Source of the DNA: an uncultured Candidatus Micrarchaeota archaeon
GTDB lineage: Archaea; Micrarchaeota; Micrarchaeia; Micrarchaeales; Micrarchaeaceae
NCBI GenBank assembly: GCA_963741095.1
Contig: CAVUGN010000011.1
Span: forward strand, 1-64,000
Direction: 5' to 3'
Length of the DNA: 64,000 bases
Position 1 is the stretch's first letter. Each line of letters opens with the position of its first letter. This document shows, piece by piece, positions 1 to 64,000 of this stretch. The translations under genes were made by a program, and so were the position numbers. Under the pieces are notes generated by a model. It worked only from the letters and a program-made list of their open reading frames with translations. It made no database searches and had not been told where the DNA came from.

Positions 1-2598
1 GCAGGTGACCGCGAAACCGTCCTCGCCCGTCACAATAGACGTGGGCCAGACCATACCGGTCAACGCGGTCGCGTCAGGCGGAACGGGATCGTACACCTAC
101 TCGGGATGGACCTCGACCTGCACCGGTTACTCATCGGGATCGGGCAACACGGTCTCGTTCACTCCAGTCTCATCGGGAAGCTGCGCCTTCACCTTCACCG
201 CGAACGACCTCTACACTTCGAACACAGGAACGACCGCGACAATAACGGTCAACCCGCTTCTGCAGGTGACCGCGAAACCGTCCTCGCCCGTCACAATAGA
301 CGTGGGCCAGACCATACCGGTCAACGCGGTCGCGTCAGGCGGAACGGGATCGTACACCTACTCGGGATGGACCTCGACCTGCACCGGTTACTCATCGGGA
401 TCGGGCAACACGGTCTCGTTCACTCCAGTCTCATCGGGAAGCTGCGCCTTCACCTTCACCGCGAACGACCTCTACACTTCGAACACAGGAACGACCGCGA
501 CAATAACGGTCAACCCGCTTCTGCAGGTGACCGCGAAACCGTCCTCGCCCGTCACAATAGACGTGGGCCAGACCATACCGGTCAACGCGGTCGCGTCAGG
601 CGGAACGGGATCGTACACCTACTCGGGATGGACCTCGACCTGCACCGGTTACTCATCGGGATCGGGCAACACGGTATCGTTCACTCCAGTCTCATCGGGA
701 AGCTGCGCCTTCACCTTCACCGCGAACGACCTCTACACTTCGAACACAGGAACGACCGCGACAATAACGGTCAACCCGCTTCTGCAGGTGACCGCGAAAC
801 CGTCCTCGCCCGTCACAATAGACGTGGGCCAGACCATACCGGTCAACGCGGTCGCGTCAGGCGGAACGGGATCGTACACCTACTCGGGATGGACCTCGAC
901 CTGCACCGGTTACTCATCGGGATCGGGCAACACGGTATCGTTCACTCCAGTCTCATCGGGAAGCTGCGCCTTCACCTTCACCGCGAACGACCTCTACACT
1001 TCGAACACAGGAACGACCGCGACAATAACGGTCAACCCGCTTCTGCAGGTGACCGCGAAACCGTCCTCGCCCGTCACAATAGACGTGGGCCAGACCATAC
1101 CGGTCAACGCGGTCGCGTCAGGCGGAACGGGATCGTACACCTACTCGGGATGGACCTCGACCTGCACCGGTTACTCATCGGGATCGGGCAACACGGTATC
1201 GTTCACTCCAGTCTCATCGGGAAGCTGCGCCTTCACCTTCACCGCGAACGACCTCTACACTTCGAACACAGGAACGACCGCGACAATAACGGTCAACCCG
1301 CTTCTGCAGGTGACCGCGAAACCGTCCTCGCCCGTCACAATAGACGTGGGCCAGACCATACCGGTCAACGCGGTCGCGTCAGGCGGAACGGGATCGTACA
1401 CCTACTCGGGATGGACCTCGACCTGCACCGGTTACTCATCGGGATCGGGCAACACGGTATCGTTCACTCCAGTCTCATCGGGAAGCTGCGCCTTCACCTT
1501 CACCGCGAACGACCTCTACACTTCGAACACAGGAACGACCGCGACAATAACGGTCAACCCGCTTCTGCAGGTGACCGCGAAACCGTCCTCGCCCGTCACA
1601 ATAGACGTGGGCCAGACCATACCGGTCAACGCGGTCGCGTCAGGCGGAACGGGATCGTACACCTACTCGGGATGGACCTCGACCTGCACCGGTTACTCAT
1701 CGGGATCGGGCAACACGGTATCGTTCACTCCAGTCTCATCGGGAAGCTGCGCCTTCACCTTCACCGCGAACGACCTCTACACTTCGAACACAGGAACGAC
1801 CGCGACAATAACGGTCAACCCGCTTCTGCAGGTGACCGCGAAACCGTCCTCGCCCGTCACAATAGACGTGGGCCAGACCATACCGGTCAACGCGGTCGCG
1901 TCAGGCGGAACGGGATCGTACACCTACTCGGGATGGACCTCGACCTGCACCGGTTACTCATCGGGATCGGGCAACACGGTATCGTTCACTCCAGTCTCAT
2001 CGGGAAGCTGCGCCTTCACCTTCACCGCGAACGACCTCTACACTTCGAACACAGGAACGACCGCGACAATAACGGTCAACCCGCTTCTGCAGGTGACCGC
2101 GAAACCGTCCTCGCCCGTCACAATAGACGTGGGCCAGACCATACCGGTCAACGCGGTCGCGTCAGGCGGAACGGGATCGTACACCTACTCGGGATGGACC
2201 TCGACCTGCACCGGTTACTCATCGGGATCGGGCAACACGGTCTCGTTCACTCCAGTCTCATCGGGAAGCTGCGCCTTCACCTTCACCGCGAACGACCTCT
2301 ACACTTCGAACACAGGAACGACCGCGACAATAACGGTCAACCCGCTTCTGCAGGTGACCGCGAAACCGTCCTCGCCCGTCACAATAGACGTGGGCCAGAC
2401 CATACCGGTCAACGCGGTCGCGTCAGGCGGAACGGGATCGTACACCTACTCGGGATGGACCTCGACCTGCACCGGTTACTCATCGGGATCGGGCAACACG
2501 GTCTCGTTCACTCCAGTCTCATCGGGAAGCTGCGCCTTCACCTTCACCGCGAACGACCTCTACACTTCGAACACAGGAACGACCGCGACAATAACGGT
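1..2598 (+). repeat. Intragenic tandem repeat, 261-bp unit, about 10 copies (last incomplete)
   Basis: gcaggtgaccgcgaaacc recurs at 1, 262, 523 ... 2350; units identical except one synonymous site. Confidence 0.97.
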
Positions 2599-4456
2599 TG
2601 ATCAGAAACCAACCGTCTCGACGCCAATACCTTCAAATGTCATCCTTGATGCGGGTCAATCAGTTGTTTACAACACGATACTCACGGGAACTGGTTCATC
2701 GTTCACGGTCAATCTAGTGAGGAGCGATGGCGTAACAATCAACTCTCTTACTGGCCAAAGCGTAGGAACTCTTGTATTCGCTTCCAATGCACCTTCCTCA
2801 AGCTTCTCGTGCAACGTAGTTGCAACAGACATCAGCACCGCAACGCCGTTCGTGTTCAACTCTCTCTCAAACGCGATAAGCGTCTATCAAACGCCGTACA
2901 CTACGGTTGTGATCACGCCTTCCAACGATGTGACTTATGGGACCAATACGATGGCAAATGCCCTGGTCAGCGGCGGTACAGGCGCGTTCAGCTTCCAATG
3001 GACTCTCAACGGCATCAATGCGGCGAACACAGTCGTCAGTCCAGTCGAATCATCGAACGTGTTAGGCCTCATAACAGCCGGAAACTATGTCTACAATGCA
3101 ATAGCGACGGACCAAGGCACCACTACGCCATATTACACCGCCTTGGCAAGCAACACGCTTGTGGTGCAGAAGGCCAGCCTCACTGGATCGATAACGATAG
3201 TTGGGCAGGTCATAGAAGCCACGGGAACCGAAACCATAGCCGACCAGAGCCAGTGGAGCCTGTACCTGAATGGAGTTCTCTACGACACCACCAATTCCTA
3301 CATATCGATGCCCATAGATACCCTGAGTGCGGGCACCTACACCATACTTTTCATGAATCCTGGTAACCAGAACTACACCAGCTACACTGCTTCGGCCAGC
3401 CTTACGGTGCAACCCTCCAGTCCAGGCCCAACAAGGCCAAATGGCGGAGGCGGTGGGGGTGGAGGCGGCGGGATAGAGATGCCGATAGTGCTGAACACCA
3501 AAAACAGTTATGCAATCACCAACATAGCCCTCTACAACACGTTCAACATAACCTCCTGCGGCGTGCAATTAAATTTCAGCGAGAACTATATCTCCGCCAC
3601 GAACGTGGGGCTGCTGATAAACAACGTGCAATACCTGCTGCACCCCAATAACGGTTCGGTGATGATAAACCAGACCGAGAACCCGCTCTGCTCGTTCAGG
3701 GTGCAGCTGCTCAACGTCTCGCTCCAGCCCATACTGCACACGGTGTCTGTGGGGGTGACCACCTCGCCGGTGCCGATAAACGTTACGATGCAGCAGTTCG
3801 AAGAGGGAATAACGACCTACAATTCCATACCGACCGTCATCAACCTGCTCGGGGAGCAGACAACACTGAACATAACCTCCTCGTTCACCGCAAGACAAAC
3901 ACTTTCAGTGAAGAACCTCACGCTTTCCAGGTTCCTGCCTCCGCTACCCGTGGGATACAAACGCCAGCTGATACAGAACATAACGGTGTTCTCCAACAGC
4001 ACAATGGAGAACCAGCTCCTGAACACCACGGTGAACGCGACGATAAAGTACAACTGCAGCATAGACTACTACAGAATAACGCCGTTCATCCTGACGAACA
4101 ACTCATGGGTGCGTGTCACAAGTTTCCTCGTCAAACCGAAGGAGTGTGATGTCTCGTTCACCTTCAGCGGGGATCCGATACTTGCCCTGGCGGCTTTTGT
4201 CAGTACTCCGACAAACACCACCACAACCATGACCACAACTTCAACAGTGTTCACGACAACAACGATACCCCAGCCGACGATAATCGAACGGCTGGAGCAG
4301 AACGAGCTGATGATAACGGGTGCAATACTGGCAATAATAATCCTTATCGTTGCCGTAGTGATGCACCGCATGCTGGTGCGCAACCAGTCAAAGCTCAACG
4401 AGAACAAGAAAATGAGGAAGAGTACCGGTAAATCTTCACGATCAAGGCACAAGTAA
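1..4456 (+). CDS. Large cell-surface protein (5'-truncated) with ten 87-aa Ig/PKD-like repeats, poly-Gly linker, Thr-rich stalk, C-terminal TM helix and basic tail
   Basis: Open frame from window start; Ser/Thr/Gly-rich beta-strand repeats each with 2 Cys; C-term LMITGAILAIIILIVAVVM followed by K/R-rich tail. Confidence 0.85.
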   Translation, partial: QVTAKPSSPVTIDVGQTIPVNAVASGGTGSYTYSGWTSTCTGYSSGSGNTVSFTPVSSGSCAFTFTANDLYTSNTGTTATITVNPLLQVTAKPSSPVTIDVGQTIPVNAVASGGTGSYTYSGWTSTCTGYSSGSGNTVSFTPVSSGSCAFTFTANDLYTSNTGTTATITVNPLLQVTAKPSSPVTIDVGQTIPVNAVASGGTGSYTYSGWTSTCTGYSSGSGNTVSFTPVSSGSCAFTFTANDLYTSNTGTTATITVNPLLQVTAKPSSPVTIDVGQTIPVNAVASGGTGSYTYSGWTSTCTGYSSGSGNTVSFTPVSSGSCAFTFTANDLYTSNTGTTATITVNPLLQVTAKPSSPVTIDVGQTIPVNAVASGGTGSYTYSGWTSTCTGYSSGSGNTVSFTPVSSGSCAFTFTANDLYTSNTGTTATITVNPLLQVTAKPSSPVTIDVGQTIPVNAVASGGTGSYTYSGWTSTCTGYSSGSGNTVSFTPVSSGSCAFTFTANDLYTSNTGTTATITVNPLLQVTAKPSSPVTIDVGQTIPVNAVASGGTGSYTYSGWTSTCTGYSSGSGNTVSFTPVSSGSCAFTFTANDLYTSNTGTTATITVNPLLQVTAKPSSPVTIDVGQTIPVNAVASGGTGSYTYSGWTSTCTGYSSGSGNTVSFTPVSSGSCAFTFTANDLYTSNTGTTATITVNPLLQVTAKPSSPVTIDVGQTIPVNAVASGGTGSYTYSGWTSTCTGYSSGSGNTVSFTPVSSGSCAFTFTANDLYTSNTGTTATITVNPLLQVTAKPSSPVTIDVGQTIPVNAVASGGTGSYTYSGWTSTCTGYSSGSGNTVSFTPVSSGSCAFTFTANDLYTSNTGTTATITVDQKPTVSTPIPSNVILDAGQSVVYNTILTGTGSSFTVNLVRSDGVTINSLTGQSVGTLVFASNAPSSSFSCNVVATDISTATPFVFNSLSNAISVYQTPYTTVVITPSNDVTYGTNTMANALVSGGTGAFSFQWTLNGINAANTVVSPVESSNVLGLITAGNYVYNAIATDQGTTTPYYTALASNTLVVQKASLTGSITIVGQVIEATGTETIADQSQWSLYLNGVLYDTTNSYISMPIDTLSAGTYTILFMNPGNQNYTSYTASASLTVQPSSPGPTRPNGGGGGGGGGGIEMPIVLNTKNSYAITNIALYNTFNITSCGVQLNFSENYISATNVGLLINNVQYLLHPNNGSVMINQTENPLCSFRVQLLNVSLQPILHTVSVGVTTSPVPINVTMQQFEEGITTYNSIPTVINLLGEQTTLNITSSFTARQTLSVKNLTLSRFLPPLPVGYKRQLIQNITVFSNSTMENQLLNTTVNATIKYNCSIDYYRITPFILTNNSWVRVTSFLVKPKECDVSFTFSGDPILALAAFVSTPTNTTTTMTTTSTVFTTTTIPQPTIIERLEQNELMITGAILAIIILIVAVVMHRMLVRNQSKLNENKKMRKSTGKSSRSRHK

Positions 4457-4497
4457 CAAAGAAAATAAACTGAAAAGGGAAATTCGGCACTAATCGC

Positions 4498-4824
4498 TTA
4501 CACGCTCCTGACGTTCTCTATGGTCCTGGAGAACTTCTGGACGCTCTTTACTATCTCCTTGACCTTGGGGTTTAGCCTGTAGCCCAGGCCGTAGCCCTTC
4601 TCGGTCCTTATGTGCGTCGGCTGTATGACATTCAGGTCGAGTGACAGTTCCCTGAGCGTCAGGATAAGGGTCTTCCTTGTGAACTTCTTCTCAAGTATGG
4701 AATAAAGCTCTCTCGTGGTTCTCGGGGACTTCTGCAGCAGCAGGTTCATGACTGCATAGTTGGGCCTGCTCAACGACTTCCTGAGCGCCCATATCTCGTC
4801 CTTATCCCGCTCCTTCTTTACCAT
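4498..4824 (-). CDS. Winged-helix transcriptional regulator (HxlR/ArsR-like)
   Basis: 108 aa basic protein with HTH-wing pattern, divergent from pilus operon. Confidence 0.6.
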   Translation of the reverse strand: MVKKERDKDEIWALRKSLSRPNYAVMNLLLQKSPRTTRELYSILEKKFTRKTLILTLRELSLDLNVIQPTHIRTEKGYGLGYRLNPKVKEIVKSVQKFSRTIENVRSV

Positions 4825-4964
4825 AACTTTATATTGTCAGTAAAGCTTTAAAAACGTATGCGTCAGGCAAGGTTAAGGTTTTGTCTTTCAGGGTCAAATC
4901 AATACAAAAGTATAAATACTTTTACTCAAATAAATATCAGGGTATCAAAGTAATCAGTTAATCG

Positions 4965-6488
4965 GTGGGTGAGGTGAGATTGTTGCAGACGCTCGGGCTC
5001 TCGCCCGGGCTGGAAGTTGGTGAAACCATACCGGAGGCACAAAGTGCAGGCCTGTCATTCTCCGTTACCGGCGACTACCCTGACAAGGTTCTTGCCGGTG
5101 CTGGGCAGTTTGGAATGATCGGCAAGAGGGGGCAGCAAGTGATGTACTCGATATCCGTGCTGAACCTCGGCAGCGGCGATGTCAGAACCCTGAATGCGAC
5201 AAAGTCCAAGCTGGTGGATGCGCTTATCTCGGGCGAAGAGTTTCAATACTCAGAAGAAAACTTGCGCAAGACCCAGCAGCTTGCGCTAAATCTGCTCGGC
5301 GGCACAAGCACCAGCGAGAAAAAGGAGCTTCTCGCCTATCTGCTCGCGCACGAGACCGTGGGCTACGGGCCGATAAGCATCCTGCTTGAAGACAACAAGA
5401 ACATCGAGGAAATAGTCATCAATTCGCCGACATCGAACATCTGCATCTACCATTCGATCCACGGGTTCTGCACCACGAACCTCAGGTTCAACTCCGAAAG
5501 GGATTTTCGCTACATGATAAACAAGACCATACGCGCCGCGGAACGGGAGATAAACTCAAACGCTCCGATAATCGACGCGCAGCTCAACGACGGTTCGAGG
5601 GTCCATGCGCAGCTGAGGCCATACTCGATAAACGGCGCAGCCGCATCGATCAGGCTCAACGGCAGCAAGTCCATGGACCTGAGGAGATTGATGGACCTTG
5701 GCACCGTAACCCCCGAGCTTCTAGCCTACCTCTGGCTTGCAGTGGAGACCAACCACAACCTGATCATCTCCGGAGCGCCCGCATCCGGCAAGACCTCATT
5801 TCTCCTTGCGCTCAATGCCTTCGTGCCCAAGTACCAGCGCGTCATAACCATAGAGGAGGACGTGAACGAGCTAAAATTCCATAGCAATTTCATGAATTCC
5901 GTGTCGTTGCAAGGCTCAACCGTCTTGGGCAGGGCGAGCACGCGAGATCAGGTGATAAACGCGCTGCACCTTCGCCCTGATCGGTTGATAGTCGGGGAGA
6001 TCCGAGGAAGCGAGACCAACGAAATGCTCTCCGGCTCCAATTATGGGGTGCCGTTCATGACCACGATGCACAGCAGCGGCAACGGCCAAGCCATACTGAG
6101 CAGGCTACAGGCGAAGCCGATGGGGGTAGAGCCGCAGATATTGACGATGCTCGACGTCTCGGTGTTCATGCGGCAGGAGGGGCTGATGTCGAGAAAGGTC
6201 GAGAGCGTCCTGGAGTACAGGTGGCTCAGCAGGGACGAGATAAGCGTCGATGAACTAGACTCGGGAAGCGAGATGAAGATGCTCGAGCTGGGCAAAAATG
6301 GGGCGCAGAACGAAGATGCCATCGAAGGCTCGAAGGTCGTCGGCGCGTACATGGAGACACACCTGGTCAGCCTAGCGCGCTGCAGGAAGGAGCTCAAGAA
6401 AAGGGCGGAGTACCTCAAGGCCATGCCTCCATCCAAGGACGGCGGGAGCGTTCCCGACTACATAGCAAACTACTGGGCGATCAAATGA
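4965..6488 (+). CDS. Type IV pilus/Tad secretion ATPase (TadA/VirB11/ArlI family)
   Basis: Walker A GAPASGKT, TIEED Asp box, LRPDRLIVGEIRG, TTMH His box. Confidence 0.92.
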   Translation: MGEVRLLQTLGLSPGLEVGETIPEAQSAGLSFSVTGDYPDKVLAGAGQFGMIGKRGQQVMYSISVLNLGSGDVRTLNATKSKLVDALISGEEFQYSEENLRKTQQLALNLLGGTSTSEKKELLAYLLAHETVGYGPISILLEDNKNIEEIVINSPTSNICIYHSIHGFCTTNLRFNSERDFRYMINKTIRAAEREINSNAPIIDAQLNDGSRVHAQLRPYSINGAAASIRLNGSKSMDLRRLMDLGTVTPELLAYLWLAVETNHNLIISGAPASGKTSFLLALNAFVPKYQRVITIEEDVNELKFHSNFMNSVSLQGSTVLGRASTRDQVINALHLRPDRLIVGEIRGSETNEMLSGSNYGVPFMTTMHSSGNGQAILSRLQAKPMGVEPQILTMLDVSVFMRQEGLMSRKVESVLEYRWLSRDEISVDELDSGSEMKMLELGKNGAQNEDAIEGSKVVGAYMETHLVSLARCRKELKKRAEYLKAMPPSKDGGSVPDYIANYWAIK

Positions 6489-7207
6489 GGCAACTGTCAA
6501 GGATAGCGCTGCGCAATTTTGCGATCCTTCTGGTGGCCGCAGGCATAACCTACTACGCATCCGACCTGAAGCAGGCGCTGCTCGTCGTGTCGATAGGGTC
6601 CATTTTCGCTTCGATCGTCTCCATCTCGGAGCTGCGGCTCAGGCAGAAGTTCGAGCGCGCCTCAGAGCTAAGCGACACCTTCTTCATGCTGCACCTGGTG
6701 TGCGACGGCATAAGGTACGGCGGAAAGTCGACCTACTCGAGCATGGAAAGCGCGATGCGCAGCCTCCGCTCCAGCACAGATTCGAAAGTGCAGAAGATCA
6801 TCGGAGAGATAAGGATGAGGATGACCTCGGGGCAGGACCTGGGCCAGGCTATAGCCTCGACGTGCGGCAACCGCAACGATGCCGCGTCGACTGCCCTTCG
6901 TGCGGTCGGCAAGGAATACCAAAAGAGCTACGATGCAGGATCCGCAGTGAAGAACGCATACACACGGCTGTGGAAGTCCCAGTCGCTCGGCAGGGAGAAG
7001 GCCTACGGCTCGCTGCAGAAGTACCTCACCATAAGCATGGCGCTCAGCGCGGTGCTGCCCTCGTTCGTGGTATTCGCTTTTGTCGGCTATTCGATGGTCT
7101 ACTACTCTACCCTGCTGTTTTCCTTCTTCTGCATCATGATGCTCGTGGTGCTGCCAAGCCTCTACGCGATGCTGAAGATGCACATAGCTGGTGTGTATGC
7201 GCAATGA
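6485..7207 (+). CDS. Pilus assembly platform membrane protein (TadB/T2SSF-like)
   Basis: Multiple TM segments, directly follows ATPase. Confidence 0.65.
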   Translation: MRQLSRIALRNFAILLVAAGITYYASDLKQALLVVSIGSIFASIVSISELRLRQKFERASELSDTFFMLHLVCDGIRYGGKSTYSSMESAMRSLRSSTDSKVQKIIGEIRMRMTSGQDLGQAIASTCGNRNDAASTALRAVGKEYQKSYDAGSAVKNAYTRLWKSQSLGREKAYGSLQKYLTISMALSAVLPSFVVFAFVGYSMVYYSTLLFSFFCIMMLVVLPSLYAMLKMHIAGVYAQ

Positions 7208-7967
7208 ACTATTGAGTGCCGTGTGCGTCCTGGCGGCTATCCTCAGCGCTGCAACTTCCCTCTTTGTCAACGTGTATGCCGGCATTGCGGTCGCGGCGCC
7301 CTCTTTTGTGGCATTCTACCTGCTGCGCCAGCGCATCGGCGGAGATTCCAGCCAGAACGAATCCGATTCGGCTCAGTTCATCGGCAATCTCATCGACAAC
7401 TACGGCGGGCATGCCGGCACCATCTCGCTGGTGCGCGCCTCTCTCAGCCCCGATTTCCGCTTCTATTCGGACATGAACGAGGCCCTGTCGAGATACCTGA
7501 CTCAGGGCAACGCCGAACTCTCATTCTCCAAGCTGCTGAAATCCGACTCCATCGCGCTCGCCGAGGCCACGTCCGCGATCGTCCGCAGGCTGGACGACGG
7601 CGCCGAGATGATTGGCCCGTTGAAGGAGACAAGAAGGCGCATCAACTCGGAAAGCAGGCACAGGATGAAGAACCTGGGCAGCGTGCTCAATGCCGATTCC
7701 GTGGTGAGATTGGGCTCGATGATGTTCTTCCCGGCCTTCGCGGGCATAAGCATGCGGATAGCAGTCTTCGCTGGCTCGAGCCAGGGCTTCTCCGCACTTA
7801 AGGCCGGTGCATTGTCGCTGATATTCGCCTTCTACATAATCCACACGAACGTGACTAACTTCGGCTATTCGAAATCCCCAATGAATATGGAAAAAGCGGC
7901 GGTTTCTGCGGCCCTGGGAATGATCGCCTTCCAGGCCAGCTACCTTCTTTCGACCATGATGCTTTAG
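7197..7967 (+). CDS. Second pilus platform membrane protein (TadC-like)
   Basis: TM segments at both ends, operon position. Confidence 0.62.
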   Translation: MRNELLSAVCVLAAILSAATSLFVNVYAGIAVAAPSFVAFYLLRQRIGGDSSQNESDSAQFIGNLIDNYGGHAGTISLVRASLSPDFRFYSDMNEALSRYLTQGNAELSFSKLLKSDSIALAEATSAIVRRLDDGAEMIGPLKETRRRINSESRHRMKNLGSVLNADSVVRLGSMMFFPAFAGISMRIAVFAGSSQGFSALKAGALSLIFAFYIIHTNVTNFGYSKSPMNMEKAAVSAALGMIAFQASYLLSTMML

Positions 7968-7975
7968 GTGAAACA

Positions 7976-8224
7976 ATGGAATATCTACCGTACACGAACG
8001 AGATGCGGGCCTTCATGGCCCTCGCAAGAGCAGCGAAGGCGCAGGGCTCATTGGAGTACATCATGATGCTCTCCGCTGTGAGCATAGTGATAGTGATAGC
8101 CCTGGCGATGGTGACGCAGCTGAAGGGCACCGCGGTGCATGCCTTCTCCGGCAACGGCGTCAACCAGAGCGTATCGGCGAAGCTGGGCGACGAGCTCGCG
8201 AACCTGACAAACACGATGAGATAA
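7976..8224 (+). CDS. Pilin-like protein with class III signal peptide
   Basis: KAQGSLEY followed by hydrophobic helix. Confidence 0.8.
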   Translation: MEYLPYTNEMRAFMALARAAKAQGSLEYIMMLSAVSIVIVIALAMVTQLKGTAVHAFSGNGVNQSVSAKLGDELANLTNTMR

Positions 8225-8245
8225 GCGGTTCTCGAAGGCGTTGGC

Positions 8246-8626
8246 GTGAAGGCACAACTCTCGCTGGAGTTCCTGATGTACGCGCTCGTGTCGGGCGCAT
8301 CCCTGGCCACGGCGCTGGGGATGTACGCGCGCTCCCAGAGCGCCGGCTCCGTCGGCATAGCCGGCACGTACAACGAGGAGCTCGCCGCATCGATAGACGC
8401 GAACATGGCCTACCAGACCAGCAGCTTCACCGCCTACGTGCCGAAAGGCCTGTGCAATGCGACAACGAGCGGGTACAGCCTTGTCACCGGCTTCGGCTCT
8501 TATGCCCTTGACGACCCGATGGAGATAAACGGCAATGCGCTCTGTCTCGGGCAGGGCGGCATGGCGGGGCTGAACCTGACCGAGGAATACAACGGCACCT
8601 TCCTGCTCAGCCGGTGGTCCGGATGA
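8246..8626 (+). CDS. Pilin-like protein with class III signal peptide
   Basis: MKAQLSLEF plus hydrophobic stretch. Confidence 0.8.
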   Translation: MKAQLSLEFLMYALVSGASLATALGMYARSQSAGSVGIAGTYNEELAASIDANMAYQTSSFTAYVPKGLCNATTSGYSLVTGFGSYALDDPMEINGNALCLGQGGMAGLNLTEEYNGTFLLSRWSG

Positions 8627-8832
8627 GGGCGCAGCTCATGCTCGAGATGACCTTCATGCTGCTCGTGGCGTTGTCGTTCGTACTCCTCATCGCCGTCCTG
8701 TTTGCCGGCGTCTCAGGAAGCTATGCAAAGTCCACCGATTCGATGGGCGCGTACCGCTCGCAATCGGCCAACGCGCTGGCACAGGAGACCTTACCGTACA
8801 GCGAGTTCCACATCATAACGACCAACAACTAG
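8614..8832 (+). CDS. Pilin-like protein with class III signal peptide
   Basis: RAQLMLEM plus hydrophobic stretch. Confidence 0.75.
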   Translation: MVRMRAQLMLEMTFMLLVALSFVLLIAVLFAGVSGSYAKSTDSMGAYRSQSANALAQETLPYSEFHIITTNN

Positions 8833-8839
8833 TGGTGAA

Positions 8840-9160
8840 ATGCTGATAGAATTCGACATGCTCTTCGCCGTCTTCGCGCTCATGCTGGTGCTGCCCGTCA
8901 CGGTCTTCCAGATCGTGAGCAATCAAAGCGCCTTCGTCGGCTCTTCAACGCTTTTCAGCAACAGCCTCATTTTGAATTCAGGCACCCAGAAACTGGTATC
9001 CCAATTAGGTGAGATGGTCGCTCAAACCGGGTTTGATTACGGGCTGGGCAATTCCGGCTACTCGCTGACGCCATACAACACGAAAGGAACGCAGAACAGC
9101 ACCTGCTCCAGGCTTGCCGTTGCCGGGGGCAGCGTGTACTGCCTCTCGGTGAGAAAATGA
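8840..9160 (+). CDS. Pilus-locus small membrane-anchored protein
   Basis: N-terminal hydrophobic helix; in operon. Confidence 0.55.
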   Translation: MLIEFDMLFAVFALMLVLPVTVFQIVSNQSAFVGSSTLFSNSLILNSGTQKLVSQLGEMVAQTGFDYGLGNSGYSLTPYNTKGTQNSTCSRLAVAGGSVYCLSVRK

Positions 9161-10455
9161 GATCACAGACCACACTGGAATTCCTGATACTCCTGAGCGC
9201 GGCAGCTTCCCTCAGCGTGTTCGCGATCGGCACGTACTCGAACATCGCCAACGCGCAGAAACCATTCTACAAGCTTCTTGAGCAGTCTCCCGCGGCAAAC
9301 CAGGTCTCAAACGTTCCAATCCGGCAAAACAGCACCGATGGGATATACGCCAGCATAGCCAACGTCACCTACGTGAACAGGAGCAACAGCCTCGAGGTGA
9401 TTGTGACCTCCTCCTCGATACGTGTGGCAGAAGTGCGCGTTGTTGGCAGCCCCAATGTTGCGATAGTGCCCAGCCAGTACGACAACGTGAGCATAAGCGG
9501 TCTTTCAATACTTCCCTTCTCGGTGATCCCAAAGGCTGCAGGAATCGTAGCCATAAACGCCGTCGCGGACTTTTACGGCACGAATGAAAGTGCAAGCATA
9601 AGCGCTTATGCGGAGAGCTATGCTGTGCCATCCAACACAAACGGCACATCCGAGCAGGGCCCAGAATTTGCAGCTTCTCTGGCAAGGCGCAACGAGTCAA
9701 TAATGTACCCGATAGGCGCGGGCACGGACACCTACACCGCTTCGATGTGGAGCCACTGCAGCGATCTGGACTGGGGGCACAACGAGATGCCGATGGCGGC
9801 GCAGTGCGGCGATGCCAACTGGTACTTCTGGGAGTTCGACTCCAACTGCTACTTCAACCAGGGCATCTATTACATAACCTACTGCGTGAAGCTGTATCCA
9901 ACGAACACGACCGCCAGCATCATACGGGGCACGCAGTCCTACGGCTACAATGCCTCTCTCCTGCTGTACAACGGCACCGACCGCTTTTCTGCAGATCTGA
10001 ACAACCTGAAGAACGCCTCGCAGCTTTACGACAGCAGCGGCATGGCCGAAGGAAATGTGATTGTCAGCGAGGTGAGCGGCGTAGGCTCTCAGCAGTACAA
10101 CGATTATGTGGTCCTCAACACCTCGGGCAACACTCGGCCGATCAACATAAGCTACTACGACAACTATCTTCAATACCTGAACGGCCTTGAGGCCTTCCTG
10201 AACTACTACGGCACCGGCGCCGATCCGGGCACAGCGACGCAGGACATAAGCTATTTGAACTCCGGCGCCTCGAATCTAATGGCCGCGCCGTCCGCGAAGG
10301 ATGCACAGTGCCGCATAATGACGGAGCACAACCAGAGCTACTACTCCTGCGATCCCGTCTCCGGACTTTACTACACCATAAATGCTAGCATATCTTCTTC
10401 AAAGAGTCTCAACCAGTCCATAGTCCTGCAAGGTTCGACGATAAACATAAGGTAG
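9157..10455 (+). CDS. Large minor pilin/adhesin with class III signal peptide
   Basis: MRSQTTLEF plus hydrophobic helix; Asn/Ser/Tyr-rich body with Cys pairs. Confidence 0.72.
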   Translation: MRSQTTLEFLILLSAAASLSVFAIGTYSNIANAQKPFYKLLEQSPAANQVSNVPIRQNSTDGIYASIANVTYVNRSNSLEVIVTSSSIRVAEVRVVGSPNVAIVPSQYDNVSISGLSILPFSVIPKAAGIVAINAVADFYGTNESASISAYAESYAVPSNTNGTSEQGPEFAASLARRNESIMYPIGAGTDTYTASMWSHCSDLDWGHNEMPMAAQCGDANWYFWEFDSNCYFNQGIYYITYCVKLYPTNTTASIIRGTQSYGYNASLLLYNGTDRFSADLNNLKNASQLYDSSGMAEGNVIVSEVSGVGSQQYNDYVVLNTSGNTRPINISYYDNYLQYLNGLEAFLNYYGTGADPGTATQDISYLNSGASNLMAAPSAKDAQCRIMTEHNQSYYSCDPVSGLYYTINASISSSKSLNQSIVLQGSTINIR

Positions 10456-10854
10456 ATGTGCATGAAAGGCCAGATTGCATTGTTCGAAGTGTTCCTCTCG
10501 TCGCTGGTGCTCTCGACGCTGGTGTCGTTGCTCGCTGGCACGCTTTACGCCTCGCCGCTGACCACCGGTGCGTACAACTTCAACTACGGCAACCTGCTCT
10601 ACGATTTCACCAACGCGTTCTACAAGAATAGCACCATATCGTCATGCTTCGCTTTCGGAAATTACACCTGCGAGTCCAACTTTATCAAATCAATGAAGTC
10701 TGTGTACGGCATGGGCTATGTCGAATTCAACGCAGGCAACTCGACCATTCAATACGGAAACAAACTCCTTTGCAGGAGATCCGTGCGCGGATGCTTCCCC
10801 GTGGAAAAAGCAGGTTCGTACTCGATAGCATGCGTGTACGCATGCGGTGCCTGA
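10456..10854 (+). CDS. Pilin-like protein with class III signal peptide
   Basis: KGQIALFE plus hydrophobic helix. Confidence 0.7.
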   Translation: MCMKGQIALFEVFLSSLVLSTLVSLLAGTLYASPLTTGAYNFNYGNLLYDFTNAFYKNSTISSCFAFGNYTCESNFIKSMKSVYGMGYVEFNAGNSTIQYGNKLLCRRSVRGCFPVEKAGSYSIACVYACGA

Positions 10855-11175
10855 ATGGGATTCTACGGCATGCTTCTGGGCCTTACTCTGCTTTTTTCAG
10901 CGTTACTTGTGGCAAACTTGTCGCAAAAAACTTCGATGACGGCTAGTTTCTCTAACGACTTCAACTCCTACTCAAACATACAAAAGATAGAGATGTTCAA
11001 AAATATCATAGAAAGCACGCAGACCCAAAGCAACAGCATGGCATACCCCGATTGGCTCAATTCGCTGTGCACCAGCGCCAACATCGACGGTGTGAACATG
11101 AATGTCTCGAACGGCACCATACTGATAAGCACAAAATCAATGCCAAAGGTCTACGCCGTGGTGCAAGTCGGTTAA
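10855..11175 (+). CDS. Pilus-locus small secreted/membrane protein
   Basis: N-terminal hydrophobic helix; last gene of operon. Confidence 0.55.
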   Translation: MGFYGMLLGLTLLFSALLVANLSQKTSMTASFSNDFNSYSNIQKIEMFKNIIESTQTQSNSMAYPDWLNSLCTSANIDGVNMNVSNGTILISTKSMPKVYAVVQVG

Positions 11176-11209
11176 GAATTAAAAGGGTTGTCCTGCATTA
11201 TATAAGCAT

Positions 11210-11282
11210 GGCCTTAGTGGTGTAACGGCTCGCACGGAAGACTGTGGATCTTCTAGCCCGGGTCCGACTCCCGGCTAAGGCC
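11210..11282 (+). tRNA. tRNA-His (GTG)
   Basis: Acceptor gccttag/ctaaggc, anticodon arm gaaga-ctGTGga-tcttc, encoded G-1. Confidence 0.9.
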
Positions 11283-11332
11283 CATTTACGCTAAGACGGG
11301 AACAGAATTGTACTAACCCATATTGCGGTAAT

Positions 11333-11938
11333 TTGATGGAATTCGAATTTGATAGTAAAAATTTAAAGTTCGATAAAGTGCTCTCTGAGTTAGATAAGCT
11401 CGTACTAGATTTTGTAAGCCTTCTGACTCTTTCCAAGATCAAGTATGTGCTAGTTAGCGGTTATGTGGCAATCCTTTTAGGCAGAACCAGAACAACTGAA
11501 GACATAGATCTTTTTATAGAAAAAGTGGATATGTGGCCTTTTACTGAGTTCTTCAATTTGCTAGAAAAACACAACTATTGGGTAATAAATTCAGATTCAT
11601 GCGAAGACGCATTCGATATGCTCAACAGCGCACTGTCTATTAGAATAGCAAAAAAGGGCGATGCAGTACCAAATTTTGAAGTTAAGTTTGCAAAAAAAGA
11701 CATAGATTTCCTATCTTTGAACAACCCGCTTAAAGTTACCTTGAATAATCACAAGCTACTGATGTCCCCCCTGGAGATACAAATACCTTTCAAAATATAC
11801 TTGGGGAGCGAAAAGGATATAGAGGATGCAACACACATATATGAACTGTTCAAAGAAAAACTTGACAAAAAACTAATGGAAAATATCGCAAATAAACTGA
11901 AAGTAAAAGAAATGATGATAGAATATGGAATGCTCTAA
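11333..11938 (+). CDS. Nucleotidyltransferase-fold protein (AbiEii/DUF6036-like)
   Basis: VSGYVAILLG..RTTEDIDLF and KDIED motifs; AT-rich, adjacent to tRNA-His. Confidence 0.6.
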   Translation: MMEFEFDSKNLKFDKVLSELDKLVLDFVSLLTLSKIKYVLVSGYVAILLGRTRTTEDIDLFIEKVDMWPFTEFFNLLEKHNYWVINSDSCEDAFDMLNSALSIRIAKKGDAVPNFEVKFAKKDIDFLSLNNPLKVTLNNHKLLMSPLEIQIPFKIYLGSEKDIEDATHIYELFKEKLDKKLMENIANKLKVKEMMIEYGML

Positions 11939-12164
11939 ACGTGATACAAAAGAAAGGCTAAATTTTGTCCGATTTTGGGCAGACTACGTTAAACACGCGC
12001 CGAACGACGTATGGTCAAAACAGCAGAATGTACTAATAAATTCTGTAATGAAATCTGCAAGCCAAGACGTTATATTGTACTTAAAAGTAAAAAAATCTGT
12101 AGCGGCTTCAATCAGAACGCTAAATCGCTTATCAAAGGCCCAGTCAAAACATATCATTCCCTAA
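11925..12164 (+). CDS. Small hypothetical protein, probable partner of upstream NTase
   Basis: Overlaps NTase stop; 79 aa. Confidence 0.45.
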   Translation: MECSKRDTKERLNFVRFWADYVKHAPNDVWSKQQNVLINSVMKSASQDVILYLKVKKSVAASIRTLNRLSKAQSKHIIP

Positions 12165-12212
12165 TCCTGCTGAAGATGAAGCATAATTATAAGTATTATT
12201 TACCCCGATTCA

Positions 12213-12899
12213 ATGAACATGGCCTTCACACTTCGGACTCAAAATGAGCGCGTGCATAATGTGCGCCTTATTGCTTCCGACTGGAGCGGTGTGATAAGCG
12301 ACGACAGGCGGCCGGTGTACGAATCGAACATGCGGTTGTTTGAAGCGCATGGGAAAACCCGCGTCCCTTTCGAAAAATGGCTGCCAGAGACGACGCTGAC
12401 GCCAATAGAATCTTTTGCAAAGCATGGAATCACTGGTGATCCGAAAACGCTCTTCGATGAGTACAGGAGCGCCTATGCGAAAGTGAAAAGCGAAGGGCTG
12501 AATCCTAAAGCGTACCCTGATTCGAAGACGGTACTGAAATTCCTATTCGACATCGGATTTCCCGTGGTCGTCATAAGCAGCCATCCGAGCGAGCATCTTA
12601 TGGACGAGGCTTTGGAGTACGGCGTAAAGGGCTACATACGGTCATTCCTGGGGAATGTTAACGACAAAACGAGCGGGCTTTTGAGGGTCTGCCTCGGAAT
12701 AGGCGAAAAACCCACCGATGCCATATATCTTGGTGATACTGTTTACGACATCCGGGCAGCAAAGAAAGCCGGAGTGCATTCTGTCGGCGTGGCTACCGGC
12801 TATCATACTAAGGAAAGGCTAGTAGATGAAAATCCAGACTTCGTAGTGGACTCATTGACAGAATTCCAGAATACGATCACCAAATTTTTGAGAAGATAG
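12213..12899 (+). CDS. HAD-family phosphatase
   Basis: DWSGV motif I; YLGDTVYDIRAAKKAG motif IV. Confidence 0.85.
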   Translation: MNMAFTLRTQNERVHNVRLIASDWSGVISDDRRPVYESNMRLFEAHGKTRVPFEKWLPETTLTPIESFAKHGITGDPKTLFDEYRSAYAKVKSEGLNPKAYPDSKTVLKFLFDIGFPVVVISSHPSEHLMDEALEYGVKGYIRSFLGNVNDKTSGLLRVCLGIGEKPTDAIYLGDTVYDIRAAKKAGVHSVGVATGYHTKERLVDENPDFVVDSLTEFQNTITKFLRR

Positions 12900-12915
12900 G
12901 CTGCTGTAAAAGATC

Positions 12916-14439
12916 TCAGAAGACGTTGAGCGCCCACCATCGCATTATCTTCTTCAATTGGATCCTCCACGCGCTTGTGTTCTTCTTTATGTCGTTTACC
13001 ATCGACTTGTAGATCACTTTCTCCTGCGCGTCGAGCTTGCCCTCCTTGACTATCTCCTGCTTCTTGCCGTCAACTATCTGCGTTTCCGTCTTGCTTATGA
13101 CGTCCTTCTTCACCATCGAGTACCATTCGTCGAGGCTGCTGCCGCCGAAGTCCTTGTCCTTCAGCGTGGCGAGCACGTCCCCCATCGTCAGCTTCCTGCC
13201 CTTCTTGGTCTCGTACTCATGAAGCAGCGGGCGCATCGCAGCTCTGTCGACCGCGCGCTCTATGTCCGCCGGCGAATAACCCGCTGTCGCCCTGGCAAGC
13301 CTGCCGTAGCCCATGTGGCCCCTCGGCTTGTTTCTGGTGTAGTACTCGAACATCGCCTTCCTGTGCTTGTATTTCGGCGGCGAAAGGTACACGCTGTCGC
13401 CGAACCTTCCCGACCTCTTGAGCGCAGGGTCTATGTCCCACGGCTGGTTCGTCGCGCCTATGACGTATATGCCCTCAGGGTTCGATTCGACGCCATTCAT
13501 CTCGACCAGGAACTGGTTGACCGCAAGCCTCATCGCCTGGCTCTCTCCGCCTTCGCCACCGCCTCCTCCGCCTCTCTTGACTCCGAGCGCATCGAGCTCG
13601 TCGAAGAATATGATGCAGGGCGTGCTCTTCCTCGCCTGCTCGAATATCGCGTGCAGGTTCTTCTCGGTGTTGCCCGTGTACATGTCTATGATCTGGTTTA
13701 TCCTTGCTATGATCACGTTTGCCTGCGCCTCTCCTGCTATCGCATTGACTATGTGGGTTTTTCCGACTCCGGGCGGGCCGTACAGCAAAAGACCGACCCC
13801 AAGCTTCTTGCCGTACTTCTTGAAGAGCGCAGGCTCCTTTATCGCAAGTATTATGTTGTCCTGAAGGAACTTCTTCGTCTTGTCAAGCCCTATCACCGAA
13901 TCGAACTTGACCTTGGACTTGTAGAACGATAATTTCTTTATCTGGCCCTCCTCTATCTTCTCCTCGCCAGCCTCCTTCATGCTCGTTTCCTCCTTGACGC
14001 CCATCGCCTCGGCGTGTATGAGCGAGTCTATGCGCTCCAGTCTGTTTTTCGCCTCGACGTAGTCCGGCTTGTTCGACAAGGATTTCTCATACCAGCGCTT
14101 CGCCTCGACGTAGTCCTTCGCGCCTTCGGCCATGTCCCCTATGAGCAGCGGCGCGTCCGCGCTGGCCGGCTGCAGCTTCAGGACCACCTCAAGGTCGTCC
14201 CTCGCCGCGGAGAAGTTGTTCATGACCCTTTCGGTCAGGGCCCTGTTGAAATAAGCGTCAGCGTAATTCTTGTCTATCCCTATGGCTGTGGTGTACTCCT
14301 TCACGGCATCCGCGAACTTGCTCTCCTCGAAGAATGAGTTGCCCGCTTTCCAGTGCTCCTTCGCCTCGGGATTGACCACCCAGCCTACGCTGGACTTGCC
14401 CGGCTCCTGGGTCTCCTTCGGTTCCGCCGCGTCCGCCAT
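12916..14439 (-). CDS. TPR-domain AAA+ ATPase (Cdc48/Vps4-like AAA module)
   Basis: N-terminal TPRs; GPPGVGKT, IIFFDELD, ATNQPWDIDPALKRSGRF. Confidence 0.88.
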   Translation of the reverse strand: MADAAEPKETQEPGKSSVGWVVNPEAKEHWKAGNSFFEESKFADAVKEYTTAIGIDKNYADAYFNRALTERVMNNFSAARDDLEVVLKLQPASADAPLLIGDMAEGAKDYVEAKRWYEKSLSNKPDYVEAKNRLERIDSLIHAEAMGVKEETSMKEAGEEKIEEGQIKKLSFYKSKVKFDSVIGLDKTKKFLQDNIILAIKEPALFKKYGKKLGVGLLLYGPPGVGKTHIVNAIAGEAQANVIIARINQIIDMYTGNTEKNLHAIFEQARKSTPCIIFFDELDALGVKRGGGGGGEGGESQAMRLAVNQFLVEMNGVESNPEGIYVIGATNQPWDIDPALKRSGRFGDSVYLSPPKYKHRKAMFEYYTRNKPRGHMGYGRLARATAGYSPADIERAVDRAAMRPLLHEYETKKGRKLTMGDVLATLKDKDFGGSSLDEWYSMVKKDVISKTETQIVDGKKQEIVKEGKLDAQEKVIYKSMVNDIKKNTSAWRIQLKKIMRWWALNVF

Positions 14440-14442
14440 AAG

Positions 14443-14925
14443 TCAGTCGACCTTTATAATAGTCTGACCGTTGTCTAATTTATACCTTTCTTGGACGCCC
14501 ATCTTCTCCATCCTGTCGAGAAGGGCGTTGAGCTGTTTGTCCACCTGGACTATGCCCTTGTCCTCCCTTCTCGTGTTAACAAATTCCAGTTTCTTGAAAT
14601 GCGACGCAAGCGTTCTCACGATCCCGTTCATCTCCATGAGCTTGCCGGATTTGACCTTGTACCTGCCGTTTATCTGCCTTATCACCAGTTCGCTGTCCGA
14701 GTACAGCCTTATGTCCGTCTCCTTCGGATCCTTCAGGCTGTCCCTACACCATTCCAGCGCCAATATCACCGCCCTGTACTCTGCGTAGTTGTTAGTCTCG
14801 ACCCCGTTGTAGGAGAAATGCTTTGAAACGACCTTGCCGTCCCTGTGGGCCATGTACCCAGAAGCGCTTGGCCCCGGATTGCCTCTCGCAGCCCCGTCGG
14901 TGTATAATGTAATCATGCCTTGCAA
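14443..14925 (-). CDS. rnhA: Ribonuclease HI
   Basis: YTDGAARGNPG, TNNYAEY, YSDSELV. Confidence 0.9.
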   Translation of the reverse strand: MQGMITLYTDGAARGNPGPSASGYMAHRDGKVVSKHFSYNGVETNNYAEYRAVILALEWCRDSLKDPKETDIRLYSDSELVIRQINGRYKVKSGKLMEMNGIVRTLASHFKKLEFVNTRREDKGIVQVDKQLNALLDRMEKMGVQERYKLDNGQTIIKVD

Positions 14926-14994
14926 GTTCGCACCCAGAACATAATTACCTGCAGATATTTATAATTGACCTGAGATTTCGATAGCAGTGGGCCG

Positions 14995-15603
14995 ATGCAC
15001 ATATACGGCGTGGATGACGGCACGGAGCTGGTGAAGGCAGCAAGGGGCAGCATCGAGCTCTACCTCACCACAAGGAACTTCGAGAACAGCGTGGTGACCA
15101 AGAGCACCTCGAAGTTCGTGGAGAAGTACGGGATATTCGTCACTCTGGAGAATTACCAGACCGGAGAGCTGCGCGGCTGCATAGGCTTTCCAAGAGGAGG
15201 ATCGCCTATAAGCGAGAGCGTGGTCGAGGCATCGATCGCCGCAGCCTTCGAGGATCCAAGGTTCGTGCCCGTGTCAAAGGCGGAGCTGGACGATATCCTG
15301 ATCAGCGTCAGCATACTCTCAGAGCCGGTTCCGATAAAGGGCGGAGCCGCGGAGCGAAAGAAGAGCATAAAGATCGGCCGAGACGGGCTGATTGTTGAGT
15401 ACGGCCATTATAGCGGCCTTTTGCTGCCGATAGTCGCGGTGGAGCAGAAATGGGACGAGGAGCAGTTCCTGAACGAGGTGTGCGTAAAAGGAGGGATTCC
15501 CGCCAACTACTGGCTGCAACCCAACGTAAACCTCTACAAGTTCGAGACCCAGGTCTTCAAGGAGGAGACCCCCGGGGGCAGGATAGTCGAGCTGCAGTAT
15601 TGA
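14995..15603 (+). CDS. AMMECR1-family protein
   Basis: LRGCIG, AAFEDPRF, GLLLP motifs. Confidence 0.9.
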   Translation: MHIYGVDDGTELVKAARGSIELYLTTRNFENSVVTKSTSKFVEKYGIFVTLENYQTGELRGCIGFPRGGSPISESVVEASIAAAFEDPRFVPVSKAELDDILISVSILSEPVPIKGGAAERKKSIKIGRDGLIVEYGHYSGLLLPIVAVEQKWDEEQFLNEVCVKGGIPANYWLQPNVNLYKFETQVFKEETPGGRIVELQY

Positions 15604-15721
15604 TGGCAAAATCCGTTCGCGCCGCTCATCCGCAACATCGATGAAACAGAATGGATTTTAAAGTATCGTACGCTTAAATTTAATCGGCAAGACGCAGTCA
15701 TGCCCACTAGGGAAAGATATC

Positions 15722-16540
15722 ATGGAAGAATACAGGGATCTAGACATCCTTTCAAAAAAAATAATCATAGCCGATCTCGACGGCACCCTAGCCGAGAGCA
15801 AGAGCGACATGGACAAAGAGATGTCGGACATCATCGTGAAGCTCCTGAAATACAAGGCGTTCGCGGTGATAAGCGGCGGTGCGTACTCTCAATTCCAGAT
15901 ACAGTTCGTCAAAAACCTATCATGCCCCGAGGACCTGATATCGCGGCTGTACCTTTTTCCGACCTGCGCCACCACGTTCTACATGCACAAGAATGGAACG
16001 TGGAAACAGATCTACTCGGAAGACCTGTCGAGCGATGAGAAAAGCAGGATATTCAACGCTTTCGATGTCGCGCTCAAGAAGACTGGCTTCAAGAGGCCGG
16101 AAACGCTGCACGGGGATCTCATAGAAGACCGAGGCACGCAGATCACCTTCTCCGCGTTCGGGCAAAAAGCGCCCCTCACGCTGAAAAAGGCCTGGGATCC
16201 AGACACCAAGAAGAGGAACGCGATAGTCAATTGCATGAAAGAGCTGATACCAGATCTGGAGATCAGGATAGGCGGCTCGACATCGATAGACGTTACAAAG
16301 AGAGGAATAGACAAGGCGTACGGAATAAAGAAGATAAGCGAACACCTGGACTACAAGATAAGCGAGATGCTGTTCGTGGGCGACGCGCTGTTCAAGGGCG
16401 GCAACGACTATCCGGTAAAAGAGGCCGGCGTCGACTGCGTGAGCGTGAACGGGCCTTCCGAGGCCAAGCGCCTATTCACGGAAATAATAAGGATAAGCGA
16501 AGTCGGCGGAAGGAGCCACGCAAGATCGCTGCTCGAATAG
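15722..16540 (+). CDS. HAD-IIB hydrolase, phosphomannomutase-like
   Basis: DLDGTL, GGSTSIDV, FVGDALFKGGNDY. Confidence 0.8.
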   Translation: MEEYRDLDILSKKIIIADLDGTLAESKSDMDKEMSDIIVKLLKYKAFAVISGGAYSQFQIQFVKNLSCPEDLISRLYLFPTCATTFYMHKNGTWKQIYSEDLSSDEKSRIFNAFDVALKKTGFKRPETLHGDLIEDRGTQITFSAFGQKAPLTLKKAWDPDTKKRNAIVNCMKELIPDLEIRIGGSTSIDVTKRGIDKAYGIKKISEHLDYKISEMLFVGDALFKGGNDYPVKEAGVDCVSVNGPSEAKRLFTEIIRISEVGGRSHARSLLE

Positions 16541-16576
16541 GATAGTGATAAAAAGGTTCAAATTCATGATTTAGTG

Positions 16577-16651
16577 GGGCTCGTAGCTTAGCCTGGTTGG
16601 AGCGCTCGACTGATAATCGGGAGGTCCGGAGTTCAAATCTCCGCGAGCCCA
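16577..16651 (+). tRNA. tRNA-Ile (GAT)
   Basis: Acceptor gggctcg/cgagccc; anticodon loop ctGATaa; T-loop ttcaaat. Confidence 0.93.
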
Positions 16652-16673
16652 TCATAATAAACGGTAATCCGGC

Positions 16674-17165
16674 ATGACGAAAAAACTCAGGATCGGGTGG
16701 TTCTCCTTCACCTGCTGCGAAGACAGCACGATGATATGGATAGAGCTGATGAACGAAAACTTCTTCAAGTGGAAGGAGCTCCTTGACATACGCTACGCAA
16801 GAGCGCTGAAAAGGAACAACAAGATAAAGGACCTTGACGTCGCCTTCGTGGAGGGGGCCATAACAACCGAAAAGGACGCCAGGAGGCTGTTGATGATAAG
16901 AAAGAACTCAAAGAAGCTGGTCGCGATAGGCTCCTGCGCGGTCAATGGCATGCCCGCTGCGCAGAGGAACCTTTTCGATGCCGAACTGAGGAAGGAGATA
17001 GAATTCCTGATAGAAAGGTTCAAGCAGACTGACAAGGTAAGGGCGGTCAAGGACGTGGTAACCATAGACGACGCGGTCCAAGGGTGCCCGATGGCGGAAG
17101 AGGCATTCCTGAGCGTGCTTGACAAGTACCTGAGGGAATTTGGTGTTATAAATGCACAGGGATGA
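16674..17165 (+). CDS. [NiFe]-hydrogenase small subunit (short form)
   Basis: FTCCEDS, VEGAI, AIGSCA..G, GCP. Confidence 0.85.
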   Translation: MTKKLRIGWFSFTCCEDSTMIWIELMNENFFKWKELLDIRYARALKRNNKIKDLDVAFVEGAITTEKDARRLLMIRKNSKKLVAIGSCAVNGMPAAQRNLFDAELRKEIEFLIERFKQTDKVRAVKDVVTIDDAVQGCPMAEEAFLSVLDKYLREFGVINAQG

Positions 17166-18429
17166 AGAGATACGCCTTGACAATCTGAGCAAGATAGAGG
17201 GACACGGCAGTCTCGACATAAAGATAGAGAACGACAAGGTAAAGTACGCAAGGCTTGAGATAACGGAAAGCAAGCGCTTCTACACCGAGGCGATACGCGG
17301 CAAGCCCGCGCTCTCGCTTCCGCTCATGACCTCAAGGATATGCGGGACCTGCAGCATAGCGCACCTCACGTGCTGCTCCGAGGCTGTTGAGGATGCGATC
17401 GGCTACACCCCATCGGACCAAACCCTGCTGTTGAGGAAGCTGTCGATGTACGGCATGATGATACGCGACCATTCCCTGCATCTGTTCCTGTTCTGCCTGC
17501 CCGACCTTTTCAACAAGGATTCCGTGCTGGATTTCGACGAGTCGCAGAACGAGCTAATCCGAAGGGCGTTCGCGATCAAGAGCGCCGGAAACAACATGTC
17601 CAAGGCCATCGCGGGGCGCGCAGTCCATGCAACCTATGCTGAAGTTGGAAGGTTCTCGCACATACCCGCCAAAGAGGACGTCAAGAAAGTCGTGGACGAA
17701 CTAAAATCGGTAAGGGGGTACGCGCTTGATTTCATAGGCCTCTTCTACAATTCCACATTCAAGATCGAGCGCGACACCAACTTCGCCGCGCTGGCAACCG
17801 AAGACTACTCATTCATTGGCGGAGACGTGATTGACGGGAGCGGATACCACATAACCGAAAAACGGTATCGCGACTACCTGGAGAATATCGTCATACCCTA
17901 CTCGGAGGCGATGGGCTACGACTTCGAGGGCAAGGAGTTCCTGACCGGGGCGCTTGCAAGGATGAACATAAACAGGGCGAACCTGCACGCAGACACGAAG
18001 ACAGATGTTTCAAAGTTCCTGAACGTTTTCCCGTCGAAGAACGTGTACCACAACAACCTGGCGCAGGCGATAGAGATAGTGCACTGCATAGACCATTCAA
18101 TAGAACTTCTAGAATCGAGCGAGTTCAAGGAGGAGCAGAACGCGACCCCTGTTGTAAAGGCAGGAGAGGGCATCGGCCTGATCGAGGCCCCAAGAGGCCT
18201 TTTGTACTACATGCTCTCGATAGACGGCGCGGGCAAGGTGAAGTACGGCAACATAATAGTCCCGACGCAGCAGAACCAGATAGGCATGGAGAAGAGCATC
18301 ATACAGATGGTGCAGGAGAACATGGACAAGGACAGAAAGCAAATCGAGTACGAGATAGAGAAGCTGATAAGGGCCTACGACCCCTGCATGAGCTGCGCGA
18401 GCCACTTCCTCAAGATAAACTGGAAATGA
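17152..18429 (+). CDS. [NiFe]-hydrogenase large subunit, group 3-like
   Basis: IEGHG, RICGTC (L1), EAPRG, DPCMSCASH (L2) plus short cleavable tail. Confidence 0.93.
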   Translation: MHRDEEIRLDNLSKIEGHGSLDIKIENDKVKYARLEITESKRFYTEAIRGKPALSLPLMTSRICGTCSIAHLTCCSEAVEDAIGYTPSDQTLLLRKLSMYGMMIRDHSLHLFLFCLPDLFNKDSVLDFDESQNELIRRAFAIKSAGNNMSKAIAGRAVHATYAEVGRFSHIPAKEDVKKVVDELKSVRGYALDFIGLFYNSTFKIERDTNFAALATEDYSFIGGDVIDGSGYHITEKRYRDYLENIVIPYSEAMGYDFEGKEFLTGALARMNINRANLHADTKTDVSKFLNVFPSKNVYHNNLAQAIEIVHCIDHSIELLESSEFKEEQNATPVVKAGEGIGLIEAPRGLLYYMLSIDGAGKVKYGNIIVPTQQNQIGMEKSIIQMVQENMDKDRKQIEYEIEKLIRAYDPCMSCASHFLKINWK

Positions 18430-18654
18430 TTAGAACTTATCCCCTTTGGAGTCAAAGGTGTAAACGCTATCCAGAAATACAGAATCTCTAATGAAGCTTA
18501 TTGGTCGAAGCCCAGCTGCGTCACCACGCCGAGCCCTCTTCCCAACCTATACAATCCTCTCATATCCTCTCGAGCCAGCCATGCTAGAATGGCGAGATGA
18601 GCCAGTGTCGGAACATTTTAATAAACTGCTTGAGATACACAAGGGGCTGGTGGG

Positions 18655-19881
18655 ATGAAGAATGTCGGTAAAATAGTGGTCGGCATATTCGTATTGGCTG
18701 TTCTGGCTGCGATTGGGTTTTTGTACCTGCACACCGGTTCATCAAGTGCAAATACCATCAACTACCAACCGATATTCCTTACGGATCCACCCTCGGTCCC
18801 TGCAGAAACTAGCGCGCTCATAATAAATTATTCCTTGTTAGAAGTGAATATCAACGGGTCGGCTGGTTCAGGATTGGTTATGGCGCCCAACGGAAGCGGT
18901 TCCATCAACCTGCTTGCGGCAACAAACTCCAGCCAACTTATGGGGGTAGCAGTCGTGCCTGCGGCAATGAAAAATGCAACAATAAATGAGGTGCGCTTTA
19001 GTATTTTCTCGGCTTCAATAACCATCAATGGAACCACAACTAACGTGATCGTGCCTAATCGCGATTTCACGGTGTACATAGTCGGCCGGAACAAGCTTAA
19101 TTCGACCACTGGCGTGATCATTGACTTCTCACCAACGATTATCACCATATACGGCAACTCTTCGACCGAATTCGCGCTTGTCCCTTCAGCAAGGGGCATT
19201 GTGGTGGCAAATGCCACATTGCACGCGCATGTGAACTCACGGATCGGAGAGAAAGTCGATCTAGACAATCTGGAAAGGGCAAGGATCGATAGCATTCGTC
19301 CTAATATAACCATAACGTCGGCATCGCTATCAACGCTTGGAAATTCTACTAGCCTTAGCATTACGGTGAAGGACAACTCCAACCAGAGCGTCATGTTGCA
19401 TAACCTGATTGTGTTTGGCAATGAGAGCGTGCATACAATACCTTTCAATGAATTCAATTCAATCGTAAGGGGGCGATTCGGCTTGGGCATAGGCGGCTCA
19501 GAAGTTTTTGGAATGGGTGGCATCGGAACCTGGCAAAATGAGTCTACCAACACGACCCCGCATAACAATTTCGAAGTTCAAGGCGCACTCAGCGTTGGCA
19601 TCGTTTCGCAGTCATTGAAAGTGCTGAACTTCCTTATCGCGGACAACGGAACCTTGGTCCTGCCGCGCACTAGAATAGGGGTGGACAACATCCTCCAGCA
19701 AAACAACGGACTCGGCGGATACAATCTAAACTCCGGCTCCAGCACGACCTTCACCTTCAACGGTCCGATATCCTATGGCTTCGGGCACGTTACCATCGAA
19801 TCGGTGGCTGGTGACACTTATCGACTAGTTGTCTCAGGCGAGGAAGGAGCACGCGCGACCGCAAACCTGATTGCGACTTGA
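18655..19881 (+). CDS. Membrane-anchored extracellular protein (DUF4382-like)
   Basis: N-terminal TM then LTDPP motif; many N-x-S/T sequons. Confidence 0.55.
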   Translation: MKNVGKIVVGIFVLAVLAAIGFLYLHTGSSSANTINYQPIFLTDPPSVPAETSALIINYSLLEVNINGSAGSGLVMAPNGSGSINLLAATNSSQLMGVAVVPAAMKNATINEVRFSIFSASITINGTTTNVIVPNRDFTVYIVGRNKLNSTTGVIIDFSPTIITIYGNSSTEFALVPSARGIVVANATLHAHVNSRIGEKVDLDNLERARIDSIRPNITITSASLSTLGNSTSLSITVKDNSNQSVMLHNLIVFGNESVHTIPFNEFNSIVRGRFGLGIGGSEVFGMGGIGTWQNESTNTTPHNNFEVQGALSVGIVSQSLKVLNFLIADNGTLVLPRTRIGVDNILQQNNGLGGYNLNSGSSTTFTFNGPISYGFGHVTIESVAGDTYRLVVSGEEGARATANLIAT

Positions 19882-19921
19882 TTCCACCCAAACTGCTTGA
19901 CCTGTCAAATCCCTAATCAAA

Positions 19922-21376
19922 CTAATTGCAAGTGTAGTTTTTAGGGAACGCTATATAGAAGTTCGTAAAGTTTACCGTCCTTGTCACATTATTGAAGTTT
20001 ATTGGGGAATTGTTTGAGCCCATGTCCGTAAAGAATACGATCGGGTAATGCTCTATGCTTGAATTGTAATAGTAAGGCGAATGGGCCTTTATGCCAGCAT
20101 AAATCAGATACACCCAATCATTCGATACGACATCACAACCGCCAAGCCCTTGCGAGGCAAGACTGTTGGCCACCGTTTTATAGATGGGATTTGTGGAGCC
20201 GTAAGCCCCAAAACCATGGTCTGTGTACAGAGAATTATATGCATAAACCAGCATGCCAACCGTGATAAGAAACAACAAGACTGCAAGATATGCGTGTAAG
20301 TCTTTACCGAAGGGCAATCCCACCTTAATGTCCGATAGATCGGTGATGGCTATAATCAGAGCCAAAGCAATTCCCAAGTATACCAGATAAGCCTCTCTAG
20401 GCAAATCGTTGATGGAACCGGAAACTGCAGTCAAAAGCCAGCCAAACGAACCGACAAGAAGCGAAGCAAAGACAACCTTATACCTATAATTAATCTTTAT
20501 CCTGTTTGTTATACCATCCTTCTTTTTATTGTACAGATGCCTGGCTAACAGAGCAATCATAAAAATCAGAAAAGCCGGCAGTAGATAGGGCAAAACCAAT
20601 TTCAACGACTCTACGATTATGGAAATAGAGAAAAGCCCCTGGGCGTCTCCAGAGAACGAGTTTATGGATGTCAAATAGCTCCATACGGGATTGTGAAAGG
20701 TTATGGTGTTGAAAATCAACCATGGCAGTGTGATCATCATGAACGCGACAAACGCCTTTTTCCTTACCTTATCGGGCATCACCAGGAGCAACAACAGAAA
20801 TATCAGCGAATCGTATTTCGCCAAGCCCGCGATTGCCAAGAAAATTCCTGACTCCCATCTTTTTTTGAATACAAGTCCTATAAAGACGAGTAGAAAACTC
20901 ATGGATACAATTTCTGCACCGTTCAACATCAAGAAGAAGAATATCACACACGGCGTAAAGAATAACAAAGTAATCAAAAGTGGATCAGTCTTGGTACTTT
21001 TCGACAGATAAAGAAGGGACGCTAAAAGCAGAAGAAGCGCAAACGTTAGATAAAGGGGTACGCCGATGCCAGTGCCCAATGCCATAAACGGTAGCATCAG
21101 AACGCCTATCAAAGGGGGCCTAAGAGTTTCGAAATAAAATGAATTTTCATAGCTTATGGCATTACCAAGGTTCCCATTAAAAAACGCAGAATAAAATTTT
21201 GCGGTAAGCAAGGATTTAGCGTAGAGCACCTCCGCAACAAAATCCCACCGTATCCCGCCAATTCTGTATGCGGCAAGAACAATTGTCAAAGCGAACGCAA
21301 ATATCACAAAGATTAGCACTATAGATAAAACAGAGATTACCTGTTTTTTGCGATTTGACACGATACCCTCCCTCAA
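19922..21376 (-). CDS. Polytopic membrane glycosyltransferase (GT-C fold-like)
   Basis: About 12 TM segments; ETLRPPL and GLAKY loops. Confidence 0.55.
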   Translation of the reverse strand: MREGIVSNRKKQVISVLSIVLIFVIFAFALTIVLAAYRIGGIRWDFVAEVLYAKSLLTAKFYSAFFNGNLGNAISYENSFYFETLRPPLIGVLMLPFMALGTGIGVPLYLTFALLLLLASLLYLSKSTKTDPLLITLLFFTPCVIFFFLMLNGAEIVSMSFLLVFIGLVFKKRWESGIFLAIAGLAKYDSLIFLLLLLVMPDKVRKKAFVAFMMITLPWLIFNTITFHNPVWSYLTSINSFSGDAQGLFSISIIVESLKLVLPYLLPAFLIFMIALLARHLYNKKKDGITNRIKINYRYKVVFASLLVGSFGWLLTAVSGSINDLPREAYLVYLGIALALIIAITDLSDIKVGLPFGKDLHAYLAVLLFLITVGMLVYAYNSLYTDHGFGAYGSTNPIYKTVANSLASQGLGGCDVVSNDWVYLIYAGIKAHSPYYYNSSIEHYPIVFFTDMGSNNSPINFNNVTRTVNFTNFYIAFPKNYTCN

Positions 21377-21795
21377 GACAAATTGGCGGAGATAGCCTCC
21401 TTGAGCTGCTTCAGGGCCTCCCTCTCACCCATCCTCATTGGCACCCCGAATATCATTACGCTGTCAAGCAATTTCAGCTTCTTGAGGAGCTTGAGGCTGT
21501 AACCCAAATCGAAATCGTGCATCGTGTAGACCTTCTGGGTCTTTATCGCATCTATCTCCTTTATCAAGACGACCTTGTCAATGCCCTCAACGCTGTCTAT
21601 TATCACGAGATCCCTGCCCTCCTTCTCGAGGTTCTCGTTCGGATCGAACTCCTTGAACTCGATGTCCTTGAATTCTTGCCTCAGCCTTCCAATCAATTTC
21701 AGAGGCAGACTGTCCTTTTCGACCATCGGGTTCCCGAAAACTAGCACCTTGCGGTTTTTCAGTTCACCACTCTTGTCCTTGCTGATTTTGGGCAA
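21373..21795 (-). CDS. Hydrogenase maturation protease-like protein
   Basis: VFGN..D, IIDSV, TMHD motifs; near hydrogenase. Confidence 0.7.
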   Translation of the reverse strand: MPKISKDKSGELKNRKVLVFGNPMVEKDSLPLKLIGRLRQEFKDIEFKEFDPNENLEKEGRDLVIIDSVEGIDKVVLIKEIDAIKTQKVYTMHDFDLGYSLKLLKKLKLLDSVMIFGVPMRMGEREALKQLKEAISANLS

Positions 21796-22331
21796 TCCCC
21801 TTTGGCAGCCAGATCGGCTGCCCTTATCTCATTCATTCTGTTGGCGATAGAGTCCGATATCCGCTCAACTGCAAATCCGGAATGGACCGCGACATTGTCG
21901 CCTTCCTTCAAGCCCCTGGCGAAGTCGGTTCTGCATCTTTTTACACCGATTGGCGTACTGACCAACGCGGAATTGGCTTTAATTTCGACAACCTTGCCCG
22001 CATAAGTCTTGCATTCGACAGGGTCGAAATCCTTCCTGATCTTGAACTGCTCATCGACCGCCTTGTTGTGCTCCATCAGGAAATACTGCCTTATCACATC
22101 CGCGTCTATCGTTTTCTTGCCCGATTTCATCGCTATGATCGTGCACATCGCAATTCCGACCTTGAATATGTTCTCCGCGCCCTCTTCAGGAAGCCTATCC
22201 TCGGACACGAGCTTCATGAGGCTGTCGATGCGTTCCTGTGTAGTAATCCTATTGTTGATGAGATCGTTCGAGCAGGGCAGCGCGTACTTCAGGAACAGCA
22301 ACCGGCTATCCTCATCTATCTGCATCCGCAC
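21759..22331 (-). CDS. Hydrogenase-associated protein with C-terminal HypC-like OB domain
   Basis: C-terminal LKEGDNVAVHSGFAVE. Confidence 0.6.
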   Translation of the reverse strand: MRMQIDEDSRLLFLKYALPCSNDLINNRITTQERIDSLMKLVSEDRLPEEGAENIFKVGIAMCTIIAMKSGKKTIDADVIRQYFLMEHNKAVDEQFKIRKDFDPVECKTYAGKVVEIKANSALVSTPIGVKRCRTDFARGLKEGDNVAVHSGFAVERISDSIANRMNEIRAADLAAKGDCPKSARTRVVN

Positions 22332-22519
22332 CCTCCCATCATCTCTTCAGCTTCGTCCTTATCCATCTTCTCTATCGCAATACCTGCTGAAAAGAGCACG
22401 TAATCTCCTTTCTCGACCTTGACGAGCTTTGCGTCGAGCGTCTTCTTTTCCCCGTTGTATTCGATGGTTATGCTGCCCTTGCCAACGCTTGTCACCCTAC
22501 CAACGGTTGCTTGGCACAT
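22316..22519 (-). CDS. hypC: Hydrogenase maturation chaperone HypC
   Basis: MCQATVG N-terminus; GDYVLFSAGIAI. Confidence 0.8.
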   Translation of the reverse strand: MCQATVGRVTSVGKGSITIEYNGEKKTLDAKLVKVEKGDYVLFSAGIAIEKMDKDEAEEMMGGCGCR

Positions 22520-22529
22520 TTTGGCACCA

Positions 22530-23378
22530 TCAATTAGCAGACCTGACCCTGCTTTGTGAGAGCTCGGTTACAACAACTCCGGGTATAATCCTATTCAAGG
22601 CGTTGAGGTCCGCGAAGCCTTTCGACACTATCACGCTGCACTTGAGTTCGTCCACCGCTATTTTTATGTCCTTTTTGACCTCATTTATGTTTTTGTAATA
22701 CTGTATGATGTACGTGTTCTTCAGATCTAGATTGTATTTTTTTGCCAGCGCGTTGTAATCGCTTACGGTCTCGTTGGTCACGAAGACAAAGTGCTTCTCG
22801 TCGTGCTCTGCGTGGGCCGGTTTGGCCTCCTTCTCCTCCCCATCGTCTTTCAACGCCACAACTGGCTTTACGGATATCCTTCTATCCTTCAGTCTTTCCC
22901 CGAATTCCGGATCCTCCTTTTTTAGAATTTCAATGATATCCTCTATCATCTTGACCTGCGCCCTGGGGTTTTCGACCTCTTCCAGCTCCTTCCTGTCCTT
23001 CGCTTTCCTAGCTATCCCTATGAGCTTCAGGAAGCCTTCGCCATAAGCCTTCAAAAGCCTCGCATCGCCATGCTCGTCATGAAACATCGAGAAAAGTATG
23101 TTCATCCCTCCGCACTTCTTGCCGTGACCAAGGGACACTACCAATTCGATGTTAGGATTCTCTACAAGCATCTGCTTCAGACCGCCTTCAAACCGCTCGA
23201 CGTCCCCGCCGGCGTTGCCGATCACCATAACTTCGCCGCTGTCATATTTTTCGAGCAATTTCTTCATGTCCTTATTCTGCCACATCTCTTCGTTCAGCCT
23301 CCGGTCCATGCACCTTATAACCACTACTTTTATCTTTGATGATGACCTCTCTTCCATTGCCATTAAATCACCAGACAA
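22530..23378 (-). CDS. Beta-carbonic-anhydrase-like protein (divergent)
   Basis: CMDRR, GNAGG and H-x3-CGG zinc-ligand-like motifs. Confidence 0.45.
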   Translation of the reverse strand: MSGDLMAMEERSSSKIKVVVIRCMDRRLNEEMWQNKDMKKLLEKYDSGEVMVIGNAGGDVERFEGGLKQMLVENPNIELVVSLGHGKKCGGMNILFSMFHDEHGDARLLKAYGEGFLKLIGIARKAKDRKELEEVENPRAQVKMIEDIIEILKKEDPEFGERLKDRRISVKPVVALKDDGEEKEAKPAHAEHDEKHFVFVTNETVSDYNALAKKYNLDLKNTYIIQYYKNINEVKKDIKIAVDELKCSVIVSKGFADLNALNRIIPGVVVTELSQSRVRSAN

Positions 23379-23476
23379 CTATTGGGAATTTAATTATTTA
23401 TGCGTTGCCATCGTGCAATCATGTCAAAAAAGCGCCGAATAACAAAGAACCTCCAAAATGAGCGGGTATTTAAGCA

Positions 23477-23713
23477 GTGGCGGAACATTATTATAAAAAG
23501 GTGGAAAACATGGAGAATTGGAGAAAAAACATCCTGGCACATCATTTGGATACGGCGCTCATACTGCTTGAGTTAGTTCTGAGCGTGATATTCATTTCAC
23601 TGGGATACGCCATAGGAAACATGTACTTCAGGGGAGTTGGGGTTGGATTGATAATCGCTTGGGTGACGAGCGCAATAGCCTACCTATACAAAAAGAAAAT
23701 GATAAAATCATGA
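23477..23713 (+). CDS. Small two-TM membrane protein
   Basis: Two hydrophobic helices. Confidence 0.55.
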   Translation: MAEHYYKKVENMENWRKNILAHHLDTALILLELVLSVIFISLGYAIGNMYFRGVGVGLIIAWVTSAIAYLYKKKMIKS

Positions 23714-23798
23714 GCAACGAGGCGCGTATGGCATCGCATTTCCGTCTAAAGGCAGGAATTTCTCTGACATCGACACGGCGAACATCTGGCCAAGGCGC

Positions 23799-24422
23799 TT
23801 ACTGAAGATGGGCGTAATCGTTGAAGGTGACCAGCTTTATGAAGCCGGTCTCATCCATCATCAATTCGGTGATTCCGGTGTTCATAGTCCTGAAAAACCT
23901 TGTGGTTTTGCGAAGCTCGCCAATAGTAACCTCCTCTCCAAATAGGCATACCCCCAACAGCACGCCGATGAACGCGCCGTGCGTTACGACCAACATCGAT
24001 TCTTCCTTTCTTGATCTCATGTAAGTCAAAAACTTCTTCGCCCTTCCCATCACCTCAGATACGTTTTCCGCATCGGAATAGTGCCACTCGGTGTTATTGG
24101 CGTTCTTGTAAATAGTGTCCCACATCTCTGATCTTTTTTTACTGCTCAATTTTATTCCAAACGTTTTCGAAGGCAATCTCCATTCCCCGATCAACTCCTT
24201 GTAGACAATCCGTTTCCCGATGACCCTGTTCATTATCCTGGCGGTCTGCATGGCGCGTTTGTACCTGCTGCAAAACACCACATCGATATCCATTCCTTCG
24301 AATCTTTTGGCTATGGTCTCGGCCTGTTTAATGCCATTGTCTGAGAGCTCTACTTCCTTGCCGCCATTGGCATTTATGACATTTGCTTTGCTCTCCGCAT
24401 GCCTTACAAGGAAAATTCTCAT
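23799..24422 (-). CDS. Histidine phosphatase (phosphoglycerate mutase family)
   Basis: LVRHAES, VVTHG, FNDYAHL. Confidence 0.88.
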   Translation of the reverse strand: MRIFLVRHAESKANVINANGGKEVELSDNGIKQAETIAKRFEGMDIDVVFCSRYKRAMQTARIMNRVIGKRIVYKELIGEWRLPSKTFGIKLSSKKRSEMWDTIYKNANNTEWHYSDAENVSEVMGRAKKFLTYMRSRKEESMLVVTHGAFIGVLLGVCLFGEEVTIGELRKTTRFFRTMNTGITELMMDETGFIKLVTFNDYAHLQ

Positions 24423-25375
24423 GGGGTAACACCCATTTTGACGTATTCGGAGAAGTCATGCGCATCGTAGCCTTTTTTGCAGAGGTTCTGGACGAACCTT
24501 TCGCAGTTGCTGCCGTACGCAAACACCCTCTTCGCCTTTGCCGCCTCTATGTAATCGACGCTCTGTGAGAAGTCCGCATGGTCGCTTAGCCCGAACTGCG
24601 CGTCGGTCCTGAACCTGAACACGTTCGCAAAGCCGGTCGCGACCGCCGTGAACACGGTCTTGTTGTGCGCCACGGACAGCTCGTGCGCCAGGACATCTAC
24701 GTCCCGCCGCTCCGTTATGCCCACGAAATCCCCGTTCATCATCTCCTTGAAATCGCCATCCGCTCCGAAAGCCGGCGCATAGTCGAGCTCGACCCCGTTC
24801 TTCTGGTAGACTCCATTCACCCCGTGTATCTTCCTGCTCACAAGCGGCTTGATACCCGCATCGTTCAAGAGCGCGATCAGCTCCTGCGACTTCCCCATAG
24901 CGTAGGCACTGAACAGCACAATACCGTGCTTCAACTTTTCTCCGGTCCAATCCTGCATCTGTGCTCCAACCTCATACTTGTCCTGGAACACCACGCCCGG
25001 ATCCGGATAAACCGAGGTCATTATCACGCAGTCGGCTTCGACGACCTCTATGGGCTTCGTCGTCTTGGACTTCTGCATCTGGAAATCTCCCGTGTAGACC
25101 ACCCTCTCGTTCGTATCGGCAAGGTCCATGCACAGCTGCTTGGCGCCCAGCATGTGGCCCGATTCCAACAATCTCATGTCCGTGTTCTCCGTCACGCTTC
25201 CTATGTCCAGGTTGTAAACCTGCTTCATCAGCTGTACGGTCTGGTCGCTGGCGAGCACGTGCTTCGAAGATTTTGCGGCGGAGGTGTGGTCGCTGTGCGC
25301 GTGCGATATAAAGTCAATGTCCGATCCGCGCTCGCGCTTGTCAAGCGATACTTTGAGGCCGTTAACTGAGAGCAT
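24419..25375 (-). CDS. Metallo-beta-lactamase/beta-CASP-type nuclease
   Basis: SHAHSDH, GHMLG, YTGDF, LSDHADF. Confidence 0.82.
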   Translation of the reverse strand: MLSVNGLKVSLDKRERGSDIDFISHAHSDHTSAAKSSKHVLASDQTVQLMKQVYNLDIGSVTENTDMRLLESGHMLGAKQLCMDLADTNERVVYTGDFQMQKSKTTKPIEVVEADCVIMTSVYPDPGVVFQDKYEVGAQMQDWTGEKLKHGIVLFSAYAMGKSQELIALLNDAGIKPLVSRKIHGVNGVYQKNGVELDYAPAFGADGDFKEMMNGDFVGITERRDVDVLAHELSVAHNKTVFTAVATGFANVFRFRTDAQFGLSDHADFSQSVDYIEAAKAKRVFAYGSNCERFVQNLCKKGYDAHDFSEYVKMGVTP

Positions 25376-25424
25376 CGGGTCGCCGGCAGATATCCTCTGG
25401 CAAAATATTAATTACTTGCCCAAG

Positions 25425-26495
25425 TCAGAAGATAGTTCTCTGTCCCTTCCGCAGCTCCAGGGCGTAGACCCTCACTCCGACCTTCCTGACGGGTTTCTCC
25501 TTTACCAGCGTTTTCAGCAGCTCCTGCGATATGCCGTAGGCCAAGTCGAACGAATCGGAATAGTTGCTCAGGCTCTTGTTCTTTATCCGCTCGGTCAGGT
25601 CCGCATACCTCACCTTTACCGAGACGCCCTTGAACCACATCTGCTGCTTTTTCACCTCCTCTACCGTCTCTTTTGTCAATTTTTCCAGGGCTTCCGTTAT
25701 CCGGCCGATCTCGTTCGTGTAGCGGTCTAGGGTTATCTCCCTGCCTATGGACAGAACGTCGTACCTGTCCTCTATCCTGCTCTCATCGATGCCGTTCGCC
25801 AGCAGGAAGAGCTCCTTCCCGAAGGATCCGAATGCGTCTATGAGCACGTTCGGGTCGACTTTCGACAACTCGCCTATCGTTCTTATCTTCATGCTCTCGA
25901 GCTTCTCGGCGGTCTTCCTGCCGACCCCCAGCAGCGCGCCAACCTTCCTGTCCTTCAGGAAATCCTTCAGGTCCTCTTTCTTCAGCACGCCTATGCCGTT
26001 CGGCTTCGCGGTGTCGCAGACCATCTTCGCGTAGACCTTGCCGATGCTTATGCCCAAGGTGCAGGGCAGGCCCAGGCTGCTGTTGATCTTCTCCTTCACG
26101 GCCCTGGCCAGCTCCTCCGCCTTCTCGTAGTCGATCTCCCCGATGTCGAGCGCGGCCTCGTCTATGCTTATCACCTCCGTCCTGAAGCCGTAGTCCTTAA
26201 GCGTTTTCATAACCTTCTCCGAGATCTCCATGTAGTAACGATCGTCCGATTCGAGATACACGAGGTTCGGCACCAGCTTCCTCGCCTGCGAGTAGGGCAG
26301 CGCGCTGTGGATCCCGAGCTTCCTGGTTTCGTAGTTGCAGGTCTCTACGACGCCGCGGTCCTTGCTCTTCACGGGAGCGCTGCCGACCACGAAGGGCTTG
26401 CCCTTCAATTCGGGGTGCCTCAGCTCCTCGCAGGCTGCGAAGAAGTAGTCCATGTCTATGAAAAGAACCAGCGGCAAAGCATCACCCAGAGCCAT
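25425..26495 (-). CDS. dinB: Y-family DNA polymerase IV (Dpo4/DinB)
   Basis: FIDMDYFFA, TCNYETR, ISIDEA motifs; start placed at MALGDA. Confidence 0.93.
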   Translation of the reverse strand: MALGDALPLVLFIDMDYFFAACEELRHPELKGKPFVVGSAPVKSKDRGVVETCNYETRKLGIHSALPYSQARKLVPNLVYLESDDRYYMEISEKVMKTLKDYGFRTEVISIDEAALDIGEIDYEKAEELARAVKEKINSSLGLPCTLGISIGKVYAKMVCDTAKPNGIGVLKKEDLKDFLKDRKVGALLGVGRKTAEKLESMKIRTIGELSKVDPNVLIDAFGSFGKELFLLANGIDESRIEDRYDVLSIGREITLDRYTNEIGRITEALEKLTKETVEEVKKQQMWFKGVSVKVRYADLTERIKNKSLSNYSDSFDLAYGISQELLKTLVKEKPVRKVGVRVYALELRKGQRTIF

Positions 26496-26559
26496 AGTCC
26501 ATCGTCTTACGCGGACAAAAACTATAAATATCATATAAAACAGAAGGGAAAGCGGTAAC

Positions 26560-27174
26560 ATGAGTGTAACCAAGCAAAACCATCAAGGCGACTTCACCGC
26601 CCTGACGCGCGCTTGCGATAATTTCAACAAACAGGTGGAATTCTCTCTCCGCGAGCTGGCGAGCTCAATAACCCGGCTGGTCAAAACCACCCGCGAGGAT
26701 CAAAATTCATCAAAAATAATAGAAAAGCAGGCGCGCCAGCTCACCGCAAGGGCCTGCGAAGACGTCAAAAGGATTCGAGACATAATAACCGAAGAGATGA
26801 TCGCGCTCCACCCATTCAATGCGTGCTCGACACCCGAGTCAAGGGTCCTGCTTTTGATAAAAGAGAAAGGGTTTTCGCCGCCAAACGGGGTTGCGAATCT
26901 GGACAAACCAGAGCAAAACCTGTTTCTCGAAGAGGCGAGGGTGATGATCGAAAGCGACAAGCTGTCGACCCTCATGAACGCAGGCAAGTTAAACTTCGAG
27001 GAGGTATTCAACACATTCAACAGGTTTAATCTGGTGTACAAATACTTCAGCGGAGCGAACTATCCCGGAGCATGGATCATAGAACTGACCCCATTAGGCA
27101 GGAAGCTGACCGAGGCAATCCAGAAGCAAAGAAGCGGACCCGCCGGGCCGACCAACATAATCCCGAGGAATTAG
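26560..27174 (+). CDS. Hypothetical protein (possible C-terminal winged helix)
   Basis: 204-aa ORF; C-terminal ELTPLG. Confidence 0.5.
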   Translation: MSVTKQNHQGDFTALTRACDNFNKQVEFSLRELASSITRLVKTTREDQNSSKIIEKQARQLTARACEDVKRIRDIITEEMIALHPFNACSTPESRVLLLIKEKGFSPPNGVANLDKPEQNLFLEEARVMIESDKLSTLMNAGKLNFEEVFNTFNRFNLVYKYFSGANYPGAWIIELTPLGRKLTEAIQKQRSGPAGPTNIIPRN

Positions 27175-27302
27175 CGGCCTGATTTTAATCCCCGATTGCC
27201 GCCTAATTCAGCAAGGAATAAAAGCCTGCGCACTTAACCTGTATTGGATAATTACGCCAGCAAGCCACGGGGCTTATCGAGGTTTTCCAAACGGGTGTCT
27301 GA

Positions 27303-28277
27303 TTGGCTGACAACATCATCGAGGTCAAGGGCCTTAGGAAGGTCTACAAGCAGAGCGTGGTTGCCGTAGCAGACGTATCCTTCGAAGTGCGGCAGAACGA
27401 AATCTTCGGGCTTCTCGGCCCCAACGGCGCCGGAAAGTCCACGGTCATGAAAATTCTTACAACGCTCATAGGCTCGACAAAGGGCGATGTCTCGATAAAC
27501 GGGCTGAGTAGGACCGCGCAGGACGGAAAGATACGGGGAATAATAGGGTACGTGCCCCAGGACATCTCCGCGGACAGCACGCTCACCGGGTACGAGAACG
27601 TGCTTCTATCGGCAAAGCTGCATTACCTGAGGGGGGAGGCGGTCGGCAAGCAGATAAACGAGGTGCTCAAGGAACTGGGGCTGTTCGACGCGAAGGACAG
27701 GCTCACGAACACCTACTCCGGGGGCATGATACGCAAATTGGAGATGGCACAGGCGATGGTCCACACCCCGAGCATAATGTTCCTCGACGAGCCGTCGGTC
27801 GGCCTTGACCCCTACGCCCGGAAGGCCATATGGGACTACATCAAGAAATGGAAGAAGTCGCTGAACATCACCATAGTGCTCTCCACACACTACATGGAAG
27901 AGGCGGACGCCCTGTGCGACCGCATCGCGATAATGAGCAAGGGAAAGATAATGGCGCTGGGCACGCCGGAAGAGCTCAAGAGGTCCGTTGGAAAGTCGAT
28001 GGTCATCCTTGAAGTGGGCGGCAACAAGAAGGTCAGGATCCCCGGCGCGAAGTTCATTGGCAACCGCATATCCATACCTTCCGATGAGCCGGACGAGGAC
28101 CTGCCCAGATACATAAACATGCTTTACAAGAAAGGCGTCATCGTGAAATCTGCAATGGTGAAGAGCCCCACCCTTGACGACGTCTTCATCAAGTACACGG
28201 GCAAGAGCATGCAGGAGAAGGGCGGCGAATGGGGCGCTACAACCAAAGCGAGAAGGGTGGCAAGGCGAGTGGGATGA
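27303..28277 (+). CDS. ABC-2 (DrrA-like) transporter ATP-binding protein
   Basis: GPNGAGKS, YSGGM, FLDEP, THYMEEA. Confidence 0.93.
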   Translation: MADNIIEVKGLRKVYKQSVVAVADVSFEVRQNEIFGLLGPNGAGKSTVMKILTTLIGSTKGDVSINGLSRTAQDGKIRGIIGYVPQDISADSTLTGYENVLLSAKLHYLRGEAVGKQINEVLKELGLFDAKDRLTNTYSGGMIRKLEMAQAMVHTPSIMFLDEPSVGLDPYARKAIWDYIKKWKKSLNITIVLSTHYMEEADALCDRIAIMSKGKIMALGTPEELKRSVGKSMVILEVGGNKKVRIPGAKFIGNRISIPSDEPDEDLPRYINMLYKKGVIVKSAMVKSPTLDDVFIKYTGKSMQEKGGEWGATTKARRVARRVG

Positions 28278-29044
28278 AACCGTACGAGAGCCTGTACAAA
28301 CTGTCGGCGATCATAGAGATAGAGGTAAGGAAGCTGAGTCACGACAAGACCGAGGTGCTCACAAGGACGGTCCAGCCCATCCTCTGGCTCCTGATATTCG
28401 GCGAGGTGTTCAGCGTGAACAAGCTGATACCGACCGGGCCATACAACTACCTGCAGTTCGTGGCTCCAGGAATACTGGGGCAGTCCGTGCTCTTCACATC
28501 CATATTCTTCGGCATAACCATGGTGTGGGACCGCGAATCAGGGACCCTGTCCAAGATACTCGTTTCGCCGGTATCGCGCGTCTCCATCATGCTCGGGAAG
28601 GCGCTCTCATCAGGGGTGCGTGCCATAATGCAGGCCGTGCTCCTTCTGGTGGTGTGCCTGCTGCTCGGGATAACCTTCTACCCGCACCTGCTGTATACGC
28701 TTGCGATCTTCCCTGTGCTAGTGCTTATGGCTGCGCTGTTCTCCAGCATCTCGATGGTGATAGCCAGCCAGTTCAAGACAAGGGAGCGGGTCATGGGGTT
28801 GGGCCAGCTGATAACGATGCCTCTATTCTTCACCAGCGACGCGCTGTACCCGATAAGCATAATGCCCAAGTGGCTTCAGGTCATATCCTACTTCAATCCA
28901 TTGACCTACGGAGTGAACTTGCTGAGGGCCCTCCTGCTCACCGGCAACCTGGCCGGCGCATGGCTGGACATCGGCGTCCTGCTGGCCTACCTGGCCGTGT
29001 TCACGCTGATAGGCGCGAAGCTGCTGAACAAGATAATGGAATGA
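28274..29044 (+). CDS. ABC-2 transporter permease
   Basis: 6 TM; DRESG, NPLTY. Confidence 0.9.
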   Translation: MKPYESLYKLSAIIEIEVRKLSHDKTEVLTRTVQPILWLLIFGEVFSVNKLIPTGPYNYLQFVAPGILGQSVLFTSIFFGITMVWDRESGTLSKILVSPVSRVSIMLGKALSSGVRAIMQAVLLLVVCLLLGITFYPHLLYTLAIFPVLVLMAALFSSISMVIASQFKTRERVMGLGQLITMPLFFTSDALYPISIMPKWLQVISYFNPLTYGVNLLRALLLTGNLAGAWLDIGVLLAYLAVFTLIGAKLLNKIME

Positions 29045-29881
29045 TTGATCCGCATGCGCGCCCCCAAATTCGCAGGCAGTTTCTACCCTTCGAGCAAGGA
29101 ACAGCTCTCGAAGCTGGTCAACGAGTATGTCAATTCTGCGGAAGTGAACTCCAAAACCGTAAACGAGGCGCTTTCCTACGTTGCCCCCCATGCTGGCTAC
29201 ATCTATTCTGGCAGCACGGCCGGATACACCTACAAAGCCCTGTCGCTGAACAAGCGCCTCAAGGATATGGACACGATAGTGGTGATCGGCCCAAACCACA
29301 CGGGCATGGGCCAGGCGATATCGGTATCGCTCGAAGACTGGAAGACCCCTCTGGGCGTCTCGGAGAACGACAAGGAGCTGTCAAAGGCGATATGTGGCTT
29401 CTCCGATTACGTGAGCATGGACGAGGACGCGCACTCAGAGGAGCATTCAATCGAGGTCCAGCTCCCCTTCCTCCAGACCGTGGCGCCCGGAAAGAGGCTG
29501 TGCATGATATGCATGGGCGACCAGAGCCTCGAATCCGCCAAGATGCTGTCAAGCGCGATATTCAAAGCAGCAGAGCAGTTGAAAAGGAACATAGCGATAG
29601 TGGCAAGCTCCGACTTCGACCACTACGAGCAGAGCGACGTCGCGCGCGAGAAGGATGTGCAGCTGCACGACGCGATGAAGGGCCTCGACAGCGACAAGTT
29701 CAACAGCCTGTTGCACTCGCTTGACGATTCCGCCTGCGGGCACGGCCCGATAACCGTAGCGATGATGTTCGCAAAGGAAAAGGGCGCAAGCAAGGGGACG
29801 ATACTGAAGTACATCAATTCGGGAGACAAGACAGGGGATTATTCCAGCGTTGTCGCCTACACGTCCGCGATCTTCGCCTGA
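29045..29881 (+). CDS. MEMO1/AmmeMemo family protein
   Basis: AGSFYP, PHAGYIYSG, EHSIEVQLPF, SSDFDHY. Confidence 0.92.
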   Translation: MIRMRAPKFAGSFYPSSKEQLSKLVNEYVNSAEVNSKTVNEALSYVAPHAGYIYSGSTAGYTYKALSLNKRLKDMDTIVVIGPNHTGMGQAISVSLEDWKTPLGVSENDKELSKAICGFSDYVSMDEDAHSEEHSIEVQLPFLQTVAPGKRLCMICMGDQSLESAKMLSSAIFKAAEQLKRNIAIVASSDFDHYEQSDVAREKDVQLHDAMKGLDSDKFNSLLHSLDDSACGHGPITVAMMFAKEKGASKGTILKYINSGDKTGDYSSVVAYTSAIFA

Positions 29882-31102
29882 TTAGAGGATTGTGCCTATG
29901 CCCGCGAACTTATTGTTGTTGTAGAGAATGAACCTGCCGAGCTCATGGGTCTTGTCGTAGCTCTCGAACGATACCTTCCTGTCAAGTTCGACTTCCGCTT
30001 CCATCGCGTCGAGCATCTTGACCCTGTTGTCGCTCTTCCTCTCGCCGGTGGTGGTGTCGATGCTCTCCAGCACCTTGAGGGATTTGCAGCCTATGTCTAT
30101 GTCGTTGAATTTTATCCTCAGGTTCTCCCTTCCTGGGTGCGTTACAAATATCAGCGCCTTGATCTTATTGCCGACCTTCGGTGCGCTCTCCTTGCCTGCT
30201 AAGACGGAACCCCTTATCTCCGACTTGATCGGATCTCCCAGCTCAAAAGCCACGCTCGTTCCGGTCTTCGCGATCTTCACGCTCTTTCCTTTCGTGACTA
30301 TCCTCTTTATCTTGCTCTCAAAGCCCGAAGGATAGACGCGCACCGCGTCCCCCACTTTCATTACCCCGCTGACTATCTTCCCCGCCACTACCTTGTTCTC
30401 GCCGTCAAGGAATCCCTGCAGCACGACCCGAAGATCCTTGCCTGCCTTGGTGTCTCCCAATTTTGCGTTTATGTAAAGCAGGTCTATCAGCGGCTTGCCG
30501 CTGTACCACTTCATCTTGTCGCTCTTCGTTATCAGATTGTCCTTCATGTAAGCAGAGATCGGGACGAAGTATATCTTGTCCTTGGAGAAGCCTATTTTCT
30601 GTATGAATTTTGCAAGCGTTCCTTCAATCTCTTCAAACTTCTTCTGGTCGTAGTTGACCAGGTCCATCTTGTTCACGGCAACGACCAGTCTGTGTATGCC
30701 CAGCATGCGTGCCACGAAGAGGTGTCTCTTCGTCTGCTCCCTTATGCCTTCATCGGCCTTGGCAGATACGATCAGCACTGCGATGTCCGCCTGCGAGGCT
30801 CCGCTGATCATGTTCTTTATCAGCTCCTCGTGGCCCGGCACGTCGATGAACTCGAAGGCGAGCTCATTGTACGGAATCTTTTCCGTTCGCGTGGTGTCTA
30901 TTGTCAGTCCTCCCTCACGTTCCTCGTGGAAGCTGTCAAGAATGTAGCCTGGCTCGAACCTTGTCCCTATCTGCGCGCTCGTCCGCTCCGCTTCCTGCAA
31001 CTTCGCGGGATTGATGCGGTTCGTGAGTATAAGCATGTTGCCTATCAGCGTCGACTTGCCGTGGTCCTTGTGTCCTAGCAGCGTGATTCTTTTTACCAGC
31101 AT
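29882..31102 (-). CDS. cysN: Sulfate adenylyltransferase GTPase subunit
   Basis: GHKDHGKSTL, DVPGH, NKMD; adjacent to cysD. Confidence 0.82.
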   Translation of the reverse strand: MLVKRITLLGHKDHGKSTLIGNMLILTNRINPAKLQEAERTSAQIGTRFEPGYILDSFHEEREGGLTIDTTRTEKIPYNELAFEFIDVPGHEELIKNMISGASQADIAVLIVSAKADEGIREQTKRHLFVARMLGIHRLVVAVNKMDLVNYDQKKFEEIEGTLAKFIQKIGFSKDKIYFVPISAYMKDNLITKSDKMKWYSGKPLIDLLYINAKLGDTKAGKDLRVVLQGFLDGENKVVAGKIVSGVMKVGDAVRVYPSGFESKIKRIVTKGKSVKIAKTGTSVAFELGDPIKSEIRGSVLAGKESAPKVGNKIKALIFVTHPGRENLRIKFNDIDIGCKSLKVLESIDTTTGERKSDNRVKMLDAMEAEVELDRKVSFESYDKTHELGRFILYNNNKFAGIGTIL

Positions 31103-31106
31103 GATA

Positions 31107-31895
31107 TCACATGTATCCGAGAGCCCTCAATTTTTGCATCACGTACTCTTTTTCCTTGTCCTGCGACCTTCCCGATCTCTCGTCAGTCTCGGTGCCTTCG
31201 AGCTCCTTTATTATTTCGTCTATGTTCTTCGCCTCGGACTTGAGCGGCACGGTGCAGTGCGTGCATCCCAGGCTCCTGTACCTGTAGCCGTTCCTTGAGA
31301 AGTACAACGGCACCACCGGGACCTTCTCCTTCTTGACGTAGCTCCAAACATCAACTTCGTTCCAGTCCAGCATCGGGTGCACTCTTATGTGACCCTTTGT
31401 GTCCATCTTTGATGAATAGTCGTCCCAAAGCTCGGCAGGCTGGTTCTTGTAGTTCCACCTGAAGTTCTCGTTCCTGGGGCTGAAGTATCTCTCCTTCGCC
31501 CTTATCCAGTGCTCGTCCCGCCTTATGCCCATCATAAGCGCGTCGAAGCCGTACTCTTTCATGACCTCCTTAAGTGCGACTGTCTTTGGCTCTCCGCAGC
31601 AGGCCAATCCCCAATCTGCGGGGGTTATCTTCGTCTTCCCGACAATGAGGTCCAGGCCCCAGTCATCGGTGAGCTTCTTCCTGAATGCATAAGTTTCCGG
31701 GAAGTCGAGACCGTTGTCGATGTGTATCACCGGGAACGGTACCTTGCCAAGGAAGGCCTTCCTCGCTACCGCAAGCATGGCTGTGGAATCCTTGCCCATG
31801 CTCCACAGCGCGGCGATGTTCTTGAACTTCAGCTTCGCCTCGCGTATTATGAATATGCTCTTCTCCTCGAGTTTTCCGACGTCTTGTATTATCAT
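31107..31895 (-). CDS. cysD: Sulfate adenylyltransferase subunit 2
   Basis: WSMGKDS, RAKERYFS, YRSLGC, ERSGR. Confidence 0.9.
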   Translation of the reverse strand: MIIQDVGKLEEKSIFIIREAKLKFKNIAALWSMGKDSTAMLAVARKAFLGKVPFPVIHIDNGLDFPETYAFRKKLTDDWGLDLIVGKTKITPADWGLACCGEPKTVALKEVMKEYGFDALMMGIRRDEHWIRAKERYFSPRNENFRWNYKNQPAELWDDYSSKMDTKGHIRVHPMLDWNEVDVWSYVKKEKVPVVPLYFSRNGYRYRSLGCTHCTVPLKSEAKNIDEIIKELEGTETDERSGRSQDKEKEYVMQKLRALGYM

Positions 31896-31896
31896 A

Positions 31897-32199
31897 TCAA
31901 TCCACCTTGTTCGCGTTCAGGAGGCCCATCAGGTATATCATCGCGCCCTCTATGCTGTTCTTGGATGACTTCTTGTAGACCGGCACCTTCGTGACCACCT
32001 TGTACTTCCCGTCGTACAGCACCGCGTACGACTCCTTGAGGTCCTTCAGCCTCTTGATCTTGTCGTTCACGTAGAATGTCTTATAGTACCTTATCTTGCT
32101 CTCCTTCAGCGCCTTGGAAAAGGCCACCCAATTCTTCTCGCTGGGGTCCTTCCAGAGCTGTGAAACAGTGGCATCAAAGCCGTTTTTGCTAGTCGTCAT
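31897..32199 (-). CDS. Hypothetical protein
   Basis: 100-aa ORF with RBS, directly upstream of cysD. Confidence 0.55.
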   Translation of the reverse strand: MTTSKNGFDATVSQLWKDPSEKNWVAFSKALKESKIRYYKTFYVNDKIKRLKDLKESYAVLYDGKYKVVTKVPVYKKSSKNSIEGAMIYLMGLLNANKVD

Positions 32200-32293
32200 A
32201 ATATCACGTCAGGCTCTATTAATGTAGTAACATTATAATACATTAAAGATATAAAAAGCTTTTGGTAAGCCTTTTCGACGTGTTTCTGCAGGA

Positions 32294-33265
32294 TCAGGCC
32301 TTCTTCTTGATGAGTGCGAAGCCCGCCAGCATCGCCTCCAGCTGTATGCGCTCGTTCGCACCTTCTACTATCCTGAAATTGTATTCTCCCATGTCCTTTA
32401 TCGCGCTGAGCTTCGTCTCGTTGTCAACGTCCATGTTCTGTACCTCCCTGTAGCACTGAGTCAGTATGTCCTCTGCGCTCATTCCATGCTTGAACATAAG
32501 GTTGTCCAGCTCGGTCCTCGCGCTCAGGAAGTCGCCGGTGAGCGATGACCTGAGCATAGCCATGACCTCCTTCGGCCTTGCCCTTGCTGCGACGTCGTAT
32601 ATGCTAGCTTCGGTGATCTTCTTGTTCTGCATCGCCGCGCTCTGCAGCACGTTCGTCACCTTCCTCAGGTCGCCGTCTCCCACATAAACGAGCGCGCTTA
32701 TCACCTTCTCATCAAGCTCAAGGTTCTCGCCTTTTGCTATCCTGGTTATGTACTTCTCCATATCCTCCTCGCTCAGGGGCCTGAACCTGAAGACGACGCA
32801 CCTGCTCTGTATCGGCTCTATGATCTTGCTGGCGTAGTTCGCGCTGAGTATGAACCTTGTTTCCGATGCGAACATCTCCATGGTTCTCCTGAGCGCATGC
32901 TGCGCGTCGGCGGTCAGCGCGTCAGCCTCATCAAGGAATATTATTTTTATCGGCACCTTTGCAACCGATATGGTTTTTGCGAACTCCTTCACGGCCCCTC
33001 TTATCACGTCTATTCCGCGCTCGTCGCTTGCGTTCAGCTCCTTCATCGCGCTGCCCAGGTTGTCCCCATAGAGGTCCCTTGCCATGGCAACTGCGCATGT
33101 GGTTTTTCCTATGCCTGCCGGTCCCGCGAATATCATGCTTGGGAAGTTGCCCCTCTCGACAAACGATCTGAGGCGATCGACGATCAGCTTCTGGCCTATG
33201 ACCTCAGAAAGCCCTCTGGGTCTGTATTTTTCGGTCCAGGGGAGATCCAAAAGCATTAGCATCAC
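32294..33265 (-). CDS. rfcS: Replication factor C small subunit
   Basis: PWTEKYRP, GPAGIGKT, ELNASDERG, LDEAD, QSRC. Confidence 0.95.
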   Translation of the reverse strand: MMLMLLDLPWTEKYRPRGLSEVIGQKLIVDRLRSFVERGNFPSMIFAGPAGIGKTTCAVAMARDLYGDNLGSAMKELNASDERGIDVIRGAVKEFAKTISVAKVPIKIIFLDEADALTADAQHALRRTMEMFASETRFILSANYASKIIEPIQSRCVVFRFRPLSEEDMEKYITRIAKGENLELDEKVISALVYVGDGDLRKVTNVLQSAAMQNKKITEASIYDVAARARPKEVMAMLRSSLTGDFLSARTELDNLMFKHGMSAEDILTQCYREVQNMDVDNETKLSAIKDMGEYNFRIVEGANERIQLEAMLAGFALIKKKA

Positions 33266-33340
33266 TATCTGTATTACTACTTTGGTGGAAGGTATTTATT
33301 AGCTTTTCCGTGAATACTAATCCTGTAACGTCTTCTCAAG

Positions 33341-33416
33341 GGGGAGCTACGCTAACCTGGCAGACCATCAGCCTTGGGCGCTGACAATCGGAGTTCAAAT
33401 CTCCGGCTCCCCACCA
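33341..33416 (+). tRNA. tRNA-Pro (TGG), integration target of the island
   Basis: Acceptor ggggagc/gctcccc plus ACCA; anticodon arm tcagc-ctTGGgc-gctga; T-loop ttcaaat. Confidence 0.92.
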
Positions 33417-33475
33417 GGAAAATTATCGACGACAAAATTCGCCTTTTCGACGTATGTTGGAGATGTGGACTGTAT
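33403..33475 (+). repeat. attL-like site (tRNA 3' end plus right arm)
   Basis: ccggctccccaccaggaaaattatcgacgacaaaattcgccttttcgacg; no left arm. Confidence 0.85.
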
Positions 33476-33535
33476 TCAACAAAACTACATGTAAATCTGG
33501 TATAGTTCCAGGTATAGTCTTGAGTATAGCTTATA

Positions 33536-33796
33536 TTATTTCCTATACTCATAATGGCTCACGGCCTTGCCGTACCTGCTACTTATGTTCTTTGAGATGT
33601 AATCAGCGACATCTAACGGCTCCTTGCCGTCCGTGAACCTGGCCTTGACCACGAATCCGCAGTCGCCTTCGGTCAGTAGGACCTCCTTGACGGACTCGAA
33701 CATCATCAGCTTCTCTGCGATCCCGCCGGCGTCTGCGTTCTCTTTTGGCCTTACGAAATAGAGCCCGTACATCGCGCCTATTCTCTTTTTACCCAT
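33536..33796 (-). CDS. Stand-alone Lrp/AsnC ligand-binding (RAM)-like domain, module 1
   Basis: VKEVLLTEGDCGFVVKA resembles RAM motif; identical protein at 38745. Confidence 0.6.
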   Translation of the reverse strand: MGKKRIGAMYGLYFVRPKENADAGGIAEKLMMFESVKEVLLTEGDCGFVVKARFTDGKEPLDVADYISKNISSRYGKAVSHYEYRK

Positions 33797-33811
33797 GTCA
33801 ATCCACCATAA

Positions 33812-33952
33812 TCATAATCGGTCTATATCAAGCAACTTGACGAACACGCTGTGGCATCTGTCGCATTCCTCGATCACGAACCTGCCGTTCACCACCCGCT
33901 TGCACACCAGCCTTCCTGTTCTGCACCTGCTGCATGCAACGCCGCCGTTCAT
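33812..33952 (-). CDS. 46-aa zinc-ribbon protein (not in ORF track), module 1
   Basis: MNGGVACSRC...EECDRCH; overlaps upstream stop (ATGA); conserved at 39021. Confidence 0.75.
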   Translation of the reverse strand: MNGGVACSRCRTGRLVCKRVVNGRFVIEECDRCHSVFVKLLDIDRL

Positions 33953-34218
33953 CCCTCGATCACCTTACCGTATTCACCGTCCAGTCCTTTCGATATGTAC
34001 GCGGCAGCGTCCTTGGGTTCAGCACCGACGAAAAACTTCACCTTCGCCAGGAACACGCCCTTGTTTTCCATCAAGTTGACTGCCTTCACGCGCTTTAGGG
34101 CAAGGAGCCTTTCCGCAAGACGTTCGCTGACACCGCTCTTCGAATTCCCGAAGTAGAGACGGTGCCAAACCGCATGGCTCGCGCTAACCCTTGTTATTTT
34201 TCCACCCGTATTACACAC
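33949..34218 (-). CDS. Small RAM-like protein, module 1
   Basis: LAERLL..VKAVNLMENKG; conserved copy at 39161. Confidence 0.6.
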   Translation of the reverse strand: MCNTGGKITRVSASHAVWHRLYFGNSKSGVSERLAERLLALKRVKAVNLMENKGVFLAKVKFFVGAEPKDAAAYISKGLDGEYGKVIEG

Positions 34219-34264
34219 CCACTTATTTGCTTACTTTTACATCATCCTGACAAACATGAAAATA

Positions 34265-34465
34265 TCATCTGGACGCTAAAACAGCCCGCGCGGATCCGGA
34301 TCCGTCAAGCAGCATAACCGACCTTCCGGTCCTTTCCAGCTCGCACGCGTTAATGTGCCAAAGATATGCGACTGGATTCTCATGCTCCATACCGCACATC
34401 CAGCACTGGTATGCATTATCGTGCCCTCCCAAAAAGATATCTTTTATTCTTGTTCCCATGCCCAT
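34265..34465 (-). CDS. C2HC zinc-finger small protein, module 1
   Basis: CWMC-x12-H-x3-C; four copies in island. Confidence 0.75.
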   Translation of the reverse strand: MGMGTRIKDIFLGGHDNAYQCWMCGMEHENPVAYLWHINACELERTGRSVMLLDGSGSARAVLASR

Positions 34466-34477
34466 TCTACCACCCCA

Positions 34478-34579
34478 TCAATCATGAGGGTAGGGGGTTG
34501 CACCGCGGAAGCATGGTGATAATGTGGAGGACGAGCTTGCGCTGATCCGTAGAAAATTCTTACTTCCACCCCTGTACAA
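34478..34579 (-). CDS. 33-aa leader ORF MYRGGSKNFLRISASSSSTLSPCFRGATPYPHD (TTG start), module 1
   Basis: First ORF after TATA-like site, GGGTG RBS; homologs have ATG at the same position. Confidence 0.5.
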   Translation of the reverse strand: MYRGGSKNFLRISASSSSTLSPCFRGATPYPHD

Positions 34580-34770
34580 CCTACACACCCATATGATATT
34601 ATGAACTTTGTTGTATATATAAGCAGCCTCGGTTTTTAAGCTGAAGAAACTATAAAAATTGCTATTTTTGTTTAATATTTTTCCAGTTATTCAAATATCA
34701 TATACTGTATAATTAGGAATATAGAGGAGATTAGTAAAGTATAAATATCTGGCTCTATACAATATTATAT

Positions 34771-36192
34771 ATGAAAGAGATACCTTTTGAGGCAAACAAG
34801 GAGCTCGAGCGCCTCAAGAAAGAGTACAAAGCGTACCTTTACGTCAGGATCATAGACGGAAAGTTCTATGTCTACAAAGGGAGCTCAATTTGGGATAAAG
34901 AAACTAAGAAGGTGAGGGGGCTTACCGAGTATCTAGGACGGATAGATGAAAACGGGAAGTTCATAAAGAAGATTTCTAACAAAAAAAAGATCCCGATACA
35001 GACGCTCGTTCAAGGAACTGCTCCGCAAGCCATCCAAACGCTGGTCGACCAGTCTGAGATAAAATTATTGAGAATCCTGAGCATGAATGCAAAGGCAGAT
35101 TTGTCTTTTCTCGGAAAGAAGTTTCTAGGGATCAACTCTTCCGCAACATTCTACAAAGTAAGGCAGCTGAAGGAGAGATATGGCATAAAGGGTATTGCTG
35201 AAATAGATGTTACGAAGCTTGGCTACACTGACTATATAGCTTTTGTGAAATTCGAGGGCGACAAGCCAAGCGCGGATAACATAAGGAAGGCCACTTTGGA
35301 CGAAAGCCAGGTGCAACTAGTGCTTGCTACCAACGGCGAATATGACTTAATAATATACTTCTTAGCCAAGGATAATTTCGATGCATCGGAATTCATATTC
35401 AATTTGAGGTACAAGGAGCATCTGAAGACATGTATATCACAATGGTATTTCTCTCCCATTGACATATGTTATAACTTTATTCCATTAAGAGACCAGTTTT
35501 TCGAGCTGATGAAAGAAAAAGTATGGGTAAAGAGCAGGGAAAGTCAACGCAGATTGGAGGGGCAGCTCACCATCAAGGAGTACAATATACTAAGGGAATT
35601 GAACAGAAATGGTGTCGCAAAGTTCTCAGAAATGGACAAGAAACACGGGCTGGGCGGGGAAGAAACCGCATACATCTACGAAAAGCTTATTGAGAGAGGT
35701 ATACTCAAGAGGATGACAGTAAGTCTTCAGAAAATACCTTTGCAATATAACGCAGTAATCATAATGGGTGTGGTTGACAACAATGGCTTCAGGCGGACTA
35801 GAGACAGGCTGCTGATGGATGTAATAGAGGAGAACGGTACGCCTATCAACAAGTATTCTGTAATGGGAAACATAGGAAACCCTGATGGCGTCATGTTTAT
35901 AATGCCGATAACTCCGAACAACAGGCTCGATGTATTCGAAAGTGAGTTCAAGGAGAGGATAAAAGGTGTGGCACTTAGAACTCTCATAGTCACTGACGTG
36001 CTCGTTGGTTCATTATGTTACAGGAAGTTTGACAACGCAAAGTCTAGGCAATACCGGGCACTGCGGATGGAGGGCAATACAGAGCTATCATTAGCCGATG
36101 TAGACTACGATGAAACAGTTAGAAGGAAGCAAGTTATCAAGAAAGGTGAGGATACAATAGAAGAACTACTCGCCAATAATGAAAATATATAA
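34771..36192 (+). CDS. Tandem Lrp/AsnC-type regulator with N-terminal beta-sheet domain, module 1
   Basis: GKFYVYK..WDK..YLGRI N-domain; two wHTH+RAM units. Confidence 0.8.
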   Translation: MKEIPFEANKELERLKKEYKAYLYVRIIDGKFYVYKGSSIWDKETKKVRGLTEYLGRIDENGKFIKKISNKKKIPIQTLVQGTAPQAIQTLVDQSEIKLLRILSMNAKADLSFLGKKFLGINSSATFYKVRQLKERYGIKGIAEIDVTKLGYTDYIAFVKFEGDKPSADNIRKATLDESQVQLVLATNGEYDLIIYFLAKDNFDASEFIFNLRYKEHLKTCISQWYFSPIDICYNFIPLRDQFFELMKEKVWVKSRESQRRLEGQLTIKEYNILRELNRNGVAKFSEMDKKHGLGGEETAYIYEKLIERGILKRMTVSLQKIPLQYNAVIIMGVVDNNGFRRTRDRLLMDVIEENGTPINKYSVMGNIGNPDGVMFIMPITPNNRLDVFESEFKERIKGVALRTLIVTDVLVGSLCYRKFDNAKSRQYRALRMEGNTELSLADVDYDETVRRKQVIKKGEDTIEELLANNENI

Positions 36193-36248
36193 TGCAGGAA
36201 TAGAATGCAATAACTACTGATGTATCTTACAGAAATTAGCTAATTAAA

Positions 36249-36269
36249 CTACCCTCCTGGTCCTTCCAT
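36249..36269 (-). CDS. Micropeptide MEGPGG
   Basis: TATTTAAG TATA, GGTGA RBS, ATG, stop TAG; one per module. Confidence 0.72.
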   Translation of the reverse strand: MEGPGG

Positions 36270-36318
36270 ATCTTCACCTGTCCAAACATCTCTGAAAAGG
36301 CTTAAATAGCTTGTGTCC
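36270..36318 (-). promoter_or_regulatory. Conserved micropeptide promoter and RBS
   Basis: ACACAAGCTATTTAAGCCTTTTCAGAGATGTTTGGACAGGTGA; also near 41522, 43663, 46675, 52308, 58129. Confidence 0.75.
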
Positions 36319-36444
36319 GTTTGAAATGGGCCAGCGCGAATGCTCGTATAAACAACATCGAACCACGTCGGGCGATGTTGTATAATTGTCTTCATCACGG
36401 TGCATAGATAAGTATTTATACTTATTCTACATAATATACTTAAT

Positions 36445-36675
36445 GTGATGAAGATGACAAACATGACACTGGCCCTGCCGGAAGCGCTCACTGAGATAAT
36501 GAAACGGCACAAGGACATAAAATGGAGCGAGGTGGCCCGCGAGGCCATCTGGGACAAGGCGAGGAAGCTGGAGCTCATGGACAAGATCCTCTCCAAGAGC
36601 GAATTGACCGAAAAGGACGCGTTGGCGATAGGCGCGAAGATAAACGAAGCCGTAGCTAAGAGGCATGGGTTATAA
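36445..36675 (+). CDS. RHH-like antitoxin (VapB-type)
   Basis: MTLALPE..IKWSEVAREAI; upstream of PIN toxin. Confidence 0.75.
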   Translation: MMKMTNMTLALPEALTEIMKRHKDIKWSEVAREAIWDKARKLELMDKILSKSELTEKDALAIGAKINEAVAKRHGL

Positions 36676-37084
36676 CGTGATCCTGGTCGTGGACGCCAAT
36701 GTGGTGATTGCCGCATTGGTAAAGAATGGCAAAGTGCGTGAGATCCTGCTTAGCGACAAGTTCAAGTTCGTCGCACCTGATTTCGTGAAAGAGGAGACTC
36801 TGAAATACCTCGATCTAATAAAACAAAAGTCGGGACTTGCGAAAGACGACCTGGACCTGCTCATAACCCTACTGTTCCAAGAGATAGAAACCATACCCAG
36901 AAGCGAGTATCAATCGCAACTTCCCAAAGCCGAAAGGATGATAAAAAATGATGTAAAGGATGCACCATACGTTGCATGCTACCTGGCGCTGAAATGCGAC
37001 GGGATCTGGACGAACGACTCGGACTATGATGGAAAACCAGAACTGAAAGTGTTCAAAACAGAATACCTTCTGAAATTATTGTAA
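36665..37084 (+). CDS. PIN-domain toxin (VapC-type)
   Basis: VVDANVVIAAL, KDAPYVA, IWTND. Confidence 0.85.
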   Translation: MGYNVILVVDANVVIAALVKNGKVREILLSDKFKFVAPDFVKEETLKYLDLIKQKSGLAKDDLDLLITLLFQEIETIPRSEYQSQLPKAERMIKNDVKDAPYVACYLALKCDGIWTNDSDYDGKPELKVFKTEYLLKLL

Positions 37085-37104
37085 TCCACAACCTTTAGAC
37101 TTGG

Positions 37105-37179
37105 GCATCGTCGAACCATGTTGAACCACGTCGAACGACGTCGTTTCCCAATTGCACTTTTACGACGAAGAACCGGCTC
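37105..37179 (+). repeat. Left att arm with truncated core (ccggctc)
   Basis: catcgtcgaacca...cgtttcccaattgcacttttacgacgaagaaccggctc. Confidence 0.8.
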
Positions 37180-37190
37180 GCGTCGTGCTA

Positions 37191-37511
37191 CTAGATCTCC
37201 AAACCCTCTTTGAGAGCGGCACTGACCAAAGTGATACCTTTTGCCTCCCTCTCGAACTCATTTTTGGTGTAGCTTAAGAAATCCACGGGATAGTCTATCC
37301 CCTGCGATACGTGCCATTCCAAAAGGAGCTTGCTGATCAGCTTCTTTACGGGTTTCCTGATCACAACCAGAAGGTCCACATCGCTGTCCTTCTTTGCCTC
37401 GCCTCTTGCCGAAGAACCGAAGAGTATGATCCGCTCTATTCCGTACGGCTTGGCGACGCTCTCCTTGAAGCCTTTTATCGTTTTTATCAATTGAGGATTG
37501 ACCTTACCCAT
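37191..37511 (-). CDS. Minimal nucleotidyltransferase (MNT)
   Basis: LFGSSARG..DSDVDLLV. Confidence 0.88.
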   Translation of the reverse strand: MGKVNPQLIKTIKGFKESVAKPYGIERIILFGSSARGEAKKDSDVDLLVVIRKPVKKLISKLLLEWHVSQGIDYPVDFLSYTKNEFEREAKGITLVSAALKEGLEI

Positions 37512-37846
37512 TCCAAAACACCTTCACACTTTTCAATCACGTCCTTTGCTTCATCTTCCGAAACGGACCTTGTTACTGGATAGCGCGTATCCACGTAATA
37601 CTCGGTAAGATCGGCACAATAATTAACTATCTCTGCAGTTGCCTTAATGCTTTGGGCGAGCTTCACGAGGTCATGCGTCCTGTCAAATCGGCTCAACTTC
37701 TCTATCTGTGCAGCTTTCAACGCCTTCTCCGCTACCTGCTGGGCATAAAAGGATGCGTCCTTGAGCCTCTCGCTTTCATAGAGAAGCTTTGCAGTCACGA
37801 GATTGTCCTCGGCTTCTTTTATCCACACTCGTGCATCATCTTTCAT
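37487..37846 (-). CDS. HEPN-domain protein
   Basis: QQVAEKALKA, THDL, TRYP; paired with MNT. Confidence 0.85.
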   Translation of the reverse strand: MKDDARVWIKEAEDNLVTAKLLYESERLKDASFYAQQVAEKALKAAQIEKLSRFDRTHDLVKLAQSIKATAEIVNYCADLTEYYVDTRYPVTRSVSEDEAKDVIEKCEGVLEWVRSILN

Positions 37847-37977
37847 GTCCTCATAAGAATTTGCCTTAAAAACCTTAATAATGTTTGCAGTTGGGCCACA
37901 TTCATCCAAAATATTTGAATATGTGTTTTTTTTAAGTGAGTCTTATTCCTTCGTAATGACTCCTAACTCGAAACACA

Positions 37978-38021
37978 AACATCGTCGAACCACTTCGAAC
38001 ACCGTCGTTTCCCAATTGCAC
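37978..38021 (+). repeat. Partial left att arm
   Basis: aacatcgtcgaaccacttcgaacaccgtcgtttcccaattgcac. Confidence 0.75.
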
Positions 38022-38071
38022 CGCCAAAGTACCACACCATAAGAAATATAAAGCAGAAATGCACAATATTA

Positions 38072-38320
38072 GTGATAAAGATGGAAATGGAAGTGTACGG
38101 ATTCAAAGCCAAGATAACCAAGGAAGGTAAGTATCTCATAGGCGAGATACCGGAGCTGCATGTAGCTGATCAGGCCAAGACCCTGAAGGAACTCGAGAGC
38201 GAACTCAAGGATGCGGTAAGCCTAGTTGTAAATCTTATCCTGGACAATCCAAAAGATGCAGCCAAGAACTTCGGTAACGGTGTCATAAGAAAGCTGAGCG
38301 TTCAGGTAATCCGCGCATAG
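38072..38320 (+). CDS. HicB-like antitoxin
   Basis: KEGKYLIGEIPEL..QAKTLKE pattern. Confidence 0.75.
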   Translation: MIKMEMEVYGFKAKITKEGKYLIGEIPELHVADQAKTLKELESELKDAVSLVVNLILDNPKDAAKNFGNGVIRKLSVQVIRA

Positions 38321-38328
38321 GTGTATCC

Positions 38329-38550
38329 ATGTCGCGGTTACGCCCGCTGAAAAGTCCTCTCCTCATAAAGGTGCTGCAGAAATACTACGGCTACAACGCA
38401 CGCTCTGGAAGCGGCAGGCATATAGTTTTGCAGGACTCGGATGGTCATACGACTGTGATCCAGCTTAACATGGAACTCGGCAAAGGCATCCTGAAGAAGA
38501 TACTAAATCAAACTGATTTGAAGTGGAAAGAAATAGAGAAGTACCTCTAA
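38329..38550 (+). CDS. HicA-like toxin
   Basis: GSGRHIVL..TTVI..LGKGILKKIL. Confidence 0.78.
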   Translation: MSRLRPLKSPLLIKVLQKYYGYNARSGSGRHIVLQDSDGHTTVIQLNMELGKGILKKILNQTDLKWKEIEKYL

Positions 38551-38553
38551 ATG

Positions 38554-38684
38554 ACATCGTCGAACCACGTCGACCAACGATGTTTCTCAATCACACTTTT
38601 ACGTCGAAGGACCGGCTCCCCACCAGGAAAATTATCGACGACAAAATTCGTCTTTTCGATGGATGTTGGAGATGTGGACTGTAT
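38554..38684 (+). repeat. attP-like junction (left arm, core 38612-38622, right arm)
   Basis: cacttttacgtcgaaggaCCGGCTCCCCAccaggaaaattatcgacgacaaaa. Confidence 0.85.
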
Positions 38685-38744
38685 TCAACAAAACTACATG
38701 TAAATCTGGTATAGTTCCAGGTATAGTCTTGAGTATAGCCTATA

Positions 38745-39005
38745 TTATTTCCTATACTCATAATGGCTCACGGCCTTGCCGTACCTGCTACTTATGTTCT
38801 TTGAGATGTAATCAGCGACATCTAACGGCTCCTTGCCGTCCGTGAACCTGGCCTTGACCACGAATCCGCAGTCGCCTTCGGTCAGTAGGACCTCCTTGAC
38901 GGACTCGAACATCATCAGCTTCTCTGCGATCCCGCCGGCGTCTGCGTTCTCTTTTGGCCTTACGAAATAGAGCCCGTACATCGCGCCTATTCTCTTTTTA
39001 CCCAT
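38745..39005 (-). CDS. Stand-alone RAM-like domain, module 2
   Basis: Identical to 33536-33796 protein. Confidence 0.6.
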   Translation of the reverse strand: MGKKRIGAMYGLYFVRPKENADAGGIAEKLMMFESVKEVLLTEGDCGFVVKARFTDGKEPLDVADYISKNISSRYGKAVSHYEYRK

Positions 39006-39020
39006 GTCAATCCACCATAA

Positions 39021-39164
39021 TCATAATCGGTCTATATCAAGCAACTTGACGAACACGCTGTGGCATCTGTCACACTCCTCGATCACGAACCTGCCGTTCA
39101 CCACACGCTTGCATACCAGCCTTCCTGTTCTGCACCTACTGCATGCAACTCCCTCGCTGTTCAT
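39021..39164 (-). CDS. 47-aa zinc-ribbon protein, module 2
   Basis: MNSEGVACSRC...CDRC; frame-preserving 3-nt indel versus copy 1. Confidence 0.75.
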   Translation of the reverse strand: MNSEGVACSRCRTGRLVCKRVVNGRFVIEECDRCHSVFVKLLDIDRL

Positions 39165-39430
39165 CCCTCGATCACCGTTCCGTAGTCGCCGTCCAGTCCT
39201 TTCGATATGTACGCGGTAGCGTCCTTGGGTTCAGCACCGACGAAAAACTTCACCTTCGCCAGGAACACGCCCTTGTTTTCCATCAGGTTGACTGCCTTCA
39301 CGCGCTTCAGTGCAAGCAGCCTGTCTGCAAGGCGCTCGCTGACACGGCTCTTTGGATTCCCGAAGTAGAACCGGTGCCAAACAGCATGGCTCGCGCTGAC
39401 ACTTGTTACTTTTCCACCCGTATTACACAC
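39161..39430 (-). CDS. Small RAM-like protein, module 2
   Basis: Paralog of 33949-34218. Confidence 0.6.
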   Translation of the reverse strand: MCNTGGKVTSVSASHAVWHRFYFGNPKSRVSERLADRLLALKRVKAVNLMENKGVFLAKVKFFVGAEPKDATAYISKGLDGDYGTVIEG

Positions 39431-39476
39431 CCACTTCTCTTGCTTTCTTTACCTCATTCTGACAAACATGAAGACA

Positions 39477-39674
39477 TCATCTGGATGCGGAAACAGCCCG
39501 CATTCCTAACTCGCCAAGCAGCATCACCGGCCTGCCGGTCCTTTCCAACTCGCAGGCGTTTATGTGCCACAGATATGCAACTGGATTCTCATGCTCCATT
39601 CCGCACATCCAGCACTGGTACATATTATCGTGCCCTCCAAAGAAGATATCCTTTATCCTTGTTCCCATGCCCAT
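39477..39674 (-). CDS. C2HC zinc-finger small protein, module 2
   Basis: CWMC..H...C. Confidence 0.75.
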   Translation of the reverse strand: MGMGTRIKDIFFGGHDNMYQCWMCGMEHENPVAYLWHINACELERTGRPVMLLGELGMRAVSASR

Positions 39675-39686
39675 TCTACCATCCTA

Positions 39687-39788
39687 TCAATCATAAGGGT
39701 AGGGGGTTGCACCGCGGAAGCATGGTGATAATGTGGAGGACGAGCTTGCGCTAATCCATAGAAAATTCTTACTTCCACCCCTGTACAA
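39687..39788 (-). CDS. 33-aa leader ORF, module 2
   Basis: MYRGGSKNFLWISASSSSTLSPCFRGATPYPYD. Confidence 0.5.
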   Translation of the reverse strand: MYRGGSKNFLWISASSSSTLSPCFRGATPYPYD

Positions 39789-39971
39789 CCTACACACCCG
39801 TATAGTATCGCGTCATATCCGGTATTTATTAGATACAGAAGACAGGGCGGTAGTATTGATAAAGCGAAAACATTAAAACATATAAATTTATCATTAAGCG
39901 CTCAATCTTCAATTGTTATACATTAAGGATTTAACAAAAGGAATAAATATCCTCTTATTTGATATAACTAC

Positions 39972-41468
39972 ATGCAAGACGTTCCACCACAGATATCTGC
40001 TGCTTTCGAGAAAGTGAAGAAGACGTACCCGTTCTATGTCTCGCTGAAGAGGATATACGGAAAATATTACGTATACAAAGTGAAGGTCGTCTGGGACCGA
40101 CTAACCAAAAAGACAAAAACAAATTCTGAGTACTTGGGCCGGATAACCAGCGATGGGAAATATAAAAAGAAGAGCATCACACCGAATGATTACCTGAGAA
40201 AGGCCGAGGCACTCATCGCTTCCAAAGGTGGGAAGATAACGTGGGACGGAATTGAGAAAGTCCGGGGTGCAAACGAGCAGATTAAAGAGGAACAGATCGA
40301 GGAAACTGTTGCCGACGAATTGGAAACGAAGATACTGACTATATTGAGTATGAACGGCCGCGCGTCGATACCTTTCATAAGCAAGATGGTTGGTCTTAGC
40401 AATGCTACAACAGATTATCACGTAAAGAAGATCGAAGAGAAATACGGCATCAGATATTTTCCAGAGATAGACGTAGACAAATTAGGTTATGCCAGCTTTA
40501 TGATATCCATAAAATTTGAAGATGAGGTTCCGAGTGCAGAAGAGATTAAAAGAGAGCTTAGCAAATTTCCTGGAGTACAACTTGCAATGGTAACTCATGG
40601 TAGATATGACCTAATAATTCATTTTGTAACCGGGACCGAATATATGCCAAATAGTTATGGATGGGCATCTCAGAATGAAATATATGACCTCCAAAATAAT
40701 GCTTTTAGAGCAAACAAGGCAAAATGGTACGTGTCAACGTTTTACAGAACATATGGATGCGTACCGTTGAGAAACGAATTTTTTGATATGATGAAGAAAA
40801 TAGTGTGGGAAAAAAGCAAAGAGAGCAGGAGACCTAAGCCAAATCAACTTCTTCCTAGGGAGTATTTCGTACTAAAAGAACTAAACTTAGATGGTAGGTG
40901 CGAATTCACAGAAATAGACAATAGATGCAATTTTGATAGGGGTAGATCAGATTACACCTATAAAAGATTAGTTGAAAATAAAACAATAAAACGCATCACG
41001 TTGACAATGCAGAAACCTCCGGTAAAGTATGTGGCAATAATCTATATGGATTTTATAAAAAGAGATGAGTTTTCAAAGAGCAGAGTGAATCTTTTATTAG
41101 ACATAATAGAGCGGCGAACACAAATAAACAAATACGCACTTGTTGGCGATGCGAGCATTCCATATGGTGGATTCTTCATACTGCCGATAACTCAAGATGG
41201 GCTACTAGAAAAAGTCACCGAGCAATTAAAGAGCATAAGCGGCACAAACGTATACGCTCTTGTTGCAAGCGAGATAGTCTTAGGTAGCCTTTGTTATAGA
41301 TTATTTGATAACGCATACTCAAGCCAGCAACGCATGTTGGCTGATGAGTACAAGAAGCATCCAGTTGAAAAAGCGAATTATTTGGGCGTAGCAAAAACCA
41401 AAAAGAGTAGTATAAAATTAGATATAAGGGGATTGCCTACTGACAAATCAACAGATGACGTTACATAA
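39972..41468 (+). CDS. Tandem Lrp-type regulator, module 2
   Basis: Same architecture; ILTILSMNGRASI HTH; VPLRNEFF linker. Confidence 0.8.
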   Translation: MQDVPPQISAAFEKVKKTYPFYVSLKRIYGKYYVYKVKVVWDRLTKKTKTNSEYLGRITSDGKYKKKSITPNDYLRKAEALIASKGGKITWDGIEKVRGANEQIKEEQIEETVADELETKILTILSMNGRASIPFISKMVGLSNATTDYHVKKIEEKYGIRYFPEIDVDKLGYASFMISIKFEDEVPSAEEIKRELSKFPGVQLAMVTHGRYDLIIHFVTGTEYMPNSYGWASQNEIYDLQNNAFRANKAKWYVSTFYRTYGCVPLRNEFFDMMKKIVWEKSKESRRPKPNQLLPREYFVLKELNLDGRCEFTEIDNRCNFDRGRSDYTYKRLVENKTIKRITLTMQKPPVKYVAIIYMDFIKRDEFSKSRVNLLLDIIERRTQINKYALVGDASIPYGGFFILPITQDGLLEKVTEQLKSISGTNVYALVASEIVLGSLCYRLFDNAYSSQQRMLADEYKKHPVEKANYLGVAKTKKSSIKLDIRGLPTDKSTDDVT

Positions 41469-41488
41469 GCAGAATGCACTTTAGCTTT

Positions 41489-41521
41489 TTATCCGTTACC
41501 TCCTGTTCCTCCTCCTTCCAT
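41489..41521 (-). CDS. Micropeptide MEGGGTGGNG
   Basis: Conserved TATA/RBS; stop TAA. Confidence 0.72.
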   Translation of the reverse strand: MEGGGTGGNG

Positions 41522-41723
41522 ATTTTCACCTGTCCAAATATCTCTGAAAAGGCTTAAATAGCTTGTGTCCGTTTGAAATGGGCCAGCGCGAATGCTCGTA
41601 TAAACAACATCGAACCACGTCGGGCGATGTTGTATAATTGTCTTCATCACGGTGCATAGATAAGTATTTATACTTATTCTACATAATATACTTAATGTGA
41701 TGAAGATGACAAACATGAAGACA

Positions 41724-41921
41724 TCATCTGGATGCGGAAACAGCCCGCATTCCTAACTCGCCAAGCAGCATCACCGGCCTGCCGGTCCTTTCCAACTCGC
41801 AGGCGTTTATGTGCCACAGATATGCAACTGGATTCTCATGCTCCATTCCGCACATCCAGCACCGGTACGCATCGCCGCGCTCTCCCAAGAAAATATCTCT
41901 TATCCTTGTCCCTATGCCCAT
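41724..41921 (-). CDS. C2HC zinc-finger small protein, module 3
   Basis: CWMC..H...C. Confidence 0.75.
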   Translation of the reverse strand: MGIGTRIRDIFLGERGDAYRCWMCGMEHENPVAYLWHINACELERTGRPVMLLGELGMRAVSASR

Positions 41922-41937
41922 TCTACCACTCTATCAA

Positions 41938-42033
41938 TCATGAGGGTAGAGGATTGTACTGTGGAAGTGTGGTGAGACTCTGGACAGAGCCTGCGCTGAA
42001 TCTAGAAAAATGCTTACTTCCACCCACATACAT
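41938..42033 (-). CDS. 31-aa leader ORF variant, module 3 (C-terminal half frameshifted relative to other copies)
   Basis: ATG after GGGTGGG; MYVGGSKHFSRFSAGSVQSLTTLPQYNPLPS. Confidence 0.4.
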   Translation of the reverse strand: MYVGGSKHFSRFSAGSVQSLTTLPQYNPLPS

Positions 42034-42242
42034 ATCCTTCCCACCCATGGTAGATGCTATGAAGAAGCTTTTATAAATAGGCTCTCAGAATTTTTAATTA
42101 TATATATCAATACAGGTATGAAATTCCAATAAATCTCATACTATTTAACCATATTAACCATATATAATAGATGGCAGATTAGTATAATGGTTAAATAGAT
42201 AAATTAGAAAGTTATATATATTACCCATTATAAGGCATATGT

Positions 42243-43622
42243 ATGGCAAAACTTCCTGAAAAGGTAGCAGAGACGCTAAATGCACTCAGAAAGGGGAGTA
42301 AGCATTCTTTAAGTGTCAAAATAATCCATGGCGGTTATTACTTGTACGAAGAGGCCACAAAATGGAACAAGCAATTAAAGAAGCAGGATTTCTACTCCGT
42401 ATATCTGGGTAAGATAGATGATGCAGGAATCTTAACACCGCCCCATCACAAGAAAGAGGTTACAAAAACAGAAACCCTTGAAGCGTATATCGCCAAACGG
42501 CAACATGATGAGGCGACAGGGAAAAATCTGCGCTTAAGCAGGATACAGGATTCGATAATCAAGATACTGAGTACTGATGCAAGGATTCCTGTGGAAGAGA
42601 TAAGCACAATGATTGGGATCCCATATTCCACTGTTGCCTATCAGATAAAAAAACTTGAGAAGGATCTTGACATAAAGTATACTCTAGACACTTATGCCGC
42701 TTACAATTTCGGATTTTATAGGTTCATAGTAACAGTAAAATTCAGGGATAAAAAACCAACAACAGAAGAGATAAAGAAAAGTTTGGGCGATGACCCTCAT
42801 ATACAGTTAGTAATGCTTGGCAGGGGCGAATTTGACATTTTCATGTATCTTCTTTTTGATAATACTGTTAATGTAGAGGGTTGGATCTTTGACCTGAGGA
42901 AAAAGGAGGGTCTATCCAAGTACACGGCAGACTGGAATGTATCCTATCTTTTGATAGGCCATGGTATAATACCCCTACGGGATAAGTTTTTTGAGTTGTT
43001 TGAAGATAGGATATGGCACAGGACAAAAGAGATGCCGAGGAAAGGCGCAGACCAGATATACTACCGAGAGTATGCAGTGCTTAAGGAGTTGACCAAGGAT
43101 GGTCTGAAAAGATTCAAGGAAATAGACAAGGATTACAAGCTCAATTCTGGGAGTGCGCAATACACTTACCATGAACTGGTGGCCAAAGGCGCCATTCGCA
43201 GGGTAACCATATCCATGCAGAAAGCTCCGATAAAATACAATGTGATAATACAGATGAAACAAGTGAACATGAAAAGATATATGAAAAGCAGAGAGAAGTA
43301 TTTCTCATACCTTCTAGAAGACCGTGGGGTTCCAACCAACAAAATATCCCTGCTTGGAGATATTGGAACGCCATACGGACAGGTAATTATAATGCCGGTA
43401 TACGAAGACGGAGACCTTGATAGGATAGACGAGGACCTAAAGTCCATAGTCAAGGGAGTGGAGCTAAAGATTACCGTGGTTACCAATATTTTAATAGGAT
43501 CCATATGCTACAACAAGATAGAAGAAAAGAGTACATTTATGTACAACAAACTAACCAGCAAGCAAACCAACCAGATACAGAATAAGAGTCCATACGAAGA
43601 AGACGATGACAGCTCGTACTAA
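42243..43622 (+). CDS. Tandem Lrp-type regulator, module 3
   Basis: IIKILSTDARIPV HTH; IPLRDKFF linker. Confidence 0.8.
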   Translation: MAKLPEKVAETLNALRKGSKHSLSVKIIHGGYYLYEEATKWNKQLKKQDFYSVYLGKIDDAGILTPPHHKKEVTKTETLEAYIAKRQHDEATGKNLRLSRIQDSIIKILSTDARIPVEEISTMIGIPYSTVAYQIKKLEKDLDIKYTLDTYAAYNFGFYRFIVTVKFRDKKPTTEEIKKSLGDDPHIQLVMLGRGEFDIFMYLLFDNTVNVEGWIFDLRKKEGLSKYTADWNVSYLLIGHGIIPLRDKFFELFEDRIWHRTKEMPRKGADQIYYREYAVLKELTKDGLKRFKEIDKDYKLNSGSAQYTYHELVAKGAIRRVTISMQKAPIKYNVIIQMKQVNMKRYMKSREKYFSYLLEDRGVPTNKISLLGDIGTPYGQVIIMPVYEDGDLDRIDEDLKSIVKGVELKITVVTNILIGSICYNKIEEKSTFMYNKLTSKQTNQIQNKSPYEEDDDSSY

Positions 43623-43638
43623 GAATGTATTATACGCT

Positions 43639-43662
43639 TTATGCTCCTCCTCCATCTCCCAT
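43639..43662 (-). CDS. Micropeptide MGDGGGA
   Basis: Conserved TATA/RBS; stop TAA. Confidence 0.7.
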   Translation of the reverse strand: MGDGGGA

Positions 43663-44363
43663 AGTTTCACCTGTCCAAACATCTCTGAAAAGGCTTAAAT
43701 AGCTTGTGTATCTGCAGAGAGGGCATTTCCGGATGTCGCATGAAAGCACTAAATATCTGGACAGGCGCAATAAATACGGGCCGGATGGGCGGAACTGTTA
43801 TCTATCTGCAAGTTCCACCCCCCATCCGACTTTGCGGTTTTTGGCGAGGCGGATGCGGGCGAGCGCGCCATGCCGAGGCGCTGAGCGCCGAGAACGGCGC
43901 CGAGCGTAACAGTGCGGGGTTGCTGCGGTTAAGCTTGAGTTACCTTTGTCCAGCTAAGGCAACGCTTAGCTGCTCAAGCTCATGATGCTGCTCAAGCTGG
44001 TGGTGTTGCTAATGCTGGTTATGCTGCTGTTGGTGTTGTTGCCGCTGTTGCTGCTGTTGCCGTTGCAGGTGTTTGTGCCGGATGCTGCCTGGCTTGCACT
44101 CGCCATCACGTTCGCTCCGCACTCGCTCGCGTGGGCTCGCGGGCAGCAGGCTCTCCGCTCGCTTCGCTCGCTCCGAGCCTGGGGCTTGCCAGGCATATAC
44201 ACAATCAAAGATATGGAAAGCAGGCCGTAAACCGCTGACCTTGGGATGCTTTAGGTATAGCACCCTGCCGACTAGGGCAATCCTGGCTATACTCAACAAG
44301 ACTATACATCGGTCAGATATAGTTTTGGGTATAGTTCCATGGCAGTACGCACTCCCTTACTAT

Positions 44364-44654
44364 TCATCCTTCAACCATCGATACGAAGGCCCTGCCGATG
44401 CCTCGCGGTGCCCGGTCCTTTGCGTCCTTCAGCTCGCTCCTGTCCCTGTAGAACCTGACCTCTGCCACGCAGTCGCCGTTGCTGTCGTAGAGAGGGATGC
44501 GCTGCCTGCGCCATATGTCCATCAGCCTCTCCGCGAGGTCGCCTTTCCCGCCCTTCAGCTGCAGGAATACGGTCCTGCACAACCCTTTCTTGCCTTTTCC
44601 GCTCGCTTGCGCTAACCTATTCGTTGTCAATTTTCCACCCTTTTTTGCACCCAC
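44364..44654 (-). CDS. Small conserved protein (distant RAM-like), module 4
   Basis: DLAERL..GDCVAEVRF; copies at 50090 and 55740. Confidence 0.6.
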   Translation of the reverse strand: MGAKKGGKLTTNRLAQASGKGKKGLCRTVFLQLKGGKGDLAERLMDIWRRQRIPLYDSNGDCVAEVRFYRDRSELKDAKDRAPRGIGRAFVSMVEG

Positions 44655-44668
44655 TTAACGTGACTTGA

Positions 44669-44857
44669 TTAACTCCTTGAATTCGCATCTATCATGACGC
44701 GCATGCTCCCGGCTGACAGTTCCATCATATCGGATATATAGCTGCCGACCTCGCTCTCCCTGCAGTACGCCTTGCCTTCCACGCTGTCCGTGTGCACCTG
44801 CACGAGAACGCTCCTGTCGTTTCCCAAGATATGCTTTATACTTGCACTCACGCCCAT
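44669..44857 (-). CDS. 62-aa conserved small protein, module 4
   Basis: Paralog at 56049-56225. Confidence 0.65.
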   Translation of the reverse strand: MGVSASIKHILGNDRSVLVQVHTDSVEGKAYCRESEVGSYISDMMELSAGSMRVMIDANSRS

Positions 44858-44866
44858 TCTACAACC

Positions 44867-44971
44867 TTATTGATCGTTAGGGCAGACGATTGTACTGCGG
44901 AAGCATGGTGTGATTATGGAGGGAGAGCCTGCGCTGACCCATAGAAAATCGTTACTTCCACCCCTGTACAT
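44867..44971 (-). CDS. 34-aa leader ORF, module 4
   Basis: ATG after GGGTGG; MYRGGSNDFLWVSAGSPSIITPCFRSTIVCPNDQ. Confidence 0.5.
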   Translation of the reverse strand: MYRGGSNDFLWVSAGSPSIITPCFRSTIVCPNDQ

Positions 44972-45154
44972 CCTTTCCACCCGCATAGTATTATGAATCG
45001 AGTTGTATATATATTTATACTGATATTTATTGTAGATGAGCAGATGATACTACGAATATGGCATTAATAATTTATCAATTAGTATGCTTCGACCAGTGGT
45101 ATCGAGCTAGGTAGGATAATAAGATATTAATATTTATCTATTATAATTATAAAT

Positions 45155-46567
45155 ATGCAAAGGATGCCTGACAGAGTAAGCGAGACATACGAAAGGCTAA
45201 AGAAAGAGATGGCATTTCCCGTGCGGCTACAGGTGAGCGGAGGGCGCTATTACATTTACAAGCAACTGACTGTATGGGACAAGGAAACGAAGAAAGGCAA
45301 ATCTGTAGCCAAGTACCTGGGCAAGATACTTGATGACGGCACTTTCGTGAGGAAGGCGAATCGCAATGCGGCCAAGGATCTTGATGTGGCCAAAGCGGTG
45401 ATAATCTCGTGCGGCGGTACGGTAAAGCTGCCAGAAAAAATCAAAGTGGGAGCAAAGCCGCCCATCATGGAAGAGGTGGATAGGAAAATTCTGATGAATC
45501 TTAGCATGAACTGTAGGATGCCGTTATCTGTAATTGCGAAAAGAGCAGGCATATCGACTACTTCTGCTGTCTATAAGAAAAGGAATCTAGAGAAAAAGTG
45601 CGGTATACGGTATCTTACGTCAATAACTGTGCGCTGGCTTGGATTTTCATATTACGTCGCATTCGTGAAATTCGAGAACGAAAAACCGAACGCGAAAGAG
45701 TTGAAAGAAACGATTGAAAGAGAACAAAGGATCCAGTTAGCATTGATTACCACGGGTAAATACGACTTGATGCTCTACATGGTTGCAGAAGACGACGACA
45801 AGCTGAATGAAGTTGTCACTACGTTGCATGGCAGCGAGACGTTGAAAAAGTATACGAGTAGTTGGATGGTAACAACATATGTAGACAAATACGGCTACGT
45901 GCCATTGAGAGATGAATTTTTCGAACTGCTCAAGAGCAGAGTATGGCAAAGGACAAAAGAAACGCCTCGACCTTCGCGCGGCCAGCTCCTGAAGAGCGAA
46001 TACGCAGTATTAAGGGAGCTGAACAGCAGCGGGGAAGCAAGCTTCTCGAAAATAGATAAAAAATACGATCTAAACAAAGGCAATGCGAGGTATACATACG
46101 AAAAGCTAAAGGAAAGGAGAAAGTACACGTATGAGGAGATTGCTGACAAGAAAGTTCTTTTGAGGAATACACTTACTATGGACAATCTAGCAGTCAGATA
46201 CAACACTATACTCATAATGGAGATACTCAACAGCAAGGAATTCCTTGAGCGAAGGGAGGGTCTATTCAGGTATATAACTGAGGATACGGGTGGTATAGCT
46301 AACAGATTTTCCGCAATAGGTGATATAGTCACACCATATGGTATGATGTTTATTACGCCAATTTTCAAAGAGAATGAATTGGAAGATATAATTGAGGGGT
46401 TGAACGACAGGGTAAAAGGGGTTAAGTTGGACACGCTTTTGGTTACGGGAGTATTAGTGGGTAGCCTCTTCTACAGAAGATTTGACAATGCGCATGCCCA
46501 ACAGTACGCACAATTGATAAGTGAATACAAAATCAGGCCACAAGAAGAATTGATGGAATATGAGTAA
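45155..46567 (+). CDS. Tandem Lrp-type regulator, module 4
   Basis: DRKILMNLSMNCRMPL HTH; GKYDL RAM. Confidence 0.8.
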   Translation: MQRMPDRVSETYERLKKEMAFPVRLQVSGGRYYIYKQLTVWDKETKKGKSVAKYLGKILDDGTFVRKANRNAAKDLDVAKAVIISCGGTVKLPEKIKVGAKPPIMEEVDRKILMNLSMNCRMPLSVIAKRAGISTTSAVYKKRNLEKKCGIRYLTSITVRWLGFSYYVAFVKFENEKPNAKELKETIEREQRIQLALITTGKYDLMLYMVAEDDDKLNEVVTTLHGSETLKKYTSSWMVTTYVDKYGYVPLRDEFFELLKSRVWQRTKETPRPSRGQLLKSEYAVLRELNSSGEASFSKIDKKYDLNKGNARYTYEKLKERRKYTYEEIADKKVLLRNTLTMDNLAVRYNTILIMEILNSKEFLERREGLFRYITEDTGGIANRFSAIGDIVTPYGMMFITPIFKENELEDIIEGLNDRVKGVKLDTLLVTGVLVGSLFYRRFDNAHAQQYAQLISEYKIRPQEELMEYE

Positions 46568-46644
46568 TCTGTGCGCTTACTTCGTTATGAAGGTCAAAAT
46601 AAGCTAGATAAATCAGTTATTTTACAGCAAGCAACAGCTAAAAT

Positions 46645-46674
46645 TCAGCCTCCTCCCGGTCCTCCACCATCCAT
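46645..46674 (-). CDS. Micropeptide MDGGGPGGG
   Basis: Conserved TATA/RBS; stop TGA. Confidence 0.72.
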   Translation of the reverse strand: MDGGGPGGG

Positions 46675-46785
46675 GATCTCACTGTCAAAACATCTCTGAA
46701 AAAGCTTAAATAGCTTGTGTTTCAGTCGGCAACGGGGAAGCGCCGATAACGATGCATGGTTAACATCAGTCAGTAATGTATATCA

Positions 46786-46912
46786 AACAACATCGAACCA
46801 CGACGACAAACATCGTTTCTCAATTGCACTTTTACGTCGAAGAACCGGCTCCCCACCAAAAATTTATCGACGACAAAATTCGCCTTTTCGACGGATGTTT
46901 GAGATGTGAACT
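46786..46912 (+). repeat. attP-like junction (core 46845-46855)
   Basis: cacttttacgtcgaagaaCCGGCTCCCCAccaaaaatttatcgacgacaaaattcgccttttcgacg. Confidence 0.85.
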
Positions 46913-47002
46913 ATACTCAAAAACTATACCCCGGCCAGATACACTCTCAGATATAATATTAGGTATAGCACTGTGGTGTTCAGACATGACGTTGAGCCTT
47001 AC

Positions 47003-48946
47003 TCACTTAATGGTTTTTTTTAAGTTCTCGATGTACACGGGTTCGATTGGATCTGCCGGTTCAAATCCGAATATTTTGGAGTAGAAGTAAAGTTCCGTGT
47101 CTATGGAGCGTTTTATGCTTTCGGCCTTCCTGAAACTATGCCCCTCCTCATTAAATAGCAAATAAGCCGTACTCAGGCCCTTGTCACGGACTGCCTTGAA
47201 CATCTTCTCGGTCCTGCCTGGTGGGACTACCTTGTCTTCAGTGCCCTGAAAGAATATCACCGGGCATGATAACTTATCCACGGAATTTATGGGGGACCTC
47301 TCTGCGTAGACATCGCGCATTTGCGGATATGGCCCAACAAGTCTTTCCAAATAACCGATTTCAAACTTATTCTTGTCATCGTTTTCAAGTGCTTCGAGAT
47401 CGCTCATGCCGTAATAGCTTGCCCCCGCCTTGAAAAAGTTTCCGAAGGTAAGTGCACAGAGTGCGGTGTAGCCCCCCGCGCAGTTTCCACGGATGATAGC
47501 GCATTTTTCGTTTATCCTACCCTTTTCAGCAAGGTACTTGGCTCCGTTTATGCAATCCTCCATATCAACTATGCCCCACATCCCCTTTATCCTCTCGCGG
47601 TATGCTCGTCCATATCCCGTGCTTCCTCCGTAGTTCACATCAAGCACCGCGAACCCCCTACTTGTCCAGTATTGCGTCTCAAATGACAGGACTGGTTTTG
47701 ATATGCCTGTAGGACCAGCATGACTGAATACGATGAGTGGCGGTGACTCACCTACGGGAGAGACGTAATCCGCATTATGCTGTGGATAGAAGAATGCATG
47801 CGCCGTCGCCTTGCCAGAAGGGAACTCTATCGCCTCCGGAATTGAGATATATCTTGGGTCAATACGAGCTTTTGCCGAACGACGCAGGACATTGAACTTC
47901 CCACTATCCAGATTCAGGCTCACGATTGAAGCTGGCTCTGTTGGGGATGCACCGAGGAATGCCACCATATCTGATGTGACACGCACATCGTTCATCGCAG
48001 TGTATGGTAGTTCCACGTTCTTAATCTTCTTACTCTCGGTGTCAAGTACCGCAAGGTGTGAGTACCCTCCTTTGTTGTAAACACAAACCACTTCCTTTGC
48101 GGATCTGAATCCGTACATCGACATATTGAGTTCGCGCTGCTGCTCCCCGAACTCTGCCTCCATCTTGCATAACTGCTCCGTCTTACCGTCGCGCAAACGG
48201 TACAGGTTCCACCATCCGGTTCTGTCGGATACAAAATAAAGGCTGCCGTCTGGAGACCATTTTGGCTGGAAGATTGACTCGGTTGCAGAGCCAGCAACGC
48301 ATTTTGCATCGTTGATTGACCCGTCATTGCCCAGTGCTCCAACCCAGAGCTCGGACCCGTCCCAAGGCATATTCGGATTGTTCCACGCAATCCACGCAAT
48401 ATGTGAGCAGTCTTTGTCAAGGCATGGAGACGAATAGAAATCGTTTCCAGACGCCAAGATCTTTTCGCTACCCATGTCGCCTGCGTCGAGACCCACTAGC
48501 GAATTGACTATGTTCTTTTCCTCAGTATGGTCCTCCCTGACGCAGATTACCCTGTTGTGTTTCTTGTCAAGCACATAATCCGCATATCTCATCCTTGATT
48601 CTAACGTCATAGGTTTGGGTGGAGAATCACCACGAAGGAGATAGACACGCTGGTCTTTGAAATTAGAGAAACATATCATGTCATCAGACGCCAGATAACT
48701 GCCCCCTCCGTGTTCATGCACTTTGGAACGAACATTGAATTCCCTCCCAATACAATCAATTAGCGTTCCATCATCAGTTCTTTTCACGATTACACTTCTA
48801 CCTTCTTCCACAGGCCGCCCCTCATTCCAGTAGATATCCCCATTGTTTATAGTTATCTCGGAAAGGCGTATTGCTGCCGATGCGATGACGGCGGAAGTTA
48901 TCGGCGACTTCCACGAACCGAAAGGCGCTGTTTTGGTGCTGGACAT
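47003..48946 (-). CDS. S9 (prolyl oligopeptidase/acylaminoacyl peptidase) family protein with Cys at the nucleophile position
   Basis: APFGSWKSPI, VNYGGSTGYG, RGNCAGG, D (GTEDKVV), H (EGHSF). Confidence 0.88.
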   Translation of the reverse strand: MSSTKTAPFGSWKSPITSAVIASAAIRLSEITINNGDIYWNEGRPVEEGRSVIVKRTDDGTLIDCIGREFNVRSKVHEHGGGSYLASDDMICFSNFKDQRVYLLRGDSPPKPMTLESRMRYADYVLDKKHNRVICVREDHTEEKNIVNSLVGLDAGDMGSEKILASGNDFYSSPCLDKDCSHIAWIAWNNPNMPWDGSELWVGALGNDGSINDAKCVAGSATESIFQPKWSPDGSLYFVSDRTGWWNLYRLRDGKTEQLCKMEAEFGEQQRELNMSMYGFRSAKEVVCVYNKGGYSHLAVLDTESKKIKNVELPYTAMNDVRVTSDMVAFLGASPTEPASIVSLNLDSGKFNVLRRSAKARIDPRYISIPEAIEFPSGKATAHAFFYPQHNADYVSPVGESPPLIVFSHAGPTGISKPVLSFETQYWTSRGFAVLDVNYGGSTGYGRAYRERIKGMWGIVDMEDCINGAKYLAEKGRINEKCAIIRGNCAGGYTALCALTFGNFFKAGASYYGMSDLEALENDDKNKFEIGYLERLVGPYPQMRDVYAERSPINSVDKLSCPVIFFQGTEDKVVPPGRTEKMFKAVRDKGLSTAYLLFNEEGHSFRKAESIKRSIDTELYFYSKIFGFEPADPIEPVYIENLKKTIK

Positions 48947-48958
48947 AATTGATCATCT

Positions 48959-50068
48959 CTAAATATGTGACGGCTGAATTCCCGGATATATTGAAAGTGG
49001 ATTGCTCACGAATTCCATCCTCGCAAAGCGTTCAAGTATCTCTTTTATCGAAAGATATATCTCATTGTGGGTCTTCCCCCTCAGATCCCACCTGTAAGCA
49101 GTATTGTTGCAATCGTCTATATGCAGAACCATGTTTGAAGAAACCAGCGGGTTGAACATCCCCTTTTCGCACATCTTTCCGAAAATAGGGCATTCGCTAA
49201 TGCAGTACTTTGGGTTGAAGAATGCTCCTCTAGAAGAGTTCAATAGCATGACCTTTACGCCACCCACATTCAGCGTGAGCTGGACAGACCCGAATCCCTC
49301 TTCGTTGGATACATCAACCTTTTCAATTTCGTAATCGTGCCTTATCATATTGAGAACTTCTTCGGAATTTATATAATTCCCTCTCCAGTATTCGATAGGC
49401 GAGAGACTCGAATATTTGCCAATACCTCCGTGTGCCCCGTTTGTGGCTATGTACTCATCCTGTATAAAGAGGTTGAACAGTTTCAACGAGAAACCAGACT
49501 TGGCCGCAAACTCGATCATACTGTTTACCTCGCCCATGGTCTGTTTTATTAGTACCATATTTATCCTAGTCTTTATGTCGCGTTCCGAGAGTTCCGATAG
49601 TAGCCTGCGGGTTTTGTCGTTAAGCACCTTGCAAATCCCCTCTTTTGGCTGGTTTGATGTAGAATCCAAGGAAAATTGTACGGATATCCGGTCCTTATGC
49701 CTCTCCAAAACATCCATATGTCGCTCGAGATTCTTTCCGTTAGTTATGACTACAAAATTAATTTCCGGATGAAGGTCCAATATCTTTTCAACCTCATTGA
49801 AAAGCCACTCTACGAGAGTCGGTTCGCCCCCACTGATCTTGAATTTGTCGAAGCCCAGATCGTAGGCCGCTGTAACAGTGGAGAAGAACTCTTCACCCGA
49901 CATATTCGCCCCGATGCTCTTGTTCTGCCCAAAGGGGTAGCAATAGCCGCACTTGTTATTGCATTCCTTTATTACTGCAATGGAGAAATATAACCCTCCC
50001 GCGATTTTTCTTAATTCGTTGTTCTGCACTCTCGTGGCAGATTCCGCTTTCGATGCTTGTTTCTCCAT
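48959..50068 (-). CDS. Radical SAM enzyme (MoaA-like core, Cys-rich C-terminus)
   Basis: CNNKCGYC, SGGEP, ITNG; C-terminal C-x3-C-x6-C..C. Confidence 0.85.
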   Translation of the reverse strand: MEKQASKAESATRVQNNELRKIAGGLYFSIAVIKECNNKCGYCYPFGQNKSIGANMSGEEFFSTVTAAYDLGFDKFKISGGEPTLVEWLFNEVEKILDLHPEINFVVITNGKNLERHMDVLERHKDRISVQFSLDSTSNQPKEGICKVLNDKTRRLLSELSERDIKTRINMVLIKQTMGEVNSMIEFAAKSGFSLKLFNLFIQDEYIATNGAHGGIGKYSSLSPIEYWRGNYINSEEVLNMIRHDYEIEKVDVSNEEGFGSVQLTLNVGGVKVMLLNSSRGAFFNPKYCISECPIFGKMCEKGMFNPLVSSNMVLHIDDCNNTAYRWDLRGKTHNEIYLSIKEILERFARMEFVSNPLSIYPGIQPSHI

Positions 50069-50089
50069 CTTTTCGCCCATCAGATAAGC

Positions 50090-50368
50090 TCAACTTTCGC
50101 CCATCGATACGAATGCCCTGCCAATGCCCCGCGATGCCTGCTCTTTTATGTCCTTCAACTTATTTCTATCCCTGTAGAATCTGACCTCAGCCACGCAGTC
50201 GCCATTGCTGTCGTAAAGAGGGATGTGCTGCCTGCGCCATATGTCAATCAACCTCTCCGCAAGGTCGCCATTTCCGCCTTTTAATTGCAGGAACACGGTC
50301 CTGCACAATCCTTTTCTGCCGCTTCCGCCGGATCGCGCCAGCTTGTTAGTTGCCAATTTTCCACCCAT
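50090..50368 (-). CDS. Small conserved protein (distant RAM-like), module 5
   Basis: Paralog of 44364. Confidence 0.6.
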   Translation of the reverse strand: MGGKLATNKLARSGGSGRKGLCRTVFLQLKGGNGDLAERLIDIWRRQHIPLYDSNGDCVAEVRFYRDRNKLKDIKEQASRGIGRAFVSMGES

Positions 50369-50424
50369 TTGTTTACACCCACTTTTCCTGCTTTCTTTAC
50401 CTCATTCTGTCAAACATGAAGATA

Positions 50425-50622
50425 TCATTTGGGTGCGGAAACAGCCCGCATCCCTAAATCGTCAAGCAGCATAACTGGTCTGCCGGTCCTTTCCAATTCA
50501 CATGCGTTTATGTGCCACAGATACGCGACTGGATTCTCATGTTCCATGCCGCACATCCAGCACTGGTACACATCGCCGCTCCCTCCAAAGAAAATATCCC
50601 TTATCCTTGTTCCCATTCCCAT
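50425..50622 (-). CDS. C2HC zinc-finger small protein, module 5
   Basis: CWMC..H...C. Confidence 0.75.
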   Translation of the reverse strand: MGMGTRIRDIFFGGSGDVYQCWMCGMEHENPVAYLWHINACELERTGRPVMLLDDLGMRAVSAPK

Positions 50623-50633
50623 TCTACCACTTA

Positions 50634-50735
50634 TCAATCATAAGGGTAGGGGGTTGCACCGCGGAAGCATGGTGATAATGTGGAGGACGAGCTTGCGCTG
50701 ATCCGTAGAAAATTCTTACTTCCACCCCTGTACAA
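50634..50735 (-). CDS. 33-aa leader ORF, module 5
   Basis: Nearly identical to module 1 copy. Confidence 0.5.
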   Translation of the reverse strand: MYRGGSKNFLRISASSSSTLSPCFRGATPYPYD

Positions 50736-50918
50736 CCTACACACCCATATGATATTATGAAGTCCAAAGTATATATAAGTAAACGAGCTCCTGCATTACA
50801 CGATACTGCACTTCATAGAATTCTACACCGATTTACTCGCATTTATCAATCAATATAACCCTTTATATTAACCTTATAATAGTAAAGCTTAAATATCATA
50901 TAACCTTATAATATCATT

Positions 50919-52244
50919 ATGGATATGCCTGAAGCGGTGCGAAAGACTTTTGCAAGGCTAAAATTAGAGTATCCTTTTTACATTCTGCTTTCGATAATAA
51001 ACAACAGGTTTTATGTTTATCATTCATCTTCTATTTGGGACAAAGAAAAAAGAAAAGTGCGCAGTAACAAAGAATACCTAGGCCGCATAACCGAAGATGG
51101 TAAGTTCATAAAAAAGAGCGTTAAGGAAGGCATTGCACCGCAGATTAATACCCTAACCTCCATAAACAGCCTAGACAAGGTCGACGAAAAAATACTGACG
51201 CACCTAAGCATGAATTGCAGACTGCCGATATCAACGATAGCAGAACGGGTGGGATTAAGCGTACAGGCTACGGAGCGCAGAAAAGAGAATTTAGAGCGGA
51301 GATACGGAATTAGATACTTCACAAGCATAAACTACTTCAAGCTCGGTTACTCCACATACCTCGCATTTGTCTCTTTTAAGGACAAAAAGCCGGACATGGC
51401 TGTGCTGAAATCAGTATTAGAGAAATCACCACGAATACAGTTGGCCATGGCGGCGCAGGGTGCATACGACCTAGTTCTCTACATCCTGGCCGAGAATAGT
51501 GCAATTCTAAACGAAGTCATATTCGATATTCGGAAAGATGAACGAATTGGAGATTACGAATCTATCTGGAATGTTGTAGTATTCGATCAAGCATATGGGT
51601 GCGTGCCACTGCGAGACCTGTTCTTCGACCTTCTCGAGAAGAAGGTGTGGCATAGAACCAAAACAATACCTAAGCCGGCAAGCGATAGCCTGACATATAG
51701 AGAGTATGTACTACTTAGAGAATTGAATTCCGAAGGCAACAAGCCTTTTGCTGAGATAGAAAAGATGCATGACATGGGTCACGGCGCTGCAAAGTACACG
51801 TTTGACAAGATCAAGGCTAAGGAATTAATATGGAGGCCAACAATGACAATGGGCAATTATGGCGTAAAATACAATGCAATGATCTTCATCAGCATACTAA
51901 ACAAGGCTGCATTTATCCGTGACCGGGAAAAGTTTCTTCGTTATATAATCAAGGACTACGATGCACCGTCGAACAGGTTCTCTCTCGAAGGCGATACTCT
52001 ATCCCCAGATGGAGAAGTATTCCTAATGCCTGTTCTGCGGGACGGAGAACTGGAAATGGAATCTGGATGGCTAAGCGAACAGATAAACGGAATCAAACTA
52101 GAATCGCTGATCATCACAAAAATACTTCTAGGTGAGCTGTGTTATAGAAAATTAGATAACGCACATGCCCAGCAAACAAACATACTCGTAAGTGAATATA
52201 AAATGGAACCCCCTAAGGAAACCATAGATTATATCCTAGAATAG
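50919..52244 (+). CDS. Tandem Lrp-type regulator, module 5
   Basis: LDKVDEKILTHLSMNCRLPISTIAERVGLS classic Lrp HTH. Confidence 0.82.
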   Translation: MDMPEAVRKTFARLKLEYPFYILLSIINNRFYVYHSSSIWDKEKRKVRSNKEYLGRITEDGKFIKKSVKEGIAPQINTLTSINSLDKVDEKILTHLSMNCRLPISTIAERVGLSVQATERRKENLERRYGIRYFTSINYFKLGYSTYLAFVSFKDKKPDMAVLKSVLEKSPRIQLAMAAQGAYDLVLYILAENSAILNEVIFDIRKDERIGDYESIWNVVVFDQAYGCVPLRDLFFDLLEKKVWHRTKTIPKPASDSLTYREYVLLRELNSEGNKPFAEIEKMHDMGHGAAKYTFDKIKAKELIWRPTMTMGNYGVKYNAMIFISILNKAAFIRDREKFLRYIIKDYDAPSNRFSLEGDTLSPDGEVFLMPVLRDGELEMESGWLSEQINGIKLESLIITKILLGELCYRKLDNAHAQQTNILVSEYKMEPPKETIDYILE

Positions 52245-52265
52245 ACTCAAGAATATAAAAACTGC

Positions 52266-52307
52266 TTAACCTCCGCCCCCTCCGCCTCCGCTTCCTCCTC
52301 CGTCCAT
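52266..52307 (-). CDS. Micropeptide MDGGGSGGGGGGG
   Basis: Conserved TATA/RBS; all four Gly codons used; stop TAA. Confidence 0.72.
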   Translation of the reverse strand: MDGGGSGGGGGGG

Positions 52308-52386
52308 AATATCACTGTTTAAACATCTCTAGAAAAGCTTAAATGGATTGTGTCTGTTTGAACTTGGCTAGCGCACATGTTTGTGC

Positions 52387-52515
52387 AAACATCGTCGAAC
52401 CACGTCGACCAACGTTGTTTCTCAATCACACTTTTACGATGATTGACCGGCTCCCCAGAGAAAAATTTATCGACGACAAAATCCGCCTTTTCGACGAATG
52501 TTTGAGATTTGAACT
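52387..52515 (+). repeat. attP-like junction (core 52447-52457)
   Basis: aacatcgtcgaaccacgtcgacc...CCGGCTCCCCAgagaaaaatttatcgacgacaaaa. Confidence 0.85.
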
Positions 52516-52559
52516 CAGAGTAGTAATCCTACACATCTTTGGGCGTGAACCCAAGGCAA

Positions 52560-53435
52560 TTACTTGTTTGTATTTACGAATTCCCAAAAGCTTCCTCCAT
52601 TTGCCGATGTGTACCTTTTCATTGCCGGCAGCAGCATTTCTGCGTAGCTCTTCAGGTACGGCCTTGCTGCAACCATCCTTTCGCATGTTCTATCTACAGA
52701 TATGGGTTCGCTCAATCCTAACTGTCCGGTCAATATACCCTCTGGGGCAAGATAGCTTACCAGGGCTTCTTCATACAGGTTGTGATCATGAGTGCCGATC
52801 AGCCCGGACTTGCGGGGCAGAAGTAAGTGCAGGAGCTCATGCAGCGCAACGCACAGCAACTCCCTGCCCAGCCTCTCTGGATCTTTATGCGCAACATGGG
52901 ACAGATAGCATCCAATCACTGCCGGATCTGCATTCAAGGCATGCCCTCCAACCACCATATCGTTATCAAAGCCTTTTTTCTCCGCCAATATCAGCGTGAT
53001 CTGTTCTGGCAGTTTCGCCTCCAACATCCTGCTAAAATTATCGCGGATTTCACTTTCTTTCGAGTGGAAAATATCTGATGCAATCTTGCCTATCCCAGCC
53101 AAGACGCCACTGCTTTCTGCAGTGTCATTGCAGTATACGTTCGGCTGCAGCTTTGGCATGTCAATAGCATCTAACAGTATCCGAGTTGTCTTGTCAATAG
53201 ACGGAAACCTTTTGAATGCTACCTGTTCATTTTTGCTATTGTATAACAGATTTGCAGCTTCTATTACATTCCGATAAGCATCGTAGAAGTCCAGGATTGA
53301 TGAATAGCCCTTTACCACAGTCTGCAGATTGCCAGGAGTGAAGAATATGTCATATACTCCAAGTATCTTTTGAGCATTGGAGTTTGTGGTGATCGTTAAT
53401 TTCACATATTCACCTTTGCTGCGCGACATTGACAC
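52560..53435 (-). CDS. HExxH-motif protein (zincin-like peptidase or RiPP tailoring enzyme)
   Basis: ALHELLH...EEALV; last gene of radical SAM operon. Confidence 0.55.
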   Translation of the reverse strand: MSMSRSKGEYVKLTITTNSNAQKILGVYDIFFTPGNLQTVVKGYSSILDFYDAYRNVIEAANLLYNSKNEQVAFKRFPSIDKTTRILLDAIDMPKLQPNVYCNDTAESSGVLAGIGKIASDIFHSKESEIRDNFSRMLEAKLPEQITLILAEKKGFDNDMVVGGHALNADPAVIGCYLSHVAHKDPERLGRELLCVALHELLHLLLPRKSGLIGTHDHNLYEEALVSYLAPEGILTGQLGLSEPISVDRTCERMVAARPYLKSYAEMLLPAMKRYTSANGGSFWEFVNTNK

Positions 53436-54358
53436 TGTTCTACTTCAATATCAAGTGACTTGAATCTTTCTATTGACCTTTTCCAAATAGTACTCCATGG
53501 CTCATTGTAGGCATTTCCTAAAACTACTTCCCTTAAATTAAGACACGGAGTGACATCTCCATTGACAAGCACGCCTGCTTGGATAACTCCGGCTGTGCAG
53601 GTCTTGAAATGGTATGAGTCAAGCAATGTCTCTTCCACTCTATCCGTGCATCTCTCTATCACTTCTACCACTTTAACGTTTTCTCTATCTAGTTGAGATC
53701 TCATATCCTCAACTCTGAGCATCAGATCATACATTTCATGCCTATCAACCACCAAGTCTTGGTATTTGTTGGGATCCACTGCAGGTTGCAGAGGCTCCAA
53801 GTTCAGCAGCTTCATCTGACTATATTTCTTCATCAAGACCTCCGTACTATTGAGCACATCATCCTGGTTTGCCTTAGTTATGACTATCCCGACTGTAAAG
53901 GGTATTTCATTTCTCTCAAGTATGTCAAGACCATCCAGAGTCTCAGCAGTCTTTCCTCGCGTCCTATCGTTTATTTCCGATCTTACACTATCTAAAGAGA
54001 CTTGGATTGCGGCATCATTTCCTACGGCATTCTTTAATCTCATTAACTCTTCTTTTGTAAGCCTATTTATCAGCGTGCCATTGGTACTCACTTCCACTAC
54101 AGTCTTGAACGTGTTCTTTGCGAGTTCAAACACATCAACTATATCTCTTCTACTAAAGGGTTCTCCACCGATCAACAGTATCTCGAAGGGATTTGCCTCT
54201 TCCTTTGTTTTCTCAAAGAGATTTTTGAGTCTTTCGAGGGGTGGAGTGATATGAGTGAATGGCTGAGCATAACAGTAGGTGCAATTAAGATTGCACCCAC
54301 TTACCACTTCAAACTCCACCCTGAAAGGCAAACTTGGCAATATCTTCTGAGCCATCAT
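53402..54358 (-). CDS. Radical SAM/SPASM(twitch) peptide-maturase-like enzyme
   Basis: CNLNCTYC, GGEP, CTAG..GDVTPC..LGN. Confidence 0.85.
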   Translation of the reverse strand: MMAQKILPSLPFRVEFEVVSGCNLNCTYCYAQPFTHITPPLERLKNLFEKTKEEANPFEILLIGGEPFSRRDIVDVFELAKNTFKTVVEVSTNGTLINRLTKEELMRLKNAVGNDAAIQVSLDSVRSEINDRTRGKTAETLDGLDILERNEIPFTVGIVITKANQDDVLNSTEVLMKKYSQMKLLNLEPLQPAVDPNKYQDLVVDRHEMYDLMLRVEDMRSQLDRENVKVVEVIERCTDRVEETLLDSYHFKTCTAGVIQAGVLVNGDVTPCLNLREVVLGNAYNEPWSTIWKRSIERFKSLDIEVEQCQCRAAKVNM

Positions 54359-55314
54359 GCACTCGCCTTGCTTCTGCATTGCATTCCCTTTGGAAGAGTT
54401 TCGTATCTTTCAAGAGATCTTACCCATATATCATGCCACGACTCCTTAAACACGTTTCCGATGTTTGCGTCTCTCATCAGTGCGCATGGGGATACATTTC
54501 CATTTGGGAACACTGTTGCTCTGAACACTCCAGCCAAACACGTATCCATTTTGTATGTGTCGAGTACAGCAGGATCATTGCAGGCGCACTTGTCACCAGT
54601 TCCTGTGATTCGAACTGAACTACCCATGCGTGCTGCAGTACCGCGAACTTGTACAATCAGAGCTGCCATCTCTTTTGCTCCGATGTCCAAGCTCTCATGA
54701 TATCTCTCTTTATTTGAGAGGTTTGGCATCATTCGGTTCAAGTTAATCCCATGCAGGTGCTTGAACTCTGACATGAAGGCGACTTCGGTATCCATTATAT
54801 CGTTGATATTCTCCTTGCTTACTACCGTTCCGATTGAGAATGGAATTTGATGGTCATCCATCTTTTGCATCCCTCTGAAAACGGTGTCAGTCTTTCCTCT
54901 CAGCATATTGTTCAAAGAAGGCTTTGCGCTGTCTGCAGATATTTGGATAAAGGCATCATCTCCTGCTATTTTCTTTAGTCGTGCAAAGTCAGCTTCAGTC
55001 ATTATGTCGAAGGCCGTTCCATTTGTGACTACTCCTACTCTCCTCCCAAAAAGGTTCCTCGACTCTTCAATCACGTCTAGTACGTCTTTGCGTGTGAATG
55101 GCTCGCCTCCGCAAAGGATTACCTCGAAGGGGTCTACTTCTTGCTTCGTCTTCTGAAGCATATATATCACGTCAACCAGAGGAGGCTCGTAATGTGAAAG
55201 GGGCTGGGCATAGCAATTTGGACATGCTAGATTGCACATTCCAGTCACCTCAATCTCTACTCTGAATGGAACTTGTGGCAGAATCATGTTTTTATTCTCC
55301 ATATCAAACCCCAT
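54355..55314 (-). CDS. Radical SAM/SPASM(twitch) enzyme, paralog of the next gene
   Basis: CNLACPNC, GGEP, CLAG..GNVSPC..IGN. Confidence 0.85.
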   Translation of the reverse strand: MGFDMENKNMILPQVPFRVEIEVTGMCNLACPNCYAQPLSHYEPPLVDVIYMLQKTKQEVDPFEVILCGGEPFTRKDVLDVIEESRNLFGRRVGVVTNGTAFDIMTEADFARLKKIAGDDAFIQISADSAKPSLNNMLRGKTDTVFRGMQKMDDHQIPFSIGTVVSKENINDIMDTEVAFMSEFKHLHGINLNRMMPNLSNKERYHESLDIGAKEMAALIVQVRGTAARMGSSVRITGTGDKCACNDPAVLDTYKMDTCLAGVFRATVFPNGNVSPCALMRDANIGNVFKESWHDIWVRSLERYETLPKGMQCRSKASA

Positions 55315-55325
55315 TTGGGTGGCAG

Positions 55326-55718
55326 TTAGACTGCCACCGTTTCCAGAAGATTCGGGTATTCTGCCCTAACATCTTCTACGTTCCTATCCAGTATGCTTTT
55401 CAGCAGACCGATAGTCTTTGCTGGAGCTGTGAAGATAGTGCTATCTTTCAGATTCATGATGAATCCGAAGAGTCCATCTTCTCTTACCTTGATACACTCA
55501 GACACCTTCATATCTGTTCCCCTTAGGAGTCCGGGTGTCAAAGGATTTATGCTGGAATTCATCCAATTGGAATGGCTCATCCAATTGCCATGACCATAGC
55601 CTCCAGCGTATGGCTTTTCTGCCCATTCTTGCTTTGCTCCAACTCTTGAGTACAGCTGTATGCCATACTCATTCTGCACTCTCGTGGCAGACTCCGCTTT
55701 TGATGCTTGTTTATCCAT
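55326..55718 (-). CDS. Putative RiPP precursor fused to a PqqD/RRE-like domain
   Basis: Repeated HGNWMS/HSNWMN core, then a 61-aa beta-beta-beta-alpha-like domain; heads rSAM operon. Confidence 0.5.
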   Translation of the reverse strand: MDKQASKAESATRVQNEYGIQLYSRVGAKQEWAEKPYAGGYGHGNWMSHSNWMNSSINPLTPGLLRGTDMKVSECIKVREDGLFGFIMNLKDSTIFTAPAKTIGLLKSILDRNVEDVRAEYPNLLETVAV

Positions 55719-55739
55719 CTTTTCACCCAATAGATAAGC

Positions 55740-56006
55740 TCAACTCTCGACCATCGATACGAATGCCCTGCTGATGCCGCGCGACGCGCGGTCCTTCTCG
55801 TTCTTCAGTTCGCTGTCGTCCCTGTAGAACCTGACCTCTGCCACGCAGTCGCCGTTGCTGTCGTAGAGAGGGATGCGCTGCCTGCGCCATATGTCCATCA
55901 GCCTCTCCGCGAGGTCGCCTTTCCCGCCCTTCAGCTGCAGGAATACGGTCCTGCACAACCCTTTCTTGCCTTTTCCGCTCGCTTGCGCTAGCTTGTTAGT
56001 TGTCAA
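55740..56006 (-). CDS. Small conserved protein (distant RAM-like), module 6
   Basis: Paralog of 44364. Confidence 0.6.
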   Translation of the reverse strand: MTTNKLAQASGKGKKGLCRTVFLQLKGGKGDLAERLMDIWRRQRIPLYDSNGDCVAEVRFYRDDSELKNEKDRASRGISRAFVSMVES

Positions 56007-56048
56007 TTTCCCACCCAGTTTACTTTACACCCGCTTAACGTAATCTGA

Positions 56049-56225
56049 TTAACTCCTTGGATTCGCGTCTATCATGACGCTCATGCTCCCGGCTGACAGC
56101 TCCATCATATCGGATATGTAACCACCCACTTCGCTCTCCTTGCAATACGCCTTACCCTCCACACTGTTTGTGTGTACCCTCACGAGAACGTTCTTATCTA
56201 GCAATTTTCCTATTATGTTGTTCAT
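56049..56225 (-). CDS. Conserved small protein, module 6
   Basis: Paralog of 44669; ATG after GGTGAG. Confidence 0.65.
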   Translation of the reverse strand: MNNIIGKLLDKNVLVRVHTNSVEGKAYCKESEVGGYISDMMELSAGSMSVMIDANPRS

Positions 56226-56238
56226 CTCACCACACCAA

Positions 56239-56370
56239 TCATAAATATAATGGTGGGAGATTAGAGAGAAAGGCAGATATCGGACGTGGTAGAACTGAGG
56301 CCCGTTTGGGAAGAATTGTTGAAACAACGTGCATGCAAGAAGCCTGCACCCTCGTATTCAGAACCGACAC
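56239..56370 (-). CDS. 43-aa non-homologous leader ORF, module 6
   Basis: GTG after GGGTGA at the same position as the other leader ORFs. Confidence 0.35.
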   Translation of the reverse strand: MSVLNTRVQASCMHVVSTILPKRASVLPRPISAFLSNLPPLYL

Positions 56371-56570
56371 TGTTATCACCCACCAAGTCAATAATATGAA
56401 TTTTGGACTATATATAGATGGCTTAGGGAGAAAGACATTCGCCATGCTCAAAGCGTTAATTAATACACCAATTTTTCGGTATAAGTTGCCAAAGTTAGTG
56501 TTACTGATAGGTATTCTTAACCATGCTACTAAGCGAAATCCTTAAATAGTATATATGTTGCAATTTACTT

Positions 56571-58025
56571 ATGCCTGATGTGCCGGCCAGCGTTGCGAGG
56601 GCGTACGAGAGCATAAAGGGAGAGTATCCGTACTTCGTAAGCCTGAAGAAGATCCACGGCAAATACTTTTATTTGTACAAGCAGAGCGTGCGGTGGGACA
56701 AGGAAGAGAAAAAACGGAAGACAGTTTCGAAGTACTTGGGCAAGATAACTCCTGATGGGCGTTTCATAAAGAAGATGCCTGGTCTGAGCAAGGATCTCGG
56801 TAGGGCAATGGCGGTAATAGAGTCTTATGGCGGCACCGTGGTCCTTCCCGAGAAAAGGGAAAGCGAACTGCAGGCTACGGCTTTAGAACAAGGCATCAGC
56901 GAAATCGACGACAGGTTGCTGACGGTACTTAGCATGAACGCAAGAGCAGACCTGTCGTACTTCGGGAAACAGATGGGCCTGACTGCATCGGCTACCTATT
57001 CAAGAGTAAGGCACCTCGAGCAGAAGTACGGGATAGGGTACGTCCCCGAGATAGACATCAGGAAGCTTGGCTACCTTACTTACATGATATTCGTGAAGTT
57101 CGCGGAACAGCCGCCCAGCGCAGACTTGACGAAAGAAGCACTGAAAAAAGAACCTATAATTCAGCTTGCCCTCCTGACACAAGGCAGGTATGACATAGTT
57201 ATGTATGCCACGGTCGAGAATAGCGACGAGGCAAGGACACAGATCTACGAGCTACAGGCGCGGGTGTTCCCGACTTATGAAGCGGAGTGGCATGTGGTGC
57301 CCTTCTACCCCACCTACGGCTTCGTGCCCCTGAGGCAGGAATTCTTCGACCTGCTCGCGCAATCGGTATGGAAAAGGACGAAAGAGCAGCCGAGAAAGCG
57401 CAAGGGCCAGCTGACTCAGAAAGAGTACATTGTGCTCAGGGAGCTTAACGCCGATGGCGCAGCGAAGTTCTCCGAGATAGACAGAAAGCATGGGTTCGTC
57501 GGGGAGGGCGCGGCTTATACGTACCGCAAACTTATCGATACGGGGTTACTGAAAAGGGTAACCATGACGATGCGGAGATTGCCCATGCAATACACGGCGA
57601 TGTTACTTGCAGATATAACAAACAGGGCAAAGTACGCCACGAGCAGGGAGAAGCTGCTGAAGGGGATAATCGAGAAAACTGCCACGCCAACCGATAGGTA
57701 CGCCCTTGTCGGGGACAGGTGGACGCCTTTCGGCGTAGTATTTGTGGTGCCGATATTCGGGGAAGTAGACCTAGAGAAAGCTGAGGGAGTAATAAAGAGC
57801 AGAATAGACGGCATCCAATTGGACAGGCTGATCGTGCTGGGCACATCAATAGGTTCAATGTGCTTTAGACGATTCGATAACAATTATTCCAACCAGCACA
57901 GGCTTCTGGTCGAGGAGTATAAGATGAAGGACTCGCTGAGAATGGATTACACGCTGACTGGAAAGGGGGGCATGTCTAGGATTTTAGGCGAAAACGAAGA
58001 TAATCTTGCAGAAGAAGATAGCTAA
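56571..58025 (+). CDS. Tandem Lrp-type regulator, module 6
   Basis: IDDRLLTVLSMNARADL HTH; GRYDI RAM. Confidence 0.8.
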   Translation: MPDVPASVARAYESIKGEYPYFVSLKKIHGKYFYLYKQSVRWDKEEKKRKTVSKYLGKITPDGRFIKKMPGLSKDLGRAMAVIESYGGTVVLPEKRESELQATALEQGISEIDDRLLTVLSMNARADLSYFGKQMGLTASATYSRVRHLEQKYGIGYVPEIDIRKLGYLTYMIFVKFAEQPPSADLTKEALKKEPIIQLALLTQGRYDIVMYATVENSDEARTQIYELQARVFPTYEAEWHVVPFYPTYGFVPLRQEFFDLLAQSVWKRTKEQPRKRKGQLTQKEYIVLRELNADGAAKFSEIDRKHGFVGEGAAYTYRKLIDTGLLKRVTMTMRRLPMQYTAMLLADITNRAKYATSREKLLKGIIEKTATPTDRYALVGDRWTPFGVVFVVPIFGEVDLEKAEGVIKSRIDGIQLDRLIVLGTSIGSMCFRRFDNNYSNQHRLLVEEYKMKDSLRMDYTLTGKGGMSRILGENEDNLAEEDS

Positions 58026-58104
58026 ACACCATGAAAAATACTGTGCAGAACATATATGATTACTACCATGAATGCGCTTTTCAGTCGCCATTAATCATAA
58101 CGCT

Positions 58105-58128
58105 CTAACCGCTAGCTCCGCCATCCAT
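58105..58128 (-). CDS. Micropeptide MDGGASG
   Basis: Conserved TATA/RBS; stop TAG. Confidence 0.72.
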   Translation of the reverse strand: MDGGASG

Positions 58129-58254
58129 AATCTCACTGTCCAAACCTCTCTGAAAAGGCTTAAATAGCTTGTGTTCTGATTGATGGCAGGCGAGCGCTCC
58201 ATGCCTAGGCGCGGAGCGCCTAGAACAGTGCATGGCCAACATCAATCAGTAATG

Positions 58255-58322
58255 CATGTTGAACAGCGTCGAATCAACATCGTTTCCCAATCACACTTTT
58301 ACGACGAAGAACCGGCTCCCCA
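58255..58322 (+). repeat. attR-like site (left arm plus core 58312-58322, no right arm)
   Basis: cgtttcccaatcacacttttacgacgaagaaCCGGCTCCCCA then unrelated sequence. Confidence 0.85.
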
Positions 58323-58509
58323 CTTGCATTTGTCGTCGGCATACTTGGGATTCGAACACAGTGTTTTTGAATGAAATCTCTCCGAATCCAATTTAGTGAG
58401 GCTGCCGCAAATGTAGGCAGAATAACCTGCCCAAAAGCCTTATATAACTATTAATGCGCAATATCCACAAGGTGAAAAGGATGAAGGCTCAAATGGTGCG
58501 TACCTGCCA

Positions 58510-58827
58510 ATGGACAGGCACGGGTCGCTGCGCATCTCGCGCAATGCTATAACCAGCCTGAGGCATGTCCTTTCGAAAGCAGTAACTAAGAACCAGCTTC
58601 TGATCCTTCTAACAATTGACGGTACCGAGCAGAGCCTCACCACTTTCCTAAGTAGGCTATCAACAACGAGCGGAGTTCCGCTGTCTACCTTGAAACTCAG
58701 CGTGCGGGTGCTGAGGGAATCAGGCTTGGTGATGCTGCACCATTCTGGGGCCTGTAGTTACAACCATATTGAATTGTCAGAGGCTGGCCGGTTGGTCCTG
58801 GACGTAATTGTCTGTGATGATTATTGA
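58510..58827 (+). CDS. Winged-helix DNA-binding protein
   Basis: GVPLSTLKLSVRVLRESGLV..LSEAG. Confidence 0.6.
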   Translation: MDRHGSLRISRNAITSLRHVLSKAVTKNQLLILLTIDGTEQSLTTFLSRLSTTSGVPLSTLKLSVRVLRESGLVMLHHSGACSYNHIELSEAGRLVLDVIVCDDY

Positions 58828-59588
58828 TTGGTGATGCAATGGAAACAAAAAACAACAAAGAAGCGGGCATGTGCCACTTCCAGGTCGCTGCGAGCAGCCT
58901 CTCTGAAGATGCAATAAGGAGATTGGCAGAAACTGCAAGAAGTGGGTTTGGTAGCGCAATAACCTACGAGGATGCGAAGAACCATCTGCTTACTGGAGGG
59001 ATATTGCATGTATTCGGGGGTTCTGACAGTGAAAATCTTGTCGGTTTTGCATCCTATAACCTTTACCACATCAAAGGTAACTCGATGGTTGACATCTCAG
59101 ATATCCGTGATTGCTCAGTAGCCAAAGGAAAAAAGATCCTCTATGTCAATGGCATGGTAGTAAAAGAAGCGTACCAGGGCCATGGATTGCTATCCGCATC
59201 ACTCAAATCGGTCATCAACGATACGCGGCCAACTCATCTAATCCTGCGCACGCAGAATCCGGTGTCATACCATATACTAAGCAAGCTGGGCACTACCTAT
59301 CCTTCGTTCGAGGCTCCCGTTGAGGAGGCGGTGGAGATGGCTGCGATGCTGGCATCAAAACTAAAGATGACTAGATACGCATCGCACGAATTCGTGGAGC
59401 GCGGCACGTACGGAACGTCCCTTTACGGCAAACCCCCCGAATCAAAAGACAAATACGCGAACAGGCTTTTCACCGAGAAGCTAAACATCGACATTCGGCG
59501 GTGGCGATTCTGTTATTGTTGTGACGGAACTCGGACGCAGGCAAGCGTCGCTGGCGTTCGGAGAACCAGAAGCAGCTCGGCTGCTTAG
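58824..59588 (+). CDS. GNAT-fold acyltransferase-like protein
   Basis: VVKEAYQGHGL acetyl-CoA motif; RTQNP. Confidence 0.6.
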   Translation: MIGDAMETKNNKEAGMCHFQVAASSLSEDAIRRLAETARSGFGSAITYEDAKNHLLTGGILHVFGGSDSENLVGFASYNLYHIKGNSMVDISDIRDCSVAKGKKILYVNGMVVKEAYQGHGLLSASLKSVINDTRPTHLILRTQNPVSYHILSKLGTTYPSFEAPVEEAVEMAAMLASKLKMTRYASHEFVERGTYGTSLYGKPPESKDKYANRLFTEKLNIDIRRWRFCYCCDGTRTQASVAGVRRTRSSSAA

Positions 59589-59610
59589 ACTGGAATAAGA
59601 ATACGCAAAG

Positions 59611-60384
59611 GTGATGCATGTGAAAGTAAAAGTTATTGGAAGCGGAAAAACTACTCTCGGAATAGTGGGATGCGTGCACGGCGACGAACTTATAGGAAAG
59701 AAGATGATAGACCGTCTCATAAAGGTCAAACCTCCAGAGAACTTGAGACTCAAGCTGGTAGTGGCCAACGAAGCCGCAATGAAGAAAAATTTCAGGTTCG
59801 TCGAATCGGATCTGAACCGGAGTTTCAAAGGCGACCAACATGGCACAATGGAAGAGAGACTTGCCTACAAAATAAACCAGGAACTTTCGGACTGCGACTA
59901 CGTAATAGACTTGCATTCAACCCATGCAGAAATGGAATCCATTGTGATAACGACTACGGGTACATTCAGTCGACCTGGCGTGAAACGCCTCATAAACTGC
60001 GTGCCGATCAGAAAGATCGTCATCATGAACAAGGCTATAGGTGGTGGCAGATCGCTGATAGATGCGGTGCGGGCGGGAGTGTCGATAGAGCTCAACAAGG
60101 ACGTATCGTTCGCAAAGGTGTTTGACCTAATCAGCGAGTCGATAAAAAATCTCTCATCAGATAAGGCTTCAAAAGTGCGAAGAGAAACATTCAAGGCTGT
60201 AAGATTTGTCGATGGGCCGGCAGAACCTGCGAGGCTGCGCAACTTTGTTTTGGTAAACAAGGACGAGCCGTTCATGATGCGGTACAGTAAACCAGTGCTT
60301 GCAAGATACGACTTCTACCCTATTTTCGTAGGGGAGATTGGGTACAAAGACAAAGTCTGCATTGCCACAAAGAAGGTTGGTTGA
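59611..60384 (+). CDS. Succinylglutamate desuccinylase/aspartoacylase (M14-like) family
   Basis: HGDE, DLNRSF, IDLHS. Confidence 0.82.
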   Translation: MMHVKVKVIGSGKTTLGIVGCVHGDELIGKKMIDRLIKVKPPENLRLKLVVANEAAMKKNFRFVESDLNRSFKGDQHGTMEERLAYKINQELSDCDYVIDLHSTHAEMESIVITTTGTFSRPGVKRLINCVPIRKIVIMNKAIGGGRSLIDAVRAGVSIELNKDVSFAKVFDLISESIKNLSSDKASKVRRETFKAVRFVDGPAEPARLRNFVLVNKDEPFMMRYSKPVLARYDFYPIFVGEIGYKDKVCIATKKVG

Positions 60385-60541
60385 CGGCGCCGTACAGCGG
60401 AGCGGCGCAGGGATTGTCTTACAAATGCACCCTAACTCCGGATAATTGGTGCATAAATACCACCAAACATCATCGTTCCTCAATCACACTTACTTATCGA
60501 GGCGGTATGGGTATAAAAATCTCCTCTACCCTAACTAATCT

Positions 60542-61099
60542 GTGAAGATTATAGTTGCGCTTACTGGCGCTTCGGGGATTGCCTATGGGCTCAGACTAGC
60601 AGAAGCTCTGAAAACAGAGAAACTCAGCATAATCGTCAGCGAGAATGCCAAAAAAGTCATGGGATACGAAATCGGGGATGCTGGGAAAACCTTGAAGGAA
60701 TTGGAGAAATACGGCAATCTCTACAACGAGAACGAGATAGACGCCCCGCCCGCTTCCGGTTCATCCTCGTTCGATGCTATGGTGGTATGCCCGTGCTCGA
60801 TGAAAACGCTCTCCGCGATCGCGAATGGCTACTCATACAACCTGATAACGCGCAGTGCGGACGTCATGCTAAAGGAGAGAAGGAAGCTCGTGCTCGTTCC
60901 CAGGGAAACACCCGTCAGCGCGATACATCTCGAGAACATGCTCAAGCTCTCGAGGCTGGGCGTCATCATGCTGCCGGCCTCTCCCGGCCTTTACAACAAG
61001 CCAAAGAGCATTGACGATATCGTTAATTTCATCGTTGGCAAGATTCTCGATTCGTTGCGGGTCGAAAACAGCCTCTACAAGAGGTGGGATGCGAAATGA
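60542..61099 (+). CDS. ubiX: Flavin prenyltransferase
   Basis: ALTGASG, ASGS, PCSMKTL, VPRETP. Confidence 0.93.
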   Translation: MKIIVALTGASGIAYGLRLAEALKTEKLSIIVSENAKKVMGYEIGDAGKTLKELEKYGNLYNENEIDAPPASGSSSFDAMVVCPCSMKTLSAIANGYSYNLITRSADVMLKERRKLVLVPRETPVSAIHLENMLKLSRLGVIMLPASPGLYNKPKSIDDIVNFIVGKILDSLRVENSLYKRWDAK

Positions 61100-61147
61100 G
61101 TCCTGATACTGGAATTGTGCCAACAAAGCCAATCCAGAGGTGTTTCC

Positions 61148-62452
61148 ATGAACCTTAGAAACTTTATAGAAAAATTGGATGCAGAGAACAAGCTGGTGAG
61201 GATAAAGAAGGAAGTATCCACGGATTTCGAGATTGCCAACCTGCTCGCTGCACTTGACGGAAGGGTGGTGCTTTTCGAGAAGGTGAAGGGCTCCGAATTT
61301 CCCGTCATCGGAAATCTGGTCTCTTCGAGGGATCTGGTCGCTTCCGCCCTTGGAATGCAGAAGGAGCAGCTGCTGGAAAAAATGGCATACGCGATAAACA
61401 ATAGGAAAGAACCTGAAGTGATAAGCAGCGGTCCTTGCCAAGAGGTCGTGGAAGAGCCCGACTTGAACAAATTACCCATTCTAAGGTACATGCCGAAGGA
61501 CGGCGGCAAGTACATTGCCTCTGCGGTCTGCATGATAAAGGATCCAGAAACCGGAAGAAGGAACTCCTGCTTCCACAGGCTAATGATGCTTGACAAGAAC
61601 CACTTTGCCGCAAGGATAGTCGAGAACCGCGGAACAGATACCGCCTTGAAGAAGGCAGGAGAACTAGACGTCGCGATATGCATAGGCAACTCGGTTCCTG
61701 TCCTGCTGGCTGGGGCGACCTCTTTGCCGATCGGCGTGGACGAGCTCGGGATGGCAAACGCGATGGACGAGACAAAGCTTGTCAAATGCAAAAGCATCGA
61801 CATGGAGGTACCTGTAGACACGGAGTTCGTGCTCGAAGGAAGGATAACAAAAATGACCGCTAAAGAAGGTCCGTTCCTCGACCTGACGGAGACGTACGAC
61901 AAGGTCAGGGAGCAGCCCGTGATAGAAGTCAAGAAAATCACCCGCAGGAAGGACGCGATATTCCACGCTCTGCTTCCGGGCATGGGCGAGCACAAGATAC
62001 TGATGGGGATGCCAAGGGAGCCTACAATCTTCAATGAAGTCAACAAGGTCTGCAGCTGCAAGAACGTGCTTGTGACCCCTGGCGGTGCATCATGGCTCCA
62101 TGCAGTTGTGCAAATAACAAAGAGTAATGACGACGACGGCAGGAAGGCCCTCGAGGCCGCATTCAAGGGCCACAGCTCCATGAAACATTGCGTGGTGGTC
62201 GATGACGACATAAACATCTACGATCCGAACGAGGTCGAATGGGCAATCGCCACGAGATTCCAGGCCGACAAGAACCTTGTCGTGACCCCGAACCAGCCGG
62301 GCTCGTCGCTCGATCCCTCGGGAGACCTGACGGAAGGCAAGAAGGCGGTTACATGCAAGGCTGGCTTCGATGCGACGATTCCGCGCGAAAAGAAGGACAA
62401 GAGCTTCAAGAAAGAGCGATACGGATCAGTGGACCCAAAAAGCTATTTGTGA
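61148..62452 (+). CDS. UbiD-family decarboxylase, probably anhydromevalonate phosphate decarboxylase
   Basis: DGGKYI, EGPF, VDDDI, WAIATR; clustered with ubiX and AcnX. Confidence 0.85.
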   Translation: MNLRNFIEKLDAENKLVRIKKEVSTDFEIANLLAALDGRVVLFEKVKGSEFPVIGNLVSSRDLVASALGMQKEQLLEKMAYAINNRKEPEVISSGPCQEVVEEPDLNKLPILRYMPKDGGKYIASAVCMIKDPETGRRNSCFHRLMMLDKNHFAARIVENRGTDTALKKAGELDVAICIGNSVPVLLAGATSLPIGVDELGMANAMDETKLVKCKSIDMEVPVDTEFVLEGRITKMTAKEGPFLDLTETYDKVREQPVIEVKKITRRKDAIFHALLPGMGEHKILMGMPREPTIFNEVNKVCSCKNVLVTPGGASWLHAVVQITKSNDDDGRKALEAAFKGHSSMKHCVVVDDDINIYDPNEVEWAIATRFQADKNLVVTPNQPGSSLDPSGDLTEGKKAVTCKAGFDATIPREKKDKSFKKERYGSVDPKSYL

Positions 62453-62456
62453 TAAT

Positions 62457-63653
62457 GTGTTTCTTACAAAAGAGGAGGAACTGATGCTTTCGGGCGAGCG
62501 GGGCGAAGGAGTGCAGAAAGCAATGGAGATAGTCGTCGCCCTGGGCAAAATCTACGGTGCAGAGAAACTGGTCGAAGTCAAAAGTGTGCAAGTCTCGGGT
62601 GTCAGCTACAAGAACCTTGGCGATGCTGGCATAGAATTCCTCGAAGAGTGGGCGGACAAGGGCGGCAGGGTCACGGTGAACACGACGCTGAATCCCGCCG
62701 GAATGGACCTGGAGAACTGGAAGAAGCTGGGCTTCAAGGAAGAGTTCGCAAAGAAGCAGTTGAAGGTAATCGACGCTTTCAAGAAGATGGGGATCTCGCC
62801 TGTGTGCACGTGCACCCCCTACCTGATCGGCAACGTGCCGAAGTTCGGCGAGCACATAGCGTGGGGCGAGTCTTCAGCTGTCGCGTTCGCAAATTCCGTA
62901 CTGGGCGCAAGGACGAACAGGGAAGGCGGTCCCTCCGCGCTTGCAGCCGCGATTTCGGGAAAGACCGCATGCTACGGATTCCATTTGGACGATGAACGCA
63001 AGGCGGACTTTGCTTTCGATGTGGGCTGCAAAGTCGACGGCTTCTCGGATTTCGGCGCGCTCGGGAACATCATCGGGAAGATCGTGAAGAACAAGGTCCC
63101 TTATGTGACTGGGATTGCCGGATCCAGCCAGGACGATCTGAAGGTTTTCGGAGCCTCGATGGCCGCCAGCGGTGCGGTCGCATTGTTCCACATCAACGGA
63201 GTCACGCCCGAAGCCAGGGCGAAGAACATGCTCAACGATTCTGCAGAGAAGATAAGCATCGAGAGCCTTGAAGAAGGTTATTCCTCACTGAACTCCAAAG
63301 GTAACGAGATAGACTTCGTCAGCATAGGCTGCCCCCATGCGTCAGTAGAAGAATTGAACAAGATAGCGGGGCTTGTAAGGGGCAAAAAGATCAAGGCGGA
63401 GCTGTGGATAACCACTTCGAAGTATGTTAGCGAGCGAGCGAAGGATGCCGTGAAGACCATAGAGCAGAGCGGCGGGAAGGTCCTGAACGACACCTGCCTG
63501 GTCGTGGCTCCGGTCGAGGATTTCGGCTTCAAGAACCTTGCAACGAATTCGGGCAAGGCTGCTTTCTATGCGCCGACGCACTCCAAGCTTAACGTGAGAT
63601 TCGGGACAATGGAACAGTGCATAGACGCCGCGATAAAGGGGAGATGGGAATGA
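62457..63653 (+). CDS. Aconitase X large subunit (phosphomevalonate dehydratase-like)
   Basis: SGVSYKNLG, CTCTPY, ESSA, GARTNREGG, GCPH, TNSGK. Confidence 0.88.
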   Translation: MFLTKEEELMLSGERGEGVQKAMEIVVALGKIYGAEKLVEVKSVQVSGVSYKNLGDAGIEFLEEWADKGGRVTVNTTLNPAGMDLENWKKLGFKEEFAKKQLKVIDAFKKMGISPVCTCTPYLIGNVPKFGEHIAWGESSAVAFANSVLGARTNREGGPSALAAAISGKTACYGFHLDDERKADFAFDVGCKVDGFSDFGALGNIIGKIVKNKVPYVTGIAGSSQDDLKVFGASMAASGAVALFHINGVTPEARAKNMLNDSAEKISIESLEEGYSSLNSKGNEIDFVSIGCPHASVEELNKIAGLVRGKKIKAELWITTSKYVSERAKDAVKTIEQSGGKVLNDTCLVVAPVEDFGFKNLATNSGKAAFYAPTHSKLNVRFGTMEQCIDAAIKGRWE

Positions 63654-64000
63654 TATTGAAAGGGAGGGTCATAAAGTACGGCAAAGTCGGGGGCGAGGCA
63701 ATGGTCTCGGACAAGCCGATAGGATTCCTCGGCGGAGTCGACCCCGACACCGGCATGTTCATCGAGAAAGGGCACCCTCTTGAGGGGAAGAACATCAAGG
63801 GCAAGATACTGGTGTTCCCCACCGGCAAGGGTTCCACCGTGGGCTCCTATGTCCTGTACAGGATGAAGAAGAATGGAGTGGCGCCGCTGGCCATAATAAA
63901 CGAGGAATGCGAGACCATAGTCGCAGTCGGCGCGATAATATCAGATATCCCCTGCGTTGACCGGATCGACATTAAACAGATCAAGAACGGAAGCAGGATC
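63650..64000 (+). CDS. Aconitase X small subunit (DUF126), runs off window end
   Basis: MILKGR..FLGGVDPDTG..HPLEG..GKGSTVGS. Confidence 0.88.
   Translation, partial: MILKGRVIKYGKVGGEAMVSDKPIGFLGGVDPDTGMFIEKGHPLEGKNIKGKILVFPTGKGSTVGSYVLYRMKKNGVAPLAIINEECETIVAVGAIISDIPCVDRIDIKQIKNGSRI

Follow-up and report, generated by a model that had tools for sequence, protein, structure and literature searches.

Predicted Lrp-type regulators with a transposase-type N-terminal domain form a multicopy gene family in one order of Micrarchaeota

Introduction

Lrp/AsnC proteins are the best-studied archaeal regulators. Their minimal DNA-binding unit is a dimer, and the words fused, fusion and tandem are absent from the accessible text of a 2010 review of the family. 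The window analysed here, a stretch of 64,000 nucleotides on contig C11 of a Micrarchaeota genome, carries a series of genes for longer proteins, each opening with an additional domain and placed among repeats that begin in a tRNA gene. Are the products regulators, enzymes, or parts of an integrated element, and where did their N-terminal domain come from? Here, we establish the architecture, homologies, copy number, distribution and conserved gene neighbours of this family, and weigh what its members probably do. This architecture was not described in the literature that we found by searching. The Lrp family itself is known, and the novelty lies in a lineage-specific form of Lrp-type regulator that carries a transposase-type head.

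A multicopy family in one order of Micrarchaeota

Six paralogs of 441–498 aa lie on the plus strand of the window (Table 1), and the genome of 1.08 Mb contains twelve in total, the other six being located on contigs C1, C5 and C10, away from the window region. The window copies share 31–40% identity with paralog 1, and 50 columns are invariant in the alignment of the six. Positions 34771–35000 encode residues 1–76 of paralog 1, and thus the N-terminal domain (N-domain) and the start of the linker behind it. A profile of the N-domain built from 40 sequences matched 857 proteins at E ≤ 1e-3 among the 1.84 billion searched and, at E ≤ 1, exactly the 12 family genes of this genome; its conservation is therefore far beyond chance.

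In a sample of 401 genomes, the full-length profile at E ≤ 1e-10 recovered the family from 84 of the 93 genomes of one taxonomic family (f1) and 75 of the 83 genomes of a second (f2), with best E-values mostly far stronger than those in other families. Among the genomes searched, it is limited to one order of Micrarchaeota, which are small-genome DPANN archaea. The twelve paralogs are interleaved with the copies of other genomes in a quick tree (labels change 10 times, and 10.5 times on average after shuffling), and appear from their sequences to be old chromosomal lineages spread across the order. For an uncultured, host-dependent lineage whose regulation is almost unknown, twelve diverged paralogs in a genome of this size suggest a major regulatory family.

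Table 1. Features of the family and its surroundings in the window (residue numbers refer to paralog 1).
Feature	Position	Strand	Description and basis
tRNA-Pro	33341..33416	+	Only Rfam match in 33-59 kb
Small RAM-like ORF, 86 aa	33536..33796	-	Upstream of and divergent from paralog 1; identical copy at 38745-39005
Second small RAM-like ORF, 89 aa	33949..34218	-	Upstream of paralog 1 region
Paralog 1	34771..36192	+	473 aa: N-domain, linker, two Lrp-like units; ORF, alignment, AF2 model
N-domain, residues 1-68	34771..34974	+	Predicted helix 6-19, strands 22-28, 31-42, 47-58, 64-66; AF2 pLDDT 86.7
Variable linker, residues about 69-90	34975..35040	+	pLDDT <50
Lrp unit 1	35041..35478	+	wHTH (helices 94-137, strand 139-145) and RAM (153-235); FL11 PH1519 profile match, VIA Z 9-9.8
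Inter-unit segment, residues 237-266	35479..35568	+	IPLRDQFFELMKEKVW...; invariant residues, top pairwise identity
Lrp unit 2	35569..36015	+	wHTH (268-319) and RAM-like alpha/beta domain (326-413); hhalign against unit 1, NirDL match
~70-nt element downstream of paralog 1	36245..36316	-	MEGPGG; repeat families D9/D12
Paralog 2	39972..41468	+	498 aa; ORF and alignment
~70-nt element downstream of paralog 2	41489..41568	-	MEGGGTGGNG; D9/D12 repeats, ORF reading
Paralog 3	42243..43622	+	459 aa; ORF and alignment
~70-nt element downstream of paralog 3	43630..43709	-	MGDGGGA; D9/D12 repeats, ORF reading
Paralog 4	45155..46567	+	470 aa; ORF and alignment
~70-nt element downstream of paralog 4	46649..46720	-	MDGGGPGGG; D9/D12 repeats, ORF reading
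Small ORF of second type, 92 aa	50090..50368	-	Upstream of paralog 5; repeat family D4; paralog at 55740-56006
Paralog 5	50919..52244	+	441 aa; ORF and alignment
~70-nt element downstream of paralog 5	52282..52353	-	MDGGGSGGGGGGG; D9/D12 repeats, ORF reading
Small ORF, 88 aa	55740..56006	-	Upstream of paralog 6; paralog of 50090-50368
Paralog 6	56571..58025	+	484 aa; ORF and alignment
~70-nt element downstream of paralog 6	58095..58174	-	MDGGASG (read by eye); D9/D12 repeats

Two Lrp-like units in a single chain

The AF2 model of paralog 1 (pLDDT 87.1, pTM 0.74) contains two units, each predicted to consist of a winged HTH (wHTH) and a beta-alpha-beta-beta-alpha-beta fold. Unit 1 resembles FL11 (PH1519), LrpA and LysM in both sequence profile (wHTH and RAM) and fold. 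Searched against PDB sequences, the family profile matched FL11 at E 3.3e-17, a match that takes in the RAM part (profile positions 108–224), and LrpA at E 7e-13, both in unit 1, while single Lrp chains superposed on the model with VIA Z scores of 9–9.8 over 137–150 residues. A Pfam HTH family (HTH_AsnC-type or HTH_24) scored above its cut-off in three of the six paralogs and just under it in the others. The Pfam RAM family, AsnC_trans_reg, stayed under its cut-off in all six (best score 22.8, against 25), as did every NCBIfam LysM/LrpA match (E 1e-7 to 6e-13). Taken as Lrp/AsnC proteins, the paralogs have a winged HTH of the AsnC type, recognised by sequence, and a predicted RAM domain, recognised by the FL11 profile match and by the model fold of both units.

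An internal duplication was detected when unit 1 was aligned with unit 2 by hhalign (probability 67%, E 5e-5), over 57 wHTH columns with an identity of about 32%. The RAM domain of unit 2 is visible in the predicted structure only, and sequence comparison returned no match for it. Conservation in the protein peaks in the segment that joins the units, where pairwise identity averages 0.48 over 30 sequences and P238, L239, R240, F243, F244 and W252 are invariant in the six paralogs. Two wHTH and RAM units joined by a conserved linker had been proposed in the initial annotation, and the model, its NirDL match (see below) and the invariant PLR..FF..W segment bear this out. As in FL11, LrpA and LysM, a pair of wHTHs on a RAM–RAM core is the expected DNA-binding unit. 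Here, in contrast, it would be formed by one chain with two diverged units and an extra N-terminal domain, and its two DNA-reading heads therefore differ.

The top fold match of the model is NirDL (PDB 4ch7; Foldseek E 2e-12; VIA Z 16.8, rmsd 4.4 Å). The superposition aligns 271 residues within model residues 94–415, so that it covers both units of the predicted single chain. NirDL and fused AhbA-AhbB (PDB 4ch7, 4czc) are likewise single chains of two Lrp-like units, which invites the reading that the family consists of sirohaem decarboxylase-like enzymes of the fused AhbA/AhbB (NirDL) type, and not of regulators. AhbA and AhbB have the Lrp fold in common and occur as a fusion in the majority of archaea possessing both, and the enzyme NirDL has an HxYxR motif together with a cleft that is opened, as far as the accessible text of the source describes them (PMC4145669). 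NCBIfam AhbA also matched two of the six paralogs, but its scores of 14.5 and 15.6 bits fall short of the cut-off of 140, and it had no match in the other four. The HxYxR motif, as given in the same text (PMC4145669), is absent from all eight sequences checked, identity to NirDL is 14%, and NirDL is without an extra N-terminal domain. Missing motif and sub-threshold AhbA scores together place the paralogs, as judged by sequence, outside the sirohaem decarboxylases. Moreover, the wHTH and linker parts are basic, and so many diverged paralogs in a small genome are unlike one biosynthetic step. An enzymatic role of this kind is hardly credible.

An N-terminal domain related to IS1634-family transposases

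All six paralogs open with a domain of about 65 aa. The consensus first proposed for it, G(K/R)(Y/F)YVYK-x4-WDK-x2-KK-x6-YLG(R/K)I-x2-DG, describes them apart from minor differences (two copies have WDR or WNK in place of WDK, and two have NG or AG in place of DG), and eleven residues within positions 1–62 are invariant (M1, P5, Y33, Y35, W41, K47, Y54, L55, G56, I58 and G62). The N-domain is basic in all six (pI 9.4–10.0, net charge +4 to +12; pI 9.6 and +6 in paralog 1), and more so than any other part of the protein. It is followed by a linker of 18–46 aa that is predicted to be disordered.

The initial annotation had linked this domain by motif to the IS1634-family transposases, a link that can now be stated as a tested homology (hmmsearch, hhalign and the protein P0156) with those of related Micrarchaeota. 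P0156 is a full-length protein of 478 aa that matches NCBIfam IS1634 at 143 bits (cut-off 100) and has the N-domain at residues 4–69 (75.5 bits, E 2.6e-16 in the search of 1.84 billion proteins); a transposase fragment with the N-domain, P0034, reached 97.5 bits. Three further proteins (L051, L043 and L055) also pass the IS1634 cut-off, and DDE_Tnp_1 is present in L051, L043 and L044. With the N-domain profile (A3), the transposase L051 scored 35.7 bits (E 5e-4 for a Z of 1.84e9), and hhalign aligned this profile with six transposase N-termini at a probability of 97.5% (E 6e-12), or 95.6% (E 1.3e-8) without the closest of them. Classical IS1634 N-termini of the GKVKQ type alone gave a weak alignment (hhalign probability 14%, P 0.0019). 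The homologous region spans about 50–65 aa and has the strand-turn-strand pattern Y.Y....WDK..K.....Y(L/I)G in both groups, while the leading helix is common to the regulators and some IS1634 transposases (P0034, P0156 and L051). Unlike the transposases, the regulators are without the DDE catalytic domain, and no DDE family was found in any of the six paralogs. By these comparisons, the N-domain is a homologue of the N-terminal region that precedes the catalytic domain in IS1634-family DDE transposases.

On this evidence, the proteins are probably lineage-specific transcription regulators, in each of which two diverged Lrp/AsnC units make up a covalent pseudo-dimer, extended by a linker and an IS1634-type head. 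The reuse of mobile-element protein modules in regulators is a theme known mostly from eukaryotes, and an N-domain common to IS1634 transposases would be a clear prokaryotic case. Our literature search turned up no publication on what the IS1634 N-terminus does, and the comparison of regulator with transposase offers a first handle on this uncharacterised region.

The same homology could mean that the family regulates transposition or is a relic of it, in which case the end-binding head, fused to a sensor, would compete with IS1634-type transposases for IS ends, or would bind solo ends or MITEs as dispersed operators. High-scoring transposases such as P0034 and P0156 would fit this, and so would the IS elements with terminal inverted repeats of 24–32 nt that occur in related genomes. 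Outside the order, N-domain matches were found in three genomes of a class-level sample, at four places, of which two are transposase ORFs and two are short unassigned frames. However, this genome (94% complete) has its twelve regulators and no match to the IS1634 family NF033559. Neither do the ends of two IS elements, L051 and L043, have close counterparts in it (nothing with 4 mismatches or fewer, and with 6 allowed two places that look like chance), and the family keeps conserved neighbours that are not IS elements. We consider a role in transposition improbable.

Possible roles of the N-terminal domain

Searches for structural relatives of the N-domain returned nothing significant from the PDB with Foldseek (best E 0.15), from 48,161 chains with VIA (best Z 5.2, for GluA1 ATD and BLIP-like proteins), or from the viral folds of BFVD (best E 0.051). 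Its profile had no match among PDB sequences at E ≤ 10, Pfam gave no consistent family over 40 N-domains, and PF20586 had no match in the genome. The ESM Atlas returned clusters without names, the nearest named one being DUF6788, at 0.77, and tblastn against phage records gave chance-level matches only (best E 0.04). No integrase, AP2 or arm-binding domain is among the fold matches listed, an absence that does not amount to exclusion. Because there is no significant structural neighbour, it is charge and analogy that point to a DNA-binding role, and by analogy with the transposases we infer that the N-domain may bind DNA. Of the earlier picture of a single-chain pseudo-dimeric Lrp with an added DNA-binding domain, the single chain, the two Lrp units and the beta-rich N-terminal domain stand, and the DNA binding is retained as a proposal. 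Some members are without the N-domain (P0005, P0010, P0021 and open frames of 411 and 435 aa), for which it is therefore dispensable.

A link to SSV1-type integrases, also suggested in the initial annotation, held at the level of the motif, G(K/R)YYVY ... Y(L/V)G being found in the same order in the N-domain and in PF07935. Aligned by hhalign with the SSV1-type integrase N-terminus, the N-domain gave a probability of 5–8% (P about 0.004) over 30 columns, a score reached by 1 of 200 column shuffles. Searches with PF07935 came back empty from the genome (E ≤ 1) and from 40 N-domains (E ≤ 10), PF16795, the SSV-type integrase catalytic domain, had 0 matches in the genome, and the SSV1 integrase N-terminus used as a query found six close relatives and nothing else. 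With neither PF07935 nor PF16795 recognised in them, the regulators would not be counted among the SSV-type integrases.

This motif bears on an alternative role, in which the N-domain links chains: it would be an oligomerisation (protein–protein) module joining pseudo-dimers into larger assemblies, in place of or in addition to the RAM-mediated octamers of Lrp, and not a DNA binder. The SSV1 integrase N-terminal domain is a dimerisation domain according to the accessible text of one study (PMC9608457), and ordinary Lrp proteins are described, in the part available to us, as acting as multimers of dimers (PMC2995911). Two N-domain stretches in tandem were seen in 5 of 150 proteins among the matches listed (P0013, P0093 and P0148 were inspected), which would also suit such a module. 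Against it, the likeness to SSV-type integrases is weak, as the hhalign probability indicates, and the strongly basic character of the N-domain in all six paralogs fits nucleic-acid contact better. Oligomerisation as its main role is doubtful, though with a real chance of being correct.

For the favoured reading, in which the proteins are transcription regulators, a mechanism can be outlined. A covalent hetero-pseudo-dimer lets its DNA-reading heads diverge, and should therefore read asymmetric operators; the two unlike wHTHs of one chain would contact such an operator as an Lrp homodimer contacts a palindrome. By analogy with transposase N-termini and their recognition of ends, the basic N-domain might supply a third contact with nucleic acid.

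Attachment-like repeats near the window paralogs

The last 14 nt of the tRNA-Pro gene and about 65 nt downstream of it recur at 38.6, 46.8 and 52.4 kb as att-like junctions, and in part also at 37.1 and 58.3 kb. Three junctions lie 140–230 nt past the stop codons of paralogs 4, 5 and 6. The hexamer CGTCGA is present 56 times where 34.2 ± 6.4 would be expected (none of 100 shuffles attained the observed count), and its clusters flank the att-like junctions on both sides in opposite orientation. The G+C content of the region is lower, at 0.41–0.48. In addition, SELEX sites of archaeal Lrp-type proteins contain TCGA-type half-sites, in so far as the text available to us shows them (PMC2715240). 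All of this would suit proteins of an integrated element, with an N-domain that binds CGTCGA att arms and couples ligand sensing to excision in the manner of a directionality factor, as had been proposed.

The analysis did not support the proposal. All eight places in the genome with the att-like repeat fall in one region of C11, and the six members of the family on C1, C5 and C10 have none nearby; the tRNA-Pro repeat belongs to the surroundings and is not a general feature of the family. The interleaving of the paralogs with the copies of other genomes marks them as probable old chromosomal lineages, and the tested relatives of the N-domain are transposases and not integrases. Besides the missing PF16795 and PF07935, the genome has a single match to Phage_integrase (tyrosine recombinase), on contig C9. 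There is thus no consistent linkage of the family to att sites and a cognate integrase, and a function in att-arm recognition and excision is very improbable.

Conserved gene neighbours

The family genes belong to a recurring module: RAM-like mini-proteins are encoded divergently on one side, and a convergent Gly-rich micro-ORF of 5–13 codons lies on the other (Table 1). The 86-aa ORF upstream of paralog 1 matched Pfam AsnC_trans_reg at E 0.037 and the RAM domain of unit 1 with an hhalign probability of 38% (E 3.4e-4). In other genomes, 13 of 28 loci likewise have RAM-like ORFs upstream of the regulator. The RAM-likeness of the mini-proteins is modestly supported by these comparisons. Hetero-assemblies of FL11 and DM1 of Pyrococcus are documented in the accessible text of one source (PMC2995911), and here the small RAM-like ORFs adjoin the regulator genes as candidate stand-alone partners. 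The internal RAM pair may thus take a small ligand, or pair with the mini-proteins as FL11 does with DM1.

Likely targets of regulation would be local, namely the divergent small-ORF operon, the regulator's own promoter, and the conserved promoter of the convergent micro-ORF. Carried further, a domesticated IS1634 head, a single-chain Lrp sensor and the flanking partners might make up a self-contained sensing cassette in many copies, with the micro-peptide or its translation as signal or output, which would serve as the main transcription control of the order; we rate this extension as unlikely.

Downstream of the regulators, the micro-ORF lies in an element of about 70 nt, whose minus strand can be read as TATA-like box, SD-like GGTGA, ATG and tiny Gly-rich ORF. 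This element adjoins 10 of the 12 family genes in the genome, and conservation is stronger in its promoter than in the regulators.

Architecture of the double-Lrp family

The window encodes six paralogous regulators of 441–498 aa, which share 31–40% identity with paralog 1 and have 50 invariant columns when aligned with each other. Eleven of these columns fall in residues 1–62 (M1, P5, Y33, Y35, W41, K47, Y54, L55, G56, I58 and G62), and six in the segment between the two Lrp units (P238, L239, R240, F243, F244 and W252). The N-terminal consensus and coordinates in the initial annotation are correct, with 34771–35000 corresponding to residues 1–76 of paralog 1. The regulators belong to an Lrp-type family that is specific to the lineage and has a new architecture of three parts: an N-domain followed by two units, each comprising a wHTH and a RAM domain. 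Family members are already labelled Lrp/AsnC regulators in databases, and one database relative is attributed to a Candidatus Micrarchaeota archaeon; literature searches found no paper on the three-part architecture or on the transposase link discussed below. The ligand and targets of these regulators are putative.

Positions of the regulators, associated repeats and predicted domains (nucleotides of the window, or residues of the AF2 model)
Feature	Position	Strand	Remark
Paralog ORF 1	34771–36192	+	
Paralog ORF 2	39972–41468	+	
Paralog ORF 3	42243–43622	+	
Paralog ORF 4	45155–46567	+	
Paralog ORF 5	50919–52244	+	
Paralog ORF 6	56571–58025	+	
att-like junctions	33341–33482, 37112–37193, 37976–38021, 38551–38691, 46784–46923, 52386–52526, 58251–58332		tRNA-Pro 3′ end
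~70-nt element copies	36245–36316, 41489–41568, 43630–43709, 46649–46720, 52282–52353, 58095–58174	−	
Upstream ~400-nt blocks	34218–34621, 39427–39830, 41674–42077, 44826–45013, 50375–50777		
N-domain	residues 1–66		
Disordered stretch	residues 70–90		
Unit 1 wHTH	residues 94–145		
Unit 1 RAM	residues 153–235		
Inter-unit helix	residues 243–250		
Unit 2 wHTH	residues 268–319		
Unit 2 RAM-like domain	residues 326–413		

Pfam detects an AsnC-type or HTH_24 HTH at residues ~85–150 (over the cut-off in three of six paralogs), a weak MarR-like HTH at residues ~260–320, and RAM matches that are weak and under the cut-off in all six. A 30-sequence family profile matched solved Lrp/AsnC proteins via unit 1 only (FL11, PH1519, E 3.3e-17; LrpA, 7e-13). 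Among solved structures, the full-chain AF2 model (pLDDT 87.1, pTM 0.74) best matches NirDL, a sirohaem decarboxylase of two fused units (Foldseek E 2e-12; VIA Z 16.8, rmsd 4.4 Å over 271 aligned residues, model 94–415), compared with Z 9–9.8 for single Lrp chains. Profiles of units 1 and 2 also resemble each other across 57 wHTH columns (67% probability, E 5e-5). Taken together, these matches and the model make the predicted single-chain pseudo-dimer of two Lrp units, as initially proposed, well supported.

The likeness to NirDL could also be read as pointing to a sirohaem decarboxylase-like enzyme, and NCBIfam AhbA does score in two of six paralogs. This reading is unlikely, because that score is ~15 bits with the cut-off at 140, the HxYxR motif given for sirohaem decarboxylases in PMC4145669 is missing in all eight family sequences checked, and 12 paralogs do not fit a single enzymatic step.

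Distribution and age

The genome (1.08 Mb including the window's contig C11, 94% complete) contains 12 full-length copies (E 2e-185 to 1e-140), six of them on contigs C1, C5 and C10. In a phylum sample of 401 genomes (with unpublished G029 and G197 counted), the full-length profile at E ≤ 1e-10 matched 84/93 and 75/83 genomes of two families of the same order, f1 and f2, where most best E-values are far stronger than in other families (best there ~1e-11 to 1e-44). The N-domain alone was found in 18/21 f1 and 6/13 f2 genomes; outside the order it occurs in only three genomes, at four places, of which two are transposase ORFs and two are short unassignable frames. A quick maximum-likelihood tree built from 40 proteins mixes the 12 copies with copies from other genomes (10 label changes; mean after shuffling 10.5), so the paralogs are old and did not arise in a recent local burst.

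Relatives of the N-terminal domain

The N-domain AF2 model (pLDDT 86.7) places a helix at residues 6–19 against three long antiparallel strands and a short fourth. No structural counterpart emerged: nothing was significant among PDB structures by Foldseek (best E 0.15), 48,161 chains compared by VIA (best Z 5.2) or viral predicted structures in BFVD (best E 0.051), and the domain was unrecognised by Pfam and by a profile search of PDB sequences. It is the most basic region in all six paralogs (pI 9.4–10.0, net charge +4 to +12), and we infer a DNA-binding role for it. Family variants without the domain exist (P0005, P0010 and P0021 start at MGRV), while the metagenomic relatives P0013, P0093 and P0148 carry two tandem copies N-terminal to the two Lrp units; the N-domain is a separable module.

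The A3 profile (an alignment of 40 N-domains, six from the window and 34 from loci of this and related genomes, excluding the locus of unpublished G029) matched 857 proteins at E ≤ 1e-3 in a 1.84-billion-protein library. Among the 150 matches listed, 127 have an Lrp part, 21 are unclassifiable fragments and two continue into a transposase: P0034, a fragment, and P0156, which is full-length. In P0156, the N-domain lies at residues 4–69 (75.5 bits, E 2.6e-16), and the protein scores 143 bits against the NCBIfam IS1634 cut-off of 100. A separate search for IS1634 transposases gave matches in 23/201 genomes of the class, and the ORFs matched open with the same N-terminal pattern as the regulators. 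Loci L051, L043 and L055 score above the IS1634 cut-off, DDE_Tnp_1 is present in L051, L043 and L044, and the L051 transposase matches the A3 profile at 35.7 bits (E 5e-4, Z set to large-library size). By hhalign, A3 aligns with six transposase N-termini at 97.5% probability (E 6e-12), at 95.6% without the closest sequence, at 95.3% with two WDK-type transposases alone, and at 14% (P 0.0019, register unchanged) with three classical GKVKQ-type N-termini alone. By these sequence tests, the N-domain is homologous to the N-termini of at least a subset of IS1634 transposases, and the link given in the initial annotation holds to that extent.

The SSV1-type integrase link proposed alongside it is much weaker. 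By hhalign, A3 aligned with seven SSV-type integrases over 30 columns at 8% probability (P 0.004; score reached in 1/200 column shuffles), and PF07935 had no match in the N-domains or in the genome.

Apparently intact IS1634-family insertion sequences occur in related Micrarchaeota at L051:151–1683 (G169) and L043:350–2034 (G084), with terminal inverted repeats of 32 nt (91%) and 24 nt (100%), respectively. Their transposases bear the regulator-type N-domain.

The att-like array

It had also been proposed that the regulators bind att arms and couple sensing to excision. The repeats do exist: a unit made of the final 14 nt of tRNA-Pro and the ~65 nt that follow is found again at 38.6, 46.8 and 52.4 kb, and in part at 37.1 and 58.3 kb. 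CGTCGA is enriched (56 seen against 34.2 ± 6.4 expected; 56 reached in 0/100 shuffles) and clusters around the junctions, flanking the tRNA-Pro 3′ end in opposite orientation. However, all eight genomic matches to the repeat fall in this region, yet six family genes lie on other contigs; the family is not tied to the array, whatever built it. The only Phage_integrase match in the genome is on contig C9, and no SSV-type integrase was found in the 94% complete assembly.

No integrase lies near the junctions. Between partial copies at 36.4–38.6 kb are three toxin–antitoxin pairs, one per interval in a cassette-like manner: PIN, HEPN/nucleotidyltransferase, and HicA with partner.

Conserved neighbours

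Divergent small ORFs lie upstream of the regulators, one of 86 aa in two identical copies at 33536 and 38745, and their relatives adjoin regulators in 13/28 loci of other genomes. They align in register with the unit 1 RAM (probability 38%, E 3.4e-4; Pfam RAM E 0.037). Downstream, a convergent ~70-nt element adjoins 10 of the 12 family genes; read on the minus strand, it has a TATA-like box, an SD-like GGTGA or AGTGA, and an ATG opening a Gly-rich ORF of 5–13 codons, with peptides such as MEGGGTGGNG or MDGGGSGGGGGGG. A script flagged these micro-ORFs at 9/12 genes, the remaining three being found by eye, and a stricter promoter-plus-SD filter retained 6/27 loci of other genomes against none in the controls (three stretches of 500 nt for each locus). 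These conserved partners suggest local targets and a pairing like that of FL11 with the stand-alone RAM protein DM1, as documented in PMC2995911.

Further copies of the element lie on contigs C5 and C10, and two or three micro-ORFs follow some regulator genes in a row. Their Gly codons differ in the third base, and the promoter-like part is strongly conserved.

The ~400-nt blocks upstream of several regulators are 73–92% identical in DNA, far above the protein identity of the regulators, and span a small Cys-rich ORF (34265–34465, minus strand) and an intergenic stretch. Rfam finds nothing in the block, whose conservation could stem from gene conversion or from constraint on an RNA or a promoter. 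Two minus-strand clusters (47003–50080 and 52560–55730) resemble peptide-modification loci, with radical SAM and radical SAM/SPASM enzymes, an S9 prolyl-oligopeptidase-type peptidase and small unannotated ORFs.
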